Position numbers and translations under genes: made by a program. Positions 1 through 64,000 of a DNA stretch of 64,000 bases are shown here, piece after piece. Source of the DNA: Cyclobacteriaceae bacterium. Lineage in GTDB: Bacteria > Bacteroidota > Bacteroidia > Cytophagales > Cyclobacteriaceae. A model generated the notes under the pieces. That model saw only the letters and a program-made list of their open reading frames with translations. It was not told where the DNA came from and ran no database searches. How positions within the stretch are numbered: position 1 is the stretch's first letter; every line of letters starts with the position of its first letter. Location of the stretch: assembly GCA_028285685.1 (NCBI GenBank), contig JANQOR010000014.1, positions 48,287 through 112,286 of the forward strand. Reading direction: 5' to 3'.

Positions 1-103
1 TGAATGTTACATAGGAGTCTTGAGGTACAGGTTCAGGAGATTGACCCACTGCCCCTAGTCCAAGGTTGAATAAGAAGAGAATGAGTAGAGACTTAAACTT
101 CAT
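1..103 (-). CDS. 5' end of an exported protein gene running off the left edge (partial)
   Basis: A minus-strand ATG at 103..101 gives MKFKSLLILFLFNLGLGAVGQSPEPVPQDSYVTF..., which has a signal-peptide-like N-terminus. The frame is open to position 1. It is too short to appear in the ORF track. Confidence 0.35.
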   Translation of the reverse strand, partial: MKFKSLLILFLFNLGLGAVGQSPEPVPQDSYVTF

Positions 104-270
104 AGTTAGTGGTGAATTGGTAAAAGTTAGTCTTGGCAAGCCCTCGAATCCCTCAATTTTTTCTCACTTTTTCTAGCCAAATCCATTGTCAACATTGTAA
201 AAAGTAGTTCCTCAGCACTTTAAAATGTGATTTGTTCAACAGCTGCACATACCTGGATTAATTTTACCTA

Positions 271-2142
271 ATGAATTACTTGTCCGTTGAAGGCCTCACT
301 AAAAGTTATGATGAGAAACAGCTCTTTAGCAATTTCACCTTTGGTTTGGATCAAGGACAAAAGGCGGCACTAGTAGGTGTTAATGGCTGTGGTAAATCCA
401 CCTTACTTAAGGTCATTGCGGGCATCGAAGCTCCGGATCAAGGGCTCGTTTCTTTCCGAAAGGGTGTGAAAGTAGCTATTCTTCGCCAACATCCTGAATT
501 CGACGAAAATGCCAATATTTCCGAGACGGTTTTTTCTGAGGATAAGGAAGAGTTAAACCTGATAAGAGATTATGAATTGGGCCTGCTGAAAACGGAAACG
601 GATCCTGCAAATGCATCGGATCTTGCCCTGCTCGTTGAAAAAATGGATGCCCTAAATGTCTGGGACTACGAGCATCAAATCAAGACATTGCTGGGGAAGC
701 TAGGCCTGCATAATCTTGAGCAGAAAATGGGTGAGTTATCTGGTGGCCAGAGGAAGAGAGTGGCTCTTGCACAGGCTCTTGTCTCCAATCCGGATTTTCT
801 AATACTCGATGAGCCAACAAATCACCTAGATCTGGAGGTGATAGAGTGGCTCGAAAGTTATCTGGCCACCCAAAATCTGACTCTGCTAATGGTAACTCAT
901 GACCGGTACTTCCTGGATCGTGTCACCAATGAGATCTTGGAGATTGAAAATGGGAATCTTTATCGATACAAAGGCAATTACAGTCATTTTCTGGAAAAGA
1001 AGGCAGAGCGACAGGAAATGGAGGAGGTTACCATCTCGAAGGCAAGGAATTTACTTAAGACCGAGCTTGAATGGATGAGAAGACAGCCAAAAGCCCGGGG
1101 AACCAAGGCTAAATACCGAGTTGATGCATTTCACGACCTAAAAGAAACTGCTAATAGCGGATCTCGAGATGCTAAAATGGAAGTCAATCTAAAAGGAGAA
1201 CGACAGGGCAAGAAAATTCTCGAACTAGACCACATTACAAAATCTTTTAGAAGTAGCACCTTAGTTGCGGATTTCAGCTACGTTTTCAAACGTAAAGAAC
1301 ATGTTGGAATTATTGGTCCGAATGGCGTGGGGAAATCCACATTCCTTAACATTCTAGCGCAACGAGTCAAGCCCGACGAAGGCAAGATTGATGTTGGTTT
1401 GACAACCAAGTTTGGGTATTACATGCAAGATGAAACCATTTTTGATCCCAACAAGAAAGTTTTGGACATTGTCAAAGAAGTTGCTGAATACATAAAGCTT
1501 GATAATGGTTCGGAAATCACAGCTTCCCAGCTCCTGAATCAATTCCTCTTTCCTCCCAAGATGCAACACAACTTTGTGGGAAAGTTAAGTGGTGGTGAAA
1601 AAAGGAGGTTGCAATTGCTACGGGTCTTGATGGCCAATCCAAATTTTCTTATACTGGATGAGCCTACCAACGATCTTGACATCACGACATTGAATGTCTT
1701 GGAAGACTATCTTCAAAGTTTCAGCGGCTGCCTAGTGATCGTGTCACATGATCGGTATTTTATGGATCGTCTTGTACACCACTTGTTTGTGTTTAAGGGT
1801 GATGGAATTATTCAAAATTACCCGGGTAATTATTCAGACTTCCGGAATGAAGTAGGAATACCAGCATCTGAACCCGTAGCGCCAAGTAAGAAGTCCAAAG
1901 TTCCGCTAAAAAAGGAGGCGAATTCGACTCAAAGGAAGCTAAGCTACAATGAGCAACGAGAACTAAAAGAACTTGACACCTTGATCCCCAAATTGGAAGC
2001 AAGAAAAAGTGAACTACATCACTCGTTAAGCAGTGAAAGCGAGTACGAAAAACTTCAAGCACTTAGTGAGCAGATCAAAGAGGTAGAGGAGGAGCTTGAG
2101 GAAAAAGAAATGCGTTGGCTCGAATTAAGTGAGTTCGCCTGA
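271..2142 (+). CDS. ABC-F family ATPase (Uup/YbiT-like; two ABC cassettes, no membrane domain)
   Basis: Walker A motifs GVNGCGKST and GPNGVGKST. Signature motifs LSGGQRKR and LSGGEKRR. Walker B motifs LILDEPTNHLD and LILDEPTNDLD. There is a charged inter-domain linker and a coiled C-terminal tail. Confidence 0.9.
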   Translation: MNYLSVEGLTKSYDEKQLFSNFTFGLDQGQKAALVGVNGCGKSTLLKVIAGIEAPDQGLVSFRKGVKVAILRQHPEFDENANISETVFSEDKEELNLIRDYELGLLKTETDPANASDLALLVEKMDALNVWDYEHQIKTLLGKLGLHNLEQKMGELSGGQRKRVALAQALVSNPDFLILDEPTNHLDLEVIEWLESYLATQNLTLLMVTHDRYFLDRVTNEILEIENGNLYRYKGNYSHFLEKKAERQEMEEVTISKARNLLKTELEWMRRQPKARGTKAKYRVDAFHDLKETANSGSRDAKMEVNLKGERQGKKILELDHITKSFRSSTLVADFSYVFKRKEHVGIIGPNGVGKSTFLNILAQRVKPDEGKIDVGLTTKFGYYMQDETIFDPNKKVLDIVKEVAEYIKLDNGSEITASQLLNQFLFPPKMQHNFVGKLSGGEKRRLQLLRVLMANPNFLILDEPTNDLDITTLNVLEDYLQSFSGCLVIVSHDRYFMDRLVHHLFVFKGDGIIQNYPGNYSDFRNEVGIPASEPVAPSKKSKVPLKKEANSTQRKLSYNEQRELKELDTLIPKLEARKSELHHSLSSESEYEKLQALSEQIKEVEEELEEKEMRWLELSEFA

Positions 2143-2174
2143 ATTGAATAAGTTTGAATCCAAATCGTGAAGGC

Positions 2175-3005
2175 ATGAGAGGATTTTTACACGCTTTTTT
2201 GATATCCATATCAGGATGTCTGATGGCTCAAGACTCCATCTTTCAAGGTGTTCTAAATTGGTCACAGTGGGAAGAAGACGTAAGCGATGAAAACAGAAAG
2301 TTGAGGTTGGACGAACTCACGCGCAAAGTAGAAAAAATCCCACGGTCAATTGTCCAGCAGTACTCCCTGGGTAAGAATCGTGATCGCTTCCACTTTATCA
2401 ATGTCAACAACGACTCTCAATTAGACCTTATATACAATGGTCCAATTGGCGAATCTGATGGGATCATCATTTTTGTCAAAACCGGCTCGACCTACCAAAT
2501 GTCGAACGTGCTGGGAGGCGAAATCATCGGTATTGAGAGATCGAAGCTATCTGGGTTGCTAAACTTTAAAATTTCTCAGAATCCATGTTGCCCAGCAGAA
2601 GAGCAATACCGATTAGTTGCCCATATTTCTATTCGCCCCAACGACGTAAAGTTGCTAACCTCTGTGGAATACTCATACAAGAGAAACACCGAACTCCCAG
2701 CAACTTATTTTTCACCAAGGCCTTTCGTGACTATTAGAACGCATTACAACCTGCGAGCACAACCCACTATAGATTCGAAATCAAATGACTGGGCAGAAAA
2801 TATCGGAGGAAATGTAGTAGCCATCTATCCTCAGGGATCTCTGGGAAAGGCCATTGCTGAGAAGATTGACGAGAAAGGCAGACTTTGGTGGTTCGTTATC
2901 ATGGAAAACAATATAGTTCCTACCAAGTCATTGTTAGTCTACCGTAAACCCACAAATATGTCGGTTGGGTGGATGAGTAGTAAGTTCCTACAGGAGGTCA
3001 AATAG
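2175..3005 (+). CDS. hypothetical secreted protein (possible SH3-like C-terminal region)
   Basis: This is a long ORF. The track starts at TTG 2154, but ATG 2175 gives the signal-like N-terminus MRGFLHAFLISISGCLMAQDS. I recognised no catalytic motif. Confidence 0.55.
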   Translation: MRGFLHAFLISISGCLMAQDSIFQGVLNWSQWEEDVSDENRKLRLDELTRKVEKIPRSIVQQYSLGKNRDRFHFINVNNDSQLDLIYNGPIGESDGIIIFVKTGSTYQMSNVLGGEIIGIERSKLSGLLNFKISQNPCCPAEEQYRLVAHISIRPNDVKLLTSVEYSYKRNTELPATYFSPRPFVTIRTHYNLRAQPTIDSKSNDWAENIGGNVVAIYPQGSLGKAIAEKIDEKGRLWWFVIMENNIVPTKSLLVYRKPTNMSVGWMSSKFLQEVK

Positions 3006-3015
3006 TAAAATTGTA

Positions 3016-3714
3016 ATGCTCAATAATAGACTTTCATTGATTCTCCTTACTCTCTTACTTGTGACAGGATGTGTAACAATTGCGCCTCCATCTCCGCTGC
3101 TTACATACGGAGGGCCAAAAATCACTCCAGAAGGTGAGTCGGAGGCTGGTGTTGCAGTTGGTACAGGAGTTGCGCTGTTCGATGGTGCACATTCCGGAGC
3201 TAATGGATGGTTTGCAAGATATAAATATGGAATAGGCAAAAAGTGGGACCTTGGTGTGGATTTTTCGGGCGCATCACGAAATGACGGCCAGTATCTCGGA
3301 GGTAAAATAGCAAGCCGATATCAACTTTCTCATGAGACACGGTTAGAGTTAGCAGTTGGAGCTGCTGACGATTCTAGTGGCAAGAGTCTAAATACAGACG
3401 TAGCAATTACGATAGGAACCACAAAGGATCGTACCTGGAATTACTACACAAGTTTGCGATTTGCTTATGCAAATGGTTACGCAGGTAATGTGTTGACGCT
3501 CCCAGGGCAAACACAGGGAACAGACTCCATTCCTCCACCCAATACTTCTTTTCTTATGCTAAATGTTGGTACTCAGGGTGAAATTACTCACAACCAAAGA
3601 ATCATCTTTGAAGGGGGTTATGGATACATTTTTCCACAAGGAGTCGATGAAGGACCGGGCTTTTATCTGACCGCCGGGCTACTCTTCAATCTCAATAGTG
3701 GTAAAGACAACTAG
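3016..3714 (+). CDS. hypothetical lipoprotein, beta-rich (possible small outer-membrane barrel)
   Basis: Lipobox LLVTGC after a hydrophobic leader. The protein is Gly/Tyr/aromatic-rich with an alternating pattern and ends in an aromatic-rich segment (YLTAGLLFNL). Confidence 0.55.
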   Translation: MLNNRLSLILLTLLLVTGCVTIAPPSPLLTYGGPKITPEGESEAGVAVGTGVALFDGAHSGANGWFARYKYGIGKKWDLGVDFSGASRNDGQYLGGKIASRYQLSHETRLELAVGAADDSSGKSLNTDVAITIGTTKDRTWNYYTSLRFAYANGYAGNVLTLPGQTQGTDSIPPPNTSFLMLNVGTQGEITHNQRIIFEGGYGYIFPQGVDEGPGFYLTAGLLFNLNSGKDN

Positions 3715-4364
3715 TTCTCTTTCTCTTTCAATATTGCCTTGAATTTCTTGGCAACCTTGTTGATCTTCGGACGTGATACAGCAAGAATGTAGGGATTATT
3801 GGGGTTCTTCACCTCATAGTCCTGATGATATTCCTCAGCATCATAGAACTTGTCAAATACAATCAACTGGGTGTCTATAGGTTTGTTGTATTCTGGCGAC
3901 AGTTCCTTGATTTTCTCTTCAGCCAATCGTTTTTGCTCATCATCGTGATAGAAGATCGCAGAGCGGTATTGTGGCCCGATATCATTTCCCTGGCCATTTG
4001 TCTGGGTAGGATCGTGTGTTGTAAAGAAGATATCAAGCAAAGTGTTGTAATCAATGACTTCAGGATCATAAAAAACCTGGACTGCTTCAAAATGCTTTGT
4101 TAGCCCAGAACTGACCAACTTATAATCAGCCGTTGACTTTTTTCCCCCAGTGTAACCTGACACGGCAGAAGCAACTCCTTTGATTTGTTCAAAAGAAGCT
4201 TCTACACACCAGAAACATCCTCCGGCAAATGTTGCAACTTCCAAATTCTGATAGTCAATAACCGCAACCGGCTTGGCCTCAGATTGATTTCCCTGCGATT
4301 GGCAGCTAAAGAGAAGTATACCTACGAAGATTAGCACAGATTTCATTCTTTTATCATTTTTCAA
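3711..4364 (-). CDS. msrA: peptide-methionine (S)-S-oxide reductase MsrA, exported/lipoprotein form
   Basis: The catalytic GGCFWCVE motif is present, along with the conserved blocks GYTGG, EAVQVFYDP and HDPTQ.NGQGND.G.QYRSAIFY. The N-terminal leader ends in LFSC. Confidence 0.9.
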   Translation of the reverse strand: MKNDKRMKSVLIFVGILLFSCQSQGNQSEAKPVAVIDYQNLEVATFAGGCFWCVEASFEQIKGVASAVSGYTGGKKSTADYKLVSSGLTKHFEAVQVFYDPEVIDYNTLLDIFFTTHDPTQTNGQGNDIGPQYRSAIFYHDDEQKRLAEEKIKELSPEYNKPIDTQLIVFDKFYDAEEYHQDYEVKNPNNPYILAVSRPKINKVAKKFKAILKEKEN

Positions 4365-4456
4365 CCATCATAGGTACGAAGATTTTCTGATTTAGATCAC
4401 TTAACAATATCTAATTGTAACAAGGATTACATTGTATTGTTTGAGACAAATCGTTA

Positions 4457-6790
4457 TTAGAATTCAAGTTTGTAGCTGAGGTTTGGAATAAAACTAAGCT
4501 GCGTATCAGAACCCCATGCGAAGCGTTGAAGCTCGGTTTCCCTTTGCGTTAGGTTTTGGATATTCAGCGCGATCACAGAAGCTGTCTTTTCCTTGTTTTT
4601 TCTGTAGCTAATCCCAAGATCGAATCGGAAAAAATTGTCCAATTTCAATTGAAAATTTTGATCATAGCGATAAACTGTAAATCCCCTATTGGTGGATTCG
4701 GCAAAATTTATGGGAGCCTGACGTTTACCCCCGGAACTTAGAATTTTCCAATTGAAGCCCAGTCTGTTGTTTCCATTTCTCCCAACCTTTAATTCCCTAC
4801 CACCAACTATGTTGAATACATAGCCACTATCAAACTGAGTACTTCGCTCAACACCATCAGCTCCTGTATATCTTGACTCAAAGATTGAAAGTGTTGTGAG
4901 GAAATAGAATCCCTTGGAAAAAAATCGCTCCAAAGTGAATTCGATACCATAATTCCTGCCTGTTCCATTATTCGCCAACTCGAAGGTTGTGTAGCCGTCT
5001 TCAAAGGAGTTGAGCGCAGAAAAAGTTAGTGCTTCAAAACTTGATGTAGTGTCATTAGGCCATATGGGAACATCATAGAGGCTTTGATAATAAACTTCGG
5101 TCTTAAACCTCCAGCTTGATCCTAGAGGTTTTTCATATCCCAATACTCCGTGTACCGCCCGCGTAAACCCTAGATCTTTGTTGTTTTGCCTAAAACTGCC
5201 ATCTTCCTGCTCTTGTTGCGCTAAGTAGAGGGCAATGGTCTCCATACGATTGTGCATTCCAAATCCTCCGGAAAAAATGTGTTTTCCCCTATTCCACTTG
5301 AATCCTGCACGAGGTTCCAGGTAAGATTTTCCATTGAGTCCGAAACGGGTAAAATGCAGTCCTGTGTTAAAAGTCAGTTTTTCATTCGCGCGGAATTGCC
5401 AATTGCCGAAGCTCTGAAACAAGTCGGTTTTGCCTTCATCAGTCAGTGAGACGAAGTGTCTTTGTAGCCTCCTATTCCAGAATTGGTTTTCAAGATCGTA
5501 TCCAAGCTTACTATAAATCCCACCTACTCGAAGTGTGTGACGCGCAGAAAATTTATGATTGTAGAACGAGGAAAACCGCATTTGATCTTCTATAAAAACC
5601 TCTCTATCTAATACCAATTGCTGCAATGAGTCATAGTTGAAACTCAATTTGTTGTATGAAGTGGAAAAAATTGTCTCGAAGAATGAGTCATCTGAGACAT
5701 AAAAAACATTTGTAATCCCAGCCACTCCCATTGTCTGCTCATCGTCCTCAAATCCGGTATCTCCCTGGCTGAGATCAGGAACTGAGGTAAAAGTACTTTT
5801 TCCACCAAGCCCCCAGATCGAAAAGGACCCCAACTTTGCCGTTGGAAGATGGACTTTGAACGAGAGATCCTGGAAAACTATCTCCTCTCGCTCGCTGAAC
5901 AGGTCAAGACCAAGATCCGTCAACATTGCCAATGTCGAGTATCGGTAATTGAACAAGTAAGAGGCTCTTGATTTCTTTGATAGTGGACCTTCAGAAGTGG
6001 CTGCAATTCCGAGCAAGCCCGCCTGAAAGCCATGCTCATGCTTGTCGAAGTTTCCTTTGCGGAGATTGAGATCAAACACTCCGGAGGTTGCATTGCCGTA
6101 CTGGGCTGGAAAAGCCCCTGTGAAAAAATCAGAATTGGAGAGAACATTTGAACTAAGCATACTGATCCCTCCACCAGAGGAACCAATGTCCGCAAAGTGA
6201 TTGGGATTTGGTATTTCCACGCCTTCCATTCGCCACAAAATCCCTTTAGGAGCATTTCCCCGGATAACGATTTCATTTAGGAGATCGTCGCCCGCAGTTT
6301 GTACTCCGGCATAACCCAAAGCAGCACGAGCGGGATCGTCAAAGGTGGCGGCAAAACGGCTTGTTTCTTCCACGCTTAGTGAAATGGCACTGATAGTCGC
6401 TAGCTCATTTCTTGGCTGCCCTTTTTCTTCCGTATCGGCCGTGATCACAACTTCGTCCATCTGGATCAAGGACTCCTTCAAGGTGATATTTAACACAAGC
6501 TCCTTGCCAGAGCCCACTAAGAGGTTGGATACCGCCGCAGCTTCGTATCCAACAGAGGAAACACTCAGTGATTGTCTTCCGATCGGGACATTGTCTATTC
6601 TGAAAAAACCCTCTACATCTGTGATGCCTCCTAAAGGTGGATCGATGCCCACCACTTGGACAGTAGCACCGATCACAGCTGTTCGAGATTGCTCGTCAAT
6701 GACCTGACCTTTAATTGTTTGTGTAAGTGTTTGTGAAAAACCAGTGATGACCAGACACACACATGCCCAGCTTAGTAGTACTTTTTTCAT
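4457..6790 (-). CDS. TonB-dependent outer-membrane receptor with CarboxypepD_reg-like N-domain
   Basis: Signal peptide, followed by IKGQVIDEQS...GATVQVVG (carboxypeptidase-regulatory-like fold), a plug region, a long beta-barrel and a terminal ...LSYKLEF aromatic residue. Confidence 0.85.
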   Translation of the reverse strand: MKKVLLSWACVCLVITGFSQTLTQTIKGQVIDEQSRTAVIGATVQVVGIDPPLGGITDVEGFFRIDNVPIGRQSLSVSSVGYEAAAVSNLLVGSGKELVLNITLKESLIQMDEVVITADTEEKGQPRNELATISAISLSVEETSRFAATFDDPARAALGYAGVQTAGDDLLNEIVIRGNAPKGILWRMEGVEIPNPNHFADIGSSGGGISMLSSNVLSNSDFFTGAFPAQYGNATSGVFDLNLRKGNFDKHEHGFQAGLLGIAATSEGPLSKKSRASYLFNYRYSTLAMLTDLGLDLFSEREEIVFQDLSFKVHLPTAKLGSFSIWGLGGKSTFTSVPDLSQGDTGFEDDEQTMGVAGITNVFYVSDDSFFETIFSTSYNKLSFNYDSLQQLVLDREVFIEDQMRFSSFYNHKFSARHTLRVGGIYSKLGYDLENQFWNRRLQRHFVSLTDEGKTDLFQSFGNWQFRANEKLTFNTGLHFTRFGLNGKSYLEPRAGFKWNRGKHIFSGGFGMHNRMETIALYLAQQEQEDGSFRQNNKDLGFTRAVHGVLGYEKPLGSSWRFKTEVYYQSLYDVPIWPNDTTSSFEALTFSALNSFEDGYTTFELANNGTGRNYGIEFTLERFFSKGFYFLTTLSIFESRYTGADGVERSTQFDSGYVFNIVGGRELKVGRNGNNRLGFNWKILSSGGKRQAPINFAESTNRGFTVYRYDQNFQLKLDNFFRFDLGISYRKNKEKTASVIALNIQNLTQRETELQRFAWGSDTQLSFIPNLSYKLEF

Positions 6791-6976
6791 TTTGAGTTAG
6801 TAGTTCGGGTGAGAAACCTTAATACAGACAGGATAATCAAGATAAGGTTTCGAAAATTTTGTGTTTTTAACATTGTTGATGCGAAATGCAAAAGGCAGCT
6901 GTATTTGATCGCATAAGGTTTTGTCCTTTTTTTAAGTTAAAATTCTGTTAGTGTTCTTGTGTAAGTACCTTTGAAT

Positions 6977-7576
6977 ATGTTAAAACCCTATTTCCAGACA
7001 AAAAAAATTGAAGCAGGTTGCGATGAGGCTGGAAGGGGGTGTTTGGCAGGCCCGGTTGTAGCTGCTGCGGTGATCCTCCCAAAAGACTATTATCACGAGG
7101 AATTGAATGATTCCAAGCAATTGTCAGAAAAACAAAGAGATGATATCAAGAAGGACATCATCAAAGATGCTATCGCCTGGGGAGTAGGAGTTGCATCGCC
7201 AGGGGAGATTGATGATATCAATATTTTGAATGCTAGTTACCTAGCGATGCATCGGGCCATTGAGCAATTAAAACTCAGACCGAAGCTGTTGTTGATTGAC
7301 GGAAATCGTTTCAAACCATTCAACGAAATTCCTCATGAATGTATAATCAAAGGAGACGGAAAGTATTTTTCAATTGCAGCTGCCTCTGTTTTAGCTAAAA
7401 CATACCGTGATGAACTGATGCGTCAATTAGCACTAGAATTTCCTGAATACGGGTGGGAAACGAATGTGGGGTATCCGACACCGGCACACAGGGATGGATT
7501 GAGAGACCATGGCTCCACTCCACATCATCGAAAGAGCTTTCAGCTCTTACCACCAGTACAGCTTGAGTTATTTTGA
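6977..7576 (+). CDS. rnhB: ribonuclease HII
   Basis: [19 protein letters not shown] (DEDD active-site block), DSKQLS, IDGN and ASVLAK motifs. The track start is TTG 6971; ATG 6977 is the likelier start. Confidence 0.9.
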
Positions 7577-7960
7577 GCGCGAGGCTCTCTTTTTCTTAAT
7601 TGCAGATTTTATATTGCTTTCATCCAGAGGTTTCTCGATCAAATCGTAAACGAGTGGATTGCTGTTCGCCTTTTCCCGATCCGAAGGGTCTATGGAGGAA
7701 GTGACCACAAAGATGGCCATTCGTTTTCTTTCTCTTTTAGCAAGTTCCTCCAACACCTCCCAACCGTCAAGTATCGGCATGTTTAGATCCAAAAACATAA
7801 TGTCCACATCCGTTTCCTCCAGAAATTCAAGTGCTTCTTCACCATGGGGTACAGTGAAGATTTCGGCATCAGGAAAGAGTTTCTCTATTGTTATGGTTCC
7901 CAATACCAAAAAAATGTCGTCATCATCGACAAGCAATATTTTCTTTACTTTACTAGCCAT
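7568..7960 (-). CDS. stand-alone response regulator receiver (CheY-like, no output domain)
   Basis: KILLVDDDD acidic pocket, phospho-acceptor context [10 protein letters not shown], and VVTSS...K. The ATG at 7960 overlaps the stop of the upstream kinase (7955..7953) by 8 nt. The track's longer start at 7999 is probably an extension. Confidence 0.85.
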
Positions 7961-9923
7961 TAAAATACAACTTGAAAGTTGTCCCCTTGTTAATCTCACT
8001 CTCCAGGTCGATCCTACCTCCCATTGCTTCCGTCTGCTGCTTGGTCATAAAAAGCCCCATTCCCTGACCCTCACTTTCCCTTGAATGAAATCTAGATCCT
8101 AGTTTAAACACCTTTTCTTTAAATCTGCCTAAATCTATACCTAATCCGTGATCTTTTATCATCACAAGTATTTCTTTATTTAGTTTTTTCGCCGAAATCT
8201 CAATTTTTTTCGACCCTTCCACAGTTCCATATTTTATTGCATTTGTGATCAGATTGTTAAAAATACTGATCAAGTAAGTAGTCGAACCGTTTATTATCAT
8301 ATTTTTCTCTATGTCGGTCTTAATTTCAATTTCATTTTCTTTTATTATCTGATTGTTGAGCTCAAGTACTCCATTTACTGTTTCGAGAAGATTGACATTT
8401 TCGGGTTCAAGTCGAGACACCTCATTTTCAAAATTGAGCAGCTCGTTAATATTATCTATCGCATCGTTTAGCTTGCTCGTGGTGGTTTTTAACATGCCCA
8501 GATATTCTTTATTCGTTGGGTCAGACTCCAGCACGTTAGCAAGTCCGATCAAGTTTGCGACAGATGAACGAAAATTATGGGAGGTGATGTACGAAAAATC
8601 CTTGAGCCTCTTGTTTTGCATATTAGTAGTGACCAGCAATTTTTCAAGTTGCTTTTGATTTCTAGAACGTGTCACAATGTTCACAAGGATCTCCGCGGTG
8701 ACTTTAAGAAGCAAAATCTCATCCTCAGTATAGCTACGAAAGTTCCGAACTGAATCAAATCCAACAAATCCCATACATTGATCATCACTCATCATCGGGA
8801 CGGTAATCAAGCTTTTTATATCCTGCGATTGTAGCATTTCCCTTGATTCTTTCTCCTCTAAAAGTGAAACGTCCGGAATAAACACAGGCTTCCCTTCAAG
8901 ATGATTATCAACCAATACTGGATATTGATCCATTCTCAAATTCTGACACTCATCGATCACAGACCGGATGCCTTTTCGATACCATTCGAAAGTGTTGCTG
9001 TACAATTGAGAATCTAAATTGTATTCAAAAATATAAGCTCTATCCGCATTGACGAATTTTCCCAATTCCTCAAGGGAACTTACAATAGATTCATCCACCA
9101 GCTCCACCGGCATGTTGATGTATTCGGACGAGAGATTGATGAGCACTTTTTGCATCGAAGCATAGTACTTTAGTGCCTCATCTGATTCCTTCTGCTTTGT
9201 TATATCTCGAATTGCGCCATCGAAATAAATTGCCCCATTTTCTCCTTCTGTTTTTATGGAACTCATGTAACCCCAGAAGGTGGAGCCATCCTTTCTTTTT
9301 AGTTCCACTTCTCTGTTGGAGATAGCACCATGTTCCACTAATTCTTCCACCAGCTTTTCTCGTTCCCCCGGGTTTAGGTACAAGTCAATTACTTTCCTAT
9401 CGTAAATCTCTTCCGGCTTGCCATAACCAAACATCCGGACAAATTCGTCATTGACATAGATGACTCCCTTACCTAACACACTTCGATAGATTCCTTCATT
9501 GATGTTTGTGCTGATATTCTGGAGAAGTCGATCACTCGCCTTCGCAAGTCTTGAGGTTTCTCGTAATTCTGTAACATCCCGAATGGCACCATCCCAAAAG
9601 ATCTTCCCGTTGGCATCTTCATAAATAACACTGCTTATCAATGCGTCAAATTCCTGACCATCTTTTCTTAGGAGTGTCACTTCCTCATTTTCGAACGAGC
9701 CAAAAGCTTTGAGCTTTTCAACCAATCTTGCCCTTTCCGAAGGCTCTTTGTAAAGCTTGAGTGAACTTCTGGATAAAACTTCCTCTTCAGAAGGGTAGCC
9801 GAACATTTTCGCAAAGGCATGGTTAACGTAGATCAGTCCTCTCTCATCACTCCGGTAAATACCCTCATTGATGTTCTGGTTAATGGATTCTAATAGCTGG
9901 CTGGCGTCCATAACAGTAGGCAA
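7953..9923 (-). CDS. PAS-PAS-GAF sensor histidine kinase
   Basis: Two PAS repeats (INEGIYRS...YVN..F..MFGY) and a GAF-like middle region. The H-box is ITSHNFRSSVANL. The HATPase N-box is NLITNAIKY, with G-boxes DHGLGID and GQGMGL. Confidence 0.85.
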   Translation of the reverse strand: MPTVMDASQLLESINQNINEGIYRSDERGLIYVNHAFAKMFGYPSEEEVLSRSSLKLYKEPSERARLVEKLKAFGSFENEEVTLLRKDGQEFDALISSVIYEDANGKIFWDGAIRDVTELRETSRLAKASDRLLQNISTNINEGIYRSVLGKGVIYVNDEFVRMFGYGKPEEIYDRKVIDLYLNPGEREKLVEELVEHGAISNREVELKRKDGSTFWGYMSSIKTEGENGAIYFDGAIRDITKQKESDEALKYYASMQKVLINLSSEYINMPVELVDESIVSSLEELGKFVNADRAYIFEYNLDSQLYSNTFEWYRKGIRSVIDECQNLRMDQYPVLVDNHLEGKPVFIPDVSLLEEKESREMLQSQDIKSLITVPMMSDDQCMGFVGFDSVRNFRSYTEDEILLLKVTAEILVNIVTRSRNQKQLEKLLVTTNMQNKRLKDFSYITSHNFRSSVANLIGLANVLESDPTNKEYLGMLKTTTSKLNDAIDNINELLNFENEVSRLEPENVNLLETVNGVLELNNQIIKENEIEIKTDIEKNMIINGSTTYLISIFNNLITNAIKYGTVEGSKKIEISAKKLNKEILVMIKDHGLGIDLGRFKEKVFKLGSRFHSRESEGQGMGLFMTKQQTEAMGGRIDLESEINKGTTFKLYFNG

Positions 9924-9944
9924 TATAAAATATAAAAAAGGTTC

Positions 9945-12092
9945 TCACCTCTTTAGCAAAAGGTAGTTCCTAACACTTTTAATCTCTAAATATGATATTT
10001 TGAATTTTTGAACGCCCTGAAAATCCAATACTCCCATCATACCATTTTCTTTCACTATTATTTCATCCGAATGGTCTTCTATGCTTTCGTAGTTGGGCCT
10101 TAGAACAAATAGTCCTTCCCGATTAACAAGACCTTTCAAATCCTCATCGCTTTCAATAAGGTAATTGCCGTCATTTGTTCTCTTGATGTTTGGCCAGTCC
10201 ACGGACACAACCTCTTCCCCAGTTTTATCAATAAGGCCGAATCTCTCTTCTTCCTTTACGATGGCTAAACCATTATTGAATGAAGATACCTGTTGGTAGT
10301 GAGGCTGGACACGCAACTTCTCGTTTTTGTCGATAAAGCCCCATCGACCTCTTAACTTAATAGCAGCAAAGCCTTCATGAAATGGCTTCACATCTTCATA
10401 TCTATTGGAGATTCTTAACCTGCCCTTCAAATCCAAAAACCCCCATCTGCCATTTCTCTTAGCTGATATGTATCCTTCGCCTAGATCTCCAAAATCTTCA
10501 TAGCCCGCCTCCTTCCCTACTATGACTTCACCGTCGAGATTAGTGAATTGAGCAGATGTTGATTGATGGAAGATGAGGTAATCACCAATTCTCTTCAGAG
10601 AGTCAAATTGCGGACTGTAGATAATACTTCCAGTTTGATCGATCAATCCTCGTTTGGATTCCTCATTCTCGACAACTAGTAGGTTGTCTAGCTGTCGTAC
10701 GATTCTAAAAGTGGTCTTGTAAAGAGAACGTCCTCCATAAAAATAAGTGAATGCAGCACCTTTTCTCCCCACTCTCAAGTTTCCATAAGAGTTGACCTCC
10801 TCATATTCTGGATAAAATTTCCAATTTCCATGCTTGTCAAGAATGCCCCATTTTCCATGAAATTTTGCTATGTAGCAGTCCGTACTTACTAGAATGGAGT
10901 CGTATTTGAAGTTTATGTAGGTTTTTCCTGAGAAATCAATGACACCCCAATAACTGTTTCTTTTAGTCATAAAATGTTGACCCACTCCCTGCCGAATTGA
11001 TTGCATTGGGAACCTGTTAACCCTGGAACCAAACCCATTGAACAGATTCCACTTTCCCTCACGTTTTCCAATGAAATGATTCCCACTCACCCCAATAGAG
11101 TCTTGATCTTTTACAATTGCATGTTCTGCTTCATCTATCACTGACCATTTGCCAGACTTTAAGTCAGTAACAACGAAATGCGCTCCACCGACAGCCTGCA
11201 ACTCATACTTATTCGAGACCTTAAATCTGTCAGAAGGGAAGACCTTGTGCTTAACTCCATTCAGATACATCGTCCAAAAATTTCCCTCTAAAGAAAGGGA
11301 GTCACAGTTTCTTTCCAGGATCTTTGCATTGTCCTCATACACTTCCCATTTGGGAAATTCAATCGTTTTTAAGCCTCCACCCTCATGAATCACGTCTTTG
11401 AAGGAAAACCCAAGTGCCTGACTCCCATTCGAATCAAAATACCCTGACAGCCCATTTCTATAGCAGATCATTCCTCTCTTTCTTTGAACTGAATCCAGGT
11501 TTTGGGAGATCAATCTTCCGTTGAGGTATAGGTCTTTTTTGTTGTCGAATCTGTTGGCAATAAACCATTTATCGTTCCTGGCAATGGTTTTGTATTTTAT
11601 GGGAATTACGATTTTGTTCTGTTGATTGAGCATTCCTACCTTGGAATGATATTGATCAAATTCCGTAGCCAGGAAAAACTCCCCCAGGGTCTCCAAGTTG
11701 AAATAGTTGAAACTTACTATTACAGTCCCCTGGTTGTCAAGGATTCCATGAAAAAGGTGATTGCTGAATTTTCCCTTTATGGAAGCTAGAATAAGATTAT
11801 CTCTAAAGGGAGCAATTGTGTAGAATTTGTTGTCTGCCAGGACCTTATTTTTAATAGAAATGAGTCCCCAGAGGTTATTTTGTTTAAAACCAATCACTCC
11901 TGCAAATACTGTGGAAGTACCATCGGTCCATCCTAGTTTTTCATAGACAGCGGGAACTGTCACTTCACCATTTCCGTCCTTGATGCCAAAAAGTCCGTCC
12001 TTTTCAAAAACAGAAAAATCTTCCGCTCGCGACGCTAGTTCTAAAAAAAAGAATATGGAAAATAGTAGGAAAATCCGCATAATCTGCGGCAA
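9945..12092 (-). CDS. WG-repeat (KWG-type) containing secreted protein
   Basis: Signal peptide, then more than 10 repeats of the pattern G(K/R)WG(F/I/V/L)(I/L)D..G..(V/I)(I/V)P..Y. Confidence 0.75.
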   Translation of the reverse strand: MPQIMRIFLLFSIFFFLELASRAEDFSVFEKDGLFGIKDGNGEVTVPAVYEKLGWTDGTSTVFAGVIGFKQNNLWGLISIKNKVLADNKFYTIAPFRDNLILASIKGKFSNHLFHGILDNQGTVIVSFNYFNLETLGEFFLATEFDQYHSKVGMLNQQNKIVIPIKYKTIARNDKWFIANRFDNKKDLYLNGRLISQNLDSVQRKRGMICYRNGLSGYFDSNGSQALGFSFKDVIHEGGGLKTIEFPKWEVYEDNAKILERNCDSLSLEGNFWTMYLNGVKHKVFPSDRFKVSNKYELQAVGGAHFVVTDLKSGKWSVIDEAEHAIVKDQDSIGVSGNHFIGKREGKWNLFNGFGSRVNRFPMQSIRQGVGQHFMTKRNSYWGVIDFSGKTYINFKYDSILVSTDCYIAKFHGKWGILDKHGNWKFYPEYEEVNSYGNLRVGRKGAAFTYFYGGRSLYKTTFRIVRQLDNLLVVENEESKRGLIDQTGSIIYSPQFDSLKRIGDYLIFHQSTSAQFTNLDGEVIVGKEAGYEDFGDLGEGYISAKRNGRWGFLDLKGRLRISNRYEDVKPFHEGFAAIKLRGRWGFIDKNEKLRVQPHYQQVSSFNNGLAIVKEEERFGLIDKTGEEVVSVDWPNIKRTNDGNYLIESDEDLKGLVNREGLFVLRPNYESIEDHSDEIIVKENGMMGVLDFQGVQKFKISYLEIKSVRNYLLLKR

Positions 12093-12101
12093 AAATAACT
12101 G

Positions 12102-13379
12102 CTAATCAGCCTTATTCACTTCGTCGGGTTCCAAATTGAACAGATCGTTCAACACACCAACTATGTTATCCGATTCACCTCTCTTACAGGCAGCTTTCAG
12201 TTGGAGGACCGGAAGCTTGATGACTTTCTGGATCATGTTTTTTGTAACCACCTCGAGCAAGGCCATCTCCTCCTCTGATACCTTGCCCACATGCCTTGCC
12301 AGTTCCTGCTTCCTTATATCATCAAGCGTATTCTTTAATTTCTGAATGGTCGGAGATACTCCCATTTCTTCCTTCCATTCATTGAAGCCTTCAACTGCTT
12401 CGGAAATGATTTTCCTGACATCGGGAATTGAAGCCGTCCTGATTTTCTTTGCCTTCTCCGTTTTTTCACTTAACTCATCAATATTATACAGGCTAAGTCC
12501 TGAAATTTCCGCAACAGCCTGAGGAATACTTCGTGGAACCGAGAGGTCAATCACCAACTTATGCTGAAACGTTCTGTTTCCGAAACTTTCAAGGCTAAGA
12601 ATATCTGCTTGGCTAGAGACCGCCGAGACAATTACATCACAATTTTGCACGACAGATTCTCTGTCGTCATAGTCCATCACTTCAATACCAGAAGTAGCGA
12701 ATTTCTCTGCCCTTGATCTGGTCCTGTTTAGAAGGCAAATTGACGCCTCAATCTCACCCAAATTTTCCAGCACATTTTGGCCTATCTCACCCAATCCAAT
12801 AATCGCCATTTTAGGATTAGACACATTCTCGATAAAACGCTTGATAAGGTCAACTGAAACAGAAGCAACGGAAGCATTTCCATCCTGTAGTCTGGTTTCT
12901 TGAACCACCCGCTTGTTGGCATAAAAGATTGTGTGCATTAACCTATGAAGAAAAGGCCCAGCCATTTCCATATCTGCACTTGCCTGGTATGCTCTCTTGA
13001 CTTGATTAGATATCTGAATATCTCCAAGCACCTGGGAATCAAGACCTAGCGAAACTTCGAACAAATGTTCAATCGTTTCACTCGTAGTGTATGATCTGAA
13101 GTGTTTTGATAAGACATCCGGATTTATAGATTTATGAGCGCTCAGAAGTGAAGCGATCTCACTCGACAGTTCCTGATTGGAGGAATAGTAGATCTCAGTT
13201 CTGTTACATGTGGATACAACAAGTGCCTCGCTAATATCAAACGTATCACGCAAACGAAGCAAAAAATCACGACCCTCACTTTCGCTTAGTGTCACCTTTT
13301 CTCTTATATCAAGGGGGGCATTGTGATACGAAATTCCGACAGCCTTAAAATCAATCATTCTCTTAAAAACAGATCGCAA
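12102..13379 (-). CDS. hemA: glutamyl-tRNA reductase
   Basis: VSTCNRTEIY catalytic-Cys block, a NADPH-binding site (IIGLGEIG) and a C-terminal dimerisation helix. An alternative start at M8 (13358) is possible. Confidence 0.9.
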   Translation of the reverse strand: MRSVFKRMIDFKAVGISYHNAPLDIREKVTLSESEGRDFLLRLRDTFDISEALVVSTCNRTEIYYSSNQELSSEIASLLSAHKSINPDVLSKHFRSYTTSETIEHLFEVSLGLDSQVLGDIQISNQVKRAYQASADMEMAGPFLHRLMHTIFYANKRVVQETRLQDGNASVASVSVDLIKRFIENVSNPKMAIIGLGEIGQNVLENLGEIEASICLLNRTRSRAEKFATSGIEVMDYDDRESVVQNCDVIVSAVSSQADILSLESFGNRTFQHKLVIDLSVPRSIPQAVAEISGLSLYNIDELSEKTEKAKKIRTASIPDVRKIISEAVEGFNEWKEEMGVSPTIQKLKNTLDDIRKQELARHVGKVSEEEMALLEVVTKNMIQKVIKLPVLQLKAACKRGESDNIVGVLNDLFNLEPDEVNKAD

Positions 13380-13451
13380 AAATAACGGCCGTCTTGCTAT
13401 ATTGGTCTTTGATTAGCCGCTCCATAGCCTTATTTAGAATTATTATAAATA

Positions 13452-14183
13452 GTGATTAAATACATCATAAACGCAATTTCTCAAGGTCTGGCATTTTCAA
13501 GAACAGAAGCTAAGGGAACTTTCATTTTAATCATTATCGTAATTCTCTCAATCACTTCCTTTAAGTTCATTTCGACCAGGATAAAAAACGAGACCATGAA
13601 CGAGTACGATCCTTCCGAACTTGCTACCTGGGTAGAAGAAGTAAAGGCTTCTTATTCCTCAAGGCCTCCCAAGACAGTGGATAAATACGAAGCTGCTGAT
13701 AACTGGTTGTCTAAGGAAAAGGAAATACCACAGCCCATCTCGAAGATCTCAAGTGAAACAAGAATTCGAAAAGAAGAAGTCTTTGAAAAACCCAGATTGA
13801 TCGATCTAAATAGTGCCAATGCCGTGGAGCTGCAAAAAATCAGGGGAATTGGAAAAGCCTATTCGGAACGGATCATTAAATATCGAAACATGCTTGGTGG
13901 ATTTGCCAGCGTAGATCAGCTTCACGAAGTGTACGGGTTGAATGCTGAGCTGATCAGCAAAATCGAGGAACGTTTTCCTATTTTGTCAAGTCCCAAAAAG
14001 TTAGAAATCAACTCGGACTCGGTTAAGGTTCTAGCAAGACACCCTTACATTTCTTATGATCTTGCATGGGTCATCATCAACTATCGAAGGCAAAACGGTG
14101 ATATAGAAAATTTCGAAAATCTGAAGAATATCAGGGCACTCAGTGATTCCGTTCGTTCGAAGCTCAGACCATATCTGGATTAG
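13452..14183 (+). CDS. membrane-anchored ComEA-like protein with tandem helix-hairpin-helix domains
   Basis: N-terminal TM segment (FILIIIVILSITSF). The canonical ComEA HhH motif is LIDLNSANAVELQKIRGIGKAYSERII.YR...GGF.SVDQL. A second, degenerate copy follows. The track start is GTG. Confidence 0.7.
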   Translation: MIKYIINAISQGLAFSRTEAKGTFILIIIVILSITSFKFISTRIKNETMNEYDPSELATWVEEVKASYSSRPPKTVDKYEAADNWLSKEKEIPQPISKISSETRIRKEEVFEKPRLIDLNSANAVELQKIRGIGKAYSERIIKYRNMLGGFASVDQLHEVYGLNAELISKIEERFPILSSPKKLEINSDSVKVLARHPYISYDLAWVIINYRRQNGDIENFENLKNIRALSDSVRSKLRPYLD

Positions 14184-17100
14184 ATGGAAAAGGTTCTGCA
14201 ATCTTATATGAGACGCCTGAGCAACCTCTCCGGTAACAATCGGTCACTTCTCCTTCTTCGACTTTTGAAGGAACAATTTATTGATATACATGATTTTGAT
14301 TTCGCGCAGAAAGAGCCCAGTTTTCAAATCATAAAAGGGCTTATGCTTCGAAAAAAACTCATCCCTCTTTGTGAAGAGGTTGATAGCAGGAGCAGATCGA
14401 CAAATGAACTGAGTCGAAGGCTTAAGAAGATCCAGCGAATGGAAAAGTTCCTTTTTGAAGAGCGTGGATCTAAGGATCTTTATGTGGGTTGGCCTTTCAT
14501 TAGGGGTAAGTTTTCAGATGGAACCGCAGTTCGATGTCCACTGATATTTTTCCCTGTTTCTATTGAAAAAAGAGGAAACAACTGGTTTTTATCACGAAGA
14601 GAAGATGTGAATGTAACCTTGAATAAAACATTTCTTCTCGCCTATTCTTACTACAATAACATCAAACTTGATGAAGAGCTGATCGAAACAGTCATTGATG
14701 ACTTTGACAAGGACACTATTGTATTCCGAACGCAGCTTTACGAACGCTTGAAGACAAGCCAGGTGGAAATCAATTTCAACCAGGAAAACTTCACCGACGA
14801 GTTGCGTTCTTACCGAAACTACAAGAAGTCAGAATTTGAGGAAAAGGAGAAGACTGGGGTTTTAAAGATGTATCCGGAGGCCGCTCTGGGAATCTTTCCT
14901 CAATCCGGATCGTACCTCGTTCCGGACTACCTGAGGTTACTCGAGGGAAACCTATTTGGCGATCTGGAAGATTTCTTTGCCAGAAAAATGACAACAGACA
15001 TAAACCAGATGTCACTTTTTACTGACAAGGTGAACGAGGAGAATACCTTCACTCCCTTTCCATTGGATGCCTACCAGGAAAAAGCCATCAAGGAGATCAA
15101 AAAGGGCAAATCCATTGTCGTTCAAGGGCCACCTGGCACCGGAAAATCTCAATTGATCAGCAATGTCATCTGCGACTTTATGGCTCGAGGAAAAAATGTC
15201 TTACTGGTTTGCCAAAAAAGAGCAGCTTTAGATGTCGTTTTTGACCGGCTTAAGGAAAAAGAAGCACATGACTTTGTTGCCCTAGTCCACGACTTCAAAA
15301 ATGACCGGAAATCTATTTTCGAGAAGATAGATCTTCAAATTGAATCGGTGGAGCAGTATCAAAAGAAGAACAACAGTCTGGACTCGATTCAACTTGAGCG
15401 CAACTTCTTACAAGCCAGCAGAAGAATTGATCAAATTTGTGAGGACCTGGAAGAGTTTCGGCAGGCACTTTTTGATGAATCCGAATGCGGCAAATCTGTC
15501 AAGGAACTGTACCTGACATCCAGCCCTGAACGACCCAGTTTTTCTATGAATACGGAGTATCGGGCAATCCATTTCAATGACTTGCCGGAAGTCCTTAGAA
15601 AATTCAACAATTATCTCCTCTATCATGAGAAGTTCGAAAAGCGATCTCATTTCTGGTCGAGGGGACCTTCTTTTGCTGATTTTCAGACAAACGATATGGT
15701 CAGGATATTGGAAGTTCTTCATGAAATCCCGATTTTCAATACCAAAATCACTGAAGATTCAAAGCAGTTCACCTTACGGCCACTTGATTTTGAGTCCATT
15801 GAATATTTTGCTGGTAAGATCCCTGAAATTGACCAACTATTGGAAGAGCTAAAGGAACCCATCCTTTTCAATATTTTCAAGAAGTTGCATGTTGAAAAGC
15901 CACCTCAAAACCTGAATTGGCTCATTAAGCTTGAGCGAAATGCAATGGCCTGCTTTAAAGGTTCCGGAGTTGAGATATCGCTTAAATCAGCAGACCTGGG
16001 CCGGTTTCAAGAAGTCTTGCAAGCTGGTATTAAGGCCAGGAGCAGGCCCTGGAGCCTGATCAAATGGTTTTTCTCCAAGGAGAAAACGTTCCTCAAGCGT
16101 GTGCTAGTAGCCAATCATCTAAAAAGCAACAGGAAAGGCCTGAATACGATGGTCGAAAAAATTGACAACCGGCTAAATTTCGAACACATCATCTCTCAAA
16201 TCAACGAAACCAATTGGCTTCAAGATTTCCCAAAGGAACTACGGAAAATTGATATCCAGGACTGGTTTTTTTGGAAGAAAGCGGGACTTAATATGTACTA
16301 TCTGAGTGAGCAGATACGAGCGCTCCATGAGTATGTTTCTATTGTCAAATCCAATCAAGAATCGTACTTGTCCTCGCTCCAACAGCTCAAAAAACTGTCC
16401 TCTGATCTACCCACCCAGCTGGGATTATGGAGCAGATACTTAAACAGTCATCAAGTCAAGTCGATCATCCTAAAAAAAGAGGATCCAGTCAAATTAGAGA
16501 GATTGCTAAGAAAGGATTTTGATGCCATTTGTGAATTTCATAAACTAAAAACAAGTCTTTCAGCCGAGGAGAGTAACACCATTGACAAGATTATAGAGGC
16601 CAATGCAAAAAGTATTGAAGAAGCGTTGGACCTTTTCGTTAACAGTCTCAGTCTCTCATGGATCGATCATATTGAGGGGAAGTATCCTGATCTCCGATCT
16701 GTCTCCTCCGGTAAGCTCGACAGTCATATTTCGGAGTTGCAAGAGTCCATCTTACTGAAAAGAAAATGTAGCAACGAGATCATGCTACTCAAAGCAAGAG
16801 AAAAGACTTATGAAGATCTTGAGTTTAATAGGTTGAAAAACAGGGTGACCTATAGAGACCTTCAGCATCAGGTGACCAAGAAAAGAAGAATCTGGCCTAT
16901 TCGGAGGGTTATCGGTGAGTTTACAGAAGAGCTCTTTACACTGCTTCCATGCTGGATGTGTTCGCCGGAAAGTGCTTCTGCAATTTTTCCAATGATGCAA
17001 AATTTCGATCTCGTGATCTTCGATGAAGCCTCTCAGTGTTTTGCGGAACGTGGTATTCCAGCCATGTATCGTGGGCGGCAATTGGTGGTCACTGGTGACA

Positions 17101-18179
17101 GTCAGCAATTACAGCCCAATGACTTGTATCGGGTCAGATGGGAGGAAGATGATGATGTTTCTCCAGAGCTGTCTATCGATTCCCTACTTGACTTAACCAA
17201 GTATTATTTGCCTGAAATAAATCTGGCAGGTCACTATAGAAGCAAATCACTGGAACTTATTGATTTTTCGAATGAACATTTTTATTCCGGAAAGCTCCGT
17301 TTGTTGCCAGATTTCAAATACGTTAACAAAAAGGAGCCTGCTATCAAGTACATCGAATCGGATGGAGTCTGGGAGGATGGGGCAAACGAAATTGAGGCCG
17401 GAATGGTAGTGGATCTTGCAATGGATTTGATCAAAGAAAAAAGTGAAAGAGATATCGGCATTGTCACCTTCAATTTCAAGCAGCAGGAATTGATTATGGA
17501 TTTGATGGAAGAAAAAGCTGTTGAGAGAAGCATATTGATTCCTGAAGCACTTTTTGTGAAAAATATCGAAAACGTTCAAGGAGATGAAAGGGACGTGATC
17601 ATTTTTAGCATTGGATACGCACCAGATAAACAGGGAAAAGTTAAGCTTCAGTTCGGGAGTTTAAATGTAGAAGGAGGTGAGAATCGACTAAATGTTGCTG
17701 TGACTCGGGCGAGAGAAGATGTATACGTAGTGTCAAGTATTCATCCTTCCATGATGCAAACGGAGGACACGAAAAATGACGGGCCCAAGCTTCTAAAGAA
17801 ATACCTGGAGTACGCGTGGAACGTCAGCCATGGAGATTGGGTTCCTCACCTGCCAGAGTATGACGATCATCACATATCCTGGTACCTGCGCATAAAGCTT
17901 CGAGAGCATTCATTTCACGATGTGCAGGGATTGGAAATAGAGAAGGAACTGCCGTTCTCAGATCTTTCCGTTAAAAAAGATCAAGAATTCAAAGGCCTTG
18001 TTCTCACAGATGATGAGCGATACTACCAGGCGCTTTCTCCTAAGCAGATATACGCATTTCAGCACTTTCATCTCTCTACTAAGAATTGGAAATATGAACG
18101 ATTTCACAGTCGTGAACTTTGGATCGATTCAGATTCGGCAAAAGAGAAAATGCAGAAATTTTTGTATAAGGTGCAGTAA
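14184..18179 (+). CDS. 1331-aa SF1B (Upf1/Dna2-like) helicase with long N-terminal DUF4011-like region and degenerate C-terminal restriction-endonuclease-like tail
   Basis: Helicase motifs GPPGTGKSQ (Walker A), IFDEASQ (motif II), VVTGDSQQLQPN, GHYRSKS, VQGDERDVIIFS and NVAVTRARE. The ATG directly abuts the TAG of the upstream HhH gene. The C-terminal ...GLVLTDDERYY...W.YERFHSRELW resembles an eroded DUF559/Vsr-type fold. Confidence 0.85.
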   Translation: MEKVLQSYMRRLSNLSGNNRSLLLLRLLKEQFIDIHDFDFAQKEPSFQIIKGLMLRKKLIPLCEEVDSRSRSTNELSRRLKKIQRMEKFLFEERGSKDLYVGWPFIRGKFSDGTAVRCPLIFFPVSIEKRGNNWFLSRREDVNVTLNKTFLLAYSYYNNIKLDEELIETVIDDFDKDTIVFRTQLYERLKTSQVEINFNQENFTDELRSYRNYKKSEFEEKEKTGVLKMYPEAALGIFPQSGSYLVPDYLRLLEGNLFGDLEDFFARKMTTDINQMSLFTDKVNEENTFTPFPLDAYQEKAIKEIKKGKSIVVQGPPGTGKSQLISNVICDFMARGKNVLLVCQKRAALDVVFDRLKEKEAHDFVALVHDFKNDRKSIFEKIDLQIESVEQYQKKNNSLDSIQLERNFLQASRRIDQICEDLEEFRQALFDESECGKSVKELYLTSSPERPSFSMNTEYRAIHFNDLPEVLRKFNNYLLYHEKFEKRSHFWSRGPSFADFQTNDMVRILEVLHEIPIFNTKITEDSKQFTLRPLDFESIEYFAGKIPEIDQLLEELKEPILFNIFKKLHVEKPPQNLNWLIKLERNAMACFKGSGVEISLKSADLGRFQEVLQAGIKARSRPWSLIKWFFSKEKTFLKRVLVANHLKSNRKGLNTMVEKIDNRLNFEHIISQINETNWLQDFPKELRKIDIQDWFFWKKAGLNMYYLSEQIRALHEYVSIVKSNQESYLSSLQQLKKLSSDLPTQLGLWSRYLNSHQVKSIILKKEDPVKLERLLRKDFDAICEFHKLKTSLSAEESNTIDKIIEANAKSIEEALDLFVNSLSLSWIDHIEGKYPDLRSVSSGKLDSHISELQESILLKRKCSNEIMLLKAREKTYEDLEFNRLKNRVTYRDLQHQVTKKRRIWPIRRVIGEFTEELFTLLPCWMCSPESASAIFPMMQNFDLVIFDEASQCFAERGIPAMYRGRQLVVTGDSQQLQPNDLYRVRWEEDDDVSPELSIDSLLDLTKYYLPEINLAGHYRSKSLELIDFSNEHFYSGKLRLLPDFKYVNKKEPAIKYIESDGVWEDGANEIEAGMVVDLAMDLIKEKSERDIGIVTFNFKQQELIMDLMEEKAVERSILIPEALFVKNIENVQGDERDVIIFSIGYAPDKQGKVKLQFGSLNVEGGENRLNVAVTRAREDVYVVSSIHPSMMQTEDTKNDGPKLLKKYLEYAWNVSHGDWVPHLPEYDDHHISWYLRIKLREHSFHDVQGLEIEKELPFSDLSVKKDQEFKGLVLTDDERYYQALSPKQIYAFQHFHLSTKNWKYERFHSRELWIDSDSAKEKMQKFLYKVQ

Positions 18180-18182
18180 GGA

Positions 18183-18647
18183 TTACTCTTCTACAAATTC
18201 CACCCTGGCACCTACAGAAAGTATGAAAGGTAAAGAATCTAGTCGCATTTGTTGCTGCAACTTGATATTATAAACGCCAGGTTTTGAAAACTTATATTTT
18301 TCAAGGATAGGAACAGTGTGATCAAACATGTCGCCCAATCCACTTCCTCTTGGTTGACCTGTCTTCGGATCAAAAAGATCCGCTTCCTTCAATTGATTCA
18401 CGACCACACTATCTACTGAATCGGTAAGGGAGTATTGAAAATAAATGTTGTAAAAGGGGTATAAGGAAGAATTTCGAAAAGTGGCAAGTAGATTGTATTC
18501 CCTTTCTATGTCTGTGATTTCAAAGGTGAAATTCTTTACGGAATCCAAATGCCAAAATGCCTCCTCCATATCTACATAGTCTTCATAGACTCGAGAAGAG
18601 TCACACGAAATCAGAAGCAGCAGGAGCAGTAAATAGCTATGTTTCAT
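18183..18647 (-). CDS. gldH: gliding-motility lipoprotein GldH
   Basis: About 150 aa, with lipobox LLISC. The family-typical blocks RVYEDY, WH.DS..F.F, YPF.NIY and LFDP.TG.P.G.G.GD are present. There is a 4-nt overlap with the upstream PSP1 gene. Confidence 0.75.
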   Translation of the reverse strand: MKHSYLLLLLLLISCDSSRVYEDYVDMEEAFWHLDSVKNFTFEITDIEREYNLLATFRNSSLYPFYNIYFQYSLTDSVDSVVVNQLKEADLFDPKTGQPRGSGLGDMFDHTVPILEKYKFSKPGVYNIKLQQQMRLDSLPFILSVGARVEFVEE

Positions 18648-19795
18648 TCGTCTTTCTTTTGACTCGATTTGGCAAATGACTTCTTCCCGCGTTTTTTGCT
18701 TTTGTTCCGCTTCTTCTTTTTGCTTTTCCCCTTGTATTTCTTGTCCATTGCTTCCAAGTCGCTATTGGCAGAACCACTTTCCATCTTAACCTCTTCAACT
18801 TTGTTGTCTGCCAGGGTTGCAGGTTTTTTTCCCTTCTTGTTCAATTCAACAATCTCCTTCACTCTTTTGACGTCTATTGAATGCCAGTTGTTATCGTCAT
18901 CGTATCCAAACCACATGATCTTTCTGAATATATCCGTCTTTTGAAGTCGCGCCTCCCCTCGTTGAGTTTGTAGAGGTTTATCTACATCAGGGATGTCCTT
19001 CAACGCCTCCATATACGTATCTAGCTCATAATTGAGGCAACATTTAAGTCTGCCGCATTGACCAGATAATTTTCCAGGATTCAGCGACAGGTTCTGATAA
19101 CGAGCAGCTTGAGTAGAGACAGTTTTAAAATCCGAAAGCCAAGTAGAGCAACACAGCTCTCGACCACAAACTCCCACTCCACCAATCCTTCCGGCCTCTT
19201 CTCTTAAACTGATCTGTCTCATCTCAATACGAATTCTGAACTCAGTTGCCATGATCTTGATGAGTTCACGAAAGTCTACCCTGTCGTCGGCTGAGTAGTA
19301 AAATGTCGCTTTCGTCCCGTCGGCCTGAAACTCCACGTCAGTCAATTTCATCTCAATCTTTTTCTCTTGGACGATTTCCCTTGTTCGATAGAGAACAGGT
19401 GATTCTCTGTTACGAGCTTCTTCCCATCGTTCCAAATCCTTTCCGCTTGCTTTGCGATAGATCTCCTTTATCTCGTCATCGTCTTTTACACCCTTTTTTG
19501 ACATCTGCAATCTCACCAGCTCGCCCTGCAGAGACACGTACCCGACATGGTGGCCTCCCGGAACATCAACTACAACCGCATCTCCCGTTACAATATCCAA
19601 TTTCTTGTCATTCCTGTAGAATCCCTTACGACCACTTTTGAATCGAACTTCTACAATATCGAATAGGTGCAGGGCAGGCATATCCATATTAGATAGCCAA
19701 TCGAATGTATTGAGTTTGTTGCAGCCTCCGGAATTACAATGTCCGTTGTTTTTGCATCCTGCAGACCCACTTGTACCACAACTACTGCAACTCAT
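18644..19795 (-). CDS. PSP1 domain protein (RicT/YaaT-like), Cys-rich N-terminus and Lys-rich tail
   Basis: N-terminal CSSCGT..GCKNNGHCNSGGC cluster. The PSP1 C-terminal core is F.ADGTKATFYYSADDRVDFRELIK......RIEMRQI..R, followed by GVCGRELCC and CGRLKCCL. Confidence 0.85.
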   Translation of the reverse strand: MSCSSCGTSGSAGCKNNGHCNSGGCNKLNTFDWLSNMDMPALHLFDIVEVRFKSGRKGFYRNDKKLDIVTGDAVVVDVPGGHHVGYVSLQGELVRLQMSKKGVKDDDEIKEIYRKASGKDLERWEEARNRESPVLYRTREIVQEKKIEMKLTDVEFQADGTKATFYYSADDRVDFRELIKIMATEFRIRIEMRQISLREEAGRIGGVGVCGRELCCSTWLSDFKTVSTQAARYQNLSLNPGKLSGQCGRLKCCLNYELDTYMEALKDIPDVDKPLQTQRGEARLQKTDIFRKIMWFGYDDDNNWHSIDVKRVKEIVELNKKGKKPATLADNKVEEVKMESGSANSDLEAMDKKYKGKSKKKKRNKSKKRGKKSFAKSSQKKDE

Positions 19796-19797
19796 CC

Positions 19798-21081
19798 TTA
19801 TTGTCCTAAGTTTTTCAAATCAAATCCTATATCAGCTCGGAATCTTTTCCCTTCCCAATTTACTTCTTCTACACAACTATAGCATTTTCCCAGAGACTCA
19901 GCAAGGTTTTTACCAAGACCCGTCAAGGCCAACACTCTTCCACCGCTAGTTACCAGTTTCTCATCATGGAGGGTCGTGCCGGCATGAAATGGTAGCACCA
20001 TCTTGGTATCTCCAAATGAGATTTCATGCCCTTTCTCATAAAATTCGGGATACCCGCGACTTACCAGGACTACAGTCGCGGCACTATACCGTTCATACTC
20101 AATGTCCATATCTATGAGGTTGCGATCTGCGGTGGCAATCAACAGTTCAAGAAAATCCGTTTTAACTCTTGGCAAGACAACTTGTGTTTCTGGATCACCC
20201 ATCCTTGCATTGTATTCGATGACATAGGGTTCGCCTCCAACATTGATCAGCCCGAAGAAAATAAATCCACAATAGTCGATATTCTCATCTTTAAGGCCTT
20301 TGATTGTAGGTTTGATTACTTTCCGGGTAACTTTTTCCTTAAAGCTTCGATCGGCGAAGATGACAGGAGAAACAGCTCCCATCCCACCAGTATTTGGTCC
20401 TTTATCGTCTTCATGAATACGCTTGTAATCCTTCGCCTCCGGTAAAATCCTAAAATCCTTTCCATCTGTGAGTACAAAAAAAGATACTTCGATACCATTG
20501 AGGAACTCTTCGATCAATACCTTCTCGCTTGCCTTGCCAAATTTTTTCTCAACAAGCAACGCCCTAAGCGTCTTTTTCGCATTGGGTAGTTCTTCTGTAA
20601 TGATCACACCCTTTCCTCCAGCCAAACCATCCGCCTTCAAGACGAATGGTGGTGCTAAACGTTCCAAAAATCGATCTCCTTCATTTATGTTTTCAGCGGT
20701 TACCACCTTTGCCTTTGCTGTTGGGATTTTGTGACGATTCATGAAGTCCTTGGCAAATTGCTTGCTGCCCTCCAGCATCGCTCCCTCTCTTCTTGGACCG
20801 ACAATTTTAAGATTCTTTAGTTCCTTATCTTTTGAAAGAAAATCGACAATCCCATTCACGAGTGGTTCTTCGGGACCCACAACTAGTAGATCGATCTTAT
20901 GCTTCTTTATGGCAGTTGCCACAGTATCAAAATCTTTGAGTTTCAAATCAAGATTGACCGCAATTTTCCCTGTACCTCCATTCCCGGGAGCCACGAAGAT
21001 TTTTCCACATTTCGGGCTTTGTTTTATCTTCCAAGCGAGTGTGTGTTCCCTTCCTCCGGAACCTAGTACGAGTATGTTCAT
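19798..21081 (-). CDS. purD: phosphoribosylamine--glycine ligase
   Basis: MNILVLGSGGREH..AWK start, an ATP-grasp core (VLKADGLAGGKGV, EEFL.G.E.S), and the GGMGA and NARMGDPE motifs. Confidence 0.92.
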   Translation of the reverse strand: MNILVLGSGGREHTLAWKIKQSPKCGKIFVAPGNGGTGKIAVNLDLKLKDFDTVATAIKKHKIDLLVVGPEEPLVNGIVDFLSKDKELKNLKIVGPRREGAMLEGSKQFAKDFMNRHKIPTAKAKVVTAENINEGDRFLERLAPPFVLKADGLAGGKGVIITEELPNAKKTLRALLVEKKFGKASEKVLIEEFLNGIEVSFFVLTDGKDFRILPEAKDYKRIHEDDKGPNTGGMGAVSPVIFADRSFKEKVTRKVIKPTIKGLKDENIDYCGFIFFGLINVGGEPYVIEYNARMGDPETQVVLPRVKTDFLELLIATADRNLIDMDIEYERYSAATVVLVSRGYPEFYEKGHEISFGDTKMVLPFHAGTTLHDEKLVTSGGRVLALTGLGKNLAESLGKCYSCVEEVNWEGKRFRADIGFDLKNLGQ

Positions 21082-21205
21082 CTAAATTTTGTCGTCGTTT
21101 TTGCTATGATTAACAGCGGTAGTTGAAAAACTAAAATTAACACGAATAATTATTGTTGTGATGATTGATTGAAACTCATTCGACAATCAATGTTGAGGGT
21201 TGAGA

Positions 21206-23392
21206 CTAGTGCGCGTACTCAGACATAAACTTTATTCTCATCAGCCTTACTTCATCTTCAGAATAGTCATCTTTTAGTTCTTCCATTGCCTCTTCCATAC
21301 TATCTGTTTCAGCGTTGAGAAAGTAGTCATAGATATCATCTTGTCTATCATCATCCATGAGCTGATCGATGTAGTAGTCGATGTTGAGCTTCGTACCCGA
21401 GTAGCAAATGTTCTCGACTTCATTGATTACTTCCTCGTAGGTCATGCCTCTGGCATCAGCGATCTCCTCAAAGTCCATCATCTGATCGATGTGCTGAATA
21501 ATATAGATTTTGTTTTTGGACTTGGAACCGGATGACTTTACCAAGACGTCAGAGGCAGTAATAATGTCATTCTCCTCGACATATTCCTCGATCAGCTCGA
21601 GGAATGGTGCACCAAATTTCTTTGCCTTGCTTTCTCCGACTCCAACGATCTGCTTAAGGTCGTCCATCGTGGTTGGGTAGAGCGTTGACATCTCTTCCAT
21701 TGATGGGTCGCTGAAAATAACGTATGGCGGAATATCCTCTCGATGAGCAATGTCTCTTCTCAACGCCTTAAGCATATCAAAGAGCGTTTTATCAAAAGCC
21801 GAAACATTGACCTGGGCCCTCTCCGACTCCTCCTCTTCGCCGTCCGAGGTGAATTCATGATCCTTTGACAACATAAACGGGTACGGCTTCCCTAAGAACT
21901 CCACGCCCTTTTTGGAGGCTCTAAATACCGCTGGGTTCTCAACATCCTTTTTTATGAACTCATTTAGCAATGTTTGCCTGATCACAGACCTCCAGAAAAA
22001 CTCATCTTCATTTATCTCTTTTCCCCTACTAAAGACGTCCAGCTTGTCATGGCCATAACTTTTCACATGATCGGTGTCTTTTCCAGCTAACAGGCTGGAG
22101 ATGTGATCGATGCCAAATCTCTCCTCCGTCTGCTGTACGGCACTTATCACCAGCTGTATCATTTCCTGCCCTTCATACTGTTCTTTGGGGTGAACGCAAT
22201 TGTCACACTTACCACAGTTTTCAACAACGTACTCTTCTCCAAAGTAGTGAAGTAGCTGTTTCCGCCTACAGACTGCCGAGTCCGCATAGGCTGCCATTTC
22301 CTCCAACAAGAATTTAGCATTTTCTCTTTCTGTTACAGCCTTGTCCTTGTTGAATTTCTCCAACTTCAAGATGTCGTTGTAGGAGTAGAACATCACGCAA
22401 TGGCTGTCTATGCCATCGCGTCCCGCTCTGCCAGTTTCCTGGTAATATCCTTCTATAGACTTAGGTGCATCATAGTGGACAACAAACCTCACATCAGGCT
22501 TATCGATACCCATGCCAAATGCGATTGTAGCAACAATTACATCGGTGTCTTCATTGAGGAATGCATCTTGATTTTTCATCCTCACCTTCGATTCTAGCCC
22601 CGCATGGTAGGGCTCAGCCCTGAAGCCATTTACCTTCAAAAAATTCGCAATTTCCTCGACCTTCTTTCTACTCAGGCAGTATATTATTCCTGATTCACCT
22701 TTATGGTCCTTTAGAAATTTGATTAGGTGCTTCTTGGCCTCCTTCTTCTGGCGCACCTCATAGTAAAGATTTGACCTGTTGAACGATGACTTGAATAGCT
22801 TTGCATTGTCCATCGCCAAGTTCTTCTGGACATCCAGTTGAACCTTAGGAGTGGCTGTTGCTGTTAGCGCTATCATTGGAATATCTCCCAGTCGCCCAAT
22901 AATATCTTTTATTCGTCTGTATTCTGGCCGGAAATCGTGACCCCACTCTGAGATACAATGCGCCTCGTCAATGGCGGCAAAAGAAATCTTTGCCTGTTTC
23001 AAAAATTCTACATTCTCCTCTTTGGTCAAGGACTCTGGCGCCACATATAGCAGCTTCACCACACCACCGATTGTATCTTTTTTGACCTTATTGCTTTCGG
23101 ACTTGGAAAGGGTCGAATTAAGAAATCTTGCATTGATTCCGACAGCGTTCATTTGGTCCACCTGGTTCTTCATCAGCGCAATAAGTGGTGAGATGACAAT
23201 GGCAGTTCCGTCCTGGACTATGGCCGGCAGTTGATAACATAGGGACTTCCCAGCACCGGTTGGCATGATGACAAACGTGTTGTTTTTCTCCAGTATATGA
23301 TTGATAATCTCTTCCTGTGTTCCACGGAAAGTATCATAGCCGAATACACGCTTCAAACTATCCTTCAGACTGAGCTCTAAAGTTGCTTCCAT
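21206..23392 (-). CDS. recQ: ATP-dependent DNA helicase RecQ
   Basis: FGYD.FRG.Q, MPTGAGKSLCYQ, DEAHCISEWGHDFRPEY and TATA motifs. A Zn-binding CRR...YFGE....CG.CDNC block, RQC and HRDC regions are present, plus an acidic C-terminal extension. Confidence 0.92.
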   Translation of the reverse strand: MEATLELSLKDSLKRVFGYDTFRGTQEEIINHILEKNNTFVIMPTGAGKSLCYQLPAIVQDGTAIVISPLIALMKNQVDQMNAVGINARFLNSTLSKSESNKVKKDTIGGVVKLLYVAPESLTKEENVEFLKQAKISFAAIDEAHCISEWGHDFRPEYRRIKDIIGRLGDIPMIALTATATPKVQLDVQKNLAMDNAKLFKSSFNRSNLYYEVRQKKEAKKHLIKFLKDHKGESGIIYCLSRKKVEEIANFLKVNGFRAEPYHAGLESKVRMKNQDAFLNEDTDVIVATIAFGMGIDKPDVRFVVHYDAPKSIEGYYQETGRAGRDGIDSHCVMFYSYNDILKLEKFNKDKAVTERENAKFLLEEMAAYADSAVCRRKQLLHYFGEEYVVENCGKCDNCVHPKEQYEGQEMIQLVISAVQQTEERFGIDHISSLLAGKDTDHVKSYGHDKLDVFSRGKEINEDEFFWRSVIRQTLLNEFIKKDVENPAVFRASKKGVEFLGKPYPFMLSKDHEFTSDGEEEESERAQVNVSAFDKTLFDMLKALRRDIAHREDIPPYVIFSDPSMEEMSTLYPTTMDDLKQIVGVGESKAKKFGAPFLELIEEYVEENDIITASDVLVKSSGSKSKNKIYIIQHIDQMMDFEEIADARGMTYEEVINEVENICYSGTKLNIDYYIDQLMDDDRQDDIYDYFLNAETDSMEEAMEELKDDYSEDEVRLMRIKFMSEYAH

Positions 23393-23533
23393 TGTTGGGT
23401 TGATGTAAAAGGAATTTAATTAAAATCTATTTTTCAAACAAATAATTCAACGCCCGCAAACTTGTTATTCCAACGCCTTCGATATGGGTATATTTGCCGA
23501 ATATATACGTTTTAAGCGATTTTCATCACTTTT

Positions 23534-24610
23534 ATGAGCAAAAATCCACATGTGGTCATCATGGCAGGTGGCAGCGGCACCAGGTTCTGGCCCTATAGCA
23601 GGGAAGACAAGCCCAAACAATTTCTAGATGTGGTAGGTACCGGCAGATCGCTTCTTCAGATGACCTTCGATCGATTCACCGAAATGACAGATGCCGATAA
23701 GATTTGGGTTGTAACGAACGAAAAATACAATGCACTGGTGAAAGAGCAACTTCCTGAGCTTGGGTATGATCAGATTTTACTTGAGCCTGAAAAGAGAAAT
23801 ACTGCACCTTGTATTGCCTATGCTGCATACAAGATATTAAAGCAAGATCCGGCTGCATCTATGATCGTCACACCATCCGATCACGCCATCTTCAAGGAAA
23901 GAGAATTTCGTAAGGTGATAAAGACTGCATTAAAAGATGCCTCGAAGGAAGACCACTTAATAACCATCGGAATCCGACCCAACAGACCGGAAACCGGCTA
24001 TGGATACATCCAATACCTAAGTCAACCTGGGTCCTCCGTAAAAAAAGTAAAGACCTTTACAGAAAAACCGCAGGCGGATCTGGCCAAGAAATTCCTTGAG
24101 AGTGGAGATTTTCTTTGGAACTCTGGGATCTTCATTTGGTCCGTAGATGCTATCATAAGGGCCTTCGAGACGCACGATGAGGAAATCGCCTCACTTTTCG
24201 CTTCAGGATTGAACGAGTACTTTACCAAAGGAGAGGACAAATTCATCAAGAAGACGTACAGTCATTGCAAAAGCATCTCGATCGATTATGCCATTATGGA
24301 AAAAGCGGAAAACGTCTATGTTGTTCCAGGAGATTTTGGATGGTCCGACCTGGGATCATGGAATGCACTGCATGAAATTAGAGAAAAAGATGGTGATGAT
24401 AATGTGGTTGAGGGATCTGCAATAATGTATAAAAGTAAAAATAACTTCATCAAGGGTAAGAAAGACAAGCTGATCCTGGCTCACGACATGGAGGGCTATC
24501 TGGTCGCAGATTTTGATGACGTACTGCTCATTTGCAAAAAAGAAGATTCCACCCTTTTTAAGGATTTTATTGCTGATGCCAAGGCATTTAGTGGCAAAAA
24601 GTTGACTTAG
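23534..24610 (+). CDS. mannose-1-phosphate guanylyltransferase (nucleotidyltransferase only, no isomerase domain)
   Basis: VIMAGGSGTRFWPYSR pyrophosphorylase signature, plus the EPEKRNTAP, PSDH, GYGYI, EKP and WNSGIF blocks. Confidence 0.85.
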   Translation: MSKNPHVVIMAGGSGTRFWPYSREDKPKQFLDVVGTGRSLLQMTFDRFTEMTDADKIWVVTNEKYNALVKEQLPELGYDQILLEPEKRNTAPCIAYAAYKILKQDPAASMIVTPSDHAIFKEREFRKVIKTALKDASKEDHLITIGIRPNRPETGYGYIQYLSQPGSSVKKVKTFTEKPQADLAKKFLESGDFLWNSGIFIWSVDAIIRAFETHDEEIASLFASGLNEYFTKGEDKFIKKTYSHCKSISIDYAIMEKAENVYVVPGDFGWSDLGSWNALHEIREKDGDDNVVEGSAIMYKSKNNFIKGKKDKLILAHDMEGYLVADFDDVLLICKKEDSTLFKDFIADAKAFSGKKLT

Positions 24611-24614
24611 AGCA

Positions 24615-25352
24615 TCAAGCCCTTTGACGATTTACCTCATACAAAATCATCCCTGCCGCTACAGAAACATTCAGAGATTCAATTTTTCCCGACAATGAAA
24701 TCTTGCAGGCTTGATCTGACCGAGAAATTAATTCCTCTGAAATTCCATTTTCCTCCGAGCCCATAATTATGGCAGTCGGAGATGCAAAGTCCATTTGTTG
24801 AATTACGTCTGTACTTTTCTCCGTGCAAGAAACGATGCTAACACCAGAATCCTTAAGAAAATCCACTACCTCTAGTAGGCTCTTTTCCCTACAGACAGGT
24901 ATATAGTTTAAAGCTCCCGCCGAGGTTTTGATTGCATCTTCATTTACCTGTGCTCCGCCCCTGGTAGGTATCACTATGCCATGAACACCCATGCACTCAG
25001 CGGTTCTCGCAATTGCTCCAAAATTTCTCACATCGGTGATCTCATCCAGCAAAAGAAGCAGTGGAACATTGCCTTGCTCATACAATTGCGGCACCAAGTG
25101 TTCAAGGTTGGTATACTGAATCGGTGAGATTAGTGCAACCACCCCCTGGTGGTTCTTTTTTGTGAATCTGTTGATACGTTCGACAGGGACTTTGGAAATC
25201 GGAGTTTTGGATTGATGTATTTCGTACATCAACTCCTTGATAAGATCTCCTTTCAGACTTTTTTGGATAAAAATCCTCTCCAGGTGCTGCCCGGATTTCA
25301 GGGCTTCAACAACAACCCGTATTCCATAAATGAGATTTTGTTTTTTATTCAT
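24615..25352 (-). CDS. rlmB: 23S rRNA (guanosine-2'-O)-methyltransferase RlmB (SpoU/TrmH family)
   Basis: N-terminal SpoU substrate-binding region (IYGI..V.EAL). The SPOUT motifs are DEITDVRNFGAI.RTAE, IMGSEENGIS and SLNVSVAAG. Confidence 0.8.
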   Translation of the reverse strand: MNKKQNLIYGIRVVVEALKSGQHLERIFIQKSLKGDLIKELMYEIHQSKTPISKVPVERINRFTKKNHQGVVALISPIQYTNLEHLVPQLYEQGNVPLLLLLDEITDVRNFGAIARTAECMGVHGIVIPTRGGAQVNEDAIKTSAGALNYIPVCREKSLLEVVDFLKDSGVSIVSCTEKSTDVIQQMDFASPTAIIMGSEENGISEELISRSDQACKISLSGKIESLNVSVAAGMILYEVNRQRA

Positions 25353-26496
25353 TAGTGCCCCTGCGCATTGCAGCTATGAATTCAAACCATGATTGTCGAA
25401 GTTCAAGGCTTCTTCTCAGTGCATAGGTCTCCGGTGAAAAGAAAGTAGAGATCACCGTGTACTCGAAAGAAGGACCTTCGTCGTAGTACCATTCTTCCTC
25501 ATTTTCCGTTCTGTACACTTCGTCGGGTGCTCCATAAACGACATAGATCATTCCCCTGTCCGTCTTCCAACCCTGCTTAAAATCGGTAAAGCGTTTGTTT
25601 GCCTGTTCAATCCAATTAAAATAGTTCCGGATGGCATTTCGAGCTCGGAACTTTGAGGTATACGTTTTGATCCAGAAGGAATCAAAGGACTCCTTTAGAT
25701 TTCTGGAGTTTCTCAGCCCTTTTCTTTCCGGGTCATTCAGGATATAGTGCATGGAAGCAACCAACTCTCCCAAAAGCTTAAATTCAGGATAATATGGAGC
25801 TGCCTTCAGGATAGTTACTCCCGTCACGGCATTTGAGTCCGCTCGAACCACGTAGAGATTGTTGTCCGTAAATGTTACCGAATCCGCGAAGTGAAAGATA
25901 GAATCGGGCAGTATGGAAGGAGCTAACGGCCTCATATCTCCCATGGGCGGATGGGCAGGATCTGAATCCTCCACGTACTCCGTTACATAGAAGTCATCCG
26001 CTCCCAGCCAACTAAAATTTGCGGAATTGAGATATGTTTCAAAAACTGGCAAACCGTCACCATCAACCAGGAGAATAGGTGAGTAAGGTACCGAGCCATT
26101 CTTCAGTCGAATGTCATAGTAGTAGAAAGCGCCATCTCTGGAAATTTTTGCAACCATCAAATTTTCCTCTGGTTTTACGAAATCAAGCTTTACAATAAAA
26201 CTATCTGAAGTGGTATTGAGTGTGTCTAGACTGAATGAACTGAATTTTTTATGTGCTTCTGATCCATAATTTGATTGAATCAAATATTCAATTTTCCAAT
26301 CCGGAGAAGTGCTGTATCGAAAACGTATAAAGACGGACAAAGAATCACCTTTTTGAACGACGCGATCCTGAACTTGAATCTCAGCAGACGGATCATACTG
26401 CCAGGAAATATTAAGCCTGGAAAAGTCGATTGCACTCGCCGAGAATACGTACAACACAACCAAACAAAAAACGATGAATTTCTTAGCCATCATCAA
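25345..26496 (-). CDS. GWxTD domain-containing protein
   Basis: Signal peptide. The C-terminal signature is GWKTDRGMIYVVYGAPDEV....EEWYY. Confidence 0.8.
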   Translation of the reverse strand: MMMAKKFIVFCLVVLYVFSASAIDFSRLNISWQYDPSAEIQVQDRVVQKGDSLSVFIRFRYSTSPDWKIEYLIQSNYGSEAHKKFSSFSLDTLNTTSDSFIVKLDFVKPEENLMVAKISRDGAFYYYDIRLKNGSVPYSPILLVDGDGLPVFETYLNSANFSWLGADDFYVTEYVEDSDPAHPPMGDMRPLAPSILPDSIFHFADSVTFTDNNLYVVRADSNAVTGVTILKAAPYYPEFKLLGELVASMHYILNDPERKGLRNSRNLKESFDSFWIKTYTSKFRARNAIRNYFNWIEQANKRFTDFKQGWKTDRGMIYVVYGAPDEVYRTENEEEWYYDEGPSFEYTVISTFFSPETYALRRSLELRQSWFEFIAAMRRGTNE

Positions 26497-26551
26497 ACCC
26501 CAAATTAGTTAAATAATTGATTTCTTTGCATTGAGAATCAGCAGATAATCC

Positions 26552-27322
26552 ATGGGCGTATACACAACAGAAATTGCTTCTGACAAAATTCCATCTGACA
26601 ATCCCATCCACCAGCGTTTATTAAAAGCTTACTATGCCGCAAACCCTTACATAAAGGGGGATCTATTGGAGCTGGGATGTGGAGAAGGGCGCGGAGTTGA
26701 GCTTCTAGCTCCGTTAGCCGATTCCTACACGGGTATTGACAAAATAAAGAGTATAACAGATACGCTCTCTCAAAAATATCCCACATATAAATTTTCGGAC
26801 GGAGTATTTCCGCCATTTCCTTATGAAGACAATTCCTTTCAGACCATTATTACTTTTCAGGTGATCGAACACGTTAAGGAGGACGAAGAGTTTATCAAGG
26901 AAATTCACCGCGTACTAAAAGAAGGTGGTAAAGCTCTGATTACCACTCCTAATATCAAAATGACTCTTTCAAGAAATCCCTGGCATGAACGGGAATATAC
27001 GGCGGATCAGCTTGAAGAAATGTGTTCGAAGTACTTCACAAATGTCGAAATGAAAGGTATCGCTGGCAACGAGAAAGTTATGGAATATTACCATCAAAAT
27101 AAGGCTTCCGTGGATAGGATAATGCGATTCGACATTTTCAATTTACAATATCGTTTGCCAGCATCAGTGCTAAAGGTACCTTATGATTTTATGAACAGAA
27201 GAAATCGAAATAGCTTAAAAAACTCAGATGACAAACTTGTGAGATCGATCACCCAGGAAGATTATTTGTTGAAGGAAAAAGATGAACAAAATCTTGACTT
27301 GTTTTGTATTCTAACGAAGTAG
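26552..27322 (+). CDS. class I SAM-dependent methyltransferase
   Basis: Motif I LLELGCGEGRG, motif II F.TIITFQVIEH and motif III LKEGGKALITTPN. Confidence 0.8.
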   Translation: MGVYTTEIASDKIPSDNPIHQRLLKAYYAANPYIKGDLLELGCGEGRGVELLAPLADSYTGIDKIKSITDTLSQKYPTYKFSDGVFPPFPYEDNSFQTIITFQVIEHVKEDEEFIKEIHRVLKEGGKALITTPNIKMTLSRNPWHEREYTADQLEEMCSKYFTNVEMKGIAGNEKVMEYYHQNKASVDRIMRFDIFNLQYRLPASVLKVPYDFMNRRNRNSLKNSDDKLVRSITQEDYLLKEKDEQNLDLFCILTK

Positions 27323-27408
27323 AAACGCCTCAGCAAAAGCAGACAAACCTATGATCAGGGAAATAAAATGGAAAAGTCACCGTCTTAGTTAGGAATAATT
27401 AAATCGAT

Positions 27409-27909
27409 ATGATTATCGGACTGAAATACAAAACTCACGCATCGTTCTTTCTGTTTCTTTTGATCTCCGTCTTCTTGTTGGCTCCAACCGAGGCTCAAAA
27501 AAAGAAGAAAAAAAAGAAGAAGCAGAGGATTGAAACCGCCATTGCTACTGCTAGATCATATATAGGTACTCCCTATAAGTGGGGCGGAATGAACAAAAGT
27601 GGCATTGACTGTTCCGGATTGATCCACAATTCATATAAGACAATTGGTATTAAACTCCCGCGGACAGCAAAAGAGCAATCTAAAGTTGGGAAGAAGAGAG
27701 GGTGGGATGGCATAAAAAAAGGTGATATCGTCTTTTTCAAGTTCAAGCAAAAAGGAAGCCGGTGGTGGCATACCGGAATGATAACCCACGTTAGCAAAGA
27801 CCGAATCAATTTCATTCATGCCTCATCCAGTCGAGGTGTCATTGAATCCAATTTGATGAGTGATTATTACAGGAAGAATGTGAAGAACTTTAGAAGGGTA
27901 ATTAGATAA
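27409..27909 (+). CDS. NlpC/P60 (C40) family cell-wall peptidase
   Basis: Signal peptide followed by a poly-Lys linker. GTPYKWGG.....GIDCSGL carries the catalytic Cys. A downstream H is present (WWHTGMITHV). Confidence 0.85.
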   Translation: MIIGLKYKTHASFFLFLLISVFLLAPTEAQKKKKKKKKQRIETAIATARSYIGTPYKWGGMNKSGIDCSGLIHNSYKTIGIKLPRTAKEQSKVGKKRGWDGIKKGDIVFFKFKQKGSRWWHTGMITHVSKDRINFIHASSSRGVIESNLMSDYYRKNVKNFRRVIR

Positions 27910-27924
27910 AGTGTAAGCTGTTCA

Positions 27925-28042
27925 TTTCGACCGGAATGATGTTTCACACGGCGACCAAAGTCTCACATAAAAGAGCCCTGAAGTGAAAAAGTGGAGCTAG
28001 GCGGATTCGATCGGTGCGACGTTTCGCACGGCGGCCTACTGC
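27925..28042. repeat. two degenerate copies of the 3' half of the adjacent tRNA-Ala gene, each with a ~17-nt insertion in the T-loop
   Basis: 27988..28010 (aaagtggagctaggcggattcga) matches 28071..28093 (the tRNA 3' end plus 4 flanking nt) at 22 of 23 positions. The match is then interrupted by an insert containing a perfect hairpin, gtgcga-cgtt-tcgcac (28014..28029), before resuming with cggcggcc. A more eroded copy lies at 27925..27956. Confidence 0.7.
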
Positions 28043-28074
28043 TCGCTCAATGATTCCCATTGACAAACAGAAAG

Positions 28075-28148
28075 TGGAGCTAGCCGGATTCGAACCGGCG
28101 GCCTCTACACTGCCAGTGTAGCGCTCTAGCCAACTGAGCTATAGCCCC
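28075..28148 (-). tRNA. tRNA-Ala (anticodon GGC)
   Basis: The reverse complement folds as a 74-nt cloverleaf: GGGGCTA TA GCTC AGTTGGCTA GAGC G CTACA CTGGCAG TGTAG AGGCC GCCGG TTCGAAT CCGGC TAGCTCC A. It has the G3:U70 Ala identity pair. CCA is not encoded. Confidence 0.95.
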
Positions 28149-28170
28149 GAGGACGGCAAATATATATCGA

Positions 28171-28788
28171 ATGTTCTTAGGAAAAGTAGCTTTCACGACT
28201 CTCTCTCAGGGTTTAGGTAATTCTTTTGATACTAACCAGTTAGTGAAAAGGATCATTACCATTTTCCTAAACTTTTGGGTTATAAATGCAGTGGCTCAAA
28301 AAGTAGAATTATCCGATAATCAACTAAACATTAATCTGATCGCACCATCATTTTCATATGAAAGAAAATTAGCTGACAACGAGTCAATATCATTGGCTGG
28401 AGGAGTGGGATTTACACACGTAACAAAAAAGGATTTTTCCGGAAGAACCACGGCTAAACTTTTCGTGGTTCCGATGGTCTATTCGACCTACAGAACCTAC
28501 TATAAAAGAAGAAGGATTAGGAAAGATAATCTTATGAACAATTCAGGAAATTTCCTTGGTTATTTTGGTGGTTATCGATTCAAGGCATTCGGTAGTGACG
28601 ATTTTTCGCCCGTTCTAGAAAGGGGAGAATATTCAATTGGGACCGTCTGGGGTATGCAGCGCAACTACAGAAGCGGTATTCACTTTACACTTAGCATTGG
28701 ACCAGGTCTTGTTGGGGGTCAGGGTGTAAGAGCAAAGTTTAATATGGTTGGTGAGCTTGAGTTTGGCTTCACGATTCTTTCAAGGTAA
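28171..28788 (+). CDS. hypothetical outer-membrane beta-barrel-like protein
   Basis: This ORF has an internal signal-like segment (VKRIITIFLNFWVINAVAQ), so the true start may be the GTG near 28243. It has an alternating aromatic/Gly pattern and a C-terminal ...LEFGFTILSR. Confidence 0.5.
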   Translation: MFLGKVAFTTLSQGLGNSFDTNQLVKRIITIFLNFWVINAVAQKVELSDNQLNINLIAPSFSYERKLADNESISLAGGVGFTHVTKKDFSGRTTAKLFVVPMVYSTYRTYYKRRRIRKDNLMNNSGNFLGYFGGYRFKAFGSDDFSPVLERGEYSIGTVWGMQRNYRSGIHFTLSIGPGLVGGQGVRAKFNMVGELEFGFTILSR

Positions 28789-29172
28789 TTGAAAAAGGTT
28801 TTTGACTTCCGGTGGGACCGTCATTGGTTTGTTATTATCGCGGGAGATGAGACACCAACTGGATGCGGCTTTCACTACAAGCTTATCTTCCCTATATATC
28901 TCCACCACTCGCTCCGAAAAAGGCCCCTTATAGCTCGTTACGAAGGTTCTGACCGACAGCTCATCACCAAGAAAAACTTGTTTTTTATATTCAAGGTGGT
29001 GACTTCTCACCACCCAGTACATCTTGGAGTTAACTTTATCATTGGTTTTCGAAAGCCAGTGCTCTTTTGAGATATCCTGGACCCATTGCAAAAACACCAC
29101 ATTGTTCACGTGCTCAAGCTCGTCCAAATGTTCAGCTTTCACCTTTAGTGATTTTTCGAAGACCTCCATCAT
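28780..29172 (-). CDS. acyl-CoA thioesterase, hotdog fold (4HBT/YbgC-like)
   Basis: About 130 aa, with D.L.HVNNVVFLQW, typical of the 4HBT family. Its 3' end overlaps the upstream convergent gene by 9 nt. Confidence 0.75.
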   Translation of the reverse strand: MMEVFEKSLKVKAEHLDELEHVNNVVFLQWVQDISKEHWLSKTNDKVNSKMYWVVRSHHLEYKKQVFLGDELSVRTFVTSYKGPFSERVVEIYREDKLVVKAASSWCLISRDNNKPMTVPPEVKNLFQLP

Positions 29173-29201
29173 TCTAATATAGAGAGGTATCTTTGATTGA
29201 T

Positions 29202-30368
29202 ATGAGACGACATGTATTTTTTATTGCTTTAGTTCTCTTAGGCTGCTCTTCATCGGAAGAATCTCAGCTTCAGCAAATCTTGGCTGGTGGGAGTGAAATT
29301 TTTCAGCGGACGTTGAACAACCCAAAGCATGAAATTCAGATCATTTATGGAAAAATAGAAGATGGAAAGATCGTACATCAAAACTTCAATGTGGATCCAG
29401 CCAATTTTTTCTATCCTGCCAGCACTGTGAAAATGCCTGTTGCGTTCGCAGCAGTCAAAAAACTCCAGGAGTTGGGGTTGAGTCTGGATTCCAAAATACT
29501 GATCGATTCATCTGAACATAATCCTAGAAAATTGTCGTACGATTCACTTTTCAGCCAGGGATTTTCTGTTCGGAATCTGGTGAAGAAAATCTTTGTATTT
29601 AGCGACAACCAAGCATATAATATCCTTTATGGATGGCTTGGAAAAGACTATATCAACGAACTAAATCAACGCGTGGGCTTGAAGTCTTCCCGGATTATTC
29701 ATCAGCTGAGCGAGAGTGCTTTTTCCTTCACTCCTGAGTCAAACAGGAATACGTTTAAAGTCTCACTTTTTGATGGTAGCAAAACAGTTGAGACTGTCCC
29801 AAAAACAAACACATATGAAGCTACGGTAACACCTGAGTTGCAGGTACGAGGACAAGGATACATGAATGGTGAAGGTCAGGTAATCAACGAACCATTTGAC
29901 TTTTCACAAAAAAACTTCATGACGTTGGCGGATCTGCTTGGTGGTCTGGAGCGAGTGGTGAAACCTGGAATGTTTGATCCAAGTGAGCACTATTCCTTTG
30001 AGAAGTCTACCTACAATGAGCTGTATCACATCATGCTTCTACGCCCAAAAAACTTGCCAAATCCCATTGACACCTTGGCTGACAACTACGTCAAGTTCTT
30101 CATTTTTGGCGATGAGGAGGAAGGGGAGTATCCCGAACATATTGAAATCATGAACAAGGTGGGTTGGGCTTACGGATACTTGACTGATGTCGCATTTATC
30201 CGAGACAGAAAAGCGGACATTGAATTCTTCTTAGCTGCTACGATCCATGTCAATGAAAACCAAATTTACAACGACGGAAAGTACGAGTATGAAGACGTAG
30301 GATTACCTTTTTTAGCTGAGTTGGGCAGGTTGGTCTACGAATATAATCTCCAATTCGTCGATAAATAG
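29202..30368 (+). CDS. serine hydrolase lipoprotein, class A beta-lactamase-related fold
   Basis: Lipobox LLGCSS and an S-x-x-K motif in YPASTVKMP. An SDN-like SDNQAYN motif follows downstream. The track start is TTG 29193; ATG 29202 is preferred. Confidence 0.6.
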   Translation: MRRHVFFIALVLLGCSSSEESQLQQILAGGSEIFQRTLNNPKHEIQIIYGKIEDGKIVHQNFNVDPANFFYPASTVKMPVAFAAVKKLQELGLSLDSKILIDSSEHNPRKLSYDSLFSQGFSVRNLVKKIFVFSDNQAYNILYGWLGKDYINELNQRVGLKSSRIIHQLSESAFSFTPESNRNTFKVSLFDGSKTVETVPKTNTYEATVTPELQVRGQGYMNGEGQVINEPFDFSQKNFMTLADLLGGLERVVKPGMFDPSEHYSFEKSTYNELYHIMLLRPKNLPNPIDTLADNYVKFFIFGDEEEGEYPEHIEIMNKVGWAYGYLTDVAFIRDRKADIEFFLAATIHVNENQIYNDGKYEYEDVGLPFLAELGRLVYEYNLQFVDK

Positions 30369-30443
30369 CACTTATTGGTCTTAGTCACTCAGTTGCGCTC
30401 GATGTAAGTATTTACTTTTGAGCTAATCACTCTAATTTATATC

Positions 30444-31604
30444 ATGTCACGCCACTTTGTACTTCTGACATGGGTAACTATGTTGTCCATATTTAATCCT
30501 AATCTTTTACACGCTACTGTGATTCCAGCCTGCGTCGGTGGAGGAAACGTTGAAGGAAATGTAGAAGATGGTGTTGAAATTGATGGAGGAGAATGTGGAG
30601 TCCTGAGTACAAATATCGGCACCCTTAGTGGCAATTTAGAGGTAAAGGATGGTGAGTTAACACTGGATGGAGACATCACCACCCTAAGTGGGAATATTAC
30701 AGTATGCGGATCATGTACCCTGACCATCAACGGTAATATAGGTAACATCACAGGAAGCATAACCAACGAAGGAACACTCATTATTACTGGTAGTCTAACT
30801 GCAGCTGGAAAATTGGAAGTCAAAGGTGGTGGTCAAACCACACTTGATGGTGGGAGCTTCGAGAGTACAGGAGACGGTGTGATTATTGAAAGTGGGGCGA
30901 CTGTCAATCTTGAAAATGGAAGCTCAATTGCCACTAGTAGCGGGACAGAAAATAATGGAACGATCAATTCTGACAATTCGGGGAATTCGATCAACGGAGG
31001 AGTAGATAGTAGCGGTGGTGGTTCAGTTGACAGTGACCTTGGAGATTGTTCCTCGGATTGTGGCGATGCCGGCCTGCCAGTAGAACTAGTGTTTTTTAGG
31101 GGTCGGATCCAAAATTCTGGAGTAACCCTAACTTGGATGACTGCTACGGAACTCAACAATCGAGGTTTTCTAGTTGAGAAAAGTAACGACGGAGAGTCTT
31201 TCTCATCGGTCACATTTGTTAAAGGGCATGGAACCACCTCACAAGCCGTCTCTTATTCATTTAATGACCACTCCACTCTCCCACTTGCTTACTATCGATT
31301 AAAACAAGTCGATTTCGATGGTAAGTACGAATATTCGCCAATAGTTCGAATCGCCGATTACACTACTCACCACATTAGCTTTGGCCCAAATCCCTATGCT
31401 GGTGGATCATTTCGGGTATTTTCATCCTCGTCGGATGTAGCTGTTACCTTAGTAGACCTAAATGGGAAAGAGTACCTATCTCATGCCAAGATCAATCATC
31501 TTGAACAGATGGTCAAGACTTTGGAAAGTGGTTTATATCAACTCCATTTTAGCAATCAAGAAGATATCCACCACACAATGAAATTGGTGGTAAAAAAACA
31601 GTAA
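30444..31604 (+). CDS. T9SS-sorted secreted protein with Gly/Thr/Asn-rich beta-helix-like repeats
   Basis: N-terminal leader and repetitive G.L.V.GG / G.IT motifs. A conserved LPVELVFF.G......V.L.W.T..E.NN.GF.VE.S.DG..F...YYRLKQVDFDG...YS module is present. The C-terminal Por/T9SS tail is FGPNPYAGGSFRV...GLYQLHF. Confidence 0.75.
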   Translation: MSRHFVLLTWVTMLSIFNPNLLHATVIPACVGGGNVEGNVEDGVEIDGGECGVLSTNIGTLSGNLEVKDGELTLDGDITTLSGNITVCGSCTLTINGNIGNITGSITNEGTLIITGSLTAAGKLEVKGGGQTTLDGGSFESTGDGVIIESGATVNLENGSSIATSSGTENNGTINSDNSGNSINGGVDSSGGGSVDSDLGDCSSDCGDAGLPVELVFFRGRIQNSGVTLTWMTATELNNRGFLVEKSNDGESFSSVTFVKGHGTTSQAVSYSFNDHSTLPLAYYRLKQVDFDGKYEYSPIVRIADYTTHHISFGPNPYAGGSFRVFSSSSDVAVTLVDLNGKEYLSHAKINHLEQMVKTLESGLYQLHFSNQEDIHHTMKLVVKKQ

Positions 31605-31605
31605 G

Positions 31606-33144
31606 CTACAGCTCAAATTTAATTCCCTGAGCTAACGGCAATTCCTTGGAGTAATTGATCGTATTTGTCTGCCGCCTCATGTAAGCTTTCCACGCATCCG
31701 ATCCGGATTCCCGGCCACCTCCAGTTTCTTTTTCTCCGCCGAATGCACCCCCTATCTCAGCTCCGGATGTTCCGATGTTCACATTCGCAATTCCACAATC
31801 GGAACCTGCATGGGACAGGAACAACTCTGACTCACGGACATTGGTCGTCATTATTGCCGATGAGAGTCCTTGTGGAACGGCATTCTGCATAGCAATTGCC
31901 TCCTCGATCGTCTTGTATCTGATCAGGTATAAAATCGGGGCAAACGTTTCATTGCAAACGATCTCGTATTCGTTGCTCACCTCATAGATAGCAGGTTTAA
32001 CATAGCATCCGGATTCGTAACCTTCTCCGTTGAGAACTTCACCTTCGATTACTGTCCTCCCTCCTTCTGCCGCTATTTTTTCCATAGCGGACTCATACAT
32101 GGCGACTGCATCTTTGTCGATGAGTGGTCCGACGTGATTGCTTTCATCTAGTGGATCACCGATGCTCAGCTGAGCATATGCCTTAACAAGGCGTTGTTTT
32201 ACTTCTTCGTATACACTTTCCTGGATGATCAACCTTCTGGTACTCGTACAGCGCTGACCAGCAGTTCCCACAGCTCCAAAGACAGCTCCCGGGATCACGA
32301 GATCTAGGTCCGAATGCTCAGAAATGATAATTGCATTGTTCCCTCCTAATTCCAGTATTTGTTTCCCTAGTCTTGCGCCCACCGCCGCACCAACAGCTTT
32401 GCCCATTCGAGTAGAACCAGTCGCAGAGATCAATGGGACTCTGGTATCCGCCGCCAATTTTTTGCCTATCTCAACATCGCCAATCACTAGACCACAGACA
32501 CCAGGATGAATGTTGTTTGCCTCAAAGATTCTATGCGCTATTTTTTGACATGCGATAGCAGACAGGGGTACTTTTTCTGACGGTTTCCAAACACATACAT
32601 CGCCGCATACCCAAGCCAGTGCCGAGTTCCAAGCCCAGACTGCCACCGGAAAATTAAACGCAGAGATAATCCCCACCACTCCCAGTGGATGCCACTGTTC
32701 ATACATTCTGTGCGAAGGCCGCTCCGAGTGCATCGTCAGTCCGTAAAGCTGCCGGGATAGTCCCACGGCAAAATCGCAGATGTCTATCATTTCCTGAACC
32801 TCTCCCAACCCTTCTTGAAGGGATTTTCCCATCTCGTAGGATACCAAGGTGCCGAGCTCCTGCTTGTACGCGCGAAGCTCATTGCCAAATTGTCTTACTA
32901 TTTCTCCTCGTTGAGGTGCTGGCAGCAATCTCCACTCTTTGAAGGCTTCTTGTGCAGCCACTATCACTTTTTCATATGAATTGGCATCCGCAAGCGTCAC
33001 CTTTGCAATTTCCTCGCCATCCACCGGGGAAAATGATGAAATTGTTTCGCCAGAAGAATCAATCCATTGCCCACCAATCGCGGCCCCTTTGTTCACTGGT
33101 TCAACTTCTAGCTTTTCTAAAATGTGAGAGATCTTCTGGCTCAT
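31606..33144 (-). CDS. aldehyde dehydrogenase family 7 (alpha-aminoadipic semialdehyde / piperideine-6-carboxylate dehydrogenase-like)
   Basis: GEVQEMIDICDFAVGLSRQLYG....SERP.H...EQWHPLGVVGIISAFNFPVAVW.WN is the antiquitin-type block. Also present are ELGGNNA and the catalytic Cys in GQRCTS. Confidence 0.85.
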   Translation of the reverse strand: MSQKISHILEKLEVEPVNKGAAIGGQWIDSSGETISSFSPVDGEEIAKVTLADANSYEKVIVAAQEAFKEWRLLPAPQRGEIVRQFGNELRAYKQELGTLVSYEMGKSLQEGLGEVQEMIDICDFAVGLSRQLYGLTMHSERPSHRMYEQWHPLGVVGIISAFNFPVAVWAWNSALAWVCGDVCVWKPSEKVPLSAIACQKIAHRIFEANNIHPGVCGLVIGDVEIGKKLAADTRVPLISATGSTRMGKAVGAAVGARLGKQILELGGNNAIIISEHSDLDLVIPGAVFGAVGTAGQRCTSTRRLIIQESVYEEVKQRLVKAYAQLSIGDPLDESNHVGPLIDKDAVAMYESAMEKIAAEGGRTVIEGEVLNGEGYESGCYVKPAIYEVSNEYEIVCNETFAPILYLIRYKTIEEAIAMQNAVPQGLSSAIMTTNVRESELFLSHAGSDCGIANVNIGTSGAEIGGAFGGEKETGGGRESGSDAWKAYMRRQTNTINYSKELPLAQGIKFEL

Positions 33145-33282
33145 TTCTAAATTTGATTTTTAAGTCGGCAAAGCTAAGTAATGGATCGACCATGAAAAAT
33201 TTTATAAACGCTTTCTTAGCCTTTCCTCTCAAAATGGATTAAGTTAAAGGTTAGTTACCACTAATTAAAGTTGCCTTAGCAT

Positions 33283-33837
33283 ATGCTTTCGGAAATCCAG
33301 AAGCGAAAAATCCACCATTTTTTTAATGTCTTAGATATAGATAGGAATGGACATTTACAACCTGAAGATTTTGTAAATGTAGGGAAGAGAATCATCGAAA
33401 AAGTAGGCCTTGGGGAGGATTCCAGGGCAGCAAAACTTATTTTGATCAAATCACACCGGTTGTTTGTTCAATTGCTTACCGATGCAGACAATCCGGAACT
33501 GAGCTTGACGCTCTGGGACTGGATCGAATTTTTCAGAGATCAATTATTTGAAGGTGGGAACAACGGTGTTCTTGAATATTACATACACCGGACGAGTCGT
33601 CACATCTTTGATCTTTTTGATATGAACCGGGACCACTTTATTTCGAAAGACGAATATGCCAACATGCTCACGATCTACAAAATCCCACAAGAGCATGCGG
33701 ACCAGAGCTTCGAAGAACTGGACTCTAACAAGGATGGAAAGATCTCTGCAGATGAAATGATCAACGGCTTAAGAAACTTCTTTAAGTCAAATGACATTAA
33801 CTCTCCGGGAAATCTAATTTTTGGAGATTGGAGATAG
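33283..33837 (+). CDS. EF-hand calcium-binding protein (calerythrin/sarcoplasmic CaBP-like)
   Basis: Three 12-residue EF loops: DIDRNGHLQPED, DMNRDHFISKDE and DSNKDGKISADE. Confidence 0.8.
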   Translation: MLSEIQKRKIHHFFNVLDIDRNGHLQPEDFVNVGKRIIEKVGLGEDSRAAKLILIKSHRLFVQLLTDADNPELSLTLWDWIEFFRDQLFEGGNNGVLEYYIHRTSRHIFDLFDMNRDHFISKDEYANMLTIYKIPQEHADQSFEELDSNKDGKISADEMINGLRNFFKSNDINSPGNLIFGDWR

Positions 33838-33896
33838 AAACCCTTTTCGATTGTTTAATTGGGGATTGATTTAACTGACGGTCTGATTTTCAAAAC

Positions 33897-34433
33897 TTAC
33901 AATTCTAACTTCATTAGAATGTCTGTCTGATCTTCGTTGCCTAGTTTGAAAGGGTGAGTTGTGAACCCGGTGAGCCCATTTCTTTCATAAAACCTGATCG
34001 CCGCTGCATTCTGATCCCATACACCAAGCCAAACCCATCTGAAGTTTTCGGCTCTTGCTAATTCCAGCGCCTTATCAACTAGTATTTGGCCTATCCCGTG
34101 TCCTTGATACTCAGACAACACATATATCCTTTCAATTTCGAGCGCATTTTCCAAGAGCTGTTCAGTTTGGGCACTCCCTTGATTCAATTTGAGGTAGCCA
34201 ACCTTCTCCGAGTTTCGACAGGCAAAATAGAACTGTGACTCCGGATGCCCGAATTCGGTGGTTATTTTTTTAAGGTTGAAATTTTGAGCCATGTACTGAT
34301 CGAAATTGGCTTTTGTGTTCATTGCTCCAAATGACTCAGTGAAGGTGATTCTCCCCATTTCAAGGAGTTCTTCTAGTTCGCTTTCTACTACCTCTCTAAC
34401 GCTAACATCTTCGAACTCAATCATTTTATTCAT
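33897..34433 (-). CDS. GNAT family N-acetyltransferase
   Basis: Acetyl-CoA binding motif A, YQGHGIGQILVDKALELA, plus the downstream FYERNGL. Confidence 0.8.
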   Translation of the reverse strand: MNKMIEFEDVSVREVVESELEELLEMGRITFTESFGAMNTKANFDQYMAQNFNLKKITTEFGHPESQFYFACRNSEKVGYLKLNQGSAQTEQLLENALEIERIYVLSEYQGHGIGQILVDKALELARAENFRWVWLGVWDQNAAAIRFYERNGLTGFTTHPFKLGNEDQTDILMKLEL

Positions 34434-34437
34434 AAAC

Positions 34438-35127
34438 TTAAAAAATCAATTTCCAGCGAAATGCCCATTGCCAGGATAGCCTAAAATCATTTATTCCTGC
34501 TTTGTTTAAAATTTCTATCAACTCTTTTTTCTTGAAACCTCTGGCCACAGAAATGGCTGCATCATTCCTAACCATTGTTGATCTCGAAAAGAGATAAGTA
34601 AGAACTTTTATGCTCCAATAGGCAATGGGATGGCGATGCAGGTCATTAATGATCACGCCGACTCTTACCTGATCCTTGAACTGCTTGAAAAGTTGAATAA
34701 GTTCCGATTCCGAGAAATGATGTGTGAAAAGACAACAATGAATAATATCTACCTCTTGATCCTTGAATTCGCTACTAAATATATTAACCGACCTGTACTG
34801 AATCTCCGGAAAATCAGCTGAATTGGATTTTGCAAACTGGACGATATGGGGATTGGCATCAATTCCCAAGTAGGTGGCATTAATTTTATTCCTTCTTGTC
34901 CATTTTGCCATTTCCATCATTACGTCACCACCGCCACAGCCAAGATCTGCTAAGGATATATCTTCGCAGCCTCGAACCATTTTCTTTAGTGCTGATATAC
35001 TGATCTGGTTTCCTCCCAGAAACTTATTGATCGTGTTGAGCTCCTTTAATGTCTGATTAACAACTTCACCCGAAATTTCGAGATCGTCCATGATTTCGAC
35101 CTCTTCAGAACGCTTCTCAAGCATCAC
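34438..35127 (-). CDS. SAM-dependent methyltransferase (SrsB-like position next to a type III PKS)
   Basis: Motif I LADLGCGGGD and post-I YLGIDANP. The start overlaps the PKS stop by 11 nt. The GNAT gene follows 4 nt downstream. Confidence 0.8.
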   Translation of the reverse strand: MMLEKRSEEVEIMDDLEISGEVVNQTLKELNTINKFLGGNQISISALKKMVRGCEDISLADLGCGGGDVMMEMAKWTRRNKINATYLGIDANPHIVQFAKSNSADFPEIQYRSVNIFSSEFKDQEVDIIHCCLFTHHFSESELIQLFKQFKDQVRVGVIINDLHRHPIAYWSIKVLTYLFSRSTMVRNDAAISVARGFKKKELIEILNKAGINDFRLSWQWAFRWKLIF

Positions 35128-36214
35128 ATTTCACTTGAAGTACTGCACTCTCCAACGTAAGTCCAGGGCCGAAAGCGAAGCTCAACAAGTGTTTTCCGTC
35201 GTCAGTGGAATTGACCTGGTCCATAATTGACTTAATCACAAAAAGTACCGTTGGTGATGACATGTTTCCAAAAGATCTGAGAATATCCCTGGCAAATTTG
35301 TTCTGCTCTTTGCTGATCATGAGCTTTTCCTCGATCACATCCAATATCCGTTTTCCGCCCGGATGGATAGCAAAAAAGTCGATATCGGATAGATCCAGGT
35401 CGATATGATTCAGCAAATTTTTCGTCAGTTCCTCAATGCCATCCTTGATCACATCCGGAACCTTAGGTGACAATTTCATTTCGAACCCTGTATCTCCAAT
35501 ATACCAACCCATTTCCTTCTTTCCTGATAAAGCAAGATCACTGTAGAAATTTTCAACTTTCAGTGACTTACCTCCTGGAAAAGCATTTAAAACAATAGCT
35601 GCTGCTCCGTCACCGAAAATGGCATTTGCTAGCAGGTTTTCATCGTCTTTTTTTTCCTGAAGGTGAATGCTGCAAAGCTCAACACAGACCATCAAAACGG
35701 AAGAATCGGGGTCGGCCCTAAGGATCTGGTCTGCCATTTTCAGTCCATTGAAGGACGCATAGCATCCCATAAAATTGATAGAGGTTCGTTTGGTGCTGGT
35801 TTTCAGTCCTAGTTGTTCTATCAGTTCAATATCCAGGCCTGGCGCATACATGCCCGTACAGCTTATGGTGATCAGATGAGAAATTTCCAGTTTTTCTACA
35901 TCAGCACTTGCGATGGCATTTTCAGCTGCTGTGGCTGCTAATTTCAGGGCGTTTTTTTGATAAACATCCATACGGGGCTTTGCGGTGGGAAATTGAACAT
36001 CCTCTTTGAAGAAGCTCTGTCCATTAAGGCTTTTTCCAAAATCTTCAAGAACCGAATACCTGTTTTGAATCCCGCTAGCCCGATATAAAATTCTTAAGTC
36101 CTTTTCTTCGTCAGAGTTAAGTTTTAAATGCCTGACCATAAAGTCCGCAATCCTGCCTTGCTCTGTGGAGAATGCCGGCAATGCTGTTCCTATGGAATTA
36201 ATGTATGTGGACAT
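35117..36214 (-). CDS. type III polyketide synthase (chalcone/stilbene synthase superfamily)
   Basis: The Cys-His-Asn triad contexts are intact: NFMGCYASFNGL, FFAIHPGGKRIL and FGNMSSPTVLFV. The likely start is ATG 36214 (MSTYINSIG...); the track's 36319 start adds 35 implausible residues. Confidence 0.88.
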   Translation of the reverse strand: MSTYINSIGTALPAFSTEQGRIADFMVRHLKLNSDEEKDLRILYRASGIQNRYSVLEDFGKSLNGQSFFKEDVQFPTAKPRMDVYQKNALKLAATAAENAIASADVEKLEISHLITISCTGMYAPGLDIELIEQLGLKTSTKRTSINFMGCYASFNGLKMADQILRADPDSSVLMVCVELCSIHLQEKKDDENLLANAIFGDGAAAIVLNAFPGGKSLKVENFYSDLALSGKKEMGWYIGDTGFEMKLSPKVPDVIKDGIEELTKNLLNHIDLDLSDIDFFAIHPGGKRILDVIEEKLMISKEQNKFARDILRSFGNMSSPTVLFVIKSIMDQVNSTDDGKHLLSFAFGPGLTLESAVLQVKCDA

Positions 36215-36362
36215 GTGATTGGACTTACTTAATATTAACCAACTTTTCGCTTTTAGATGGACAAAAAAATCAAAATGAAATGACGATCTTGAGCACATTA
36301 CCAAATAAGGTGCACGCACTGGCTAGAATGCGCCATAGTGAACCATCTGGAAAATCTCGCAA

Positions 36363-37223
36363 ATGAAAAAATCAACTTTACTGCATCTGCGCATTCCATT
36401 TTCCTTCTTTCTACTTCCTGTATGCTTGTTTGCCAGTGCCACTGCAAACGAAACCCATCTTTTCAATTTTTGGCTTGTTTTCATTATTCTGCATCTTTTG
36501 ATCTATCCGGCAAGCAATGGTTACAATTCGTACTTCGATAAGGATGAAAAAAGCATCGGAGGTCTTGCGAATCCACCACCAGTATCAAAAGAACTTTACT
36601 GGATATCGCTTGGATTTGATCTGCTAGGTCTTGGTTTGGGTTTGCTGATATCCATCGAATTTGTTATGATGATTTTTATATATGGTTTGGTCTCCAAGGC
36701 GTATAGTCATCCAAGCATCCGTTTAAAAAAGTATCCAATCATTGGCTGGCTGGCCGCTGGTATCTTCCAAGGCTACTTCACATTTCTTGCCTGTCTGATC
36801 GCATTTAAAGACATCTCAACCTGGACGACCTGGGATTTGCAGGTTCAACTTCCCGCTATTCTTAGCACCGCTCTTTTACTCGGGTCCTATCCGATGACAC
36901 AGGTCTACCAGCATGAAGAAGATGGCAAAAGGGGAGATTTGACCATGAGTCGACTTTTGGGAATACGGGGCACCTTTCACTTCACAGCGATGATGTTTTC
37001 TCTTGCAATGGCAGGATTCGCCTACTTTTTTTACACGTATGATTCACTCTTGACCACCATTCTTTTTTTTGTGTTTATGGGGCCGGTACTGATCTACTTT
37101 TTGAGTTGGTATTTTAGGGTTAGAAACAGTGAAAGCAATGCTGACTTTAGATCAACGATGCGATTAAATTTCATCTCAGCAGCATGTCTGAATGCTTTTT
37201 TCCTTATTTGGTGGCTTTTTTAA
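36363..37223 (+). CDS. UbiA family aromatic prenyltransferase (polytopic membrane protein)
   Basis: About 8 hydrophobic helices. The first Asp-rich motif is NGYNSYFDKDED-like (NGYNSYFDKDEKS). The second acidic loop is YQHEEDGKRGD. Confidence 0.75.
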   Translation: MKKSTLLHLRIPFSFFLLPVCLFASATANETHLFNFWLVFIILHLLIYPASNGYNSYFDKDEKSIGGLANPPPVSKELYWISLGFDLLGLGLGLLISIEFVMMIFIYGLVSKAYSHPSIRLKKYPIIGWLAAGIFQGYFTFLACLIAFKDISTWTTWDLQVQLPAILSTALLLGSYPMTQVYQHEEDGKRGDLTMSRLLGIRGTFHFTAMMFSLAMAGFAYFFYTYDSLLTTILFFVFMGPVLIYFLSWYFRVRNSESNADFRSTMRLNFISAACLNAFFLIWWLF

Positions 37224-38332
37224 AATGGTTCTCCATGAGTCTTACTCATCAAATAGTTGGCGACAGGTCGAAAAGTCTTTCCCAGAACCACGGCAAATTC
37301 CGAGGATGCAGGTGAACCAAATAAGCCCTGGATCTTTCTTCCTGCCCAATGCCTGGCGGAAAAGGTTGAATTCCATGCTTTGGAGTAGCTCTTTTCAAGT
37401 TCATCTCTCTCAACTTTCCCACTAAGGAATTCATCAGCAACCTCAGCTAGCAGTTTAGATGAATGAATCGCCATAGCCATACCATTTCCACAAAGTGGCG
37501 TAATCATTCCAGCAGAATCACCTGACATTAAGATATGGTTAAAAACTGGTTCCTTTTTTTCGAAAGAGATTTCGTTGATCACAACAGGTTTTTCGAATAG
37601 GAATTCTGACTCAGAAAACAATTTTTTTAAAAACGGATTCTGTTGAACAACTTCCCTTTCCATCAGCGGCACTTCCTTAAATTTTCGAAGATTGTCTCGA
37701 TGCGAGAGATAGCAGAGGTTGTAAGTGCTATTTTCGACTTTACTAATTCCACAGTAGCCCCCTGAAAAATTATGCAATTCAATGCTATCAGCGTCCACAA
37801 GGTCTGTCTTAATATGATATTTAACGCCAACATACGGAGCTTTTTTGGAGACAAACTTCCTTTTTAGATCATTGTCCAGCCTGGTTTTTTTTCCAAATGA
37901 CCCTATCAGCAACCTGGATTCGTAAACGTTCTTCGATGTTTCGATCGTATGAGAATTGCCTTGATATCTGATCGCATTTACTCGTTCTTTTTCATGCAAC
38001 TGAACACCAAGTGTTCTTGCGTGCTGCGCCAGCCAATGGTCAAACACATACCGGCTAATACCAAATCCACCCAGATCGAGTTTCATTTCCAGAAGCTTCC
38101 CTGAAGTAGAGCTTAATCTAAATCGTGAAATTGTGCTCGGCTCAAATTCACCAGGAAAAATGTCATGAAATTTCAAAAAAGGGATAACCTCATTAGATAT
38201 ATACTCGCCACAAACACGATGAAACGGATACTCTTTTTCCTCAAAAAGGACGACGGAATAGTTTTTCTTCTTCAGCAAAATTGCGTTAACAAGGCCGGCA
38301 AGACCCCCACCTACGACTGCCACGTCAAACAT
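37220..38332 (-). CDS. FAD-dependent oxidoreductase (geranylgeranyl-reductase / aromatic hydroxylase-like)
   Basis: DVAVVGGGLAGL dinucleotide fold at the N-terminus and a GD motif (LMSGDSAGMITPLCGNGM). The 3' end overlaps the UbiA gene by 4 nt in convergent orientation. Confidence 0.8.
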   Translation of the reverse strand: MFDVAVVGGGLAGLVNAILLKKKNYSVVLFEEKEYPFHRVCGEYISNEVIPFLKFHDIFPGEFEPSTISRFRLSSTSGKLLEMKLDLGGFGISRYVFDHWLAQHARTLGVQLHEKERVNAIRYQGNSHTIETSKNVYESRLLIGSFGKKTRLDNDLKRKFVSKKAPYVGVKYHIKTDLVDADSIELHNFSGGYCGISKVENSTYNLCYLSHRDNLRKFKEVPLMEREVVQQNPFLKKLFSESEFLFEKPVVINEISFEKKEPVFNHILMSGDSAGMITPLCGNGMAMAIHSSKLLAEVADEFLSGKVERDELEKSYSKAWNSTFSARHWAGRKIQGLFGSPASSEFAVVLGKTFRPVANYLMSKTHGEPF

Positions 38333-38348
38333 CTTACGAAATTATTCA

Positions 38349-38377
38349 TAAAAAAAGTCCGTCATTTCTGACGGACT
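38349..38377 (-). terminator. rho-independent terminator downstream of the HtrA gene
   Basis: Perfect 9-bp stem agtccgtca/tgacggact (38356..38364 and 38369..38377) with a 4-nt loop. On the minus strand a T7 run follows it. Confidence 0.8.
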
Positions 38378-38403
38378 CAGTTTTCTCTTTATTGGCAGAC
38401 TCT

Positions 38404-39873
38404 TTATAAACCTAATCCGTAATAAGCCTTATCACCATTCGGATAGATTCCTTCGATCAGAATTCCGTCGCTACTCGGTCTGTTTAGAAATCGTTTAAGG
38501 TCACCTAGCTTTTTGATGCTCTGCTTGTCAATTCTCGTGATGATGAAGCCTTCTCTCAGACCGGCATCTTTCCACTTGCCTGACGCGAGATCCGTAACCT
38601 GCACTCCTCCATCCAACTTTAAGTCCGCAAGGGTCTTTTCCTGAACCTCGGAAAAGGTGGCTCCTTCAACTTCAAATTCTGAGTTAATTTCAACAATCTC
38701 GGTTGTTCCTGAAGAGTTCCTGAGGGTAGCCATTACTTCCCTTTGAATACCATCCCTGAGATACCTTACGAGCACCTTGTCTCCCGGTCTGTTTATGGCA
38801 ACTTGTTCCTGCAACTCAGCAACGCTATTTACGTCAATATTGTCGATTGCCACGATCACATCACCTCTCTCCAGGCCAGCCATTTTAGCTGCGCTGTTAT
38901 CTCCAACATCAGCAACATAGACTCCTTTTACAACATCCAAATCTTCAGCCTCTGCCAACTGCGCACTAACATCTCTGATCTGAATACCCAGTAGTGCTCT
39001 TTGAACAGTTCCATACTCCACAAGATCATCCACTACTTTTCTAACAAGTGATGAAGGAACTGCGAAGGAATAGCCAGCAAACGCTCCGGACGGTGAAGCA
39101 ATAGCCGTATTGATTCCAATCAATTCTCCGTTCAGGTTGACTAAGGCACCACCACTATTTCCTGGATTAACTGCAGCATCTGTTTGTATGAATGATTCTA
39201 TTCGATCACGCGATTCTAGGATCTGAATATTCCGGCTTTTAGCACTGACAATCCCGGCAGTTACCGTAGATCTAAATTCAAATGGATTGCCGATGGCTAA
39301 AACCCACTCACCGATTTGGATGCCTTCTGAACTTCCGTATTTGATAGGCACCAAATGATCTTCCTCAATTTTTATTACTGCCAAATCGGTGGATCCGTCC
39401 ACACCTACTACTTTGGCTTCATAACTTCGATTGTCGTTGAGAACCACCTCGATTTCAGAAGCATCATCAATCACGTGATTGTTTGTTACAATAAAGCCAT
39501 CCGATGATATCACGACTCCGGATCCTGCTCCCCTGGAAAAATTCTGACCTCCGTTGTTGCGATCTCCAAAGTATTCTCGAAACAGATCGTTAAAAGGGCT
39601 CCTGGCACCGGACTGACTTGAATATCTGGTCCTAATATGAACTACTGATGGAGTTGCATGTTTTGCCGCAAAAACAAAGTTCAGTCCTTCAGGAACAATA
39701 AAGTCTGAAGAGTCAAAAACATAATTTGTCAATGCCAACGGGTTTCGTTCGGTCGTCTGCTGTATGATCGTCTCCTTGGGAACAACAATCGAATACCCAA
39801 CCAGGGCGATCATTCCACCGAAGATGGATGAAAACACCATTGCCATTACTAAACTTCTCTTATTCATAATCAC
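38404..39873 (-). CDS. HtrA/DegP/DegQ family periplasmic serine protease with two PDZ domains
   Basis: Catalytic contexts TNNHVI (His), DLAVIKI (Asp) and GNSGGALVN (Ser). Two PDZ-like segments are present (GV.V..V...SAA..AGL..GDVI; G..VT....G.....GL.EGFIIT.ID). Confidence 0.9.
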   Translation of the reverse strand: MIMNKRSLVMAMVFSSIFGGMIALVGYSIVVPKETIIQQTTERNPLALTNYVFDSSDFIVPEGLNFVFAAKHATPSVVHIRTRYSSQSGARSPFNDLFREYFGDRNNGGQNFSRGAGSGVVISSDGFIVTNNHVIDDASEIEVVLNDNRSYEAKVVGVDGSTDLAVIKIEEDHLVPIKYGSSEGIQIGEWVLAIGNPFEFRSTVTAGIVSAKSRNIQILESRDRIESFIQTDAAVNPGNSGGALVNLNGELIGINTAIASPSGAFAGYSFAVPSSLVRKVVDDLVEYGTVQRALLGIQIRDVSAQLAEAEDLDVVKGVYVADVGDNSAAKMAGLERGDVIVAIDNIDVNSVAELQEQVAINRPGDKVLVRYLRDGIQREVMATLRNSSGTTEIVEINSEFEVEGATFSEVQEKTLADLKLDGGVQVTDLASGKWKDAGLREGFIITRIDKQSIKKLGDLKRFLNRPSSDGILIEGIYPNGDKAYYGLGL

Positions 39874-39953
39874 AAAATTTCCTTATTAATCGTAAAGCAA
39901 AAACCTTTGTTATATAATACCACAGAGATTTGCTATCCTTTTAACGAAGCTTA

Positions 39954-39990
39954 ACAAAAAAAGGTCGGCCCACAGTACGCGAACCGACCC
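39954..39990 (-). terminator. rho-independent terminator downstream of hsp20
   Basis: On the minus strand, the ggtcgg...ccgacc stem (39963..39989) is followed by a T8 run (A-run at 39955..39962 on the plus strand). Confidence 0.75.
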
Positions 39991-40013
39991 TACCATACCT
40001 AACTCAAAAAAAA

Positions 40014-40442
40014 CTACTTAATCGAAATTTGTTTCTTGGCAGATTTCTTAGCATCCTTAGGAAGCTTTACTACCAATATTCCATCCTGGTAGCTCGCGTC
40101 GATTTTGTCTCTGTCTACCAGATCAGGCAATTGAAAGGTTCTTTTGAATGACCCGAAATAGCTCTCGACACTGTGGAAGTTCTTCTCGTTCTTCTCATTC
40201 TCAAATTTCCTTTCGCCGCTGATGGTCAAGACATTTTCATTCAGATCAATATTGATCTCATCTTTTTTCACACCTGGTACATGTAGCTGAACTTCAAATT
40301 CTTTTTCAGTTTCCGCTATATCAACCCTGGGAGTGAATGATGACACTGAGCCACCTCTAAAATCATCATTGAAAAAATTGTCAACAAAGCTTCTGAAGCT
40401 AGTTGGTCTGTAATCGTTTGTATTGTACTTGATAAGTCCCAT
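40014..40442 (-). CDS. Hsp20/alpha-crystallin family small heat-shock protein
   Basis: Alpha-crystallin core P.VDI.E.EKEFEV.L.VPG.KK.EI.I....NVLTISGERK...F.R.F.LP........A.Y.DGIL.V.LPK. The likely start is ATG 40442 (MGLIKYN...). Confidence 0.88.
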   Translation of the reverse strand: MGLIKYNTNDYRPTSFRSFVDNFFNDDFRGGSVSSFTPRVDIAETEKEFEVQLHVPGVKKDEINIDLNENVLTISGERKFENEKNEKNFHSVESYFGSFKRTFQLPDLVDRDKIDASYQDGILVVKLPKDAKKSAKKQISIK

Positions 40443-40658
40443 TTTATTAGTATTTAGATTTCGAATTTCTTTTCCCTCCCTATTATCGAATTCCATACCA
40501 GTCCAATTTTTAATCAAAAAAGTGACACTTTGGCATTATTTATTGCTTTCGTTATAAAATTATATGCCATTTTGGCATTAAGTTGTCGTCACTTGGCTTT
40601 TTCGATCAGTTTTGAGAGCCTTCATTCAGCAAACCATCTCTTTATATTTGCGATAATA

Positions 40659-42728
40659 ATGAAGAGGACTCCAATCATATTGCTGCTTTTAATTCCATTG
40701 CTTGCTTTGCCGCAGGCCCAGTTTACGGATGTGACTTCATCAAAAGGGTTCCTGACCTTCACTCCTGCTCACTCTTTTGGTAGTGGTGTTTCAGCTGCAG
40801 ATTATGATAGTGATGGAGATATTGATCTGTACATTTTAACTGATGGAAGTTCAGACAACATGCTATGGAGAAATTCGGGAGACGGAAGTTTCGAATTGCT
40901 GCAATCTGCTTTGAGTATCCCTATGAACAGTCGGGCAGCGTTGTGGTTCGACTATGACGGAGATCATCTTTTAGATCTTGTTGTCGCTGGGGACTGTCTT
41001 GGTGCTTCGGGCTCTTGTCCAGATGAAGACTTTGTTAAGCTTTTCAGGCAACTCCAGGATGGTTCCTTCCAAGATGTAACTGCACAATCTGGTCTTACTA
41101 CAGGGAGAGAAGTTGAAGGAGTGTTTGGAGGTATGGCTGCTGGTGACATAAACAATGATGGCCACTTAGACTTAGTACTTGACTATTGGAACGGAAATGT
41201 TTTTCTATATCAAAACGAGGGAGACGGAACTTTCGAAGATATCTCCATCATAAAAGGGGTATCAAAGTCTTCTGATTACTGGCAACCTCTAATTTTCGAT
41301 ATGACGGGAAATGGCTGGTCAGATGTATATCTCACTGTTGACAACGATCCAAATTTGTTTTGGGAGAACAATGCAGACGGATCATTCGAAGAAATTGGGA
41401 CAAGTCTGGGGTTGGACAACAGTCACAACGACATGGGGGCGTGCTTTGGGGATTTCGACAATGACGATGACCTGGATATTTACATCACCAATATCGAGCG
41501 TGATCTGCCGGGCAAGCACAATGCACTATTTGAAAATAGAAGTAATGGAGAGCAGGTGCTTTTTGAAGAGGTTTCGAAGACAGCTGGTGTCAGTGCTGGT
41601 GGTTGGGGCTGGGGAATTACCTTCCTAGATGCTGACAACGATATGTGGTTGGATCTAGCCGCTACCAATGGACCTGTGGACACTTATGTCCTGGATGACA
41701 AAGCGAAGTTTTGGAAAAACAATGGTGATTTTACCTTCACGGACATTTCTGCTGAGGCTCGTTTCAACACCAATCTTGACGCGACAACTTTAATATCACT
41801 TGATTACGATCGTGATGGTGATCTTGACCTGGTTCAAACCTTGAAAGCAGATCAAGATCCGGTTGCGGTAAAACTCCTCGAAAACCAGCTGAATACAAGT
41901 TCAGAGTTTGGGAACTATCTGGTGGTAAAGCCTCGAATGGTGGGCGCTAATCATTGGGCGATTGGCAGCAAGGTTGGTATTCGTACAGGCTCAGGTGTAC
42001 AATCGCGTGCAATCACTGCAGGCAACAGTTTTTATGGCCAAGAGCCATCCGAGGCATTTTTTGGTCTGGGAGAAATTTCAATGGTTGATGAGGTTACAGT
42101 TGTGTGGCCAGGAGGTGCTAAGAGCACGGTTTCAAATGTTTCCGTCAACCAGATCTTAACATTAGAAGACCAGGATGTTCTCCACGCACCAGGACTTTTG
42201 ACTGCCAAAAACATCGAAGCCTCAGTTGTCGAATTAAGATGGGGACATATGTCTACAATTCAGAGTGAGTTCTTGATCGAACGGTCTGAATCATCAGATT
42301 TTATCTCGGTCGAAACATTCAACACCGAGGGAAGCAAATACAGCTACACCGATGAAACAGCGATATCAGGCACATACTATTACCGTGTGAAAGCTTCCAA
42401 TGGTGAGATTCACTCTGAGCCAAGCAACACCGCTCTGGTAAGCACCGAGGACGTAGTTTTAAGTGTCAGTCCAGAAGATAACTTCAAGATCTATCCAAAT
42501 CCCAGTCAAGGTTCATTTAACATTTCACTACCGGCAGAGGTTTCGGGACAAATTGAACTTCAACTCGTCACTTTGGCAGGTAGGGTGATTGAAAAGCGGT
42601 TCTATTCAAATGAAACCATGGTCAAGGAATTACATGTGCAAACAAATACGGCACCAGGAATCTACCTATTGAAGTTAGGATTTGAAAACGGAGTGCCAGT
42701 TGTTAGAAAGGTTTTCGTCCAGAGATAA
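40659..42728 (+). CDS. FG-GAP/VCBS-repeat + ASPIC/UnbV (CRTAC1-like) protein with T9SS C-terminal sorting domain
   Basis: Six or more D.D.DGD.DL Ca-binding FG-GAP loops. The UnbV/ASPIC block is GNSFYGQEPSEAFFGLGE...V.V.WPGG. A fibronectin-like segment is present. The T9SS tail is KIYPNPSQGSFNISL...GIYLLKL. The start was moved to ATG 40659 (MKRTPIILLLLIPLLALPQAQ). Confidence 0.85.
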   Translation: MKRTPIILLLLIPLLALPQAQFTDVTSSKGFLTFTPAHSFGSGVSAADYDSDGDIDLYILTDGSSDNMLWRNSGDGSFELLQSALSIPMNSRAALWFDYDGDHLLDLVVAGDCLGASGSCPDEDFVKLFRQLQDGSFQDVTAQSGLTTGREVEGVFGGMAAGDINNDGHLDLVLDYWNGNVFLYQNEGDGTFEDISIIKGVSKSSDYWQPLIFDMTGNGWSDVYLTVDNDPNLFWENNADGSFEEIGTSLGLDNSHNDMGACFGDFDNDDDLDIYITNIERDLPGKHNALFENRSNGEQVLFEEVSKTAGVSAGGWGWGITFLDADNDMWLDLAATNGPVDTYVLDDKAKFWKNNGDFTFTDISAEARFNTNLDATTLISLDYDRDGDLDLVQTLKADQDPVAVKLLENQLNTSSEFGNYLVVKPRMVGANHWAIGSKVGIRTGSGVQSRAITAGNSFYGQEPSEAFFGLGEISMVDEVTVVWPGGAKSTVSNVSVNQILTLEDQDVLHAPGLLTAKNIEASVVELRWGHMSTIQSEFLIERSESSDFISVETFNTEGSKYSYTDETAISGTYYYRVKASNGEIHSEPSNTALVSTEDVVLSVSPEDNFKIYPNPSQGSFNISLPAEVSGQIELQLVTLAGRVIEKRFYSNETMVKELHVQTNTAPGIYLLKLGFENGVPVVRKVFVQR

Positions 42729-42873
42729 TTTATGCGGTGACTTTTAATCCACTAAATACAATTGTCCCCAGTATTTTTTCTAAAAAAGTTTTCTGAGACA
42801 AGTTCATAAGTATAAATTTGCAAACCTTTTTAAGCACCTTCGTAAAGCTTCGGTGATTAAAAGGAAATAGAAT

Positions 42874-42947
42874 TCTCCCTTAGCTCAGCTGGTTAGAGCA
42901 TCTGACTGTTAATCAGAGGGTCCTTGGTTCGAGCCCAAGAGGGAGAG
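42874..42947 (+). tRNA. tRNA-Asn (anticodon GTT)
   Basis: 74-nt cloverleaf: TCTCCCT TA GCTC AGCTGGTTA GAGC A TCTGA CTGTTAA TCAGA GGGTC CTTGG TTCGAGC CCAAG AGGGAGA G. Confidence 0.95.
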
Positions 42948-42955
42948 CAGTAACA

Positions 42956-42986
42956 AGCCTGAGGCAAATGCTTCAGGCTTTTTTGT
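42956..42986 (+). terminator. rho-independent terminator after tRNA-Asn
   Basis: 9-bp stem agcctgagg/cttcaggct (one G:U pair) with a 6-nt loop, followed by TTTTTTG. Confidence 0.8.
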
Positions 42987-43004
42987 TGTCCAAATGGACC
43001 CGAC

Positions 43005-43051
43005 GGGTCTTTAGGTGCAACGCCACTCCGATCGAGCCCCAGAGGGAGAGC
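43005..43051 (+). repeat. degenerate copy of the tRNA-Asn 3' half with ~16-nt insertion in the T-loop (copy 1)
   Basis: The copy reads gggtctttagg[tgcaacgccactccga]tcgagccccagagggagagc. The tRNA reads gggtccttggttcgagcccaagagggagagc. Confidence 0.7.
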
Positions 43052-43126
43052 TGGACGGCGAAGCAGTTGCAGAAATATGACTGCTTTTTTTATTGGAAGG
43101 TGTAGTAAGAAGCTATAGTTTGCAAA

Positions 43127-44074
43127 ATGTTTCTAGCTACTTTGATTAAGGCTTTGATTGGGCTAATTGGGATGGTCACAAGTCTCATATTTCTAATTTT
43201 GTCATTATTCAAAAAGGAAAGAAAAGGAAAGCTGAAGATTGCAGGCACCACTTTTCTATCAACGATTGCGATCATTGTGATTATCACGATGATTGAATTC
43301 TATTCCTATCCTATCAACCCTAAATCAGATGAAGAAGTTCTAACAGCTTTTCGAGAAACTCCCCTTGGTGGTATTTGGCTAGCTCTTTACAGGGATCAAA
43401 GTTGGGAATTGGGACATTCTTCACGAGAAATCACATCAAATGGGACTTACCATATCGTTGGGGACACCATCACTCTTATTGCTTCAAAAGGAATGACTGT
43501 GATTGATGAAGTCGGAAATACTTCTTTTATAATCGAAGAAAAAGATTTGGTTGAAATAGAGAATTCGGGAATTCGCTCGTTGAAAATAACTTCAAATAAA
43601 TTGATGGATAATCCATCTCGATCTTCTCTGATTGAAAAAGTGGTTTGGCGGAATTTCTCCAGTCCATCAGCAAAGGATAAATTTTCAATTGAGATAGTTG
43701 GTAAATCAATAGCCGAAGGAACAATGATATTCACTATTGAAAGCTCTGAAGGTTTAACCATTCATTCTGAAGAATACCCATCTAATCATCTTGTTGGATA
43801 TGGGCTATTAGGTAAGGAAGCAACAGCCGAGATCGTAGAAAACTTTATAAAAAATCGGGTTAATGAATTCTTTGATGAAAAAAACTTCGTGGATTCTCCC
43901 ATTAGAAGAGATGATGAAATAGATGAGGACTATTCAAATACAGAAGTTTGGAATGATATCAAATCAGATAGCACTGCTGTTGGTTTCTATTATATGATTG
44001 GAGAGGAAGCCGGGTGTTGGATTGCCTATTCAAAAAAGAAAAGAGAAACCGTTAAGTACTTTTGTTGTTGCTGA
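43127..44074 (+). CDS. hypothetical membrane protein (two N-terminal TM helices, C-terminal CCC)
   Basis: 315-aa ORF with two hydrophobic helices followed by a soluble domain. I recognised no family. It is bracketed by the two tRNA-Asn-derived fragments. Confidence 0.6.
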   Translation: MFLATLIKALIGLIGMVTSLIFLILSLFKKERKGKLKIAGTTFLSTIAIIVIITMIEFYSYPINPKSDEEVLTAFRETPLGGIWLALYRDQSWELGHSSREITSNGTYHIVGDTITLIASKGMTVIDEVGNTSFIIEEKDLVEIENSGIRSLKITSNKLMDNPSRSSLIEKVVWRNFSSPSAKDKFSIEIVGKSIAEGTMIFTIESSEGLTIHSEEYPSNHLVGYGLLGKEATAEIVENFIKNRVNEFFDEKNFVDSPIRRDDEIDEDYSNTEVWNDIKSDSTAVGFYYMIGEEAGCWIAYSKKKRETVKYFCCC

Positions 44075-44166
44075 CTTATGTACTGACTTGGGAAATGTTG
44101 TTATGGTCTTTGCTGGTTTATTTGATCGCTTTGGTTCATGGCACATATGTCTTAGATCAACAGAAT

Positions 44167-44214
44167 GAGTCCTTGGGTAGAACGCCACCTCCAATCGAGC
44201 TCAAAAGAGATATC
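44167..44214 (+). repeat. degenerate copy of the tRNA-Asn 3' half with T-loop insertion (copy 2, more eroded)
   Basis: gagtccttgg[gtagaacgccacctccaa]tcgagctcaaaagagatatc aligns with both the tRNA 3' half and copy 1. Confidence 0.55.
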
Positions 44215-44407
44215 AGACCGAACCCCGTGTTAAACGCGTTTTTCGTTATTTGAATTTTATCCAGATGGCTGTTCCAATCTATGTAAGGAGTAACACCTTA
44301 CACCTCCATAAATACCATTCACCCCTCAATTCCTGTCACTAGACGATTTCTCCTGAAGTCAATACTTCAGAAAAATAGTTTTGAATCAAAAACTAAAGCT
44401 TACTACT

Positions 44408-46243
44408 ATGTGTGGAATCGTTGGATACTTAGGACAAAATCAAGCATACCCTTACTTAATTGAAGGATTGAAATCGCTAGAATACAGAGGCTATGATAGT
44501 GCAGGTGTTGCGCTCATGAATGGCTCATTAAGAGTATTCAAGAAACAGGGGAAAGTCCGTAACCTTGAAGCATTTGTTGACGGAAAAAACCTGTCAGGCA
44601 ACGCGGGAATCGGACATACCCGCTGGGCGACGCACGGAGAGCCCTCTGATCAAAATGCGCATCCGCACACCACTCAAAAAGGGAGTCTTGCTTTGATCCA
44701 TAATGGGATCATTGAGAATTATGAAACCCTAAGGAAGGAACTCATTTCCCGTGGACATGTATTTGAATCTGAGACGGATACCGAAGTTCTTATTCATTTG
44801 ATTGAAGAAATCCAGATCAATAACCATTGTATGTTGGAGAAGGCGGTGCAATTGGCCCTTCAACGAGTGGAAGGCGCATATGCCATCATCGTGATGTCAA
44901 AGGATGATCCAGAAAAATTGGTCGCTGCAAGAAAAAGCAGTCCCCTGGTTGTTGGAATGGGCGACAATGAGTATTTCATCGCTTCTGATACAATGGCTAT
45001 GGGTCAGCACGTCAATCGTGTCGTTTACCTTGATGATGAACAAATTGCGATCTGCCGATCCACGAAAGAAATTGAAATCAAAACGATCGAAGATATTCCC
45101 GTAACTCCTTACATTGAGGAATTTGATTCGAACCTCAGCATACTGGACAAACAGGGCTTTGAACACTTTATGCTAAAGGAAATCTACGAGCAGCCTAAAT
45201 CAATCAGAAATGGCTTGAGAGGAAGAATAACGCCCGACGGAGAAATCCACCTGAAAGGTATTTTGGAGCATGCTGAGAGATTTTGCGAGGCTAAAAGAAT
45301 CATCATCGTGTCTTGTGGCACATCATGGCATGCGGGGCTAGTGGGCGAATATCTAATTGAAAAGTATGCGAAAGTGCCTGTTGAGGTAGAGTATGCTTCA
45401 GAGTTCAGATACAGAGACCCTCTTATTACGGACGAGGATGTTGTAATAGCCATCTCGCAATCAGGCGAAACAGCCGATACACTTGCTGCTCTTGAAATTG
45501 CCAAAGAAAAAGGAGCATTTACGTTCGGGATATGCAACGTTGTGGGTTCGTCTATAGCAAGGGTGACCGACGCGGGCATCTACACAAAAGCTGGAAACGA
45601 AATAGGGGTGGCTTCAACGAAAGCCTTTACCTCACAAATGACCGTATTAACCATGATGGCTCTTCAGATGGGTAAGATCAAAGGAACGATCGAAAGGGCT
45701 GAACTACGAGACCGTGTCAAAGAACTGGACAGACTTCCTGATTTGATTAAACAAGCACTTTCGGGCGATAAGATCACTCACTTGATTGGTGATCTGTTTG
45801 CGCAAGCATCGAACTTTCTGTACCTCGGTCGAGGAGTGAATTTCCCAATAGCCCTTGAAGGTGCACTGAAGTTGAAGGAGATTTCATACATCCATGCGGA
45901 AGGATATCCGGCTGCCGAGATGAAACATGGACCTATCGCCTTGATTGATGAAAACATGCCAGTTGTAGTTATCGCCAATAGCAAGGAGAATTATGAGAAG
46001 GTTGTAAGTAACATTCAGGAGGTGAAGGCAAGAAACGGAAAAGTGATTGCCATCATCGAGACCGACGATAGGGACATTTTCAAATTAGCAGATGCAGTGA
46101 TCGAAGTTCCGAAGTGTTCAGAGTTGCTAACACCATTCCTCTCAGTAATTCCTTTGCAGCTTTTGTCCTATCATATTGCCAACAAGTTGGGCAAGGATGT
46201 AGATCAGCCACGGAACCTTGCAAAGTCAGTTACAGTCGAGTAA
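44408..46243 (+). CDS. glmS: glutamine--fructose-6-phosphate aminotransferase (isomerising)
   Basis: MCGIVGY Ntn-Cys start (the track start 44381 adds 9 residues), two SIS domains (SQSGETADT) and a C-terminal ...LAKSVTVE. Confidence 0.93.
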   Translation: MCGIVGYLGQNQAYPYLIEGLKSLEYRGYDSAGVALMNGSLRVFKKQGKVRNLEAFVDGKNLSGNAGIGHTRWATHGEPSDQNAHPHTTQKGSLALIHNGIIENYETLRKELISRGHVFESETDTEVLIHLIEEIQINNHCMLEKAVQLALQRVEGAYAIIVMSKDDPEKLVAARKSSPLVVGMGDNEYFIASDTMAMGQHVNRVVYLDDEQIAICRSTKEIEIKTIEDIPVTPYIEEFDSNLSILDKQGFEHFMLKEIYEQPKSIRNGLRGRITPDGEIHLKGILEHAERFCEAKRIIIVSCGTSWHAGLVGEYLIEKYAKVPVEVEYASEFRYRDPLITDEDVVIAISQSGETADTLAALEIAKEKGAFTFGICNVVGSSIARVTDAGIYTKAGNEIGVASTKAFTSQMTVLTMMALQMGKIKGTIERAELRDRVKELDRLPDLIKQALSGDKITHLIGDLFAQASNFLYLGRGVNFPIALEGALKLKEISYIHAEGYPAAEMKHGPIALIDENMPVVVIANSKENYEKVVSNIQEVKARNGKVIAIIETDDRDIFKLADAVIEVPKCSELLTPFLSVIPLQLLSYHIANKLGKDVDQPRNLAKSVTVE

Positions 46244-46288
46244 TCGAAAAAATTCCGTCTACCTCTCTTTAATGGCTAAATTACTTTT

Positions 46289-48367
46289 ATGCCGGTAGAG
46301 AATCTAAGCGATAAGATATCCTTTGTCAAGGGAGACGAGAAGTACAGAAGTATCATTGACAATATGAATCTGGGCTTGTTAGAAGTTGATTTAGAGGGAG
46401 TTATTCAACATGCCAACGCTTCGTTTTGCAAGATGGTTGGGTACGATTCTAAAGAACTGCTGGGCAATTACGCCAATGAACTTTTTGTGTCTCGAGGTAG
46501 CCTCAGTGAGAAGTTGATAGAAGAGCATTCGTCGAAAAGGCTGAAGGGTCAACACAGTGTGTATGAGGTGCAGATCACAAGAAAGAACGGGCTTAGGATA
46601 TGGGTTATGATCGGTGGGGGGCCACTTTATGATCAAGATGGATCTGTGGTGGGAACAATTGGTATTCACCTCAATGTCACCGACAAGAAACAGAATGAAG
46701 AAGGACTTAAACGACTTGTCCGACAACTGGCTCAAAAAAACCAGGAATCAGAGCGTCAGCAAAAATTTCTCAAAGCTATCAATGACTTTTCCAATTTAAT
46801 TGCTGACAGACAGAGTATAACCGAGATCGCAGAAATCATGACAAGCAGTGTGATTGAGAAATTTGGGTTTGAGGACTGCATTATCTACGTACTGGATGAG
46901 GAAGAAACGCTTAAACAGGCTTCGGCATTCGGACCTAAGAAAGACGAGTGGGGGGGTGTTAGAAACCCAATCCGCATTCCATTGGGTCAGGGCATTGTAG
47001 GTACCGTTGGCAAAACCGGAAAAGCCGAAATTATCAAGGATACCTCCAAAGACTCACGGTACATTTTGGATGATACACACCGACTTTCGGAAATATCCGT
47101 TCCCATCATCTATGATGGTCACGTGTTGGGAGTCATTGACTCCGAGCATTCTCAAAAAGATTTCTTCAAACAGGAACACCTCGATACACTAACAACCCTT
47201 GCTAGTCTGGCATCTTCTCGCTTAAAATCCGCGATTTCATGGGAAAAGGCAGAGCGGGTCAGGTCGGAATTACAAGAAAGTGAATCAAAGTTCAGGAACA
47301 TCATTGACTCAGCACTTGATGCGGTTGTAATAATAGATGGCAAAGGAATTGTGACGGAGTGGAACCACCAGGCTGAGGAGACATTTGGATATAAGAGCAA
47401 GGAAACCATTGGCAAGAAATTGTCAGGATTAATCATTCCGAATCAGTACAAAGCTGCTCACGAAAAGGGCATGAAGAAATTCCATCAGACCGGGGAAGGA
47501 CCTGTCCTCAATCAACGGATTGAAATCACGGCTGTAGGCAAGAATCGGGCTGAGTTCCCAATTGAACTCAGTATTTCGCCCATCAAGGTTGATAATCAGC
47601 ATTTTTTCAGTGCTTTTCTGAGAGACATATCCGAGCAGAAGGCCAATCAGGAGAAAATTGAAAAGTCGCTCGAGCGAGAACGAGAGCTGAGCGAGTTGAA
47701 ATCGAAGTTTGTTTCCATGGCCTCACACGAGTTCAGAACACCGCTCACCACAATCAAAGTGAATGTCGATCTGCTGAATCACCGACTTGCCGATGCAAAA
47801 GATGCAGAACCAATGATGAAAAACCTGGAGCGAATTGATAATGAAGTGGAGAGGCTTAAGAGTTTAATGAACGATGTACTTACAATTGGAAAAATCCAGG
47901 CCGGAAAGGTTGACATTAATCTACAAAAAACCAACCTCGTCTACCTCGTAGAAAAGATAGTGGAAGCCTCGACATCCGCTCAATCGGATGGGCGAAAAGT
48001 CGCTTTCACCGTATATGGGATGGAAAAAGATGTCGAAATAGATCCTAACGTATTCGAACACATCATTAGCAACCTTGTGTCCAACGCTTTCAAATATTCA
48101 GAAGGCAAGGATGAGCCGGAGTTAACCATATCCTTCAAAAAAGGGAGGGTAGAGTTGATGGTACGAGATCATGGAATTGGGATTCCGAAAGAGGATTTAG
48201 AAAATATTTCAGATACCTTCTTCAGAGCTTCCAATGTTGGCAACATTCAAGGGTCAGGGATCGGTTTAGCCATCGTGAACCAGTTTGTCAAACTTCATAA
48301 TGGAACCTTCGATCTGAAGAGTGAGGAAAACAAAGGAACGACGGTAACTGTTTCCATTCCGTTATGA
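46289..48367 (+). CDS. PAS-GAF-PAS sensor histidine kinase (cytoplasmic)
   Basis: Two PAS modules and a GAF module (GIVG.V...G...I..D...D.RY....). The H-box is MASHEFRTPLT. The N-box is LVSNAFKYS, with G-boxes DHGIGIP and GSGIGLA. No TM segment. Confidence 0.88.
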   Translation: MPVENLSDKISFVKGDEKYRSIIDNMNLGLLEVDLEGVIQHANASFCKMVGYDSKELLGNYANELFVSRGSLSEKLIEEHSSKRLKGQHSVYEVQITRKNGLRIWVMIGGGPLYDQDGSVVGTIGIHLNVTDKKQNEEGLKRLVRQLAQKNQESERQQKFLKAINDFSNLIADRQSITEIAEIMTSSVIEKFGFEDCIIYVLDEEETLKQASAFGPKKDEWGGVRNPIRIPLGQGIVGTVGKTGKAEIIKDTSKDSRYILDDTHRLSEISVPIIYDGHVLGVIDSEHSQKDFFKQEHLDTLTTLASLASSRLKSAISWEKAERVRSELQESESKFRNIIDSALDAVVIIDGKGIVTEWNHQAEETFGYKSKETIGKKLSGLIIPNQYKAAHEKGMKKFHQTGEGPVLNQRIEITAVGKNRAEFPIELSISPIKVDNQHFFSAFLRDISEQKANQEKIEKSLERERELSELKSKFVSMASHEFRTPLTTIKVNVDLLNHRLADAKDAEPMMKNLERIDNEVERLKSLMNDVLTIGKIQAGKVDINLQKTNLVYLVEKIVEASTSAQSDGRKVAFTVYGMEKDVEIDPNVFEHIISNLVSNAFKYSEGKDEPELTISFKKGRVELMVRDHGIGIPKEDLENISDTFFRASNVGNIQGSGIGLAIVNQFVKLHNGTFDLKSEENKGTTVTVSIPL

Positions 48368-48396
48368 TTCAGTTTTAATAAATTTATGAGCTTAGT

Positions 48397-49119
48397 ATGA
48401 ATGCACTAAAAATATTAATTGTAGAAGATGAGCAGCCCATCGCTGAAAGCCTCCAGGAAATTCTCGAAATCCTCAAACATTCAGTGGTAGGAATTGCATC
48501 GAGCCACGATGAAGCCCTCCATCAGCTAAATACCAATGAAATTGACCTGGTGCTTTTGGACATTCAGCTCAAGGGCGATAAATCAGGAATTGATGTGGCA
48601 GAGACCATCAATGCAAAGTTTAACGTACCCTATATTTTCACTACCGCTTTTGCCGACGAATCCACCGTAAAGCAAGCTAGCGAGCTAGGCCCATATGGTT
48701 ATGTGGTTAAACCTTATGGGATGAAAGACATCGGTCCAGCCATCGAGGTAGCCTTTCAGAATTTTCAAAAAGCACGAGAAATCAAATCAGAGCAAGGACA
48801 GTTTCTCTCCAATCACCTGTATATAAAGGCCAACTCCAAACTCATTCGACTGAACGATGACGAGGTGCTCTACATTGAAGCTAAGGGAGACTATGCCCTA
48901 TTTAAGACACCGGAGAAAGGCTATGTTGTGCACTCGACAATAAAGAACGTTGCTGAAAAAATGGATCCTCAAAAGTTCCTGAAGGTTCATCGCTCGTACA
49001 TAGTCAACCTTGACAAAATCAAGGACATTGAAGATTCAAGCATTCTAATTGAGGACAAAGTCATTCCTGTCAGTAGACAAAACAAGCCGGACTTGATGAA
49101 AAGGATCGATTTGATCTAA
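48397..49119 (+). CDS. LytR/AlgR family response regulator (REC + LytTR DNA-binding domain)
   Basis: The REC domain has ILIVEDE and DLVLLDIQL. The LytTR domain reads I....I.YIEAKGDY....T......V..T.K.......F..VHRSYIVNL. Confidence 0.9.
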   Translation: MNALKILIVEDEQPIAESLQEILEILKHSVVGIASSHDEALHQLNTNEIDLVLLDIQLKGDKSGIDVAETINAKFNVPYIFTTAFADESTVKQASELGPYGYVVKPYGMKDIGPAIEVAFQNFQKAREIKSEQGQFLSNHLYIKANSKLIRLNDDEVLYIEAKGDYALFKTPEKGYVVHSTIKNVAEKMDPQKFLKVHRSYIVNLDKIKDIEDSSILIEDKVIPVSRQNKPDLMKRIDLI

Positions 49120-49205
49120 CCGTTACTTCCTTCCAGTCAACCTGGTTTTCATACCAACAATCGAAGAAAATCATCTAAGGCTCCCGAGCACGACAATTTT
49201 GAATC

Positions 49206-50882
49206 GTGCTAAACTACAATACTAAACTGATTTTACTTCTTTGCCTCATTGCATCCATTGATGGAGTGAGAGCGCAAAAGCATGTGACTGAGCTATCGGA
49301 CTTATACCGACAAGCAAAAAGTCAGCTGGACTCATTATGTCATCCAAAACTCAAAACCCATGATGAAATTCAAAAACTTTTTACTCCTGATTCTTTTCGC
49401 TTTGCTGATCATCGTTCGGAAATCCTACTTGAAGAACTCAAAGTAGACCAGAACGATTACGGACTAAATTTCTTGTCGAGCTACACACGAAATTTTGGAG
49501 ACGGCTTCAATAACGAGACAGAAAACTTCACCAGAGACCGGTTTGCGCTGGAAGTGCAATGGAATCTGCTAAGCGAAGGTTATCGTCACAACAAGATAAA
49601 AAATGAGGTCGCAGCCAACGAGCTAGCTATCAATGAATTGGAAAGGAGGCAGTACCTAAAGCAACGCGAGTATGGACTGCAATACAATGCTATTATTTAC
49701 CTGTTCAATCAAGCGAAGCTTTCCTTTCTACAATCCAGATTGGATCAATTGGAAAATCAAGAGCACATTTTTAATGACTTGTACCTGAACCACTTACTAC
49801 CCTATACACATGTACTAGCCGTGCGGAAAAAAGTCTCTAAATACCGGCTGTTTATCAAAGACTGTGAAGCCTTTAATATAAGCTTTGAAACAGCCACTAG
49901 TTGGAAGCCTATGGGAGATGCCACACAATTCCCTGTGTATGGGGTCGCAATAGCGCAATTACTGGAATCAGGAGATCTCGACCACGAAAGTCAGAAACTA
50001 CTGGAATATCAGAACCAAAATGTCTACCTGCGTGATCAGCTACAAAAGGATATACGATTAAGAGTATTCGCACGCAGGACATATACAGCGGGAGCGTTGG
50101 ACGGATTTAACCGTAACTTCAACTCGCTGGGAGTAGCTGTGAATGTACCGCTACGCAACTTCCGCAACTCACGGGAAAAGTTACTTGACCTACAAGTTCA
50201 GCAGAATGTCAAAGAGCACGACTATGAAACCTACCACCAAAAGAAGGAGCTGCTGAATCACTACTACGAGTACGAATACAAGCTGCATCAATATCAGCAG
50301 ATGGCTTTTGATGCCCGCAAACTCGACGAGATCATCCGTAAAGATCAGCTAAAAGGTAAGGATTTGAGTTTCCATGTCAGCAAAGTCAACTCGCTGGAGC
50401 TGCTGAATGAACGTGCGGATATCGAACTGGAATTGATCACTCTCAAACAACAGCTGTATTTGAAATTGCTCAAAATTCACTCGCTTGCCGGAGTCGATGA
50501 CATGTCTGTCTACCTGATACCTGATGAGGAGATCCAGGAAAAGAAATTAATTGGTGAGCGGATTGCTGTAGTCAGATCGGCTGACATTGAAAGGTACAGT
50601 TTCGATCTTATCACAGCCTATTTGAAGAATAGTGAAATCAACAAAATCAAAGTCGACTCGCTTTCTGAGATTACGACCCTTAAAATCAAAGGTCAGGGAA
50701 TAGAGATTATCAATTCCCATGGTAAAGCGCTACCAGTGCACCCAAGTAGCTTCTCCAGTAAGTCGGAGATGGAGCAATTCATCCGTCACCAGCTTTCCAA
50801 AGAAACAAGGCCAATCCTGATTTTAGACTTATCTGCACTCATTGAGCTGGAGTTGAAAACCATTAAAAATCAACAACAATGA
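49206..50882 (+). CDS. TolC/OMF-like outer-membrane channel protein with ~125-aa C-terminal extension of unknown fold
   Basis: Signal peptide (LLLCLIASIDGVRAQ). A two-fold internal repeat pairs short beta segments with long heptad helices (FALEVQWNLLSEGY...NELAINELERRQ... and LGVAVNVPLRNF...LLDLQVQQN...). The track start is GTG. The assignment was made by pattern only. Confidence 0.55.
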   Translation: MLNYNTKLILLLCLIASIDGVRAQKHVTELSDLYRQAKSQLDSLCHPKLKTHDEIQKLFTPDSFRFADHRSEILLEELKVDQNDYGLNFLSSYTRNFGDGFNNETENFTRDRFALEVQWNLLSEGYRHNKIKNEVAANELAINELERRQYLKQREYGLQYNAIIYLFNQAKLSFLQSRLDQLENQEHIFNDLYLNHLLPYTHVLAVRKKVSKYRLFIKDCEAFNISFETATSWKPMGDATQFPVYGVAIAQLLESGDLDHESQKLLEYQNQNVYLRDQLQKDIRLRVFARRTYTAGALDGFNRNFNSLGVAVNVPLRNFRNSREKLLDLQVQQNVKEHDYETYHQKKELLNHYYEYEYKLHQYQQMAFDARKLDEIIRKDQLKGKDLSFHVSKVNSLELLNERADIELELITLKQQLYLKLLKIHSLAGVDDMSVYLIPDEEIQEKKLIGERIAVVRSADIERYSFDLITAYLKNSEINKIKVDSLSEITTLKIKGQGIEIINSHGKALPVHPSSFSSKSEMEQFIRHQLSKETRPILILDLSALIELELKTIKNQQQ

Positions 50883-52015
50883 AAAAGTTTGATTACAAAA
50901 AGAAGCCCTCCATCATTCGAACATTGAAGGAGCCGCCTAAGAAGAAAAAGAAAATTAACTGGGACCGTGTCCTGTTTCTTGCAGCAATTTTCATTGGCCT
51001 CTTTTTTCTCTTGCGTCATACGTACAAGAGCGTTGCACTTGTGGAGGCCGACGGTCAAGTGATGTTAGAAAGTATCAAGGTAAACTTCATCAATGACATC
51101 CGTCTCAGAAATCTGAAGGTGACGGAAGGCGACACTGTTCAGGCACTGGATACGCTGTTCTCATACTGGAATGAACTCCATGATGATGACGGATCGAAGA
51201 GTGTCCAGATAAATAATACTAACGAGTGGGTAAGAAAGGAAAAATTGAACCTTCTTCGGAAGATTAGTCAGAAAAATGTTGAGCTGCGAGAAGCCACACG
51301 ATTGCTTGAAGAGTATGGCGCACAAAAAGAGAAGCTCGTTCAGTTCGTAATGCTGGATGCAGCCGAAAATTCGAGCCTTCAAGCAGTAACCAATCAACTC
51401 CTTAGTCTGGAAAGCCGACAGGAGATTCTTCGAAACGAAGTCTTCTACTTGAGGCGACACTACAATCAATTGAGATCTGAAGAAGCTACATTGGTGGATT
51501 TGACCTCCGGTGGCTATAGCAGCGCGTTAACAAGCAATCTGTATATCTCTCCTTTTAGAGGTATCATCGGTGAAATTCAGATCCAACCAAACGAAGTGTG
51601 CTATGAGGGAGAATACGTTTTTACCATCCATAGTCCCGAAAAAATCGCCATCCACGCTTACTTCAGTCAAAAAAACATTGATCGAATCTTCCTCAATGAA
51701 ATTGTAAAAGTCTCTTTTCCCGACGGATCGGAAGGAAGAGGATACATCAAAAAATATCACATTTCTACGAAGGAGCTTCCTCCTGAATTTCAAAAGAAAT
51801 ATGAGCCAACGGAACGAACAATCTTAACAGAAATTTTTCCGATAGACGAAGAAACAGCGACTCTCTGGAAGAAATTTTACAAAATGGACGTTCGGGTTTC
51901 TCTACCAAGGTTTCGGTCTGAGATCTACATGCCAGACAGGGAGTCTGACGAGCAGATTTCCAATTCCAATAATCCCATAAAATCTTCCATTCAACCGAAT
52001 AAGAAAGTCAACTAA
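50879..52015 (+). CDS. HlyD-family membrane-fusion (periplasmic adaptor) protein
   Basis: Basic cytoplasmic N-terminus and a single TM helix (VLFLAAIFIGLFFLL). A lipoyl-like hairpin (LRNLKVTEGDTVQALDTLF), a long coiled coil and a second lipoyl half plus barrel (SPFRGIIGEIQIQPNEV..EGEYVFTI) follow. ATGA overlaps the upstream stop. Confidence 0.7.
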   Translation: MKKFDYKKKPSIIRTLKEPPKKKKKINWDRVLFLAAIFIGLFFLLRHTYKSVALVEADGQVMLESIKVNFINDIRLRNLKVTEGDTVQALDTLFSYWNELHDDDGSKSVQINNTNEWVRKEKLNLLRKISQKNVELREATRLLEEYGAQKEKLVQFVMLDAAENSSLQAVTNQLLSLESRQEILRNEVFYLRRHYNQLRSEEATLVDLTSGGYSSALTSNLYISPFRGIIGEIQIQPNEVCYEGEYVFTIHSPEKIAIHAYFSQKNIDRIFLNEIVKVSFPDGSEGRGYIKKYHISTKELPPEFQKKYEPTERTILTEIFPIDEETATLWKKFYKMDVRVSLPRFRSEIYMPDRESDEQISNSNNPIKSSIQPNKKVN

Positions 52016-52071
52016 CGAACTGAACGAAAAAGGGGGAATCCAGAAAATAGCTTTGAAGAAAATAAAAAACT

Positions 52072-53424
52072 ATGCAAGTACTATTAAACAATACGAATGA
52101 ATCAATGCAGACTCCCGTGGTAGGAGAATGGGGAATCTATGAGGAGCTACTCCTCAATAACAAAGAGATTGCTGTTGTCGGATTAGGCTATGTGGGCCTC
52201 CCCATTGCCCTGGAATTTGCCAAAGACTTTTCCGTTGTAGGGTTCGACATCAACGAAGGGAGAGTTCAAATGATGCAAGATGGTCAGGACCCATCGAATG
52301 AGCTGGAAGAAGGTGAGTTCGAAGGTCGAAACATCACCTTCTCAGCAGATTCTTCTGAAATGGCGCACGCAAAATTTTACGTGGTTGCTGTTCCAACACC
52401 AATCGATGCAAACAATGAACCCGATTTGAGACCTCTGATAGGGGCTACCCGAACTGTAGGTAAGGTGCTAAAAGCAGGCGATTATGTGGTGTTTGAATCA
52501 ACGGTTTACCCAGGCTGCACAGAAGAAGTATGCATTCCCCGTTTGGAGGAAGAGTCTGGCCTGAAGTTTAACAAAGATTTTAAAGTAGGATATTCCCCGG
52601 AGCGAATCAATCCCGGAGACAAAGTGAACACCTTAACGAAGATCACCAAGGTGGTTTCGGGCAGCGATCAGGAGTCCTTGGAGCAAATTTCGAAAGTCTA
52701 CGGACATATAATCGAAGCAGGCGTGCATAAGGCGTCCTCCATAAAAGTTGCCGAAGCCTCCAAGGTGATTGAAAACACTCAACGCGATGTAAACATTGCA
52801 TTGATCAACGAACTATCTGTTATTTTCAGCAAGCTCGGTATCGACACTTACGAAGTACTTGAATCAGCTGGAACCAAGTGGAATTTTCTGAAGTTTCAGC
52901 CCGGCCTGGTCGGCGGTCACTGCATTGGTGTGGATCCCTACTATCTGATTCACAAGGCAAAGGCTGAAGGGGTGAACCCTGCTGTTATTGCAAGTTCAAG
53001 AGCACGCAATGACGAGATGGCCAGCCACCTTGCCCTTTCACTAATGGAAGAGTTGAAGCAAAAAGGTAAAAAGACGCAAGGCGCTAAGGTCTTAGTGCAA
53101 GGAATCACCTTCAAAGAAGATGTTTCGGATATCCGAAATTCAAAAGTTGTTGATCTGATTTGTGAACTGAAAGCGGGTGGATTGCATGTGGACGTGACCG
53201 ATCCTTATGCTGACAAACATGAGGTCGAGGAAGAGTACGGGATTCTCCTAAAACAAACTCCTGATAATGATTATGACGCAATAGTTGTTGCTGTCGACCA
53301 CAAACAATACAGCTTCCTTGACTCCTCGTACTACCATGCCATCTGCAATGCAGATCCGGTCATTATGGACCTGAAGAAGACAGTCGAAGGCAAAGTCAAT
53401 GGATTTCAGTACATGAGTATGTAA
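52072..53424 (+). CDS. nucleotide-sugar 6-dehydrogenase, TviB/WbpO-like (UDP-N-acetyl-hexosamine dehydrogenase)
   Basis: VVGLGYVGLPIALEFA Rossmann fold, VPTPID, ESTVYPG.TEE, GYSPERINPGD, KV.EN..RD.NIAL.NEL, the catalytic GGHCIGVDPYY, and GITFKE...D.RNS. Confidence 0.85.
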   Translation: MQVLLNNTNESMQTPVVGEWGIYEELLLNNKEIAVVGLGYVGLPIALEFAKDFSVVGFDINEGRVQMMQDGQDPSNELEEGEFEGRNITFSADSSEMAHAKFYVVAVPTPIDANNEPDLRPLIGATRTVGKVLKAGDYVVFESTVYPGCTEEVCIPRLEEESGLKFNKDFKVGYSPERINPGDKVNTLTKITKVVSGSDQESLEQISKVYGHIIEAGVHKASSIKVAEASKVIENTQRDVNIALINELSVIFSKLGIDTYEVLESAGTKWNFLKFQPGLVGGHCIGVDPYYLIHKAKAEGVNPAVIASSRARNDEMASHLALSLMEELKQKGKKTQGAKVLVQGITFKEDVSDIRNSKVVDLICELKAGGLHVDVTDPYADKHEVEEEYGILLKQTPDNDYDAIVVAVDHKQYSFLDSSYYHAICNADPVIMDLKKTVEGKVNGFQYMSM

Positions 53425-53463
53425 TCTGAAATCCGAAATAATAAACTACTACACTGAACAAAA

Positions 53464-54831
53464 ATGCTGCAAGTATTACATCAAACCGAAGGTAGGCGAT
53501 ACATTGAGAGTCAGGGACTAAGGTTCCTGTTCCTCTCTGGTGTCGCCGACTATGAAGCAGCATCTGTCAAAGATTCCGATGCGATTATCATAGGAGAAAT
53601 GGACAGAATGGAAATTTCTCAACTCCTGAACGTTATAAGAAGGGAACGTGACAAGTCAGTTTATCTCAAGCCTATCTTTAGCGTGCATCAGAACAAGCTA
53701 CAAAATCAGGAAGGCTTTGATGGCTTCACAGATCTCACGTCCAACGAATCGATCGCTCAGGTAACACAAAAGATACTCGCGAGGATAGAAAAAGTGAATA
53801 CAAGTATTGTCCCGCACGACTATGAAAGGCAGGTACTGTTCAAGCAGATGGCTTTTTTGTACACTAGAGATCTCCTACTAGATCCTGTGTCCTCAAGGTT
53901 TTCCAAAATCGGATACACATTTCCCTTCATGGATAGCCTGCTTTCTGGTGGATCGTCGCTGGAACTATTGAAAATTCTCAACACCGGTGTTGAAAAAGGG
54001 TTATTAACTGCTCGTCTGAGGGACAGAATTCATACCTGTAACAACTGTCATGGTAACTATATCAACTTCCGAGAAGTGTGCCCAAAGTGTAGCAGCGTAA
54101 ATATTGAGTCAAAGGATCTGGTTCATCACTTCAAGTGTGCTCACGTTGATGTGATCGACTCATTCAAGGATGGTGACGAGCTGATCTGTCCAAAGTGTGA
54201 CAACAAGTTGCGTCACATCGGTATTGACTATGACAAGCCATCCACCATGCATGAGTGTCATGATTGTCACCATCAGTTTCAGGAGTCTGGCATGGTTGCT
54301 TTTTGCATTGATTGCGGAAAAGAGGAAGACACAGCCAACCTGCTTGAAAATGAAATACGATCTCACGCCCTGACCGAGAGAGGCGAGCATTTGGTTCTCA
54401 ACGGGTGGGAGGAAAAAGTGCAAGAGGGTGGGCAGGAAGCGAAGCACTTGTCTCCTGACTTGTTCAAGATGATGCTGAACCTTGAAATACAACGTGCAAC
54501 AACAGAGACTCGAAGTGTTTTCGGAAGATTTGAAATCAGCGAAATAATTGTGTCAGTCCTTGGCGAAGATGGACGTGAGCAATTTCAGAAGGAAATTCTA
54601 GGAATTATCGGCAGTTATATCGATCGTACAGACCTTGTCTCGACTAAAAGTGCCGACGAATATCTTCTCTTGTTTCATGACAAAACACTTGAAGAAGCTC
54701 GCGAAAAATGTGAGTTGATCGAACACAATCTGACGAAGCTCATTGCCGATAACATCAATGCAGAGCAAGATCTTATTACTGGCACGGTTCAACCCGTCGT
54801 ATCAGACCTGCGTCCCCAGGATTTGATGTAA
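53464..54831 (+). CDS. multidomain regulator-like protein: receiver-like N-domain + Cys-rich Zn-ribbon module (TackOD1-like) + degenerate GGDEF-like C-domain
   Basis: Residues 192-284 carry five CxxC pairs (CNNC, CPKC, CPKC, CHDC, CIDC) with HHFKC between them. The C-terminal ~100 aa follow the GGDEF-fold pattern, with SADEY (aa 396-400) in place of GGDEF, followed by LLLF. Domain calls were made by eye. Confidence 0.6.
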   Translation: MLQVLHQTEGRRYIESQGLRFLFLSGVADYEAASVKDSDAIIIGEMDRMEISQLLNVIRRERDKSVYLKPIFSVHQNKLQNQEGFDGFTDLTSNESIAQVTQKILARIEKVNTSIVPHDYERQVLFKQMAFLYTRDLLLDPVSSRFSKIGYTFPFMDSLLSGGSSLELLKILNTGVEKGLLTARLRDRIHTCNNCHGNYINFREVCPKCSSVNIESKDLVHHFKCAHVDVIDSFKDGDELICPKCDNKLRHIGIDYDKPSTMHECHDCHHQFQESGMVAFCIDCGKEEDTANLLENEIRSHALTERGEHLVLNGWEEKVQEGGQEAKHLSPDLFKMMLNLEIQRATTETRSVFGRFEISEIIVSVLGEDGREQFQKEILGIIGSYIDRTDLVSTKSADEYLLLFHDKTLEEAREKCELIEHNLTKLIADNINAEQDLITGTVQPVVSDLRPQDLM

Positions 54832-56138
54832 TGGAAAACCTTTGGCCAGAATTTGTAAACTATTGGGTCGAGGCGGGTCCATGGAAATTTCTAAGGGTCT
54901 TCTGGTACTTCCTCATCTTCGAGTTTACCCGTTATATCATTCTAGACTACTTCGTGGCTGGCTTATTCTACCTCCGAAGAAAAGATCGGAGACATGCCTG
55001 GGAGATTGCCAGACAGAAACTTTTCACAGAAAACCCACTTATATCCATCATCATCCCAGGCAAAAATGAAGGCAAGCATATTTTCAAACTGGTGAAGTCT
55101 CTGGCCGAGCAAACATATCAGAATTTCGAACTGATTGTAGTCGACGATGGCTCAGATGACCAAACGCCCATTATTGGTAAAAATCTTGAAAAGCGGGGAT
55201 TGATCGATATGTTCATTCGAAATGAAATGCGTGGAGGAAAAGCATCCGCAGCAAATACTGCATTGGCTTTTACGAAAGGCAAATACATTGTCCATCTTGA
55301 TGCAGACTGCTCCTTCGACCGTGACGCGATCGAGAACGTGGTAATACCCTTCTACCTTGATGAAAAAATCGGTGCTGTAGGAGGTAATGTCAAAGTCCGC
55401 AACTATCAAGAGAGCTTATGTGCACGATTACAGGCAATCGAATACCTGAAAACCGTTTCTGTTGGCAGAATTATTACCTCCTACCTTGGCATTTACAAGA
55501 TCGTTTCCGGGGCGTTCGGAGCTTTCCGTCCTGAAATACTTAAAGCAATTGGAGGATGGGATATTGGACCGGGATTGGATGGAGACATCACTGTAAAAAT
55601 TAGAAAATCAGGCTACAAAATTCATTTTGAACCAACAGCTGTGTGCTTAACCAATGCGCCGGCAAAATTCAAAGTGCTCACTAAGCAGCGATTGAGATGG
55701 GATAAATCCATCATTCGCTTTCGAGTAAGGAAACACAAAGATGTCTACTTCCCTCATGCAAATTTCAACTGGTTGAATTTCATATCTCTGTTTGAGAATG
55801 TGTTCTACAATGTAGTGCTGGACATCACATGGATCATTTACACTGTTGATGTCGTGTTACATTATTGGTCGCTCATGGGTTTTATCATCCCCATGAACTT
55901 TGTGTTGTATATCACCGTGAGCTACGTACAGATGCTGTCTGTCTACTTGTTTTCAGAACGCAGACAGGAAGAAAAAAAACTCTGGAACGTACTACCCTTG
56001 ATGACGATCTACACCGGCCTTTACCTCCGGACCGTCCGCACCATTGCCTATTTCAAGGAATTCGTCCTGAAGGAATCGTATGACGATCCGTGGAACCCCC
56101 AGAAGTCTTCCCGAATGGCTAAACGATTTGGGTTATAG
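54831..56138 (+). CDS. processive family-2 glycosyltransferase / polysaccharide synthase (PgaC/IcaA/NodC/HasA-like topology)
   Basis: Two N-terminal TM helices and a GT-A core with VVDDGSDD, HLDADC (DxD), GAFGAFR and QRLRW (aa 286-290, the Q(Q/R)xRW processivity motif). Three to four C-terminal TM helices follow. TAATG overlaps the upstream gene. Confidence 0.88.
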   Translation: MENLWPEFVNYWVEAGPWKFLRVFWYFLIFEFTRYIILDYFVAGLFYLRRKDRRHAWEIARQKLFTENPLISIIIPGKNEGKHIFKLVKSLAEQTYQNFELIVVDDGSDDQTPIIGKNLEKRGLIDMFIRNEMRGGKASAANTALAFTKGKYIVHLDADCSFDRDAIENVVIPFYLDEKIGAVGGNVKVRNYQESLCARLQAIEYLKTVSVGRIITSYLGIYKIVSGAFGAFRPEILKAIGGWDIGPGLDGDITVKIRKSGYKIHFEPTAVCLTNAPAKFKVLTKQRLRWDKSIIRFRVRKHKDVYFPHANFNWLNFISLFENVFYNVVLDITWIIYTVDVVLHYWSLMGFIIPMNFVLYITVSYVQMLSVYLFSERRQEEKKLWNVLPLMTIYTGLYLRTVRTIAYFKEFVLKESYDDPWNPQKSSRMAKRFGL

Positions 56139-56231
56139 AACTTACCAGTTAACCCCAAAATCTTGTCAGTCACCGAAAGATCTGATTTCCCACCTCGTCC
56201 GCGGATTGCTTTGCACTTAAATACATAAACT

Positions 56232-58136
56232 ATGAAACAGAAAAATTTAATCATGCTCTTCTTCCTCACGGCAATGGGCTGTGGTACTGAAGTTGACATG
56301 GAGGTGGTCCCACTAGATGTAGCAGAATCGTCCGAGGTATATGCCGGGGATCCGGGCACATTCGCATCCCGGATGCACTACGTTAACAGAACAATTTTGC
56401 TGACTCCACATGCTGATGGCAGAGGAAGAATTTCTGCTCGATCTACTACGGGAGGTCAATTGGACTACTATTGGGCGCATATTGCATCTGTAGATGCCCC
56501 AGTCATTGATGGTTTGCAGATGAGTGCCACTCATTTCGACATTAAGAACAACCTCGCGTATGTTAGCTATCACAAGCGAGCTGAAACTCACAAGGGGGTT
56601 TTAGATATCATCGATCTAAGCGATCCATATCGACCGGAGATTACGGATCAGCTGATCTTTAGTCTGGCTGACGTAAATGCCTTGGCATGTGACAAGGATG
56701 GCACCTTGTGGACTGCCACTTCCCACTCAAAACATGGTGCAGCACTATACAAAGTGCCGACGATTGGTTCTTCGTTTACAAGAGAAGCATCAAGATACAC
56801 ACTGAGCAATGCCCTGGATAATGGAGTTTCTGCTTCGGCCAACGGAGTGGCACTTACAGAAAACTACGCTGCACTTTCGGCTGGAAAAACCCACGGTGGT
56901 ACTTTCATCGTGGATAAAAACACACTAAGTGCCTCAGAAGTTTTCAGTTATCCGAATGGAAAATATGTGGTTACCACAGAAATCAATGGAGCAGAATATC
57001 ATGCCTCACTCTCGACAGGAGATATTGCCAGCTTAAAGGTGAAGCAGGTTGGAACTCGTGCGGAGCTGTCTGAATATTCTATCGGAACGATCACCCATCA
57101 AAATGTGGACGCGACATACCGAGGGAAATCCACCATGGAAATTTCACCACAAAATGCACGTGAGGTATTCGTGGCGATGGGAGAAGAAGGATTGAGGTCT
57201 TTCGACATCCTCACAGGTAAACTTCTGAATGAGTCAAAGGGAACCATGCTGATGGCGGGCAATACCAATGGAGTCACCATGGACAAAGATTTCCTTTACA
57301 TCGCTAATGGCGCTGATGGGCTTTCAATATCAGAATACCCTGAAGACGGTACGATTGACCCTATATTTTATTGGGATTTACCCGAACAGCCAGCTTCTGT
57401 CAATTTTACGAAGGCGAGCAACGAATACATCTTCGTTGCAAAAGGACTCGGTGGATTTCACATTTTGAAGAAGGTTCCAAAAGCACCTTATTCAACCGTT
57501 ACAACCTATGATAACATTGGTGTTCCGGAAAATATGGAGCAAAGGGAGGTGTGCTCGAAACTCCTGCCCACGCTATTCGACCGAGCGCTGCCTGAGCGAA
57601 ACAACGTGATGCGTAGTAATCCTGAGTTCTTTGAAGTTGAAGCGAGGAATATCGATATTGTAGAGGACGGAGAAGTTTCTGTGACCTTCCTACACGAAGG
57701 TGCTGGTTACAAAAACATACTTGGGTACCACGTATACAAAACGGATGCTCCGCCAGCCTCCGTAGATGAGGTGGAGAAGGTCGTTATTTTTCCTAACGCT
57801 TCCGCTCAAAGATCGGGAGGTGGTTTGGTAAGGGGGAACTCAGTTGAGCTTTTGGGTTCATTTGAGGCAGGTACCTCTATTGGCTTCTTTCTGATCTCGA
57901 ATGGCTGGAAAGGAAAAATCACTGACGGATTGTACACCCAATATACTGACATCCCATTTAATGTCAGTGGACGCCAGCAAAGTCTGATCTTTCATGAGCG
58001 ATCTTGTGACGCTATTGTGATCGCTTTTGAAGACATCACCGTCCCGAACGGAGATAATGATTTTAATGACGCAATCTTCCAGATTCATTCTGATCCCCCA
58101 ACGGCTATCGATGCGTCGGCTTACATTCAACTCTGA
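56232..58136 (+). CDS. lipoprotein with LVIVD-type beta-propeller repeats and C-terminal DUF4114 domain
   Basis: Lipobox LTAMGC. LVIVD-like units are present (GVLDIIDLSDPYRPEI, DGLSISEYPEDG). The C-terminal block VSVTFLHEGAGYKN.LGYH......GFFLISNGW....VIAFEDI....GDNDFNDAIFQI is typical of DUF4114. Confidence 0.7.
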   Translation: MKQKNLIMLFFLTAMGCGTEVDMEVVPLDVAESSEVYAGDPGTFASRMHYVNRTILLTPHADGRGRISARSTTGGQLDYYWAHIASVDAPVIDGLQMSATHFDIKNNLAYVSYHKRAETHKGVLDIIDLSDPYRPEITDQLIFSLADVNALACDKDGTLWTATSHSKHGAALYKVPTIGSSFTREASRYTLSNALDNGVSASANGVALTENYAALSAGKTHGGTFIVDKNTLSASEVFSYPNGKYVVTTEINGAEYHASLSTGDIASLKVKQVGTRAELSEYSIGTITHQNVDATYRGKSTMEISPQNAREVFVAMGEEGLRSFDILTGKLLNESKGTMLMAGNTNGVTMDKDFLYIANGADGLSISEYPEDGTIDPIFYWDLPEQPASVNFTKASNEYIFVAKGLGGFHILKKVPKAPYSTVTTYDNIGVPENMEQREVCSKLLPTLFDRALPERNNVMRSNPEFFEVEARNIDIVEDGEVSVTFLHEGAGYKNILGYHVYKTDAPPASVDEVEKVVIFPNASAQRSGGGLVRGNSVELLGSFEAGTSIGFFLISNGWKGKITDGLYTQYTDIPFNVSGRQQSLIFHERSCDAIVIAFEDITVPNGDNDFNDAIFQIHSDPPTAIDASAYIQL

Positions 58137-58161
58137 TTTCTTGATACTCAGAGTTGAATGT
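58123..58161 (+). other. perfect 14-bp inverted repeat spanning the stop codon of the DUF4114 gene
   Basis: acattcaactctga (58123..58136), an 11-nt loop, then tcagagttgaatgt (58148..58161). No T-run follows immediately. Confidence 0.7.
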
Positions 58162-58183
58162 TTAGTAGTAGGTTAGTAAGAAA

Positions 58184-58213
58184 TGGCTCCCTCCACGGGG
58201 GCCTTTCTTTTTT
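58184..58213 (+). terminator. rho-independent terminator closing the 49.2-58.1 kb operon
   Basis: ggctccc-tccac-gggggcc stem (one G:U pair), followed by TTTCTTTTTTCTC. Confidence 0.7.
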
Positions 58214-58347
58214 CTCTCAATCATAAAAAATCCAGTTATCCTTACCTCTTTTCCAATCACCCCCTTAACAAGGTCATTCACCGTAAAAATCACATTTCCA
58301 GCCTATTCGGAGACATTTTTGTACAGTAATTAGAATTATTCAAGAAG

Positions 58348-58554
58348 ATGAAAAAGATAAAAATAGCCTTATATCATTGCCCCAATTCACTGGAATACAA
58401 ATTGATCAAATGGACGGATCGTATAGATCTGAACGATCCTTGTTTACTGTGGGTGTTCGATTCATCGAAGCTCAGAACGGCAAGGAAGATTATGAAGAAT
58501 CTAAATCTGGCCAGGGACCTGAGCACAGCTAGAACGTTTTCAATCGCAGGTTAG
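58348..58554 (+). CDS. small hypothetical ORF (68 aa), doubtful
   Basis: It is the only ORF in a 550-bp gap. It has no recognisable motif. Confidence 0.2.
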   Translation: MKKIKIALYHCPNSLEYKLIKWTDRIDLNDPCLLWVFDSSKLRTARKIMKNLNLARDLSTARTFSIAG

Positions 58555-58686
58555 AAGGTCCGTTGCTGTCTAAAACTCTTATTAGAGTAATCGTTACCGG
58601 GAGTTCTTCACAAAATCTTCATTAGTCCATGCAGGACAAGCAAAGTCTTTTCTTCAAATTGGATTCCAAATCAAGTAGCCTAGGAG

Positions 58687-59538
58687 ATGAACAATCGTGA
58701 TTCAATAGCACAACCTGTCAATTGGCAAGCATTAAAGTTCTTTGCCTTCGCTTACATATGGTCATGGGCATGGTGGGTGCCTGTGGTGCTTAAACTCCAA
58801 TCACAAGGAATACACCTGGGAATTGTACCTTCATGGATTGTTCCATTTGTCCTTATTGGTGCCTACGGTCCAAGTATTGCGGCTATTGTTTTTGCCGCAT
58901 TTTCAGGTGGCAGAATGGAGGTGAAGAGACTACTATCAAAGTTGTTGATTTGGAGAGCTCCCGCTAAAGTTCACCTGATGGTCTGGTTAGGACATCCGGC
59001 ATTCATGGCCTTCACTATTTTTATCTATGCAAATCTTTTTGGCCCAGTGGGAGACCTTGATTGGTCTGGACTTTTACTTATTCCCACAGTCCTGCTAACT
59101 GGTGTGATTTTTGGCCCACTGGCTGAGGAGCTTGGCTGGAGAGGATACGTACTACCACTGCTTCAAAAGAATTACTCTCCATTGGTCAGCAGTCTTATTG
59201 TAGGCGTAGCATGGTGCTTTTGGCATACTCCTCTTTTCTGGGCACCAGCGGGAACACTGATCAGTGGTCAGGAAGTAACGATTGTAGCGGTAGGGAAGTA
59301 TCTTCTTTTTACCTGCGGATTAGCCATCATCTTTACATGGATTGTGAATCATTCCAAAGGTTCTGTTCTATTATCGATCGCATTTCATCTGATCATTAAT
59401 GCATCCATTCCCCTTTTACTATTTCCTAATATGAGTTCAAACACAAGCCTCGAGATCAAGTGGTTTTCACTACTTCCAGTTTGGGTTGTGGCAATTGGAA
59501 TATCTGCCTTTGGTAGAAATGTAAAAAGCGGAAACTGA
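58687..59538 (+). CDS. CPBP family intramembrane glutamic endopeptidase (CAAX protease/Abi-like)
   Basis: Polytopic membrane protein with motif 1 EELGWRGY, motif 2 FWHTP and motif 3 HLIINA. Confidence 0.85.
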   Translation: MNNRDSIAQPVNWQALKFFAFAYIWSWAWWVPVVLKLQSQGIHLGIVPSWIVPFVLIGAYGPSIAAIVFAAFSGGRMEVKRLLSKLLIWRAPAKVHLMVWLGHPAFMAFTIFIYANLFGPVGDLDWSGLLLIPTVLLTGVIFGPLAEELGWRGYVLPLLQKNYSPLVSSLIVGVAWCFWHTPLFWAPAGTLISGQEVTIVAVGKYLLFTCGLAIIFTWIVNHSKGSVLLSIAFHLIINASIPLLLFPNMSSNTSLEIKWFSLLPVWVVAIGISAFGRNVKSGN

Positions 59539-59559
59539 TGTCAACAAGAAAAACTTCCT

Positions 59560-60600
59560 TTATTCTCTAAGCGCTTCGTTTATCTCCAAAGCCGTTTGCC
59601 GTGCGGTCTTCCCTACACCATAAATTGTGGCTGAGGCAAACCCCGTCCAGTTGCCATAACCAACCAACCACAACTTCGGCTCCTTTAGCGAGCGCGTAAA
59701 CTTTGTTGCTACCCGACCATTTTCCACGACATTCAATGCATCCAGATGCTGCAAATAGGTTTTAAAGCCAGTGCACCATATTACCGCATCAAACTGTTCC
59801 TTTTTACCGTCAGGCCATACAACACCTTCCTCATAAAAAGATTTAAAAGGTCTTTTGGCGTTGAGTACGCCTCTTGTGGAAGCTTCTTTAACACTTTCCA
59901 GCATGACAATGTCACCTAAGGAGAATTCAACTTTGTTACTTGATGGTTTTTTTAAGAATTTACTTGTTGCCTCCTGAAATAGGAAACGTCCGTCTACATG
60001 ATCAGGTAAGAATCGTGGTTCCTCCAGCGTAATCCATTGTGTTTGTGCCACTTTAGAGACCTCTGCCAATATCTGGGCTCCGGAATTGCCACCCCCAACG
60101 ATTAGAACCTTTTTACCTTCAAATTCATCTGGCCTACGATATTCTGATGAGTGAATCATCTTCCCTGTAAAATGATCTGAATTTGGATAGGCAGGAATGA
60201 AGGGATGTTTGGAACTGCCTGTGGCGCTAACGATGGTTTCGCTGCGAAAGGGGCCCTGATTTGTTTCTATCACAAACAGGTTGTCTTCCCTACTTACTCC
60301 TGCTACCTGAACTGGCCTTTTAACAGGAAAATTGTATCGATTTTCATAGGCTTTGAGGTATTGGATAAATTCATCTTTTCCCGGATACGTATTCTCCCCT
60401 TGTGGCATCATCCATCCAGATAATGTGCTATATGTGACAGGTGAGAAAAGTGTCAGGCTATCCCACGTATTAAGCCACGAACCACCTGGCTGCATTTGAT
60501 CATCGAGGATCAAATAATCTATCGCGTACTTCCGAAGAAAATAGGCTACCGATAAACCAGCTTGTCCCCCACCAATTATGATACAATCATAAATCTTCAT
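59560..60600 (-). CDS. NAD(P)/FAD-dependent oxidoreductase, ArsO-like flavin-containing monooxygenase family
   Basis: IIIGGGQAGLS FAD fold, GGSW...WDSL.LFSP...S.L.GW.MP block and a second dinucleotide site VLIVGGGNSGAQI. The family name comes from recollection of similar sequences. Confidence 0.6.
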   Translation of the reverse strand: MKIYDCIIIGGGQAGLSVAYFLRKYAIDYLILDDQMQPGGSWLNTWDSLTLFSPVTYSTLSGWMMPQGENTYPGKDEFIQYLKAYENRYNFPVKRPVQVAGVSREDNLFVIETNQGPFRSETIVSATGSSKHPFIPAYPNSDHFTGKMIHSSEYRRPDEFEGKKVLIVGGGNSGAQILAEVSKVAQTQWITLEEPRFLPDHVDGRFLFQEATSKFLKKPSSNKVEFSLGDIVMLESVKEASTRGVLNAKRPFKSFYEEGVVWPDGKKEQFDAVIWCTGFKTYLQHLDALNVVENGRVATKFTRSLKEPKLWLVGYGNWTGFASATIYGVGKTARQTALEINEALRE

Positions 60601-61763
60601 TCAAGCGCCACGGTTAATCTCTCCAATGCACTTTGAATTTTTGACAAAGGAGAGGCAATATTCATTCGCATAAACATCGAACTGTCTGGATCAAACCAAC
60701 TGCCCGGCGTAAGCGCTAGCCCAGCCTTTTTGGCTACCGTGGCATATAGTTCCTCACTGGTCAAATCTGTTCCTCTAAAGTCCAGCCAGATCTGATACGT
60801 TCCCTCGACCGGAAACATCTTGATGCTGTTCCCTTCATTACCTAGATAATTTTCAATCCAGTCAATTGATTCTTCGAGGTAAGCCAGGAACTCATCCAAC
60901 CAACTTCCACCATTTTTGAATGCTGCTATTGTGCCAAACGAAGTAAAGGCATTCCCATGGTTTAGATACATTGAATCCACTGTGTCCATTAGTTGCTTTC
61001 TTAAATCCTCACCTGGGATGTACAGATAGCCGTTGGAGATACTTTGCATACCGAACGTCTTTGCCGGCGATCCCAAGACGGCAACATGATTTGAATTGTT
61101 TTCCGAAACTATACTAGTGAATTTATTGCCGGAGTAGATGATATCTGAGTGAATTTCATCACTTACAACCCTAACATTGTAGCTATCCGCAATTTGAATC
61201 ACCCGATCGAGTTCTTCTTTCTGCCAAACACGACCAACAGGGTTGTGAGGATTGCATAGGAGAATCATTTTCACATTCTCCGACTCCAGCTTTTGCTCCA
61301 GATCATCAAAATCCATTTTATACTTCCCATCCACAATCTTAAGTGGGTTCCGAACAATTTTTCGGTTAGCGCTTTTGATTAACTTGGCAAATTGATGATA
61401 TACTGGTGTTTGTATCAAAATACCATCTCCAGTCTGCGACAATTCCCGGACTAATACAGCAATACCAGTAAGTGTACTAGACATCTGAACAAATGATTTA
61501 CTGTTGAGGTCGAGTCCGTGCCTGGTCTTGTTCCAATCCACAATGGAATTGAAAATATCTTCCTCCACAAACTCATAGGCATAAACGCCTCGATCCACGA
61601 GTCTCTGAAATTCTTTTGTGATCGGTTCCGCAACTTTGAGATCCATGTCGGCTATCCAAAAAGGCTCAAGGTCATCGGATCCAAACATATTTTGAAGAAA
61701 CCTGGGGTTTTGTCTCACGAATTTGTGTTCATAACGTTTGTCAACACTATTAAATAGATCCAT
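60597..61763 (-). CDS. PLP-dependent aminotransferase class I/II, MalY/PatB-type cystathionine beta-lyase (C-S lyase)
   Basis: The size and blocks are typical of PatB/MalY: W.ADMD...A..I, Y.Y, LLCNPHNPVGRVW...EL, DEIH.D and a SP.KTF PLP-Lys context. ATGA overlaps the downstream monooxygenase start. Confidence 0.75.
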   Translation of the reverse strand: MDLFNSVDKRYEHKFVRQNPRFLQNMFGSDDLEPFWIADMDLKVAEPITKEFQRLVDRGVYAYEFVEEDIFNSIVDWNKTRHGLDLNSKSFVQMSSTLTGIAVLVRELSQTGDGILIQTPVYHQFAKLIKSANRKIVRNPLKIVDGKYKMDFDDLEQKLESENVKMILLCNPHNPVGRVWQKEELDRVIQIADSYNVRVVSDEIHSDIIYSGNKFTSIVSENNSNHVAVLGSPAKTFGMQSISNGYLYIPGEDLRKQLMDTVDSMYLNHGNAFTSFGTIAAFKNGGSWLDEFLAYLEESIDWIENYLGNEGNSIKMFPVEGTYQIWLDFRGTDLTSEELYATVAKKAGLALTPGSWFDPDSSMFMRMNIASPLSKIQSALERLTVALE

Positions 61764-61812
61764 GGTGCTTGTTCATTAAAGCTGAAAAATTAGGCTATCT
61801 CATAAATTTAAA

Positions 61813-61833
61813 GAGCCCCATCTAACGGGGCTC
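61813..61833 (-). terminator. hairpin terminator between the Cys-rich sORF and the C-S lyase gene
   Basis: gagcccc-atctaac-ggggctc 7-bp GC-rich stem. On the minus strand it is followed by TTTAAATTT. Confidence 0.55.
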
Positions 61834-61860
61834 CCTTTTGTAAGGCTGACACTAAAAATT

Positions 61861-62028
61861 CTACACACAACATGCTCCTGCAGTCACCTGCGGCTTTGCC
61901 TCGGCGGAACCTGATCCGCAGCAAGGAGATGTTGAGGTGGAAACGGTGGGTTCAGGTGCAGGGCCACAGCAGCCACCACCAGTTTGCTGAATCTGACTTG
62001 CTTCGATGTTTGAATTTCTTGTTTTCAT
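61861..62028 (-). CDS. unannotated 55-aa Cys-rich peptide with three vicinal Cys pairs
   Basis: Manual translation of the minus strand gives MKTRNSNIEASQIQQTGGGCCGPAPEPTVSTSTSPCCGSGSAEAKPQVTAGACCV*. It runs ATG 62028 to TAG 61861 and falls below the 60-aa cutoff of the ORF track. It is locally GC-rich, lies 91 nt downstream of the Mo-enzyme stop and is followed by a terminator hairpin. Confidence 0.45.
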   Translation of the reverse strand: MKTRNSNIEASQIQQTGGGCCGPAPEPTVSTSTSPCCGSGSAEAKPQVTAGACCV

Positions 62029-62119
62029 GACTTCTCAGAAAATTTGTATTTATTGTTTACATAGCAAGACGGAACACACGCAAAAAGATGCAGTCATTCA
62101 GTTCAAAATGCCGTCGAAA

Positions 62120-64000
62120 TTATGAAACCTTAGAAACCGAGATCACGGTATCATTCCAGCACAATGCTCCCGAAATTGGATCACCAAAGTTGGGGATAAT
62201 CTTGTTCAGATGCATTCCGTGATCATTCCACCAAACAAGGTCACTGTCTGAGTCATTTTCAACATTGATTGACGACTTTTCACCAGAGGCATATTCCCCA
62301 AAAGCCCAATGTCCCAGATGGTGCGAAACAGAAATAGCATTCGGGTGAACCCCTTGCGTGACTCTTGCCTTGGTTATCAATTCTCCCACCCCGGATTCCA
62401 GTTTTATCCAGTCATTTTCCTGGATTCCGAGTCTGTCTGCAGTTGCTGTGTTTATCCATGCGGGATTTTCGTGGTAAATCTCCATCAGCCACTTACAATT
62501 CTGGGTCCTGGAGTGCGTGTGAACATTCACTTTGAAGGTGGTCAATATAAGTTCATTCCGATCGAGTTTTTTGTGGTCAGGATGAGACATCCAAGCTGGA
62601 AGTCCTGAAAAACCACTTTTTGCCAATCGTTCGGAGAAAAGATTGATCTTTTTCCTCTTAACAAATTCCACCCTGGCTTCCATGTCATGCCAAATTCCGT
62701 GCTTCTTCATGTATTCAAAACCTCCCGCTTCTCTTAAGCCATCGGTCGCCTCACACGCACCTTTAATAAATTCTTCTGCGGAATTAAAGCCTAAATTCAA
62801 ACCAAGTTCATTGGCCAGATGACATGCCACATCCACGAAGCTTCTTGAATCTCCCAACGGCTCATGCACCGGTTGACGAATGTAAAACTCAGGTATGCCG
62901 TCGGTAGTCCCTTTTCCTTCAGCGGTCCAACGCTCCAGGAATGACGCATCTGGCAATATCAAATCCGCTAATTCTGTCGTCTCGCTCATTCCAACATCAA
63001 CGGACACTAAGAAAGGAATCTTGCTAGTGTCTTTATACACTTCAATATTGTCGTTGCAATCGCCATTGGCATAAACAGGATTGTGGCAATAAACCATGTA
63101 CAACTCAGGTCTTCCTCTACCTTTTCTTATCTGGGTAAGAATCTGATGAGAGACACTGCCATCAGGAACGGCGAATTGCCCCTTATCTCCATTGAAAATG
63201 GGTAGCTGTCCCTTCGGCTTTTCAGGACGTGGAAATGGGTAGGTCCATCGCGCAGGTTTGGTCCTCCTGACCTCCGGTCCGATGTTGCCAGCAATCACAT
63301 CAAGCATATATATCGCCCTTTGTGCTTGAACACCATTGAAGTGCATGAAGGCTCCCCTAAAAGAGACACAAGCGCCGGATTTTGCCTTGCCGTATTCTAC
63401 AGCAATCTCTTCGATCAACTTTGATGGAACACCGGATATCTCCTCAGCCCACTCGGGAGTATATGGCACAAGGTGCTCCTCCAATTCAGCGACTGTTACG
63501 TTGGCTGTTTGCTCAATGTCTTCTTTATTGTAAAGACCCTCTCTAAGCAGAACATGAGACAATGCCAGGACTACTGCCAAATCAGTTCCCGGTTTTACGG
63601 GTATCCATTTATCAGATTTGGCCGCAGTATTTGATAACCGCACATCGAACGTGTAGATCTTAACACCCCGCTCTCGCATCTTAGAAACCCGACGAATAAT
63701 TGGGATGTGATCAATACCTGCGTCGATCAAGCTCCTACCGAAATTGAGAATGATATCAACATCATCAAACTTCTTGCTAGAAGCAACATCGCCTGTCAAT
63801 CGCCTTGCGATCGATCCGGCCCTATTGCAAATCGAGTCATGGTTACCGATCGACGATGTGCCAAATGCACTTAGAAAATAAGTTATGTTGATGGTATAGT
63901 CTGTTCCTACCATTCGCCCGTAGTGAAACAGGAATTTTTCAGGAGTACCCTCCTTTCTTAATGTTCGAAGGCCTTTGACTTTTGCCCCCTCAATCTCTCC
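62120..64000 (-). CDS. molybdopterin (bis-MGD) oxidoreductase catalytic subunit, DMSO-reductase superfamily (5'-truncated by window edge)
   Basis: MopB core blocks (N.GRSLI...., KIYTFDVRLSNTA..SD.W.PVKPGTD.A) and a C-terminal MopB_CT barrel (W.N...A..LGI...DW..LES..GE...KA.VT.GVHP..). The frame stays open upstream of the listed ATG 63913 all the way to position 64000. Confidence 0.85.
   Translation of the reverse strand, partial: GEIEGAKVKGLRTLRKEGTPEKFLFHYGRMVGTDYTINITYFLSAFGTSSIGNHDSICNRAGSIARRLTGDVASSKKFDDVDIILNFGRSLIDAGIDHIPIIRRVSKMRERGVKIYTFDVRLSNTAAKSDKWIPVKPGTDLAVVLALSHVLLREGLYNKEDIEQTANVTVAELEEHLVPYTPEWAEEISGVPSKLIEEIAVEYGKAKSGACVSFRGAFMHFNGVQAQRAIYMLDVIAGNIGPEVRRTKPARWTYPFPRPEKPKGQLPIFNGDKGQFAVPDGSVSHQILTQIRKGRGRPELYMVYCHNPVYANGDCNDNIEVYKDTSKIPFLVSVDVGMSETTELADLILPDASFLERWTAEGKGTTDGIPEFYIRQPVHEPLGDSRSFVDVACHLANELGLNLGFNSAEEFIKGACEATDGLREAGGFEYMKKHGIWHDMEARVEFVKRKKINLFSERLAKSGFSGLPAWMSHPDHKKLDRNELILTTFKVNVHTHSRTQNCKWLMEIYHENPAWINTATADRLGIQENDWIKLESGVGELITKARVTQGVHPNAISVSHHLGHWAFGEYASGEKSSINVENDSDSDLVWWNDHGMHLNKIIPNFGDPISGALCWNDTVISVSKVS

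Follow-up and report, generated by a model that had tools for sequence, protein, structure and literature searches.

The combination of a processive glycosyltransferase with a membrane fusion protein (MFP) and a TolC-type channel has been proposed before. As summarised in PMC12430437, the XcsA-XcsB-TolC system of cyanobacteria (Maeda et al. 2018) makes extracellular cellulose: its synthase is a processive GT2, a HlyD-like adaptor is encoded in the same operon, the exit is proposed to be of the TolC type, a glycoside hydrolase (XcsC) is associated, and BcsB/BcsC-type partners are lacking. In Sinorhizobium, an operon encoding the GT2 synthase BgsA and the HlyD-type adaptor BgsB makes a mixed-linkage beta-glucan under the control of c-di-GMP; genetic evidence shows that TolC is needed, and the three proteins have been proposed to form a complex (PMC13438883; PMC5567048). 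Even in these precedents, a direct role for TolC in exporting the glycan is a proposal (PMC13438883). So the design that we discuss here, synthase plus MFP plus TolC, is not new. The initial annotation of our locus suggested that a synthase replaces the pump of such a machine, and XcsA/XcsB/TolC (PMC12430437) and BgsA/BgsB/TolC (PMC13438883) are closer precedents than the ones that it cited.

Our locus lies in 64,000 nucleotides from a Cyclobacteriaceae bacterium; this whole stretch is what we call the window. We think that the locus encodes a system for synthase-dependent glycan secretion whose layout is that of a tripartite efflux pump, and we would put the probability of this at about 0.6. 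The polymer probably exits via a duct like that of a drug pump, without the pump. On re-reading the sequence, we found all six of the + strand open reading frames that had been reported between 49206 and 58136, along with the stop/start overlaps of the channel and adaptor genes (ATGA, 50879-82) and of the TackOD1 and GT2 genes (TAATG, 54829-33). Both overlaps are also seen in related loci, and the remaining gaps are 56, 39, and 93 bp. The operon appears to end at an intrinsic terminator on the + strand (58185..58213; GGCTCCCTCCACGGGGGCC then TTTCTTTTTT), whose 7-bp stem with 6 G-C pairs (58185-58203) and T-run make it the top-ranked site in a 16-kb scan. Candidates within the operon on the + strand are weak, in agreement with the claim that convincing terminators come only after 58136; across the scanned region (44000-60000) the overall number of sites is as expected from shuffled sequence. 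The proposed span was too short in one respect: it left out a conserved kinase and regulator (46289-49119) and glmS (44381-46243), which lie upstream. Searches of the operon with domain profiles gave no ABC, RND, or MFS pump and no Wzx/Wzy/Wza/Wzc, PgaA/B/D, BcsB/C, or AlgK/E domains, as had been stated.

To see which of these genes belong together, consider 87 related loci from the Cytophagales, Flavobacteriales, Saprospirales, Bacteroidales, and Balneolales, plus one from the Desulfuromonadales. The order is channel, adaptor, sometimes the dehydrogenase, TackOD1 protein, and GT2, always on one strand. The channel gene is present in 75 of the 87 loci, the adaptor gene in 83, the TackOD1 gene in 85, and the GT2 gene in 84, and there is no other conserved neighbour. 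This order is kept even though the median identity among the partner proteins is down to 22-35%. The core is these four genes, and not the six that were thought to be conserved together: the dehydrogenase (38/87) and the DUF4114 lipoprotein (22/87) are accessory, as are the kinase/LytTR pair and glmS, and a close relative (L007) has the operon without the dehydrogenase. Similarly, an acidic polymer containing HexNAc-uronate does not hold up as a property of the system as a whole. The GT2 proteins (75 full-length homologues) share 53-93% identity whether or not their locus has the dehydrogenase, and given how few loci have the dehydrogenase and DUF4114 genes, an acidic polymer is at most a trait of the window's subtype. 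A marker gene for the cluster is found in at least 556 GTDB species genomes, and we found no description of the cluster in the literature, which agrees with the initial view that it is not a named exopolysaccharide system. It is apparently an undescribed cluster that is widespread in the Bacteroidota.

The first core gene (49206..50882, + strand) encodes a 558-aa protein that models as a dedicated TolC-family outer membrane factor (OMF). Its signal peptide has a conserved cleavage context (VRA|Q24). It scores just 18.5 bits against OEP, which is under the Pfam cut-off, but 17 of 32 members of its family match OEP (best E = 3.2e-9). The AlphaFold2 (AF2) model was built on an alignment of 9 sequences, reaches medium confidence (pLDDT 69.5), and resolves the beta-strands poorly; it contains two repeats of a beta-hairpin, a long helix, and another helix. 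When this model was compared to the PDB with Foldseek, the top 44 matches were all OMF channels (CmeC, OprM, TolC, CusC, and similar), with a probability of 1.0 and 370-420 aligned columns. Whether this protein models as an OMF had been set in advance as a test that could refute the proposal, and its model matches OMF channels only.

The channel also has an extra alpha/beta domain at its C terminus (about residues 437-558; 50514..50879, + strand), which the earlier description missed. AF2 predicts four beta-alpha units (pLDDT about 74-83) with weak Foldseek matches to TIM barrels. In other clades this domain is long (about 250 aa) and resembles GH18 (Pfam E = 1.6e-5 and 4.5e-4), although the similarity is below threshold (25.2 bits versus a cut-off of 29.6; PDB profile E = 0.008-0.2). 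The H[LI]D[IVL]EP and M[AC]YE motifs of the long domains align in register with the DxDxE and MxYD of chitinases. The alignment also indicates that the window's domain lacks the central part that bears these motifs, so it appears to be what is left, in degenerate form, of a GH18-like periplasmic domain. In 21 loci the channel carries the GH18-like domain as a fusion, and this links the channel itself with a glycan as its substrate, which probably contains HexNAc. Among the 87 loci, if we ignore their kinship, the dehydrogenase never occurs where the channel keeps an intact GH18-like motif.

The fourth core gene (54831..56138, + strand) encodes a GT2 that resembles PgaC, NodC, and hyaluronan synthases (HAS). 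Besides Glycos_transf_2 (E = 4e-26), its top NCBIfam match is PgaC_IcaA, which covers residues 32-398 at 179 bits (cut-off 422), and against the CelA model it has 27.8 bits (cut-off 699); as expected from the initial annotation, no named pathway matches. The reported motifs of a processive enzyme are confirmed (DDG105, DAD157, and QRLRW286), GDIT251 is intact as well, and across the full-length homologues DDG, DAD, GDIT, and QR.RW hardly vary, if at all. The GT2 could instead make short HexNAc oligosaccharides, akin to the chito-oligomers of NodC, that serve as signals or primers and are exported by the adaptor and channel, with no matrix polymer. The enzyme is NodC-sized (435 aa) and matches NodC (73 bits) and Chitin_synth_2 (E = 1.8e-9), small molecules or unfolded chains are the usual cargo of TolC ducts, and chito-oligomers would fit the GH18-like domain. 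Nevertheless, its best family is that of a polymer synthase, and structures of HAS match it too. Also, NodC's products are exported by the ABC exporter NodIJ, and no ABC exporter is conserved here; and the hydrolase fused to the channel and the dedicated regulator look like parts of polymer systems. We therefore consider short oligomers unlikely and prefer a polymer.

The adaptor, encoded by the second core gene (50879..52015, + strand; 378 aa), is a HlyD/EmrA-type MFP, as proposed. It matches HlyD_3 (23.2 bits, cut-off 22.2; found in 25 of 29 family members), it has a single N-terminal transmembrane segment (residues 26-49) preceded by a conserved cytoplasmic tail (SVIRTLKEPP..KKK.NWDR), and its family profile matches EmrA (1.7e-8), HlyD-type MFPs, and MacA. 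It might be argued that the adaptor and channel serve ordinary efflux or type I secretion, with the pump encoded elsewhere, and are merely co-regulated with the synthase. The profile scores of the window's own proteins are marginal, the pumps that work with TolC can be unlinked, and L005, L007, and a few other loci have ABC or MacB genes some kilobases away. But the adaptor, and not just the channel, is locked to the GT2 in most loci and by stop/start overlaps, whereas known systems encode adaptors together with their pumps. No conserved pump lies near the cluster in the 87 loci: ABC-like genes occur within 6 kb in only 5 of them, in positions that are not homologous to one another. An ordinary machine would also not be expected to have a glycoside-hydrolase-like domain on its channel, and we find this explanation improbable.

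The third core gene (53464..54831, + strand) encodes a cytoplasmic protein of 455 aa with the three parts that had been recognised: a receiver-like domain, TackOD1 (E = 1.2e-54), and a degenerate GGDEF domain. The zinc ribbon of TackOD1 comprises five CxxC and one HxxC, and none of its 11 Cys/His ligands varies among homologues. In the AF2 model (pLDDT 84), the C terminus matches GGDEF structures (TMt about 0.6, rmsd about 3 Å). At the GGDEF motif this domain has SADEY, so its active site is dead. Among 83 relatives, 37 have RxxD exactly five residues before the dead motif, but the window's protein has DRTD at this I-site position and no recognisable ligand site. As with PelD, PssE, and BcsE, a dead GGDEF is encoded beside an exopolysaccharide synthase, and those proteins are needed by their synthases. 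BcsE also joins degenerate REC and GGDEF modules. Here, however, the zinc ribbon separates the receiver-like domain from the GGDEF-like one, and the window's copy lacks RxxD. There is precedent, in PssE, for degenerate GGDEF proteins that activate exopolysaccharide synthases as I-site receptors (PMC4125290).

The accessory genes, all on the + strand, suggest how the system might be supplied and controlled. glmS (glutamine-fructose-6-phosphate aminotransferase, 44381..46243) is an accessory source of precursor for UDP-GlcNAc; 6 of the 87 loci have it next to the cluster, with GATase/SIS-domain homologues in this position in L001 and L007. Next is a PAS-GAF-PAS histidine kinase (46289..48367; PAS_9, GAF_2, PAS, HisKA, and HATPase_c in Pfam), and a kinase is also kept ahead of the cluster in L001, L003-L007, and loci from Flavobacteriaceae and Balneolaceae. 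The REC-LytTR response regulator (48397..49119; Response_reg E = 1e-21, LytTR E = 8e-19) directly precedes the channel gene in 23 loci and is the probable transcriptional activator of the operon. The dehydrogenase (52072..53424), which defines the window's subtype, is of the TviB/WbpO-like UDP-HexNAc type, as first thought: it has 392.8 bits against TIGR03026 (NDP-sugar dehydrogenase, cut-off 189.8), TviB is closest (NF011729, 460 bits versus a cut-off of 592), and among PDB structures an NDP-GalNAcA dehydrogenase (3g79) matches best. Together with the adjacent glmS, it points to UDP-HexNAc precursors. The last gene (56232..58136) encodes a probable lipoprotein with an invariant Cys17; the C-terminal DUF4114 was assigned correctly (E = 1.9e-13; in 17 of 18 family members), but LVIVD is not confirmed (13.5 bits, cut-off 20.2). 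It is always with or near the dehydrogenase subtype, again ignoring kinship. We give little credence to a divergent PNAG (Pga/Ica) system, that is, a known polymer and pathway with substituted outer components: PgaC_IcaA is the GT2's top match and UDP-GlcNAc supply genes adjoin the cluster, but the score is far under the equivalog cut-off, none of the 87 neighbourhoods has a PgaA porin/TPR, PgaB deacetylase/GH153, or PgaD, GH18 enzymes act on beta-1,4 and not beta-1,6 linkages of HexNAc, and the dehydrogenase subtype implies uronic residues, which PNAG does not have.

If a synthase does take the place of the pump, then the GT2 would polymerise a chain derived from UDP-HexNAc and thread it across the inner membrane, and polymerisation would drive this movement. 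The adaptor, with its anchor next to the synthase, would form a periplasmic sleeve that docks onto the trimeric channel, so that the chain could exit without a beta-barrel porin/TPR partner. The TackOD1 protein, presumably translationally coupled to the GT2, may be a cytoplasmic gate or co-activator of it. In clades with the RxxD I-site, it probably senses c-di-GMP, as do PelD, PssE, and BcsE; in the window's clade, control is probably mainly transcriptional, via the kinase and the LytTR regulator. glmS would supply UDP-GlcNAc and the dehydrogenase UDP-HexNAc-uronate, so in the window's subtype a basal HexNAc polymer probably takes an acidic form that is partly uronic. In the basal subtype, the hydrolase domain on the channel might trim the polymer, as BcsZ, PgaB, PelA, and AlgL do elsewhere, while in the window only a non-catalytic remnant would be left and the DUF4114 lipoprotein may have assumed an envelope-side role. 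The channel's fold, the co-conserved core, and the lack of a nearby pump favour replacement of the pump; of the other parts of the original proposal, the six-gene unit does not survive, and the claim about the polymer does so at most for the window's subtype. We do count it against a pump-less duct that one synthase would face a hexameric adaptor and a trimeric channel, but the same is true of Xcs and Bgs.

How different is this from the known systems? The Xcs synthase is BcsA-like with PilZ, while ours is PgaC/NodC-like without PilZ and barely resembles CelA; Xcs relies on an unlinked housekeeping tolC, while ours has a dedicated channel gene, first in the operon and with a hydrolase-like fusion in many clades. 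Our regulator is a separate protein, and our predicted substrate is derived from HexNAc rather than from glucose. BgsA is a homologue of cellulose synthase that binds c-di-GMP in its own C terminus, and the TolC of Bgs is unlinked and pleiotropic, with its direct role only proposed (PMC13438883; PMC5567048). Bgs also lacks a hydrolase fusion, a TackOD1 protein, and a sugar dehydrogenase. By sequence, the closest characterised synthases are those of PNAG (PgaABCD and IcaADBC), which also have a UDP-GlcNAc substrate, synthase-dependent logic, and a hydrolase domain in their periplasmic machinery; but the Pga partners are missing here, the synthase scores under the family cut-off, and the outer route is an alpha-helical-duct OMF with an MFP, not a 16-strand porin with TPR. 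The has operon of streptococci likewise pairs a membrane GT2 (HasA) with a UDP-sugar 6-dehydrogenase (HasB) that makes the uronic donor, and HAS structures match our GT2. However, HasB is of the UDP-glucose type and ours is an accessory enzyme of the UDP-HexNAc type, and our host is Gram-negative, with a proposed duct across the envelope. Finally, the adaptor's profile matches and the channel's fold (TolC, OprM, CusC) are those of classical tripartite assemblies such as EmrAB-TolC, HlyBD-TolC, and MacAB-TolC (PMC8277102), and the single N-terminal anchor is as in EmrA and HlyD. But instead of an ABC, MFS, or RND energiser, it is a glycosyltransferase that occupies that genomic, and presumably physical, position.

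Four of the six genes that the initial annotation had treated as one unit form a core that recurs in related genomes, and the other two belong to a set of accessory modules. All six are present as it described them (ORF listing), on the + strand. They encode a TolC-family channel (OMF, 558 aa, 49206-50882), an HlyD/EmrA-type adaptor (MFP, 378 aa, 50879-52015), a dehydrogenase (450 aa, 52072-53424), a TackOD1 protein (455 aa, 53464-54831), a GT2 sugar-polymer synthase (435 aa, 54831-56138), and a DUF4114 protein (634 aa, 56232-58136). The reported stop/start overlaps can be read directly: the channel and adaptor genes join at CAACAATGAAAAAG (ATG at 50879-50881, TGA at 50880-50882) and the TackOD1 and GT2 genes at GATGTAATGGAA (TAA at 54829-54831, ATG at 54831-54833), both on the + strand. 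These two overlaps are of the translational-coupling type, and the other three junctions have gaps of 56, 39, and 93 bp.

The top terminator-like structure in a scan of 44000-60000, GGCTCCCTCCACGGGGGCC plus a T-run (58185-58203, + strand), follows the last gene. Because the counts of terminator-like and promoter-like sites in the scanned region equal those expected from shuffling, only this strong site has weight. The scan for sigma-70 promoters was uninformative, as its counts equal the shuffle expectation and the promoters of Bacteroidota are of another kind. We found no match to an Rfam family or riboswitch within 44000-59000. Between the terminator and the next gene, which encodes an Rce1-like CAAX protease family protein (58687-59538), there are about 480 bp (58204-58686) in which no ORF reaches 80 aa and no Rfam family matches. 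G+C content is even throughout the window, and the surrounding genes, among them those for RecQ, HemA, and a protein that ends in a T9SS sorting tail, are of the usual kind for a Bacteroidota chromosome. An apparently truncated molybdopterin oxidoreductase at 62120-63913 is only an effect of the window's edge, as its frame stays open up to 63997. The nearest named relatives among the matches listed are Ekhidna (Cytophagales, Reichenbachiellaceae) and a Cyclobacteriaceae MAG.

It was not obvious how widespread the system is. A word-indexed protein search with the channel gave only 9 close relatives, even when a 32-sequence profile was used, and the same kind of search gave 334 matches for the TackOD1 protein. 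Among 1.84 billion representatives, 1,037 clusters at 50% identity match the TackOD1 protein (E <= 1e-30), and at least 556 loci in GTDB species genomes encode it. We assembled 87 loci, namely the best 80 of these 556 or more TackOD1 matches and 7 that were found via the channel, and scanned their ORFs with HMMs derived by iteration from the window's proteins. This overturned the idea of a tiny channel family: the channel is present in 75 of 87 loci, the adaptor in 83, the TackOD1 protein in 85, and GT2 in 84, and most of the absences are at contig ends. The carriers include Tenacibaculum, Flavicella, Spongiivirga, Crocinitomix, Saprospiraceae, Portibacter, Balneolaceae, Rhodohalobacter, Prolixibacter, Puteibacter, and one Desulfuromonadales MAG. 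Cultured strains among them include Crocinitomix catalasitica ATCC 23190 (L063), Prolixibacter bellariivorans ATCC BAA-1284 (L087), Tenacibaculum holothuriorum S2-2 (L016), Flavicella marina 2A-7 (L018), Spongiivirga citrea KCTC 32990 (L022), and Portibacter marinus (L046). Wherever they are present, the genes are on one strand and in the order channel, adaptor, (dehydrogenase), TackOD1, GT2. GT2 is 53-93% identical to the window's copy, while its partners have drifted to median identities of 22% (channel), 35% (adaptor), and 31% (TackOD1 protein), so the gene order has survived deep divergence.

All-against-all clustering of neighboring ORFs from the 87 loci gave no other conserved partner; the extra families were antisense shadow ORFs only. 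In particular, and in agreement with the initial annotation, there is no conserved pump near the core, as ABC-like ORFs occur in just 5 of 87 neighborhoods. The dehydrogenase (38 of 87 loci, in varying positions), the DUF4114 protein (22), and glmS (6) are accessory, as is an upstream pair of histidine kinase and LytTR regulator (23). In the window, this pair (a PAS-GAF-PAS kinase at 46289-48367 and a REC-LytTR regulator at 48397-49119) and glmS (44381-46243) lie upstream on the + strand and belong to the functional span, which should therefore begin at 46289 or at 44381 rather than run from 49206 to 58136 as first proposed.

The initial annotation had staked its reading on the 558-aa protein modeling as an OMF, and the protein does so. 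Pfam's OEP family (PF02321) gives the window's channel 18.5 bits, below its cut-off of 22, and in an alignment of 32 family members, 17 match OEP at E <= 0.01 (best 3.2e-9). An AF2 model built from 9 sequences is of medium confidence (pLDDT 69.5). It predicts the two-fold repeat of beta-hairpin and long helices that makes up the protomer of an OMF alpha/beta barrel, with the first repeat comprising a hairpin at 86-119 and helices at 126-194 and 200-230, and the second a hairpin at 284-315 and helices at 321-382 and 389-428. When the model was compared to the PDB with Foldseek, ranks 1 to 44 were exclusively OMF channels (CmeC, OprM, TolC, CusC, VceC, and MtrE), with a probability of 1.0. Only this fold comparison was effective; a sequence profile of the channel family retrieved nothing meaningful from the PDB. 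The N-terminus is a signal peptide, and M1 and Q24 are invariant in nine close homologues. A public, NCBI-sourced entry that is identical to the window's channel (P0001) has 532 aa and starts 26 codons past the GTG at 49206. Given the signal peptide and these invariant residues, the deposited start is probably too short and would drop the signal peptide (49206-49283).

The adaptor was correctly called a single-TM, HlyD-type protein. Its one TM segment (residues 26-49) is an N-terminal anchor, and it has the lipoyl/barrel-sandwich domain and the coiled-coil hairpin of an MFP. HlyD_3 scores slightly over its cut-off in the window, and 25 of 29 family members match HlyD_3, 21 match HlyD_D23, and 10 match Biotin_lipoyl_2. 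Against the PDB, the family profile retrieves EmrA (1.7e-8, across the hairpin and barrel), HlyD-type MFPs, and MacA. The cytoplasmic tail of about 25 residues is unusually conserved (consensus SVIRTLKEPP..KKK.NWDR).

GT2 has the motifs of a processive membrane synthase, as had been claimed. DDG105, DAD157, GDIT251, and QRLRW286 are all there, with hydrophobic segments at both termini, and each motif is unchanged in 73-75 of 75 homologues. The strongest similarity of GT2 is to PgaC/IcaA (179.3 bits, under the equivalog cut-off of 422.3), followed by NodC and the chitin and hyaluronan synthases. There is no resemblance to cellulose synthase: CelA (TIGR03030) scores 27.8 bits with a cut-off of 699, and PilZ has no match.

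TackOD1 (PF18551) matches the 455-aa protein at E = 1.2e-54, and the five CxxC pairs of its zinc ribbon, together with one HxxC, are invariant (C192/195, C206/209, H222/C225, C242/245, C265/268, and C281/284). This is TackOD1 as described in the only paper that we found to mention it, which calls its function obscure (PMC5847659). In the AF2 model (pLDDT 84), an alpha/beta receiver-like domain is followed by the zinc-ribbon module and a GGDEF fold. The receiver likeness holds for the fold only: across 27 sequences, R59, L68, and P70 are the sole invariant residues of the N-terminal domain, and we found neither a conserved Asp at the end of a strand nor a conserved acidic pocket, and no Response_reg match in the window's protein. 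The C-terminal domain aligns to solved GGDEF domains (Foldseek TMt of 0.53-0.65, rmsd of 2.6-4.7 A), and 6 of 27 relatives match PF00990, down to 2.6e-7. It is indeed degenerate, with SADEY in place of the motif in the window and GG[DE]EF kept in 0 of 83 homologues.

In 37 of 83 TackOD1 proteins, an RxxD motif precedes the dead GGDEF position by exactly five residues. The I-site of PssE has the same geometry (PMC4125290). The window's protein has DRTD-LVSTK-SADEY at this position, that is, no RxxD. RxxD is found in 2 of 23 loci with the upstream kinase/LytTR pair versus 35 of 60 loci without it (p = 4e-5, ignoring kinship). We considered whether diguanylate cyclases lie beside the RxxD-type loci, but the neighbors on the - strand are histidine kinases of the HisKA_2/HWE or hybrid types and not GGDEF proteins. 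In five Crocinitomicaceae loci (L059, L064, L065, L079, and L084), a convergent HisKA_2/HWE-type kinase is just 3' of GT2 (about 12700-13900, - strand), and in four Bacteroidales loci (L053, L074, L078, and L087), a divergent REC-PAS-HisKA hybrid kinase is just 5' of the channel (about 4700-6400, - strand). Such neighbors are often found at loci that do not have the upstream LytTR system, so the same core carries different sensory modules in different clades.

The initial annotation missed an extra C-terminal domain behind the OMF fold of the channel. This extension is shortest in Balneolaceae (17 aa); other forms have about 85-170 aa, and the longest have about 250 aa. The long form matches Pfam's GH18 weakly (E = 1.6e-5 and 4.5e-4; 25.2 bits, with a cut-off of 29.6), and its profile retrieves mainly GH18 chitinases and chitotriosidases from the PDB. 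The alignment is in register, with G-I-H-L-D-I-E-P on D-G-I-D-V-D-W-E and M-A-Y-E on M-A-Y-D. Twenty-one relatives retain both H[LI]D[IVL]EP and M[AC]YE, with Pfam GH18 scores below the cut-off. The C-terminus of TolC-family proteins is periplasmic, so the extension would be a periplasmic hydrolase-like module that is carried by the channel, and it would correspond to BcsZ, PgaB, PelA, or AlgL in other systems. The window's version is 123 aa and folded (pLDDT of about 80, AF2), with the whole motif-bearing middle missing. It thus has neither the DxxDxDxE nor the MxYD motif of GH18, and judging from its sequence we take it to be a non-catalytic remnant. The top solved match of the long domain is a 275-aa protein from Cellulomonas fimi, deposited as 'putative GH97' (PDB 10yv), which shares the motif ...V-Q-L-D-V-E-P-W-T-L-P-S-W with it. 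The LD[IV]EP signature hints at a wider and poorly classified family of TIM-barrel proteins that may resemble glycosidases.

The dehydrogenase, first annotated as a TviB/WbpO-like UDP-HexNAc 6-dehydrogenase, belongs to the NDP-sugar 6-dehydrogenases (TIGR03026, 392.8 bits, cut-off 189.8). It is nearest to TviB, although at 460 bits it is under that equivalog's cut-off of 592, and the solved structures that match it best are those of an NDP-GalNAcA dehydrogenase and of UDP-ManNAc dehydrogenases. In the 634-aa protein, Cys17 is invariant and the C-terminal domain is DUF4114 (51.6 bits, cut-off 27). Its LVIVD label did not hold up, at 13.5 bits with a cut-off of 20.2, and of the 17 other proteins in the DUF4114 alignment, 16 do not match LVIVD either; the sole match is in one divergent member, probably from locus L070. 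No solved relative of this family was detectable by sequence.

The accessory modules sort into two subtypes. One has the hydrolase-like fusion and RxxD; the other has the dehydrogenase, the DUF4114 protein, and the LytTR two-component system. None of the 21 loci with both GH18-like motifs has a dehydrogenase within 10 kb, and the motif is missing in 35 of 35 complete dehydrogenase loci (Fisher p = 1.4e-8, ignoring kinship). Because the subtype tests ignore phylogeny, they describe clade-level packages and not independent events. The window's package is the two-component system, a reduced channel tail, the dehydrogenase, DRTD instead of RxxD, and the probable DUF4114 lipoprotein. In L007 (10001-17634), whose channel is 56% identical, the full operon is present, including the two-component system, glmS, and DUF4114, with no dehydrogenase between the adaptor and TackOD1. 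The dehydrogenase is therefore dispensable or unlinked even within the window's clade.

A few loci are irregular. In a closely related Cyclobacteriaceae MAG (OZ253955; L001 14212-15581, the same as L009 10001-11367), the TackOD1 gene is split into ORFs of 79 and 217 aa and two tiny ORFs replace the DUF4114 gene. This pattern may reflect decay of the locus or a fault of the assembly. L002 (17086-20537) has AbiEii and HicA/HicB toxin-antitoxin-type genes between GT2 and DUF4114, which is now about 4 kb away, and in L004 a gene resembling a DUF559 endonuclease separates the adaptor from the dehydrogenase. Insertions seem to concentrate at the accessory end of the cluster. The Desulfuromonadales MAG (CAKKSC010000074; L062 6717-12694) is the only genome outside Bacteroidota among the best 80 of the 556 or more loci. 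It has the complete core, an intact GH18-like motif, and an RPSD I-site, which points either to a horizontal transfer of the basal subtype or to a contig binned into the wrong genome.

How might the system work? GT2 would polymerize a HexNAc-based chain and translocate it, and the adaptor and the channel would be the periplasmic and outer-membrane parts of its route. A physical complex of GT2, adaptor, and channel would conduct the glycan. The TackOD1-GGDEF* protein, whose GGDEF domain is catalytically dead, may gate the synthase, with c-di-GMP as the input in those relatives that keep RxxD, and the LytTR system may control the transcription of the operon. If glmS and the dehydrogenase shape the precursor pool, then the window's product is probably partly uronic. 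The initial annotation's acidic HexNAc-uronate polymer needs correction as a general trait, as the dehydrogenase is an accessory. The GH18-like fusion and the affinities of GT2 to PgaC, NodC, and chitin synthase favor an N-acetylhexosamine polymer.

The most far-reaching reading is that this is a phylum-wide and so far unrecognized class of synthase-dependent glycan secretion machine, in which a dedicated OMF, ancestrally fused to a periplasmic GH18-like hydrolase, and an HlyD-type adaptor replace the porin/TPR scaffold, and in which TackOD1 is part of a novel gatekeeper of the synthase that senses c-di-GMP in some clades and has elsewhere been rewired to two-component control, along with a change to a uronic polymer. 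We put the probability of this reading at about 45%, or a little under even odds. If it is true, it would be the first case in which the structure of an operon itself argues for direct conduction of a polysaccharide by a TolC duct. The cluster also puts TackOD1, a family of about 1,000 clusters at 50% identity, into a functional context for the first time, and the two subtypes offer a natural experiment on the co-evolution of regulation and polymer chemistry. Marine Flavobacteriia, Saprospiria, Cytophagia, and Balneolia are central to the colonization of particles and to the turnover of algal blooms, and the cluster suggests that these bacteria make a matrix or capsule polymer that has escaped study. 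It is widespread, unstudied, and experimentally tractable.

As the initial annotation held, the cluster does not match any named pathway. The Vi antigen system has just the TviB-like enzyme in common with it, and there is no TviC, TviD, or TviE and no Vex ABC exporter. Against PNAG synthesis (PgaABCD/IcaADBC), the PgaC/IcaA score of GT2 is under the cut-off, the operon encodes no PgaA (porin-TPR), PgaB (deacetylase/hydrolase), or PgaD domains, and the 87 loci have no additional conserved neighbor. A literature search, which was not exhaustive, for TackOD1/PF18551 and for synthase-dependent MFP/OMF systems in Bacteroidetes found no description of the cluster.

The idea of such a machine is not new, however. 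We classify the system as synthase-dependent secretion through an MFP-TolC duct, and this plan has already been proposed for the cyanobacterial cellulose (Xcs) and Sinorhizobium mixed-linkage glucan (Bgs) systems. The core of the initial interpretation stands, while its boundaries, its set of core genes, the generality of the acidic polymer, and the newness of the concept do not. As outlined in PMC12430437, XcsA (a PilZ cellulose synthase), the HlyD-like XcsB, and TolC are modeled as the three parts of a secretion system, with which an endoglucanase is associated; the model is not yet validated. In Sinorhizobium, the glucan made by BgsA/BgsB genetically needs tolC, and the authors of this paper, the newest on the subject, state that a direct role is still to be shown and that the direct passage of polysaccharides via TolC-type ducts is still an open question (PMC13438883). 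The system studied here shares with Xcs and Bgs the processive GT2 motifs and the HlyD-type adaptor in the operon of the synthase (83 of 87 loci). Their synthases are of the BcsA/cellulose synthase lineage, with a built-in c-di-GMP site, and GT2 is not, so the system does not belong to Bcs/Bgs/Xcs and is an analogue, not an orthologue, of Xcs and Bgs. Because the channel of Xcs and Bgs is an unlinked and pleiotropic housekeeping gene, genetic results with it are ambiguous. Here, the channel is dedicated, its gene opens the operon, and it often carries a fused domain that resembles carbohydrate-active enzymes, so knock-outs would test its role cleanly, and the cluster offers the cleanest available genetic test of polysaccharide export by a TolC-type channel. 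Compared to Xcs and Bgs, then, this system has another lineage of synthase, a channel encoded in its own operon and fused in many clades to a hydrolase-like domain, a new regulator architecture, and Bacteroidota as its hosts.

Follow-up and report, generated by a model that had tools for sequence, protein, structure and literature searches.

Among the described systems closest to the protein studied here, BcsE is the regulator of E. coli-type cellulose secretion and carries a REC*-GGDEF* 'GIL' module (PMC7439463), and PelD, the c-di-GMP receptor of the Pel system with a GAF-GGDEF* architecture, has its I-site as the functional element (summarised in PMC7439463). On the export side, BgsA, BgsB and TolC form a tripartite system (PMC13438883). 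A further point of reference is the TackOD1 domain, which is defined by eleven conserved cysteines arranged in five CxxC motifs and one HxxC motif, stands at the output position after a receiver (REC) domain in archaeal response regulators, and has a function that was called 'obscure' (Galperin et al. 2018, PMC5847659). A TackOD1-GGDEF fusion in bacteria is already recorded in Table S5 of the same work.

We analysed a gene in which such a fusion lies next to a polysaccharide synthase. In the window (the whole 64-kb stretch of DNA that was analysed), it is found in the following arrangement:

44381..46243, + strand: GlmS, glutamine-fructose-6-phosphate aminotransferase (Pfam GATase and SIS), 46 nt before the kinase gene
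46289..48367, + strand: PAS-GAF-PAS histidine kinase (Pfam), directly upstream of the module described below
48397..49119, + strand: REC-LytTR response regulator (Pfam)
49206..50882, + strand: TolC-like outer-membrane factor, carrying a signal peptide and extended at the C-terminus by ~130 aa (OEP match weak in the window protein)
50879..52015, + strand: HlyD/EmrA-type membrane-fusion (periplasmic adaptor) protein (MFP) with an N-terminal TM segment, residues 26–49 (HlyD_3 match marginal here)
52072..53424, + strand: TviB-like nucleotide-sugar 6-dehydrogenase (passes the TIGR03026 cutoff), a variable accessory
53464..54831, + strand: TackOD1/GGDEF* protein, 455 aa, soluble and acidic (ORF and PF18551 match)
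54829..54833, + strand: TAATG stop/start overlap of the TackOD1 and GT2 genes (read from the sequence)
54831..56138, + strand: processive family-2 glycosyltransferase (GT2, the synthase), 435 aa (Pfam, NCBIfam, motifs and PDB sequence matches)
56232..58136, + strand: predicted lipoprotein with a C-terminal DUF4114 (Pfam), the unit's last gene, a variable accessory of variable synteny
58185..58203, + strand: terminator-like GC-rich hairpin with a T-run (consensus match only)

The TolC-like, HlyD-like, TackOD1 and GT2 genes make up a conserved Bacteroidota module. The TolC-like gene is syntenic in nearly all loci, with 9/16 of its orthologs matching PF02321 (best 2.5e-9), and 13/15 MFP orthologs match HlyD_3 (up to 7e-11), their profile matching both HlyD and EmrA (1.4e-7). 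The synthase shows the motifs DDGSDD105, DAD157 and QRLRW286 followed by hydrophobic C-terminal membrane segments, and resembles PgaC/IcaA and hyaluronan synthase below the equivalog cutoffs, PgaC/IcaA being the closest of the named families (179 bits against TIGR03937, cutoff 422). No PilZ or other sensor domain was found in the GT2 by Pfam and motif inspection, and none is carried by the MFP.

GlmS supplies the UDP-GlcNAc precursor, and UDP-GlcNAc is probably the substrate of the dehydrogenase, which scores 460 bits against the TviB model NF011729 (cutoff 592) and whose gene lies between the MFP and TackOD1 genes only in Flavobacteriaceae-, Balneolaceae- and Cyclobacteriaceae-type loci. From these two enzymes, the product is likely to be a GlcNAc/GlcNAc-uronic-acid polymer. 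The dehydrogenase neighbour and the LytTR regulator recall algD and AlgR of alginate. A deacetylase-like gene lies downstream in some loci (for example L084). The hairpin at 58185..58203 likely marks the end of the transcription unit; no LytTR-type direct repeats were found in the intergenic regions, and a promoter scan returned background level.

The context of the TackOD1 gene, above all its pairing with the synthase gene, is our main result. The TackOD1 gene stands directly upstream of an orthologous GT2 in about 120 loci, on the same strand in 80/80 genome loci with the flank present, and the GT2 orthologs that follow it in all intact loci are 55–90% identical. Viewed from the GT2 side, the TackOD1 gene is upstream in every metagenome locus with sufficient DNA on that side, bar one; the sole apparent exception to the pairing, L098, is a locus disrupted by an IS element. 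The stop-to-start gap is at most 30 nt in 94/102 loci and the genes overlap in 49, as they do here, where we verified the TAATG overlap reported in the first-pass annotation. Such synteny and coupling are a sign of co-expression rather than of contact.

The same annotation had cast the protein as the allosteric gate of the downstream synthase. The pairing in about 120 loci supports the part of this idea that makes it a partner or regulator, whereas the proposed c-di-GMP mechanism fares poorly, as described below. In our preferred reading, to which we assign a probability of roughly 60%, the TackOD1/GGDEF* protein is a soluble, cytoplasmic, non-enzymatic and obligate partner of the GT2, as well as a signal adaptor, in a tripartite exopolysaccharide machine. 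This machine would consist of the TolC-like outer-membrane factor, the HlyD-like adaptor and the processive GT2, with the TackOD1 protein serving as its signal adaptor; physical contact with the GT2, and activation as the direction of the effect, are what we infer from the arrangement.

The protein is encoded by a real ORF, as the annotation had observed, has a pI of 5.2 and a net charge of -23 (family median -11), and contains no detectable hydrophobic segment. Its AlphaFold2 (AF2) model has a pLDDT of 87, and we divide it into three parts:

53464..53808, + strand: N-terminal alpha/beta domain, residues ~1–115 (conservation; weakly receiver-like)
53821..54366, + strand: TackOD1 domain, residues 120–301 (Pfam), with a helical subdomain (120–180) and a triple zinc-ribbon core (181–301)
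54436..54828, + strand: degenerate, C-terminally short GGDEF-fold domain, residues ~325–455 (Foldseek, family profile and column statistics)

For two of these parts, the zinc-ribbon module and the dead GGDEF domain, the anatomy proposed from the letters alone is upheld, and in the profile searches suggested along with it TackOD1 was matched but neither GGDEF (PF00990) nor Response_reg was at E<=1. The assignment of the central part is unambiguous: PF18551 matches residues 120–301 at E=1.2e-54 (185.2 bits against a cutoff of 32), covering model positions 5–186 of 188, and also matches 69/69 homologs. TackOD1 is a widespread domain: among 1.8 billion representative proteins, about 2,000 clusters (50% identity) match it, and a single paper in the searchable literature refers to it. 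The five CxxC pairs are C192/C195, C206/C209, C242/C245, C265/C268 and C281/C284, to which H222xxC225 is added. The annotation had the five pairs, their order and their motifs right, but the spacers are 8, 9 and 7 residues where it gave 9, 13 and 9. Across 69 homologs, down to 28% identity, each of the 11 cysteines, and H222 as well, is either invariant or conserved at 90% or more. Grouped by their spacing and by reference to Galperin 2018, these residues form three putative zinc sites, C192/C195/C206/C209, H222/C225/C242/C245 and C265/C268/C281/C284, and the ribbons are predicted to be occupied by zinc. With 31/123 columns conserved at >=90%, the zinc-ribbon core is the most conserved region of the protein, the flanking domains being far less conserved.

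A Foldseek search of the PDB with the model of residues 1–305 returned no structural analog of TackOD1 at E<=1e-3, and the protein sequence, compared directly with PDB chains, gave chance zinc-knuckle matches only. The core also contains an invariant loop, H251-IGxDYDKPS-260, which has low confidence in the AF2 model, and further invariant residues (H221, H251, D255 and D257) beyond the needs of three zinc sites. This surplus, the loop, the eleven cysteines and the fact that the window type has no other visible input could be read as a thiol or zinc switch that links oxidative or metal stress to polymer production; since CxxC zinc ribbons are usually structural, and the cysteine pattern is equally conserved in the family variants that have a REC domain or an RxxD motif, we regard the chance of such a redox or metal sensor as close to negligible.

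Zinc ribbons often bind nucleic acids, and in archaeal response regulators TackOD1 occupies the output position after REC (PMC5847659), which raises the question of a transcription factor that would bind DNA by its helical subdomain and zinc ribbons and regulate the exopolysaccharide operon. By inspection of the AF2 model, residues 120–205 have a secondary-structure order like that of a winged helix, and one of 69 members has a weak HTH_45 match. However, the protein is acidic both as a whole (-23) and in its zinc-ribbon part (-7), as are its relatives (medians -11 and -6). The helix that would have to recognise DNA shows neither basic character nor conservation, and Foldseek found nothing significant among DNA-binding structures. 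A DNA-binding regulator of the LytTR type is already present in the locus, and strict coupling to a synthase in ~120 loci is typical of subunits rather than of regulators. On charge and context, we judged a DNA-binding role very unlikely.

The N-terminal domain, about four beta-alpha units in the model, had been described as a receiver fold without a clear phospho-acceptor context. The second half of that description holds, as the would-be phospho-acceptor position 44 is Gly here (D/N/Q/E/G across the family) and the acidic pair of REC domains is absent, with K69-P70 alone recalling REC. The first half is only weakly supported: the top Foldseek matches of the 1–305 model are mostly REC domains, yet they are weak (E=0.05–0.6, ~80–90 columns, target TM-score 0.3–0.45), Response_reg (PF00072) gives no match at E<=1 in the protein and 0/69 in family members, and an hhalign comparison of the domain profile with a 20-sequence REC profile has a probability of 0.4%, which is not significant. 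We accordingly dropped the term 'receiver domain' for this region. BcsE chains are also among the weak fold matches of the N-terminal part. The conserved residues of the domain are D39, R59, L68-K-P70 and D86-G87.

The C-terminal domain belongs to the GGDEF fold. All of the top 50 PDB matches found by Foldseek for residues ~325–455 are GGDEF domains, with target-normalised TM-scores of about 0.55–0.63 for isolated-domain entries; the family profile reaches DgcR at E=5e-5. PF00990 has no match at E<=1 in the protein itself and is matched by 9/69 relatives (best 2.6e-7), so that GGDEF homology is transitive, running through the relatives and the profile. Together, these results bear out the proposed GGDEF fold. 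The motifs SADEY (396–400) and DRTD (387–390) are where they had been reported, in place of GG(D/E)EF and RxxD, and profile alignment to solved GGDEF domains puts both exactly on the canonical positions. The SADEY columns are unconserved in the family, the metal-binding Asp of beta1 is lost here at positions that vary among relatives, and GG[DE]EF occurs in 0/214 members. With motif and metal ligands missing family-wide, we rejected an active diguanylate cyclase.

The first-pass annotation had taken the protein for a possible c-di-GMP receptor that gates the synthase allosterically, with PelD as precedent; in this model the degenerate domain would bind the dinucleotide at its DRTD/SADEY region, and BcsE would be a second parallel. 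A dead GGDEF fold in a synthase operon is what PelD and BcsE also present, D390 of the I-site is 96% conserved, and a full RxxD stands at the exact position in 40% of the family despite the decay of all other catalytic features, suggesting that dinucleotide binding is selected for there. The window protein itself gives a different picture. In the I-site, for which an RxxD motif is expected five residues before the GGDEF motif, the Arg position is D387, and R388, one residue out of register, is not conserved in the closest relatives, which have DGTD, EETD, DVTD, AATD or AESD. Position 418, the equivalent of the secondary I-site Arg, is L/V/T/I with no Arg, and the domain lacks elements that a complete GGDEF domain has at its C-terminus. 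A scan of the 64-kb window and of the flanks of the modules (122 loci, 1.6 Mb) picked up the TackOD1 proteins themselves and no canonical GGDEF cyclase, and Rfam, applied to the entire window, detected two tRNAs but no riboswitch, whether for c-di-GMP or for another ligand. Clades without RxxD carry an adjacent two-component system instead. Taken together, these observations speak against c-di-GMP reception by the window protein, which we consider unlikely.

The wider family varies in precisely these inputs. Among 196 members, 79 (~40%) have RxxD, 8 (~4%) have a genuine REC domain, none has both and 109 (~56%) have neither; the protein studied here belongs to the last type. RxxD and REC inputs are thus mutually exclusive in the family, and both this census and the associations with the inputs are confounded by phylogeny. 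In the ~40% with RxxD, c-di-GMP sensing is plausible judging from the motif. The REC variants are found within the same gene module: in L119 a genuine REC replaces the N-terminal domain, giving the archaeal REC-TackOD1 order, and in P0235 one is added after the N-terminal domain. A LytTR regulator lies nearby in 3/24 RxxD-positive as against 25/39 RxxD-negative loci (Fisher p=7e-5, uncorrected for phylogeny), and the histidine kinase is syntenic mainly where the TackOD1 protein lacks RxxD.

These patterns are consistent with our preferred reading of an obligate synthase partner and signal adaptor. The triple zinc-ribbon core would be its constant module, most likely docked from the cytoplasm onto the synthase or onto the synthase-adaptor complex, and the flanking domains would be degenerate signalling modules with lineage-specific, interchangeable inputs. 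Those inputs would presumably be c-di-GMP binding where the RxxD I-site is kept (~40%), and phosphorylation where a genuine REC is present (~4%). In the clade studied here, control appears to be exerted largely at the level of transcription now, by the PAS-GAF-PAS kinase and the LytTR regulator encoded next to the module, and the TackOD1 protein would act as a required co-subunit or licensing factor that the overlapping stop and start codons would keep in a fixed ratio with the synthase.

The term 'adaptor' may overstate this role, as the window-type protein lacks both recognisable inputs and may be a pure scaffold. As a structural or assembly factor, it would be a zinc-stabilised scaffold that the GT2, MFP and outer-membrane factor need in order to fold, to oligomerise or to assemble in the membrane, with no signalling role, functionally like PgaD/IcaD but cytoplasmic, and its REC-like and GGDEF-like parts would be evolutionary relics. 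PgaC-like synthases usually depend on a small partner, and the absence of a recognisable input site from 56% of the family (the window type) points the same way, as do the conserved residues of the degenerate GGDEF domain (E341, R344, S351, E377 and D390), which look structural, and the obligate adjacency and coupling, which suggest a stoichiometric subunit. Against this, RxxD or a genuine REC has repeatedly been kept or added in other lineages on the same core, which argues that the core transmits signals, and the invariant R59, L68, P70 and D86 of the N-terminal domain would be needless in a relic. We regard a purely structural role as unlikely.

A broader and tentative possibility, which we put well below even odds, is that TackOD1 serves generally as an output module, docking interchangeable cytoplasmic inputs to membrane-embedded polymer-secretion machines. 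The inputs would be REC phosphorylation, c-di-GMP through a relic I-site, or a further one, and the machines would be GT2/MFP/TolC systems in Bacteroidota and type IV pili in Thaumarchaeota. Window-type proteins, which lack both recognisable inputs but retain the invariant H-IGxDYDKPS loop and the surplus invariant His and Asp residues, might then sense a new signal directly, such as a metal, redox state or a nucleotide-sugar, in the zinc-ribbon or N-terminal domain.

A gene placed right before a polysaccharide synthase sets the orphan domain TackOD1, for the first time, in a clear functional context, one that is fixed and testable in the studied locus and in more than 560 alike, each with a TolC/HlyD-type export module. 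The module occurs commonly in Bacteroidota of sea and soil, and little is known of how this phylum makes exopolysaccharides or regulates the process after translation. The likely GlcNAc/GlcNAc-uronic-acid polymer would itself merit attention in work on marine particles and biofilms. The family also constitutes a natural experiment, in which one core is combined with an I-site, a true receiver or neither of them, and its comparison could reveal how second-messenger control is gained, swapped for a phosphorelay or lost. The annotation's statement that a link between TackOD1 and a polysaccharide synthase was undescribed stands, since we found none in the searchable literature; searches on the module in Bacteroidota, on c-di-GMP in Flavobacteria and on double zinc ribbons with GGDEF gave nothing specific beyond Galperin 2018. 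In our preferred reading, the protein would be a new form of the kind to which PelD and BcsE belong.

BcsE shares with the studied protein the position of a soluble, cytoplasmic accessory of exopolysaccharide synthesis with degenerate signalling domains, including a dead GGDEF fold, encoded in the synthase operon (PMC7439463). It differs in binding c-di-GMP through an intact RxxD (R415/D418) where the studied protein has DRTD, in having no zinc-ribbon module, and in working through BcsQ/R/F on the PilZ-bearing BcsA; beyond the GGDEF fold, there is no detectable sequence relationship between the two. PelD likewise uses a degenerate GGDEF domain with a lost active site to license a synthase-dependent polysaccharide machine, but it is membrane-anchored, has GAF rather than TackOD1 and needs its RxxD, whereas the studied protein is soluble and lacks the motif.

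At the level of the machine, the rhizobial mixed-linkage glucan system (BgsA/BgsB/TolC) and that of alginate (Alg8/Alg44) also combine a processive GT2 with an HlyD-type MFP and an exit in the outer membrane, TolC-like or of another type. Their c-di-GMP sensor is either the C-terminus of the synthase BgsA itself or a PilZ domain on the adaptor Alg44, whereas in the module studied here sensor domains occur in neither the GT2 nor the MFP and the slot is taken by a TackOD1/GGDEF* protein of its own. PgaC/PgaD and IcaA/IcaD offer the nearest synthases, each with a dedicated co-encoded partner, but that partner is a small membrane protein rather than a soluble one of 455 aa, and export proceeds by PgaA/PgaB rather than by an MFP and a TolC-like factor. 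Finally, its 185-bit match to PF18551, five CxxC motifs, HxxC motif and 11 cysteines make the studied domain a bona fide member of the family known from Thaumarchaeota and other TACK archaea. The archaeal proteins are REC-TackOD1 proteins without a GGDEF-like tail, in type IV pilus loci, whereas the TackOD1 domain studied here has a non-REC domain on its N-terminal side and a dead GGDEF domain on its C-terminal side and is tied to a GT2 synthase.

The TackOD1 gene belongs to a same-strand run of nine genes encoding, in order, GlmS, a PAS-GAF-PAS histidine kinase, a REC-LytTR regulator, a TolC-like outer-membrane factor, an HlyD-like adaptor, a TviB-like sugar-nucleotide dehydrogenase, the TackOD1 protein, the processive family-2 glycosyltransferase GT2 and a DUF4114 lipoprotein, with a terminator-like hairpin after the last gene. 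Features of the window and of related loci (L numbers) are:

53464–54831, + strand: ORF of the TackOD1 protein, 455 aa
44381–46243, same strand: GlmS gene, ending 46 nt before the kinase gene
49206–50882: TolC-like protein, with a C-terminal extension of ~130 aa past its OEP-like part
40530–42728: FG-GAP/ASPIC repeat protein bearing a type IX secretion sorting domain, confirming that the host belongs to Bacteroidota
28075–28148, − strand: tRNA gene
42874–42947, + strand: tRNA gene
L119, 940–3108: enlarged TolC-like protein
L082, 4820–6943: enlarged TolC-like protein
L084, 4791–6953: enlarged TolC-like protein

The TackOD1 stop codon and the GT2 start overlap (gatttgatgTAATGgaaaac), as the first-pass annotation had described. 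GT2 carries the motifs DDGSDD, DAD and QRLRW and C-terminal membrane segments; no sensor domain was found in it, and it lies nearest to PgaC/IcaA and to hyaluronan and chondroitin synthases, below every equivalog cutoff. The window TolC-like and HlyD-like proteins themselves score only marginally; HlyD_3 is matched by 13 of 15 orthologs of the adaptor, whose profile finds EmrA and HlyD, and OEP by 9 of 16 TolC-like orthologs, and both predicted assignments hold at the ortholog level. TolC-like equivalents reach 707–722 aa in some lineages, with a large extra C-terminal domain. Precursor supply via GlmS may be regulated together with the polymer locus.

Relatives of the window protein are encoded at more than 567 genomic loci, almost all in Bacteroidota (Flavobacteriaceae, Saprospiraceae, Balneolaceae, Crocinitomicaceae, Cyclobacteriaceae and others). 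Across 80 compared loci, GT2 comes next after the TackOD1 gene on the same strand wherever the flank exists, the TolC-like and HlyD-like genes lie upstream, and the dehydrogenase, DUF4114 and two-component genes vary; GT2 is 55–90% and the TackOD1 protein 29–66% identical to those of the window, with Ekhidna/Cyclobacteriaceae relatives at 90% and 64–66%, respectively, values on which the host is taken as a Cytophagales-like bacterium akin to that group. A reverse search from GT2, counted over metagenome loci that have a GT2 ortholog and sufficient sequence upstream of it, found the TackOD1 gene in front at every locus but one (L098, 1260–2154), where IS-type transposase ORFs replace the HlyD-like and TackOD1 genes. 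The distance from TackOD1 stop to GT2 start is negative in 49 of 102 loci and 0–30 nt in 45 (median 0). From synteny and these distances, therefore, the core is a four-gene module of outer-membrane factor, adaptor, TackOD1 protein and GT2, with the TackOD1-GT2 juxtaposition its tightest link.

Several loci depart from this arrangement or duplicate it. At L098 the TolC-like and GT2 genes are truncated and the module has decayed, and two complete paralogous modules occur in one Tenacibaculum assembly (L006 and L009) and in one MAG (L033 and L035). In L092, a dehydrogenase C-terminal remnant is fused to a full TackOD1 protein in one ORF (P0034, 669 aa), probably a decayed gene read through into the next. 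P0208 (1147 aa) joins a Mutator-family transposase domain (6–331) to a TackOD1 domain (806–985), probably by a gene-call fusion over an IS insertion. A MAG labelled Desulfuromonadales (L068) carries a Crocinitomicaceae-like module with the I-site RPSD, to be explained either by horizontal transfer or by an error in binning. Behind GT2 at L084 (11173–13212) and L085 (4117–6156), both REC-variant loci, lies a polysaccharide-deacetylase-like gene with a faint Pfam match, whose product bears a type IX secretion C-terminal domain and recalls PgaB/IcaB, which hints at a GlcNAc polymer.

Residues 120–301 of the window protein match PF18551 (TackOD1; E=1.2e-54, 185 bits, cutoff 32). All five CxxC pairs are complete, as is the HxxC, in agreement with the published description of TackOD1 as a domain of 'obscure' function with 11 Cys in five CxxC plus HxxC (PMC5847659); the motifs and order proposed at first pass were right, and a few spacer lengths had been miscounted. 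In an alignment of 69 sequences, down to 28% identity, C192, C195, C206, C209, H221, H222, C225, C242, C245, C265, C281 and C284 are invariant, as is the loop H251-IGxDYDKPS-260, and C268 is conserved at ≥90%. This zinc-ribbon core is the most constrained part of the protein (31 of 123 columns ≥90% conserved), with a median identity to distant members of 46% vs 23–26% for the flanking domains, which differ in kind between family members. The loop (window 54214–54243) has the lowest model confidence within TackOD1 (pLDDT 61–67); with invariant H221 it offers conserved His/Asp surplus to the needs of three predicted Zn sites, and may serve to bind a ligand or form an interface.

Neither GGDEF nor Response_reg matched the window protein in Pfam down to E≤1. 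In an alignment-built AlphaFold2 model (mean pLDDT 87), the best 50 PDB matches of the C-terminal domain in Foldseek are all GGDEF domains, over ~125–140 columns, with target-normalised TM-scores of ~0.55–0.63 for isolated entries (3ign, 4urq). The family profile also matches solved diguanylate cyclases (DgcR, E=5e-5; 3ign, E=7.7e-5), 9 of the 69 relatives reach PF00990 unaided, and a three-sequence GGDEF HMM picks up 21 TackOD1 proteins in the collected loci (best E=2.8e-11). The GGDEF fold suspected from sequence is thus borne out, and profile alignment sets SADEY (396–400) on GG(D/E)EF and DRTD (387–390) on RxxD, as first placed. The five motif columns are unconserved, GG[DE]EF occurs in 0 of 214 family sequences, the beta1 metal-binding Asp residues are lost, the nucleotide-binding stretch is replaced, and the domain stops shortly past the last core strand. 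Judged by sequence, the domain is catalytically dead across the family.

The N-terminal domain had been called receiver-like, which is a reasonable guess as to ancestry. A separate model of residues 1–305 (pLDDT 88.6, pTM 0.80) gave no PDB match in Foldseek at E≤1e-3, so that the TackOD1 part too found no solved counterpart there; its top matches are mostly receiver domains (CheY, DivK, PleD), but at E=0.05–0.6. Profile-profile comparison with REC domains was not significant, and the would-be phospho-acceptor position is Gly here and variable across the family. In L119 a canonical REC takes the exact place of the N-terminal domain; in the family representatives P0235 and P0172, a homolog of that domain is followed by an inserted REC, canonical or weak. 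Genuine-REC variants (L119 4535–5998; P0235 and P0172, from L082–L086; P0159, P0192, P0196, P0201 and P0217) sit within the same four-gene module, and their apparently phosphorylatable REC either takes the place of the N-terminal domain or comes after it; RxxD is absent from all eight members.

The first-pass annotation proposed a c-di-GMP receptor. An Arg occupies the I-site position in 30 of 69 aligned members and 79 of 196 in a wider census, in a clade-dependent manner: Saprospiraceae- and Crocinitomicaceae-type proteins carry RPVD, RPID, RSSD or RSAD, and the site is without Arg in Flavobacteriaceae, Balneolaceae and the window's clade (DRTD, DGTD, EETD, DVTD, AATD), R388 of the window protein being out of register and unconserved among its closest relatives. 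The position that we take as equivalent to the secondary I-site Arg, mapped to PleD R390, is L/V/T/I. A GGDEF HMM scan found no canonical cyclase encoded in the window or 1.6 Mb of flanks, and the window holds no riboswitch. A LytTR regulator is nearby at 25 of 39 RxxD-less loci vs 3 of 24 RxxD loci (Fisher p=7e-5, without phylogenetic correction). Sensing of c-di-GMP is thus plausible for some members of the family and unsupported for the window protein.

DNA binding is a role we disfavour, since the TackOD1 protein is soluble and acidic. It is most economically read as a cytoplasmic synthase partner that would relay lineage-specific inputs: the TackOD1 domain would dock onto the synthase, and the protein would hand those inputs on to it. 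We infer the GT2 contact, the direction of the effect and which polymer is made. The window's clade has no recognisable post-translational input; regulation there would probably run via the adjoining kinase/LytTR pair, with the TackOD1 protein acting as a putative stoichiometric licensing subunit.

A bacterial TackOD1-GGDEF fusion was already mentioned in 2018 (Galperin et al., supplementary Table S5; PMC5847659); in agreement with the novelty first claimed, none of the literature found connects it with a synthase or gives an account of the module. The module architecture resembles the tripartite systems BgsA/BgsB/TolC and Alg8/Alg44 (PMC13438883). Functionally closest to the TackOD1 protein are BcsE (REC*-GGDEF*) and PelD (GAF-GGDEF*), where asterisks mark degenerate domains, both of which require RxxD (PMC7439463). 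Alongside these, we rate the window protein, with its degenerate signalling domains, orphan zinc-ribbon core and interchangeable inputs, as a putative partner of a synthase-dependent EPS machine.
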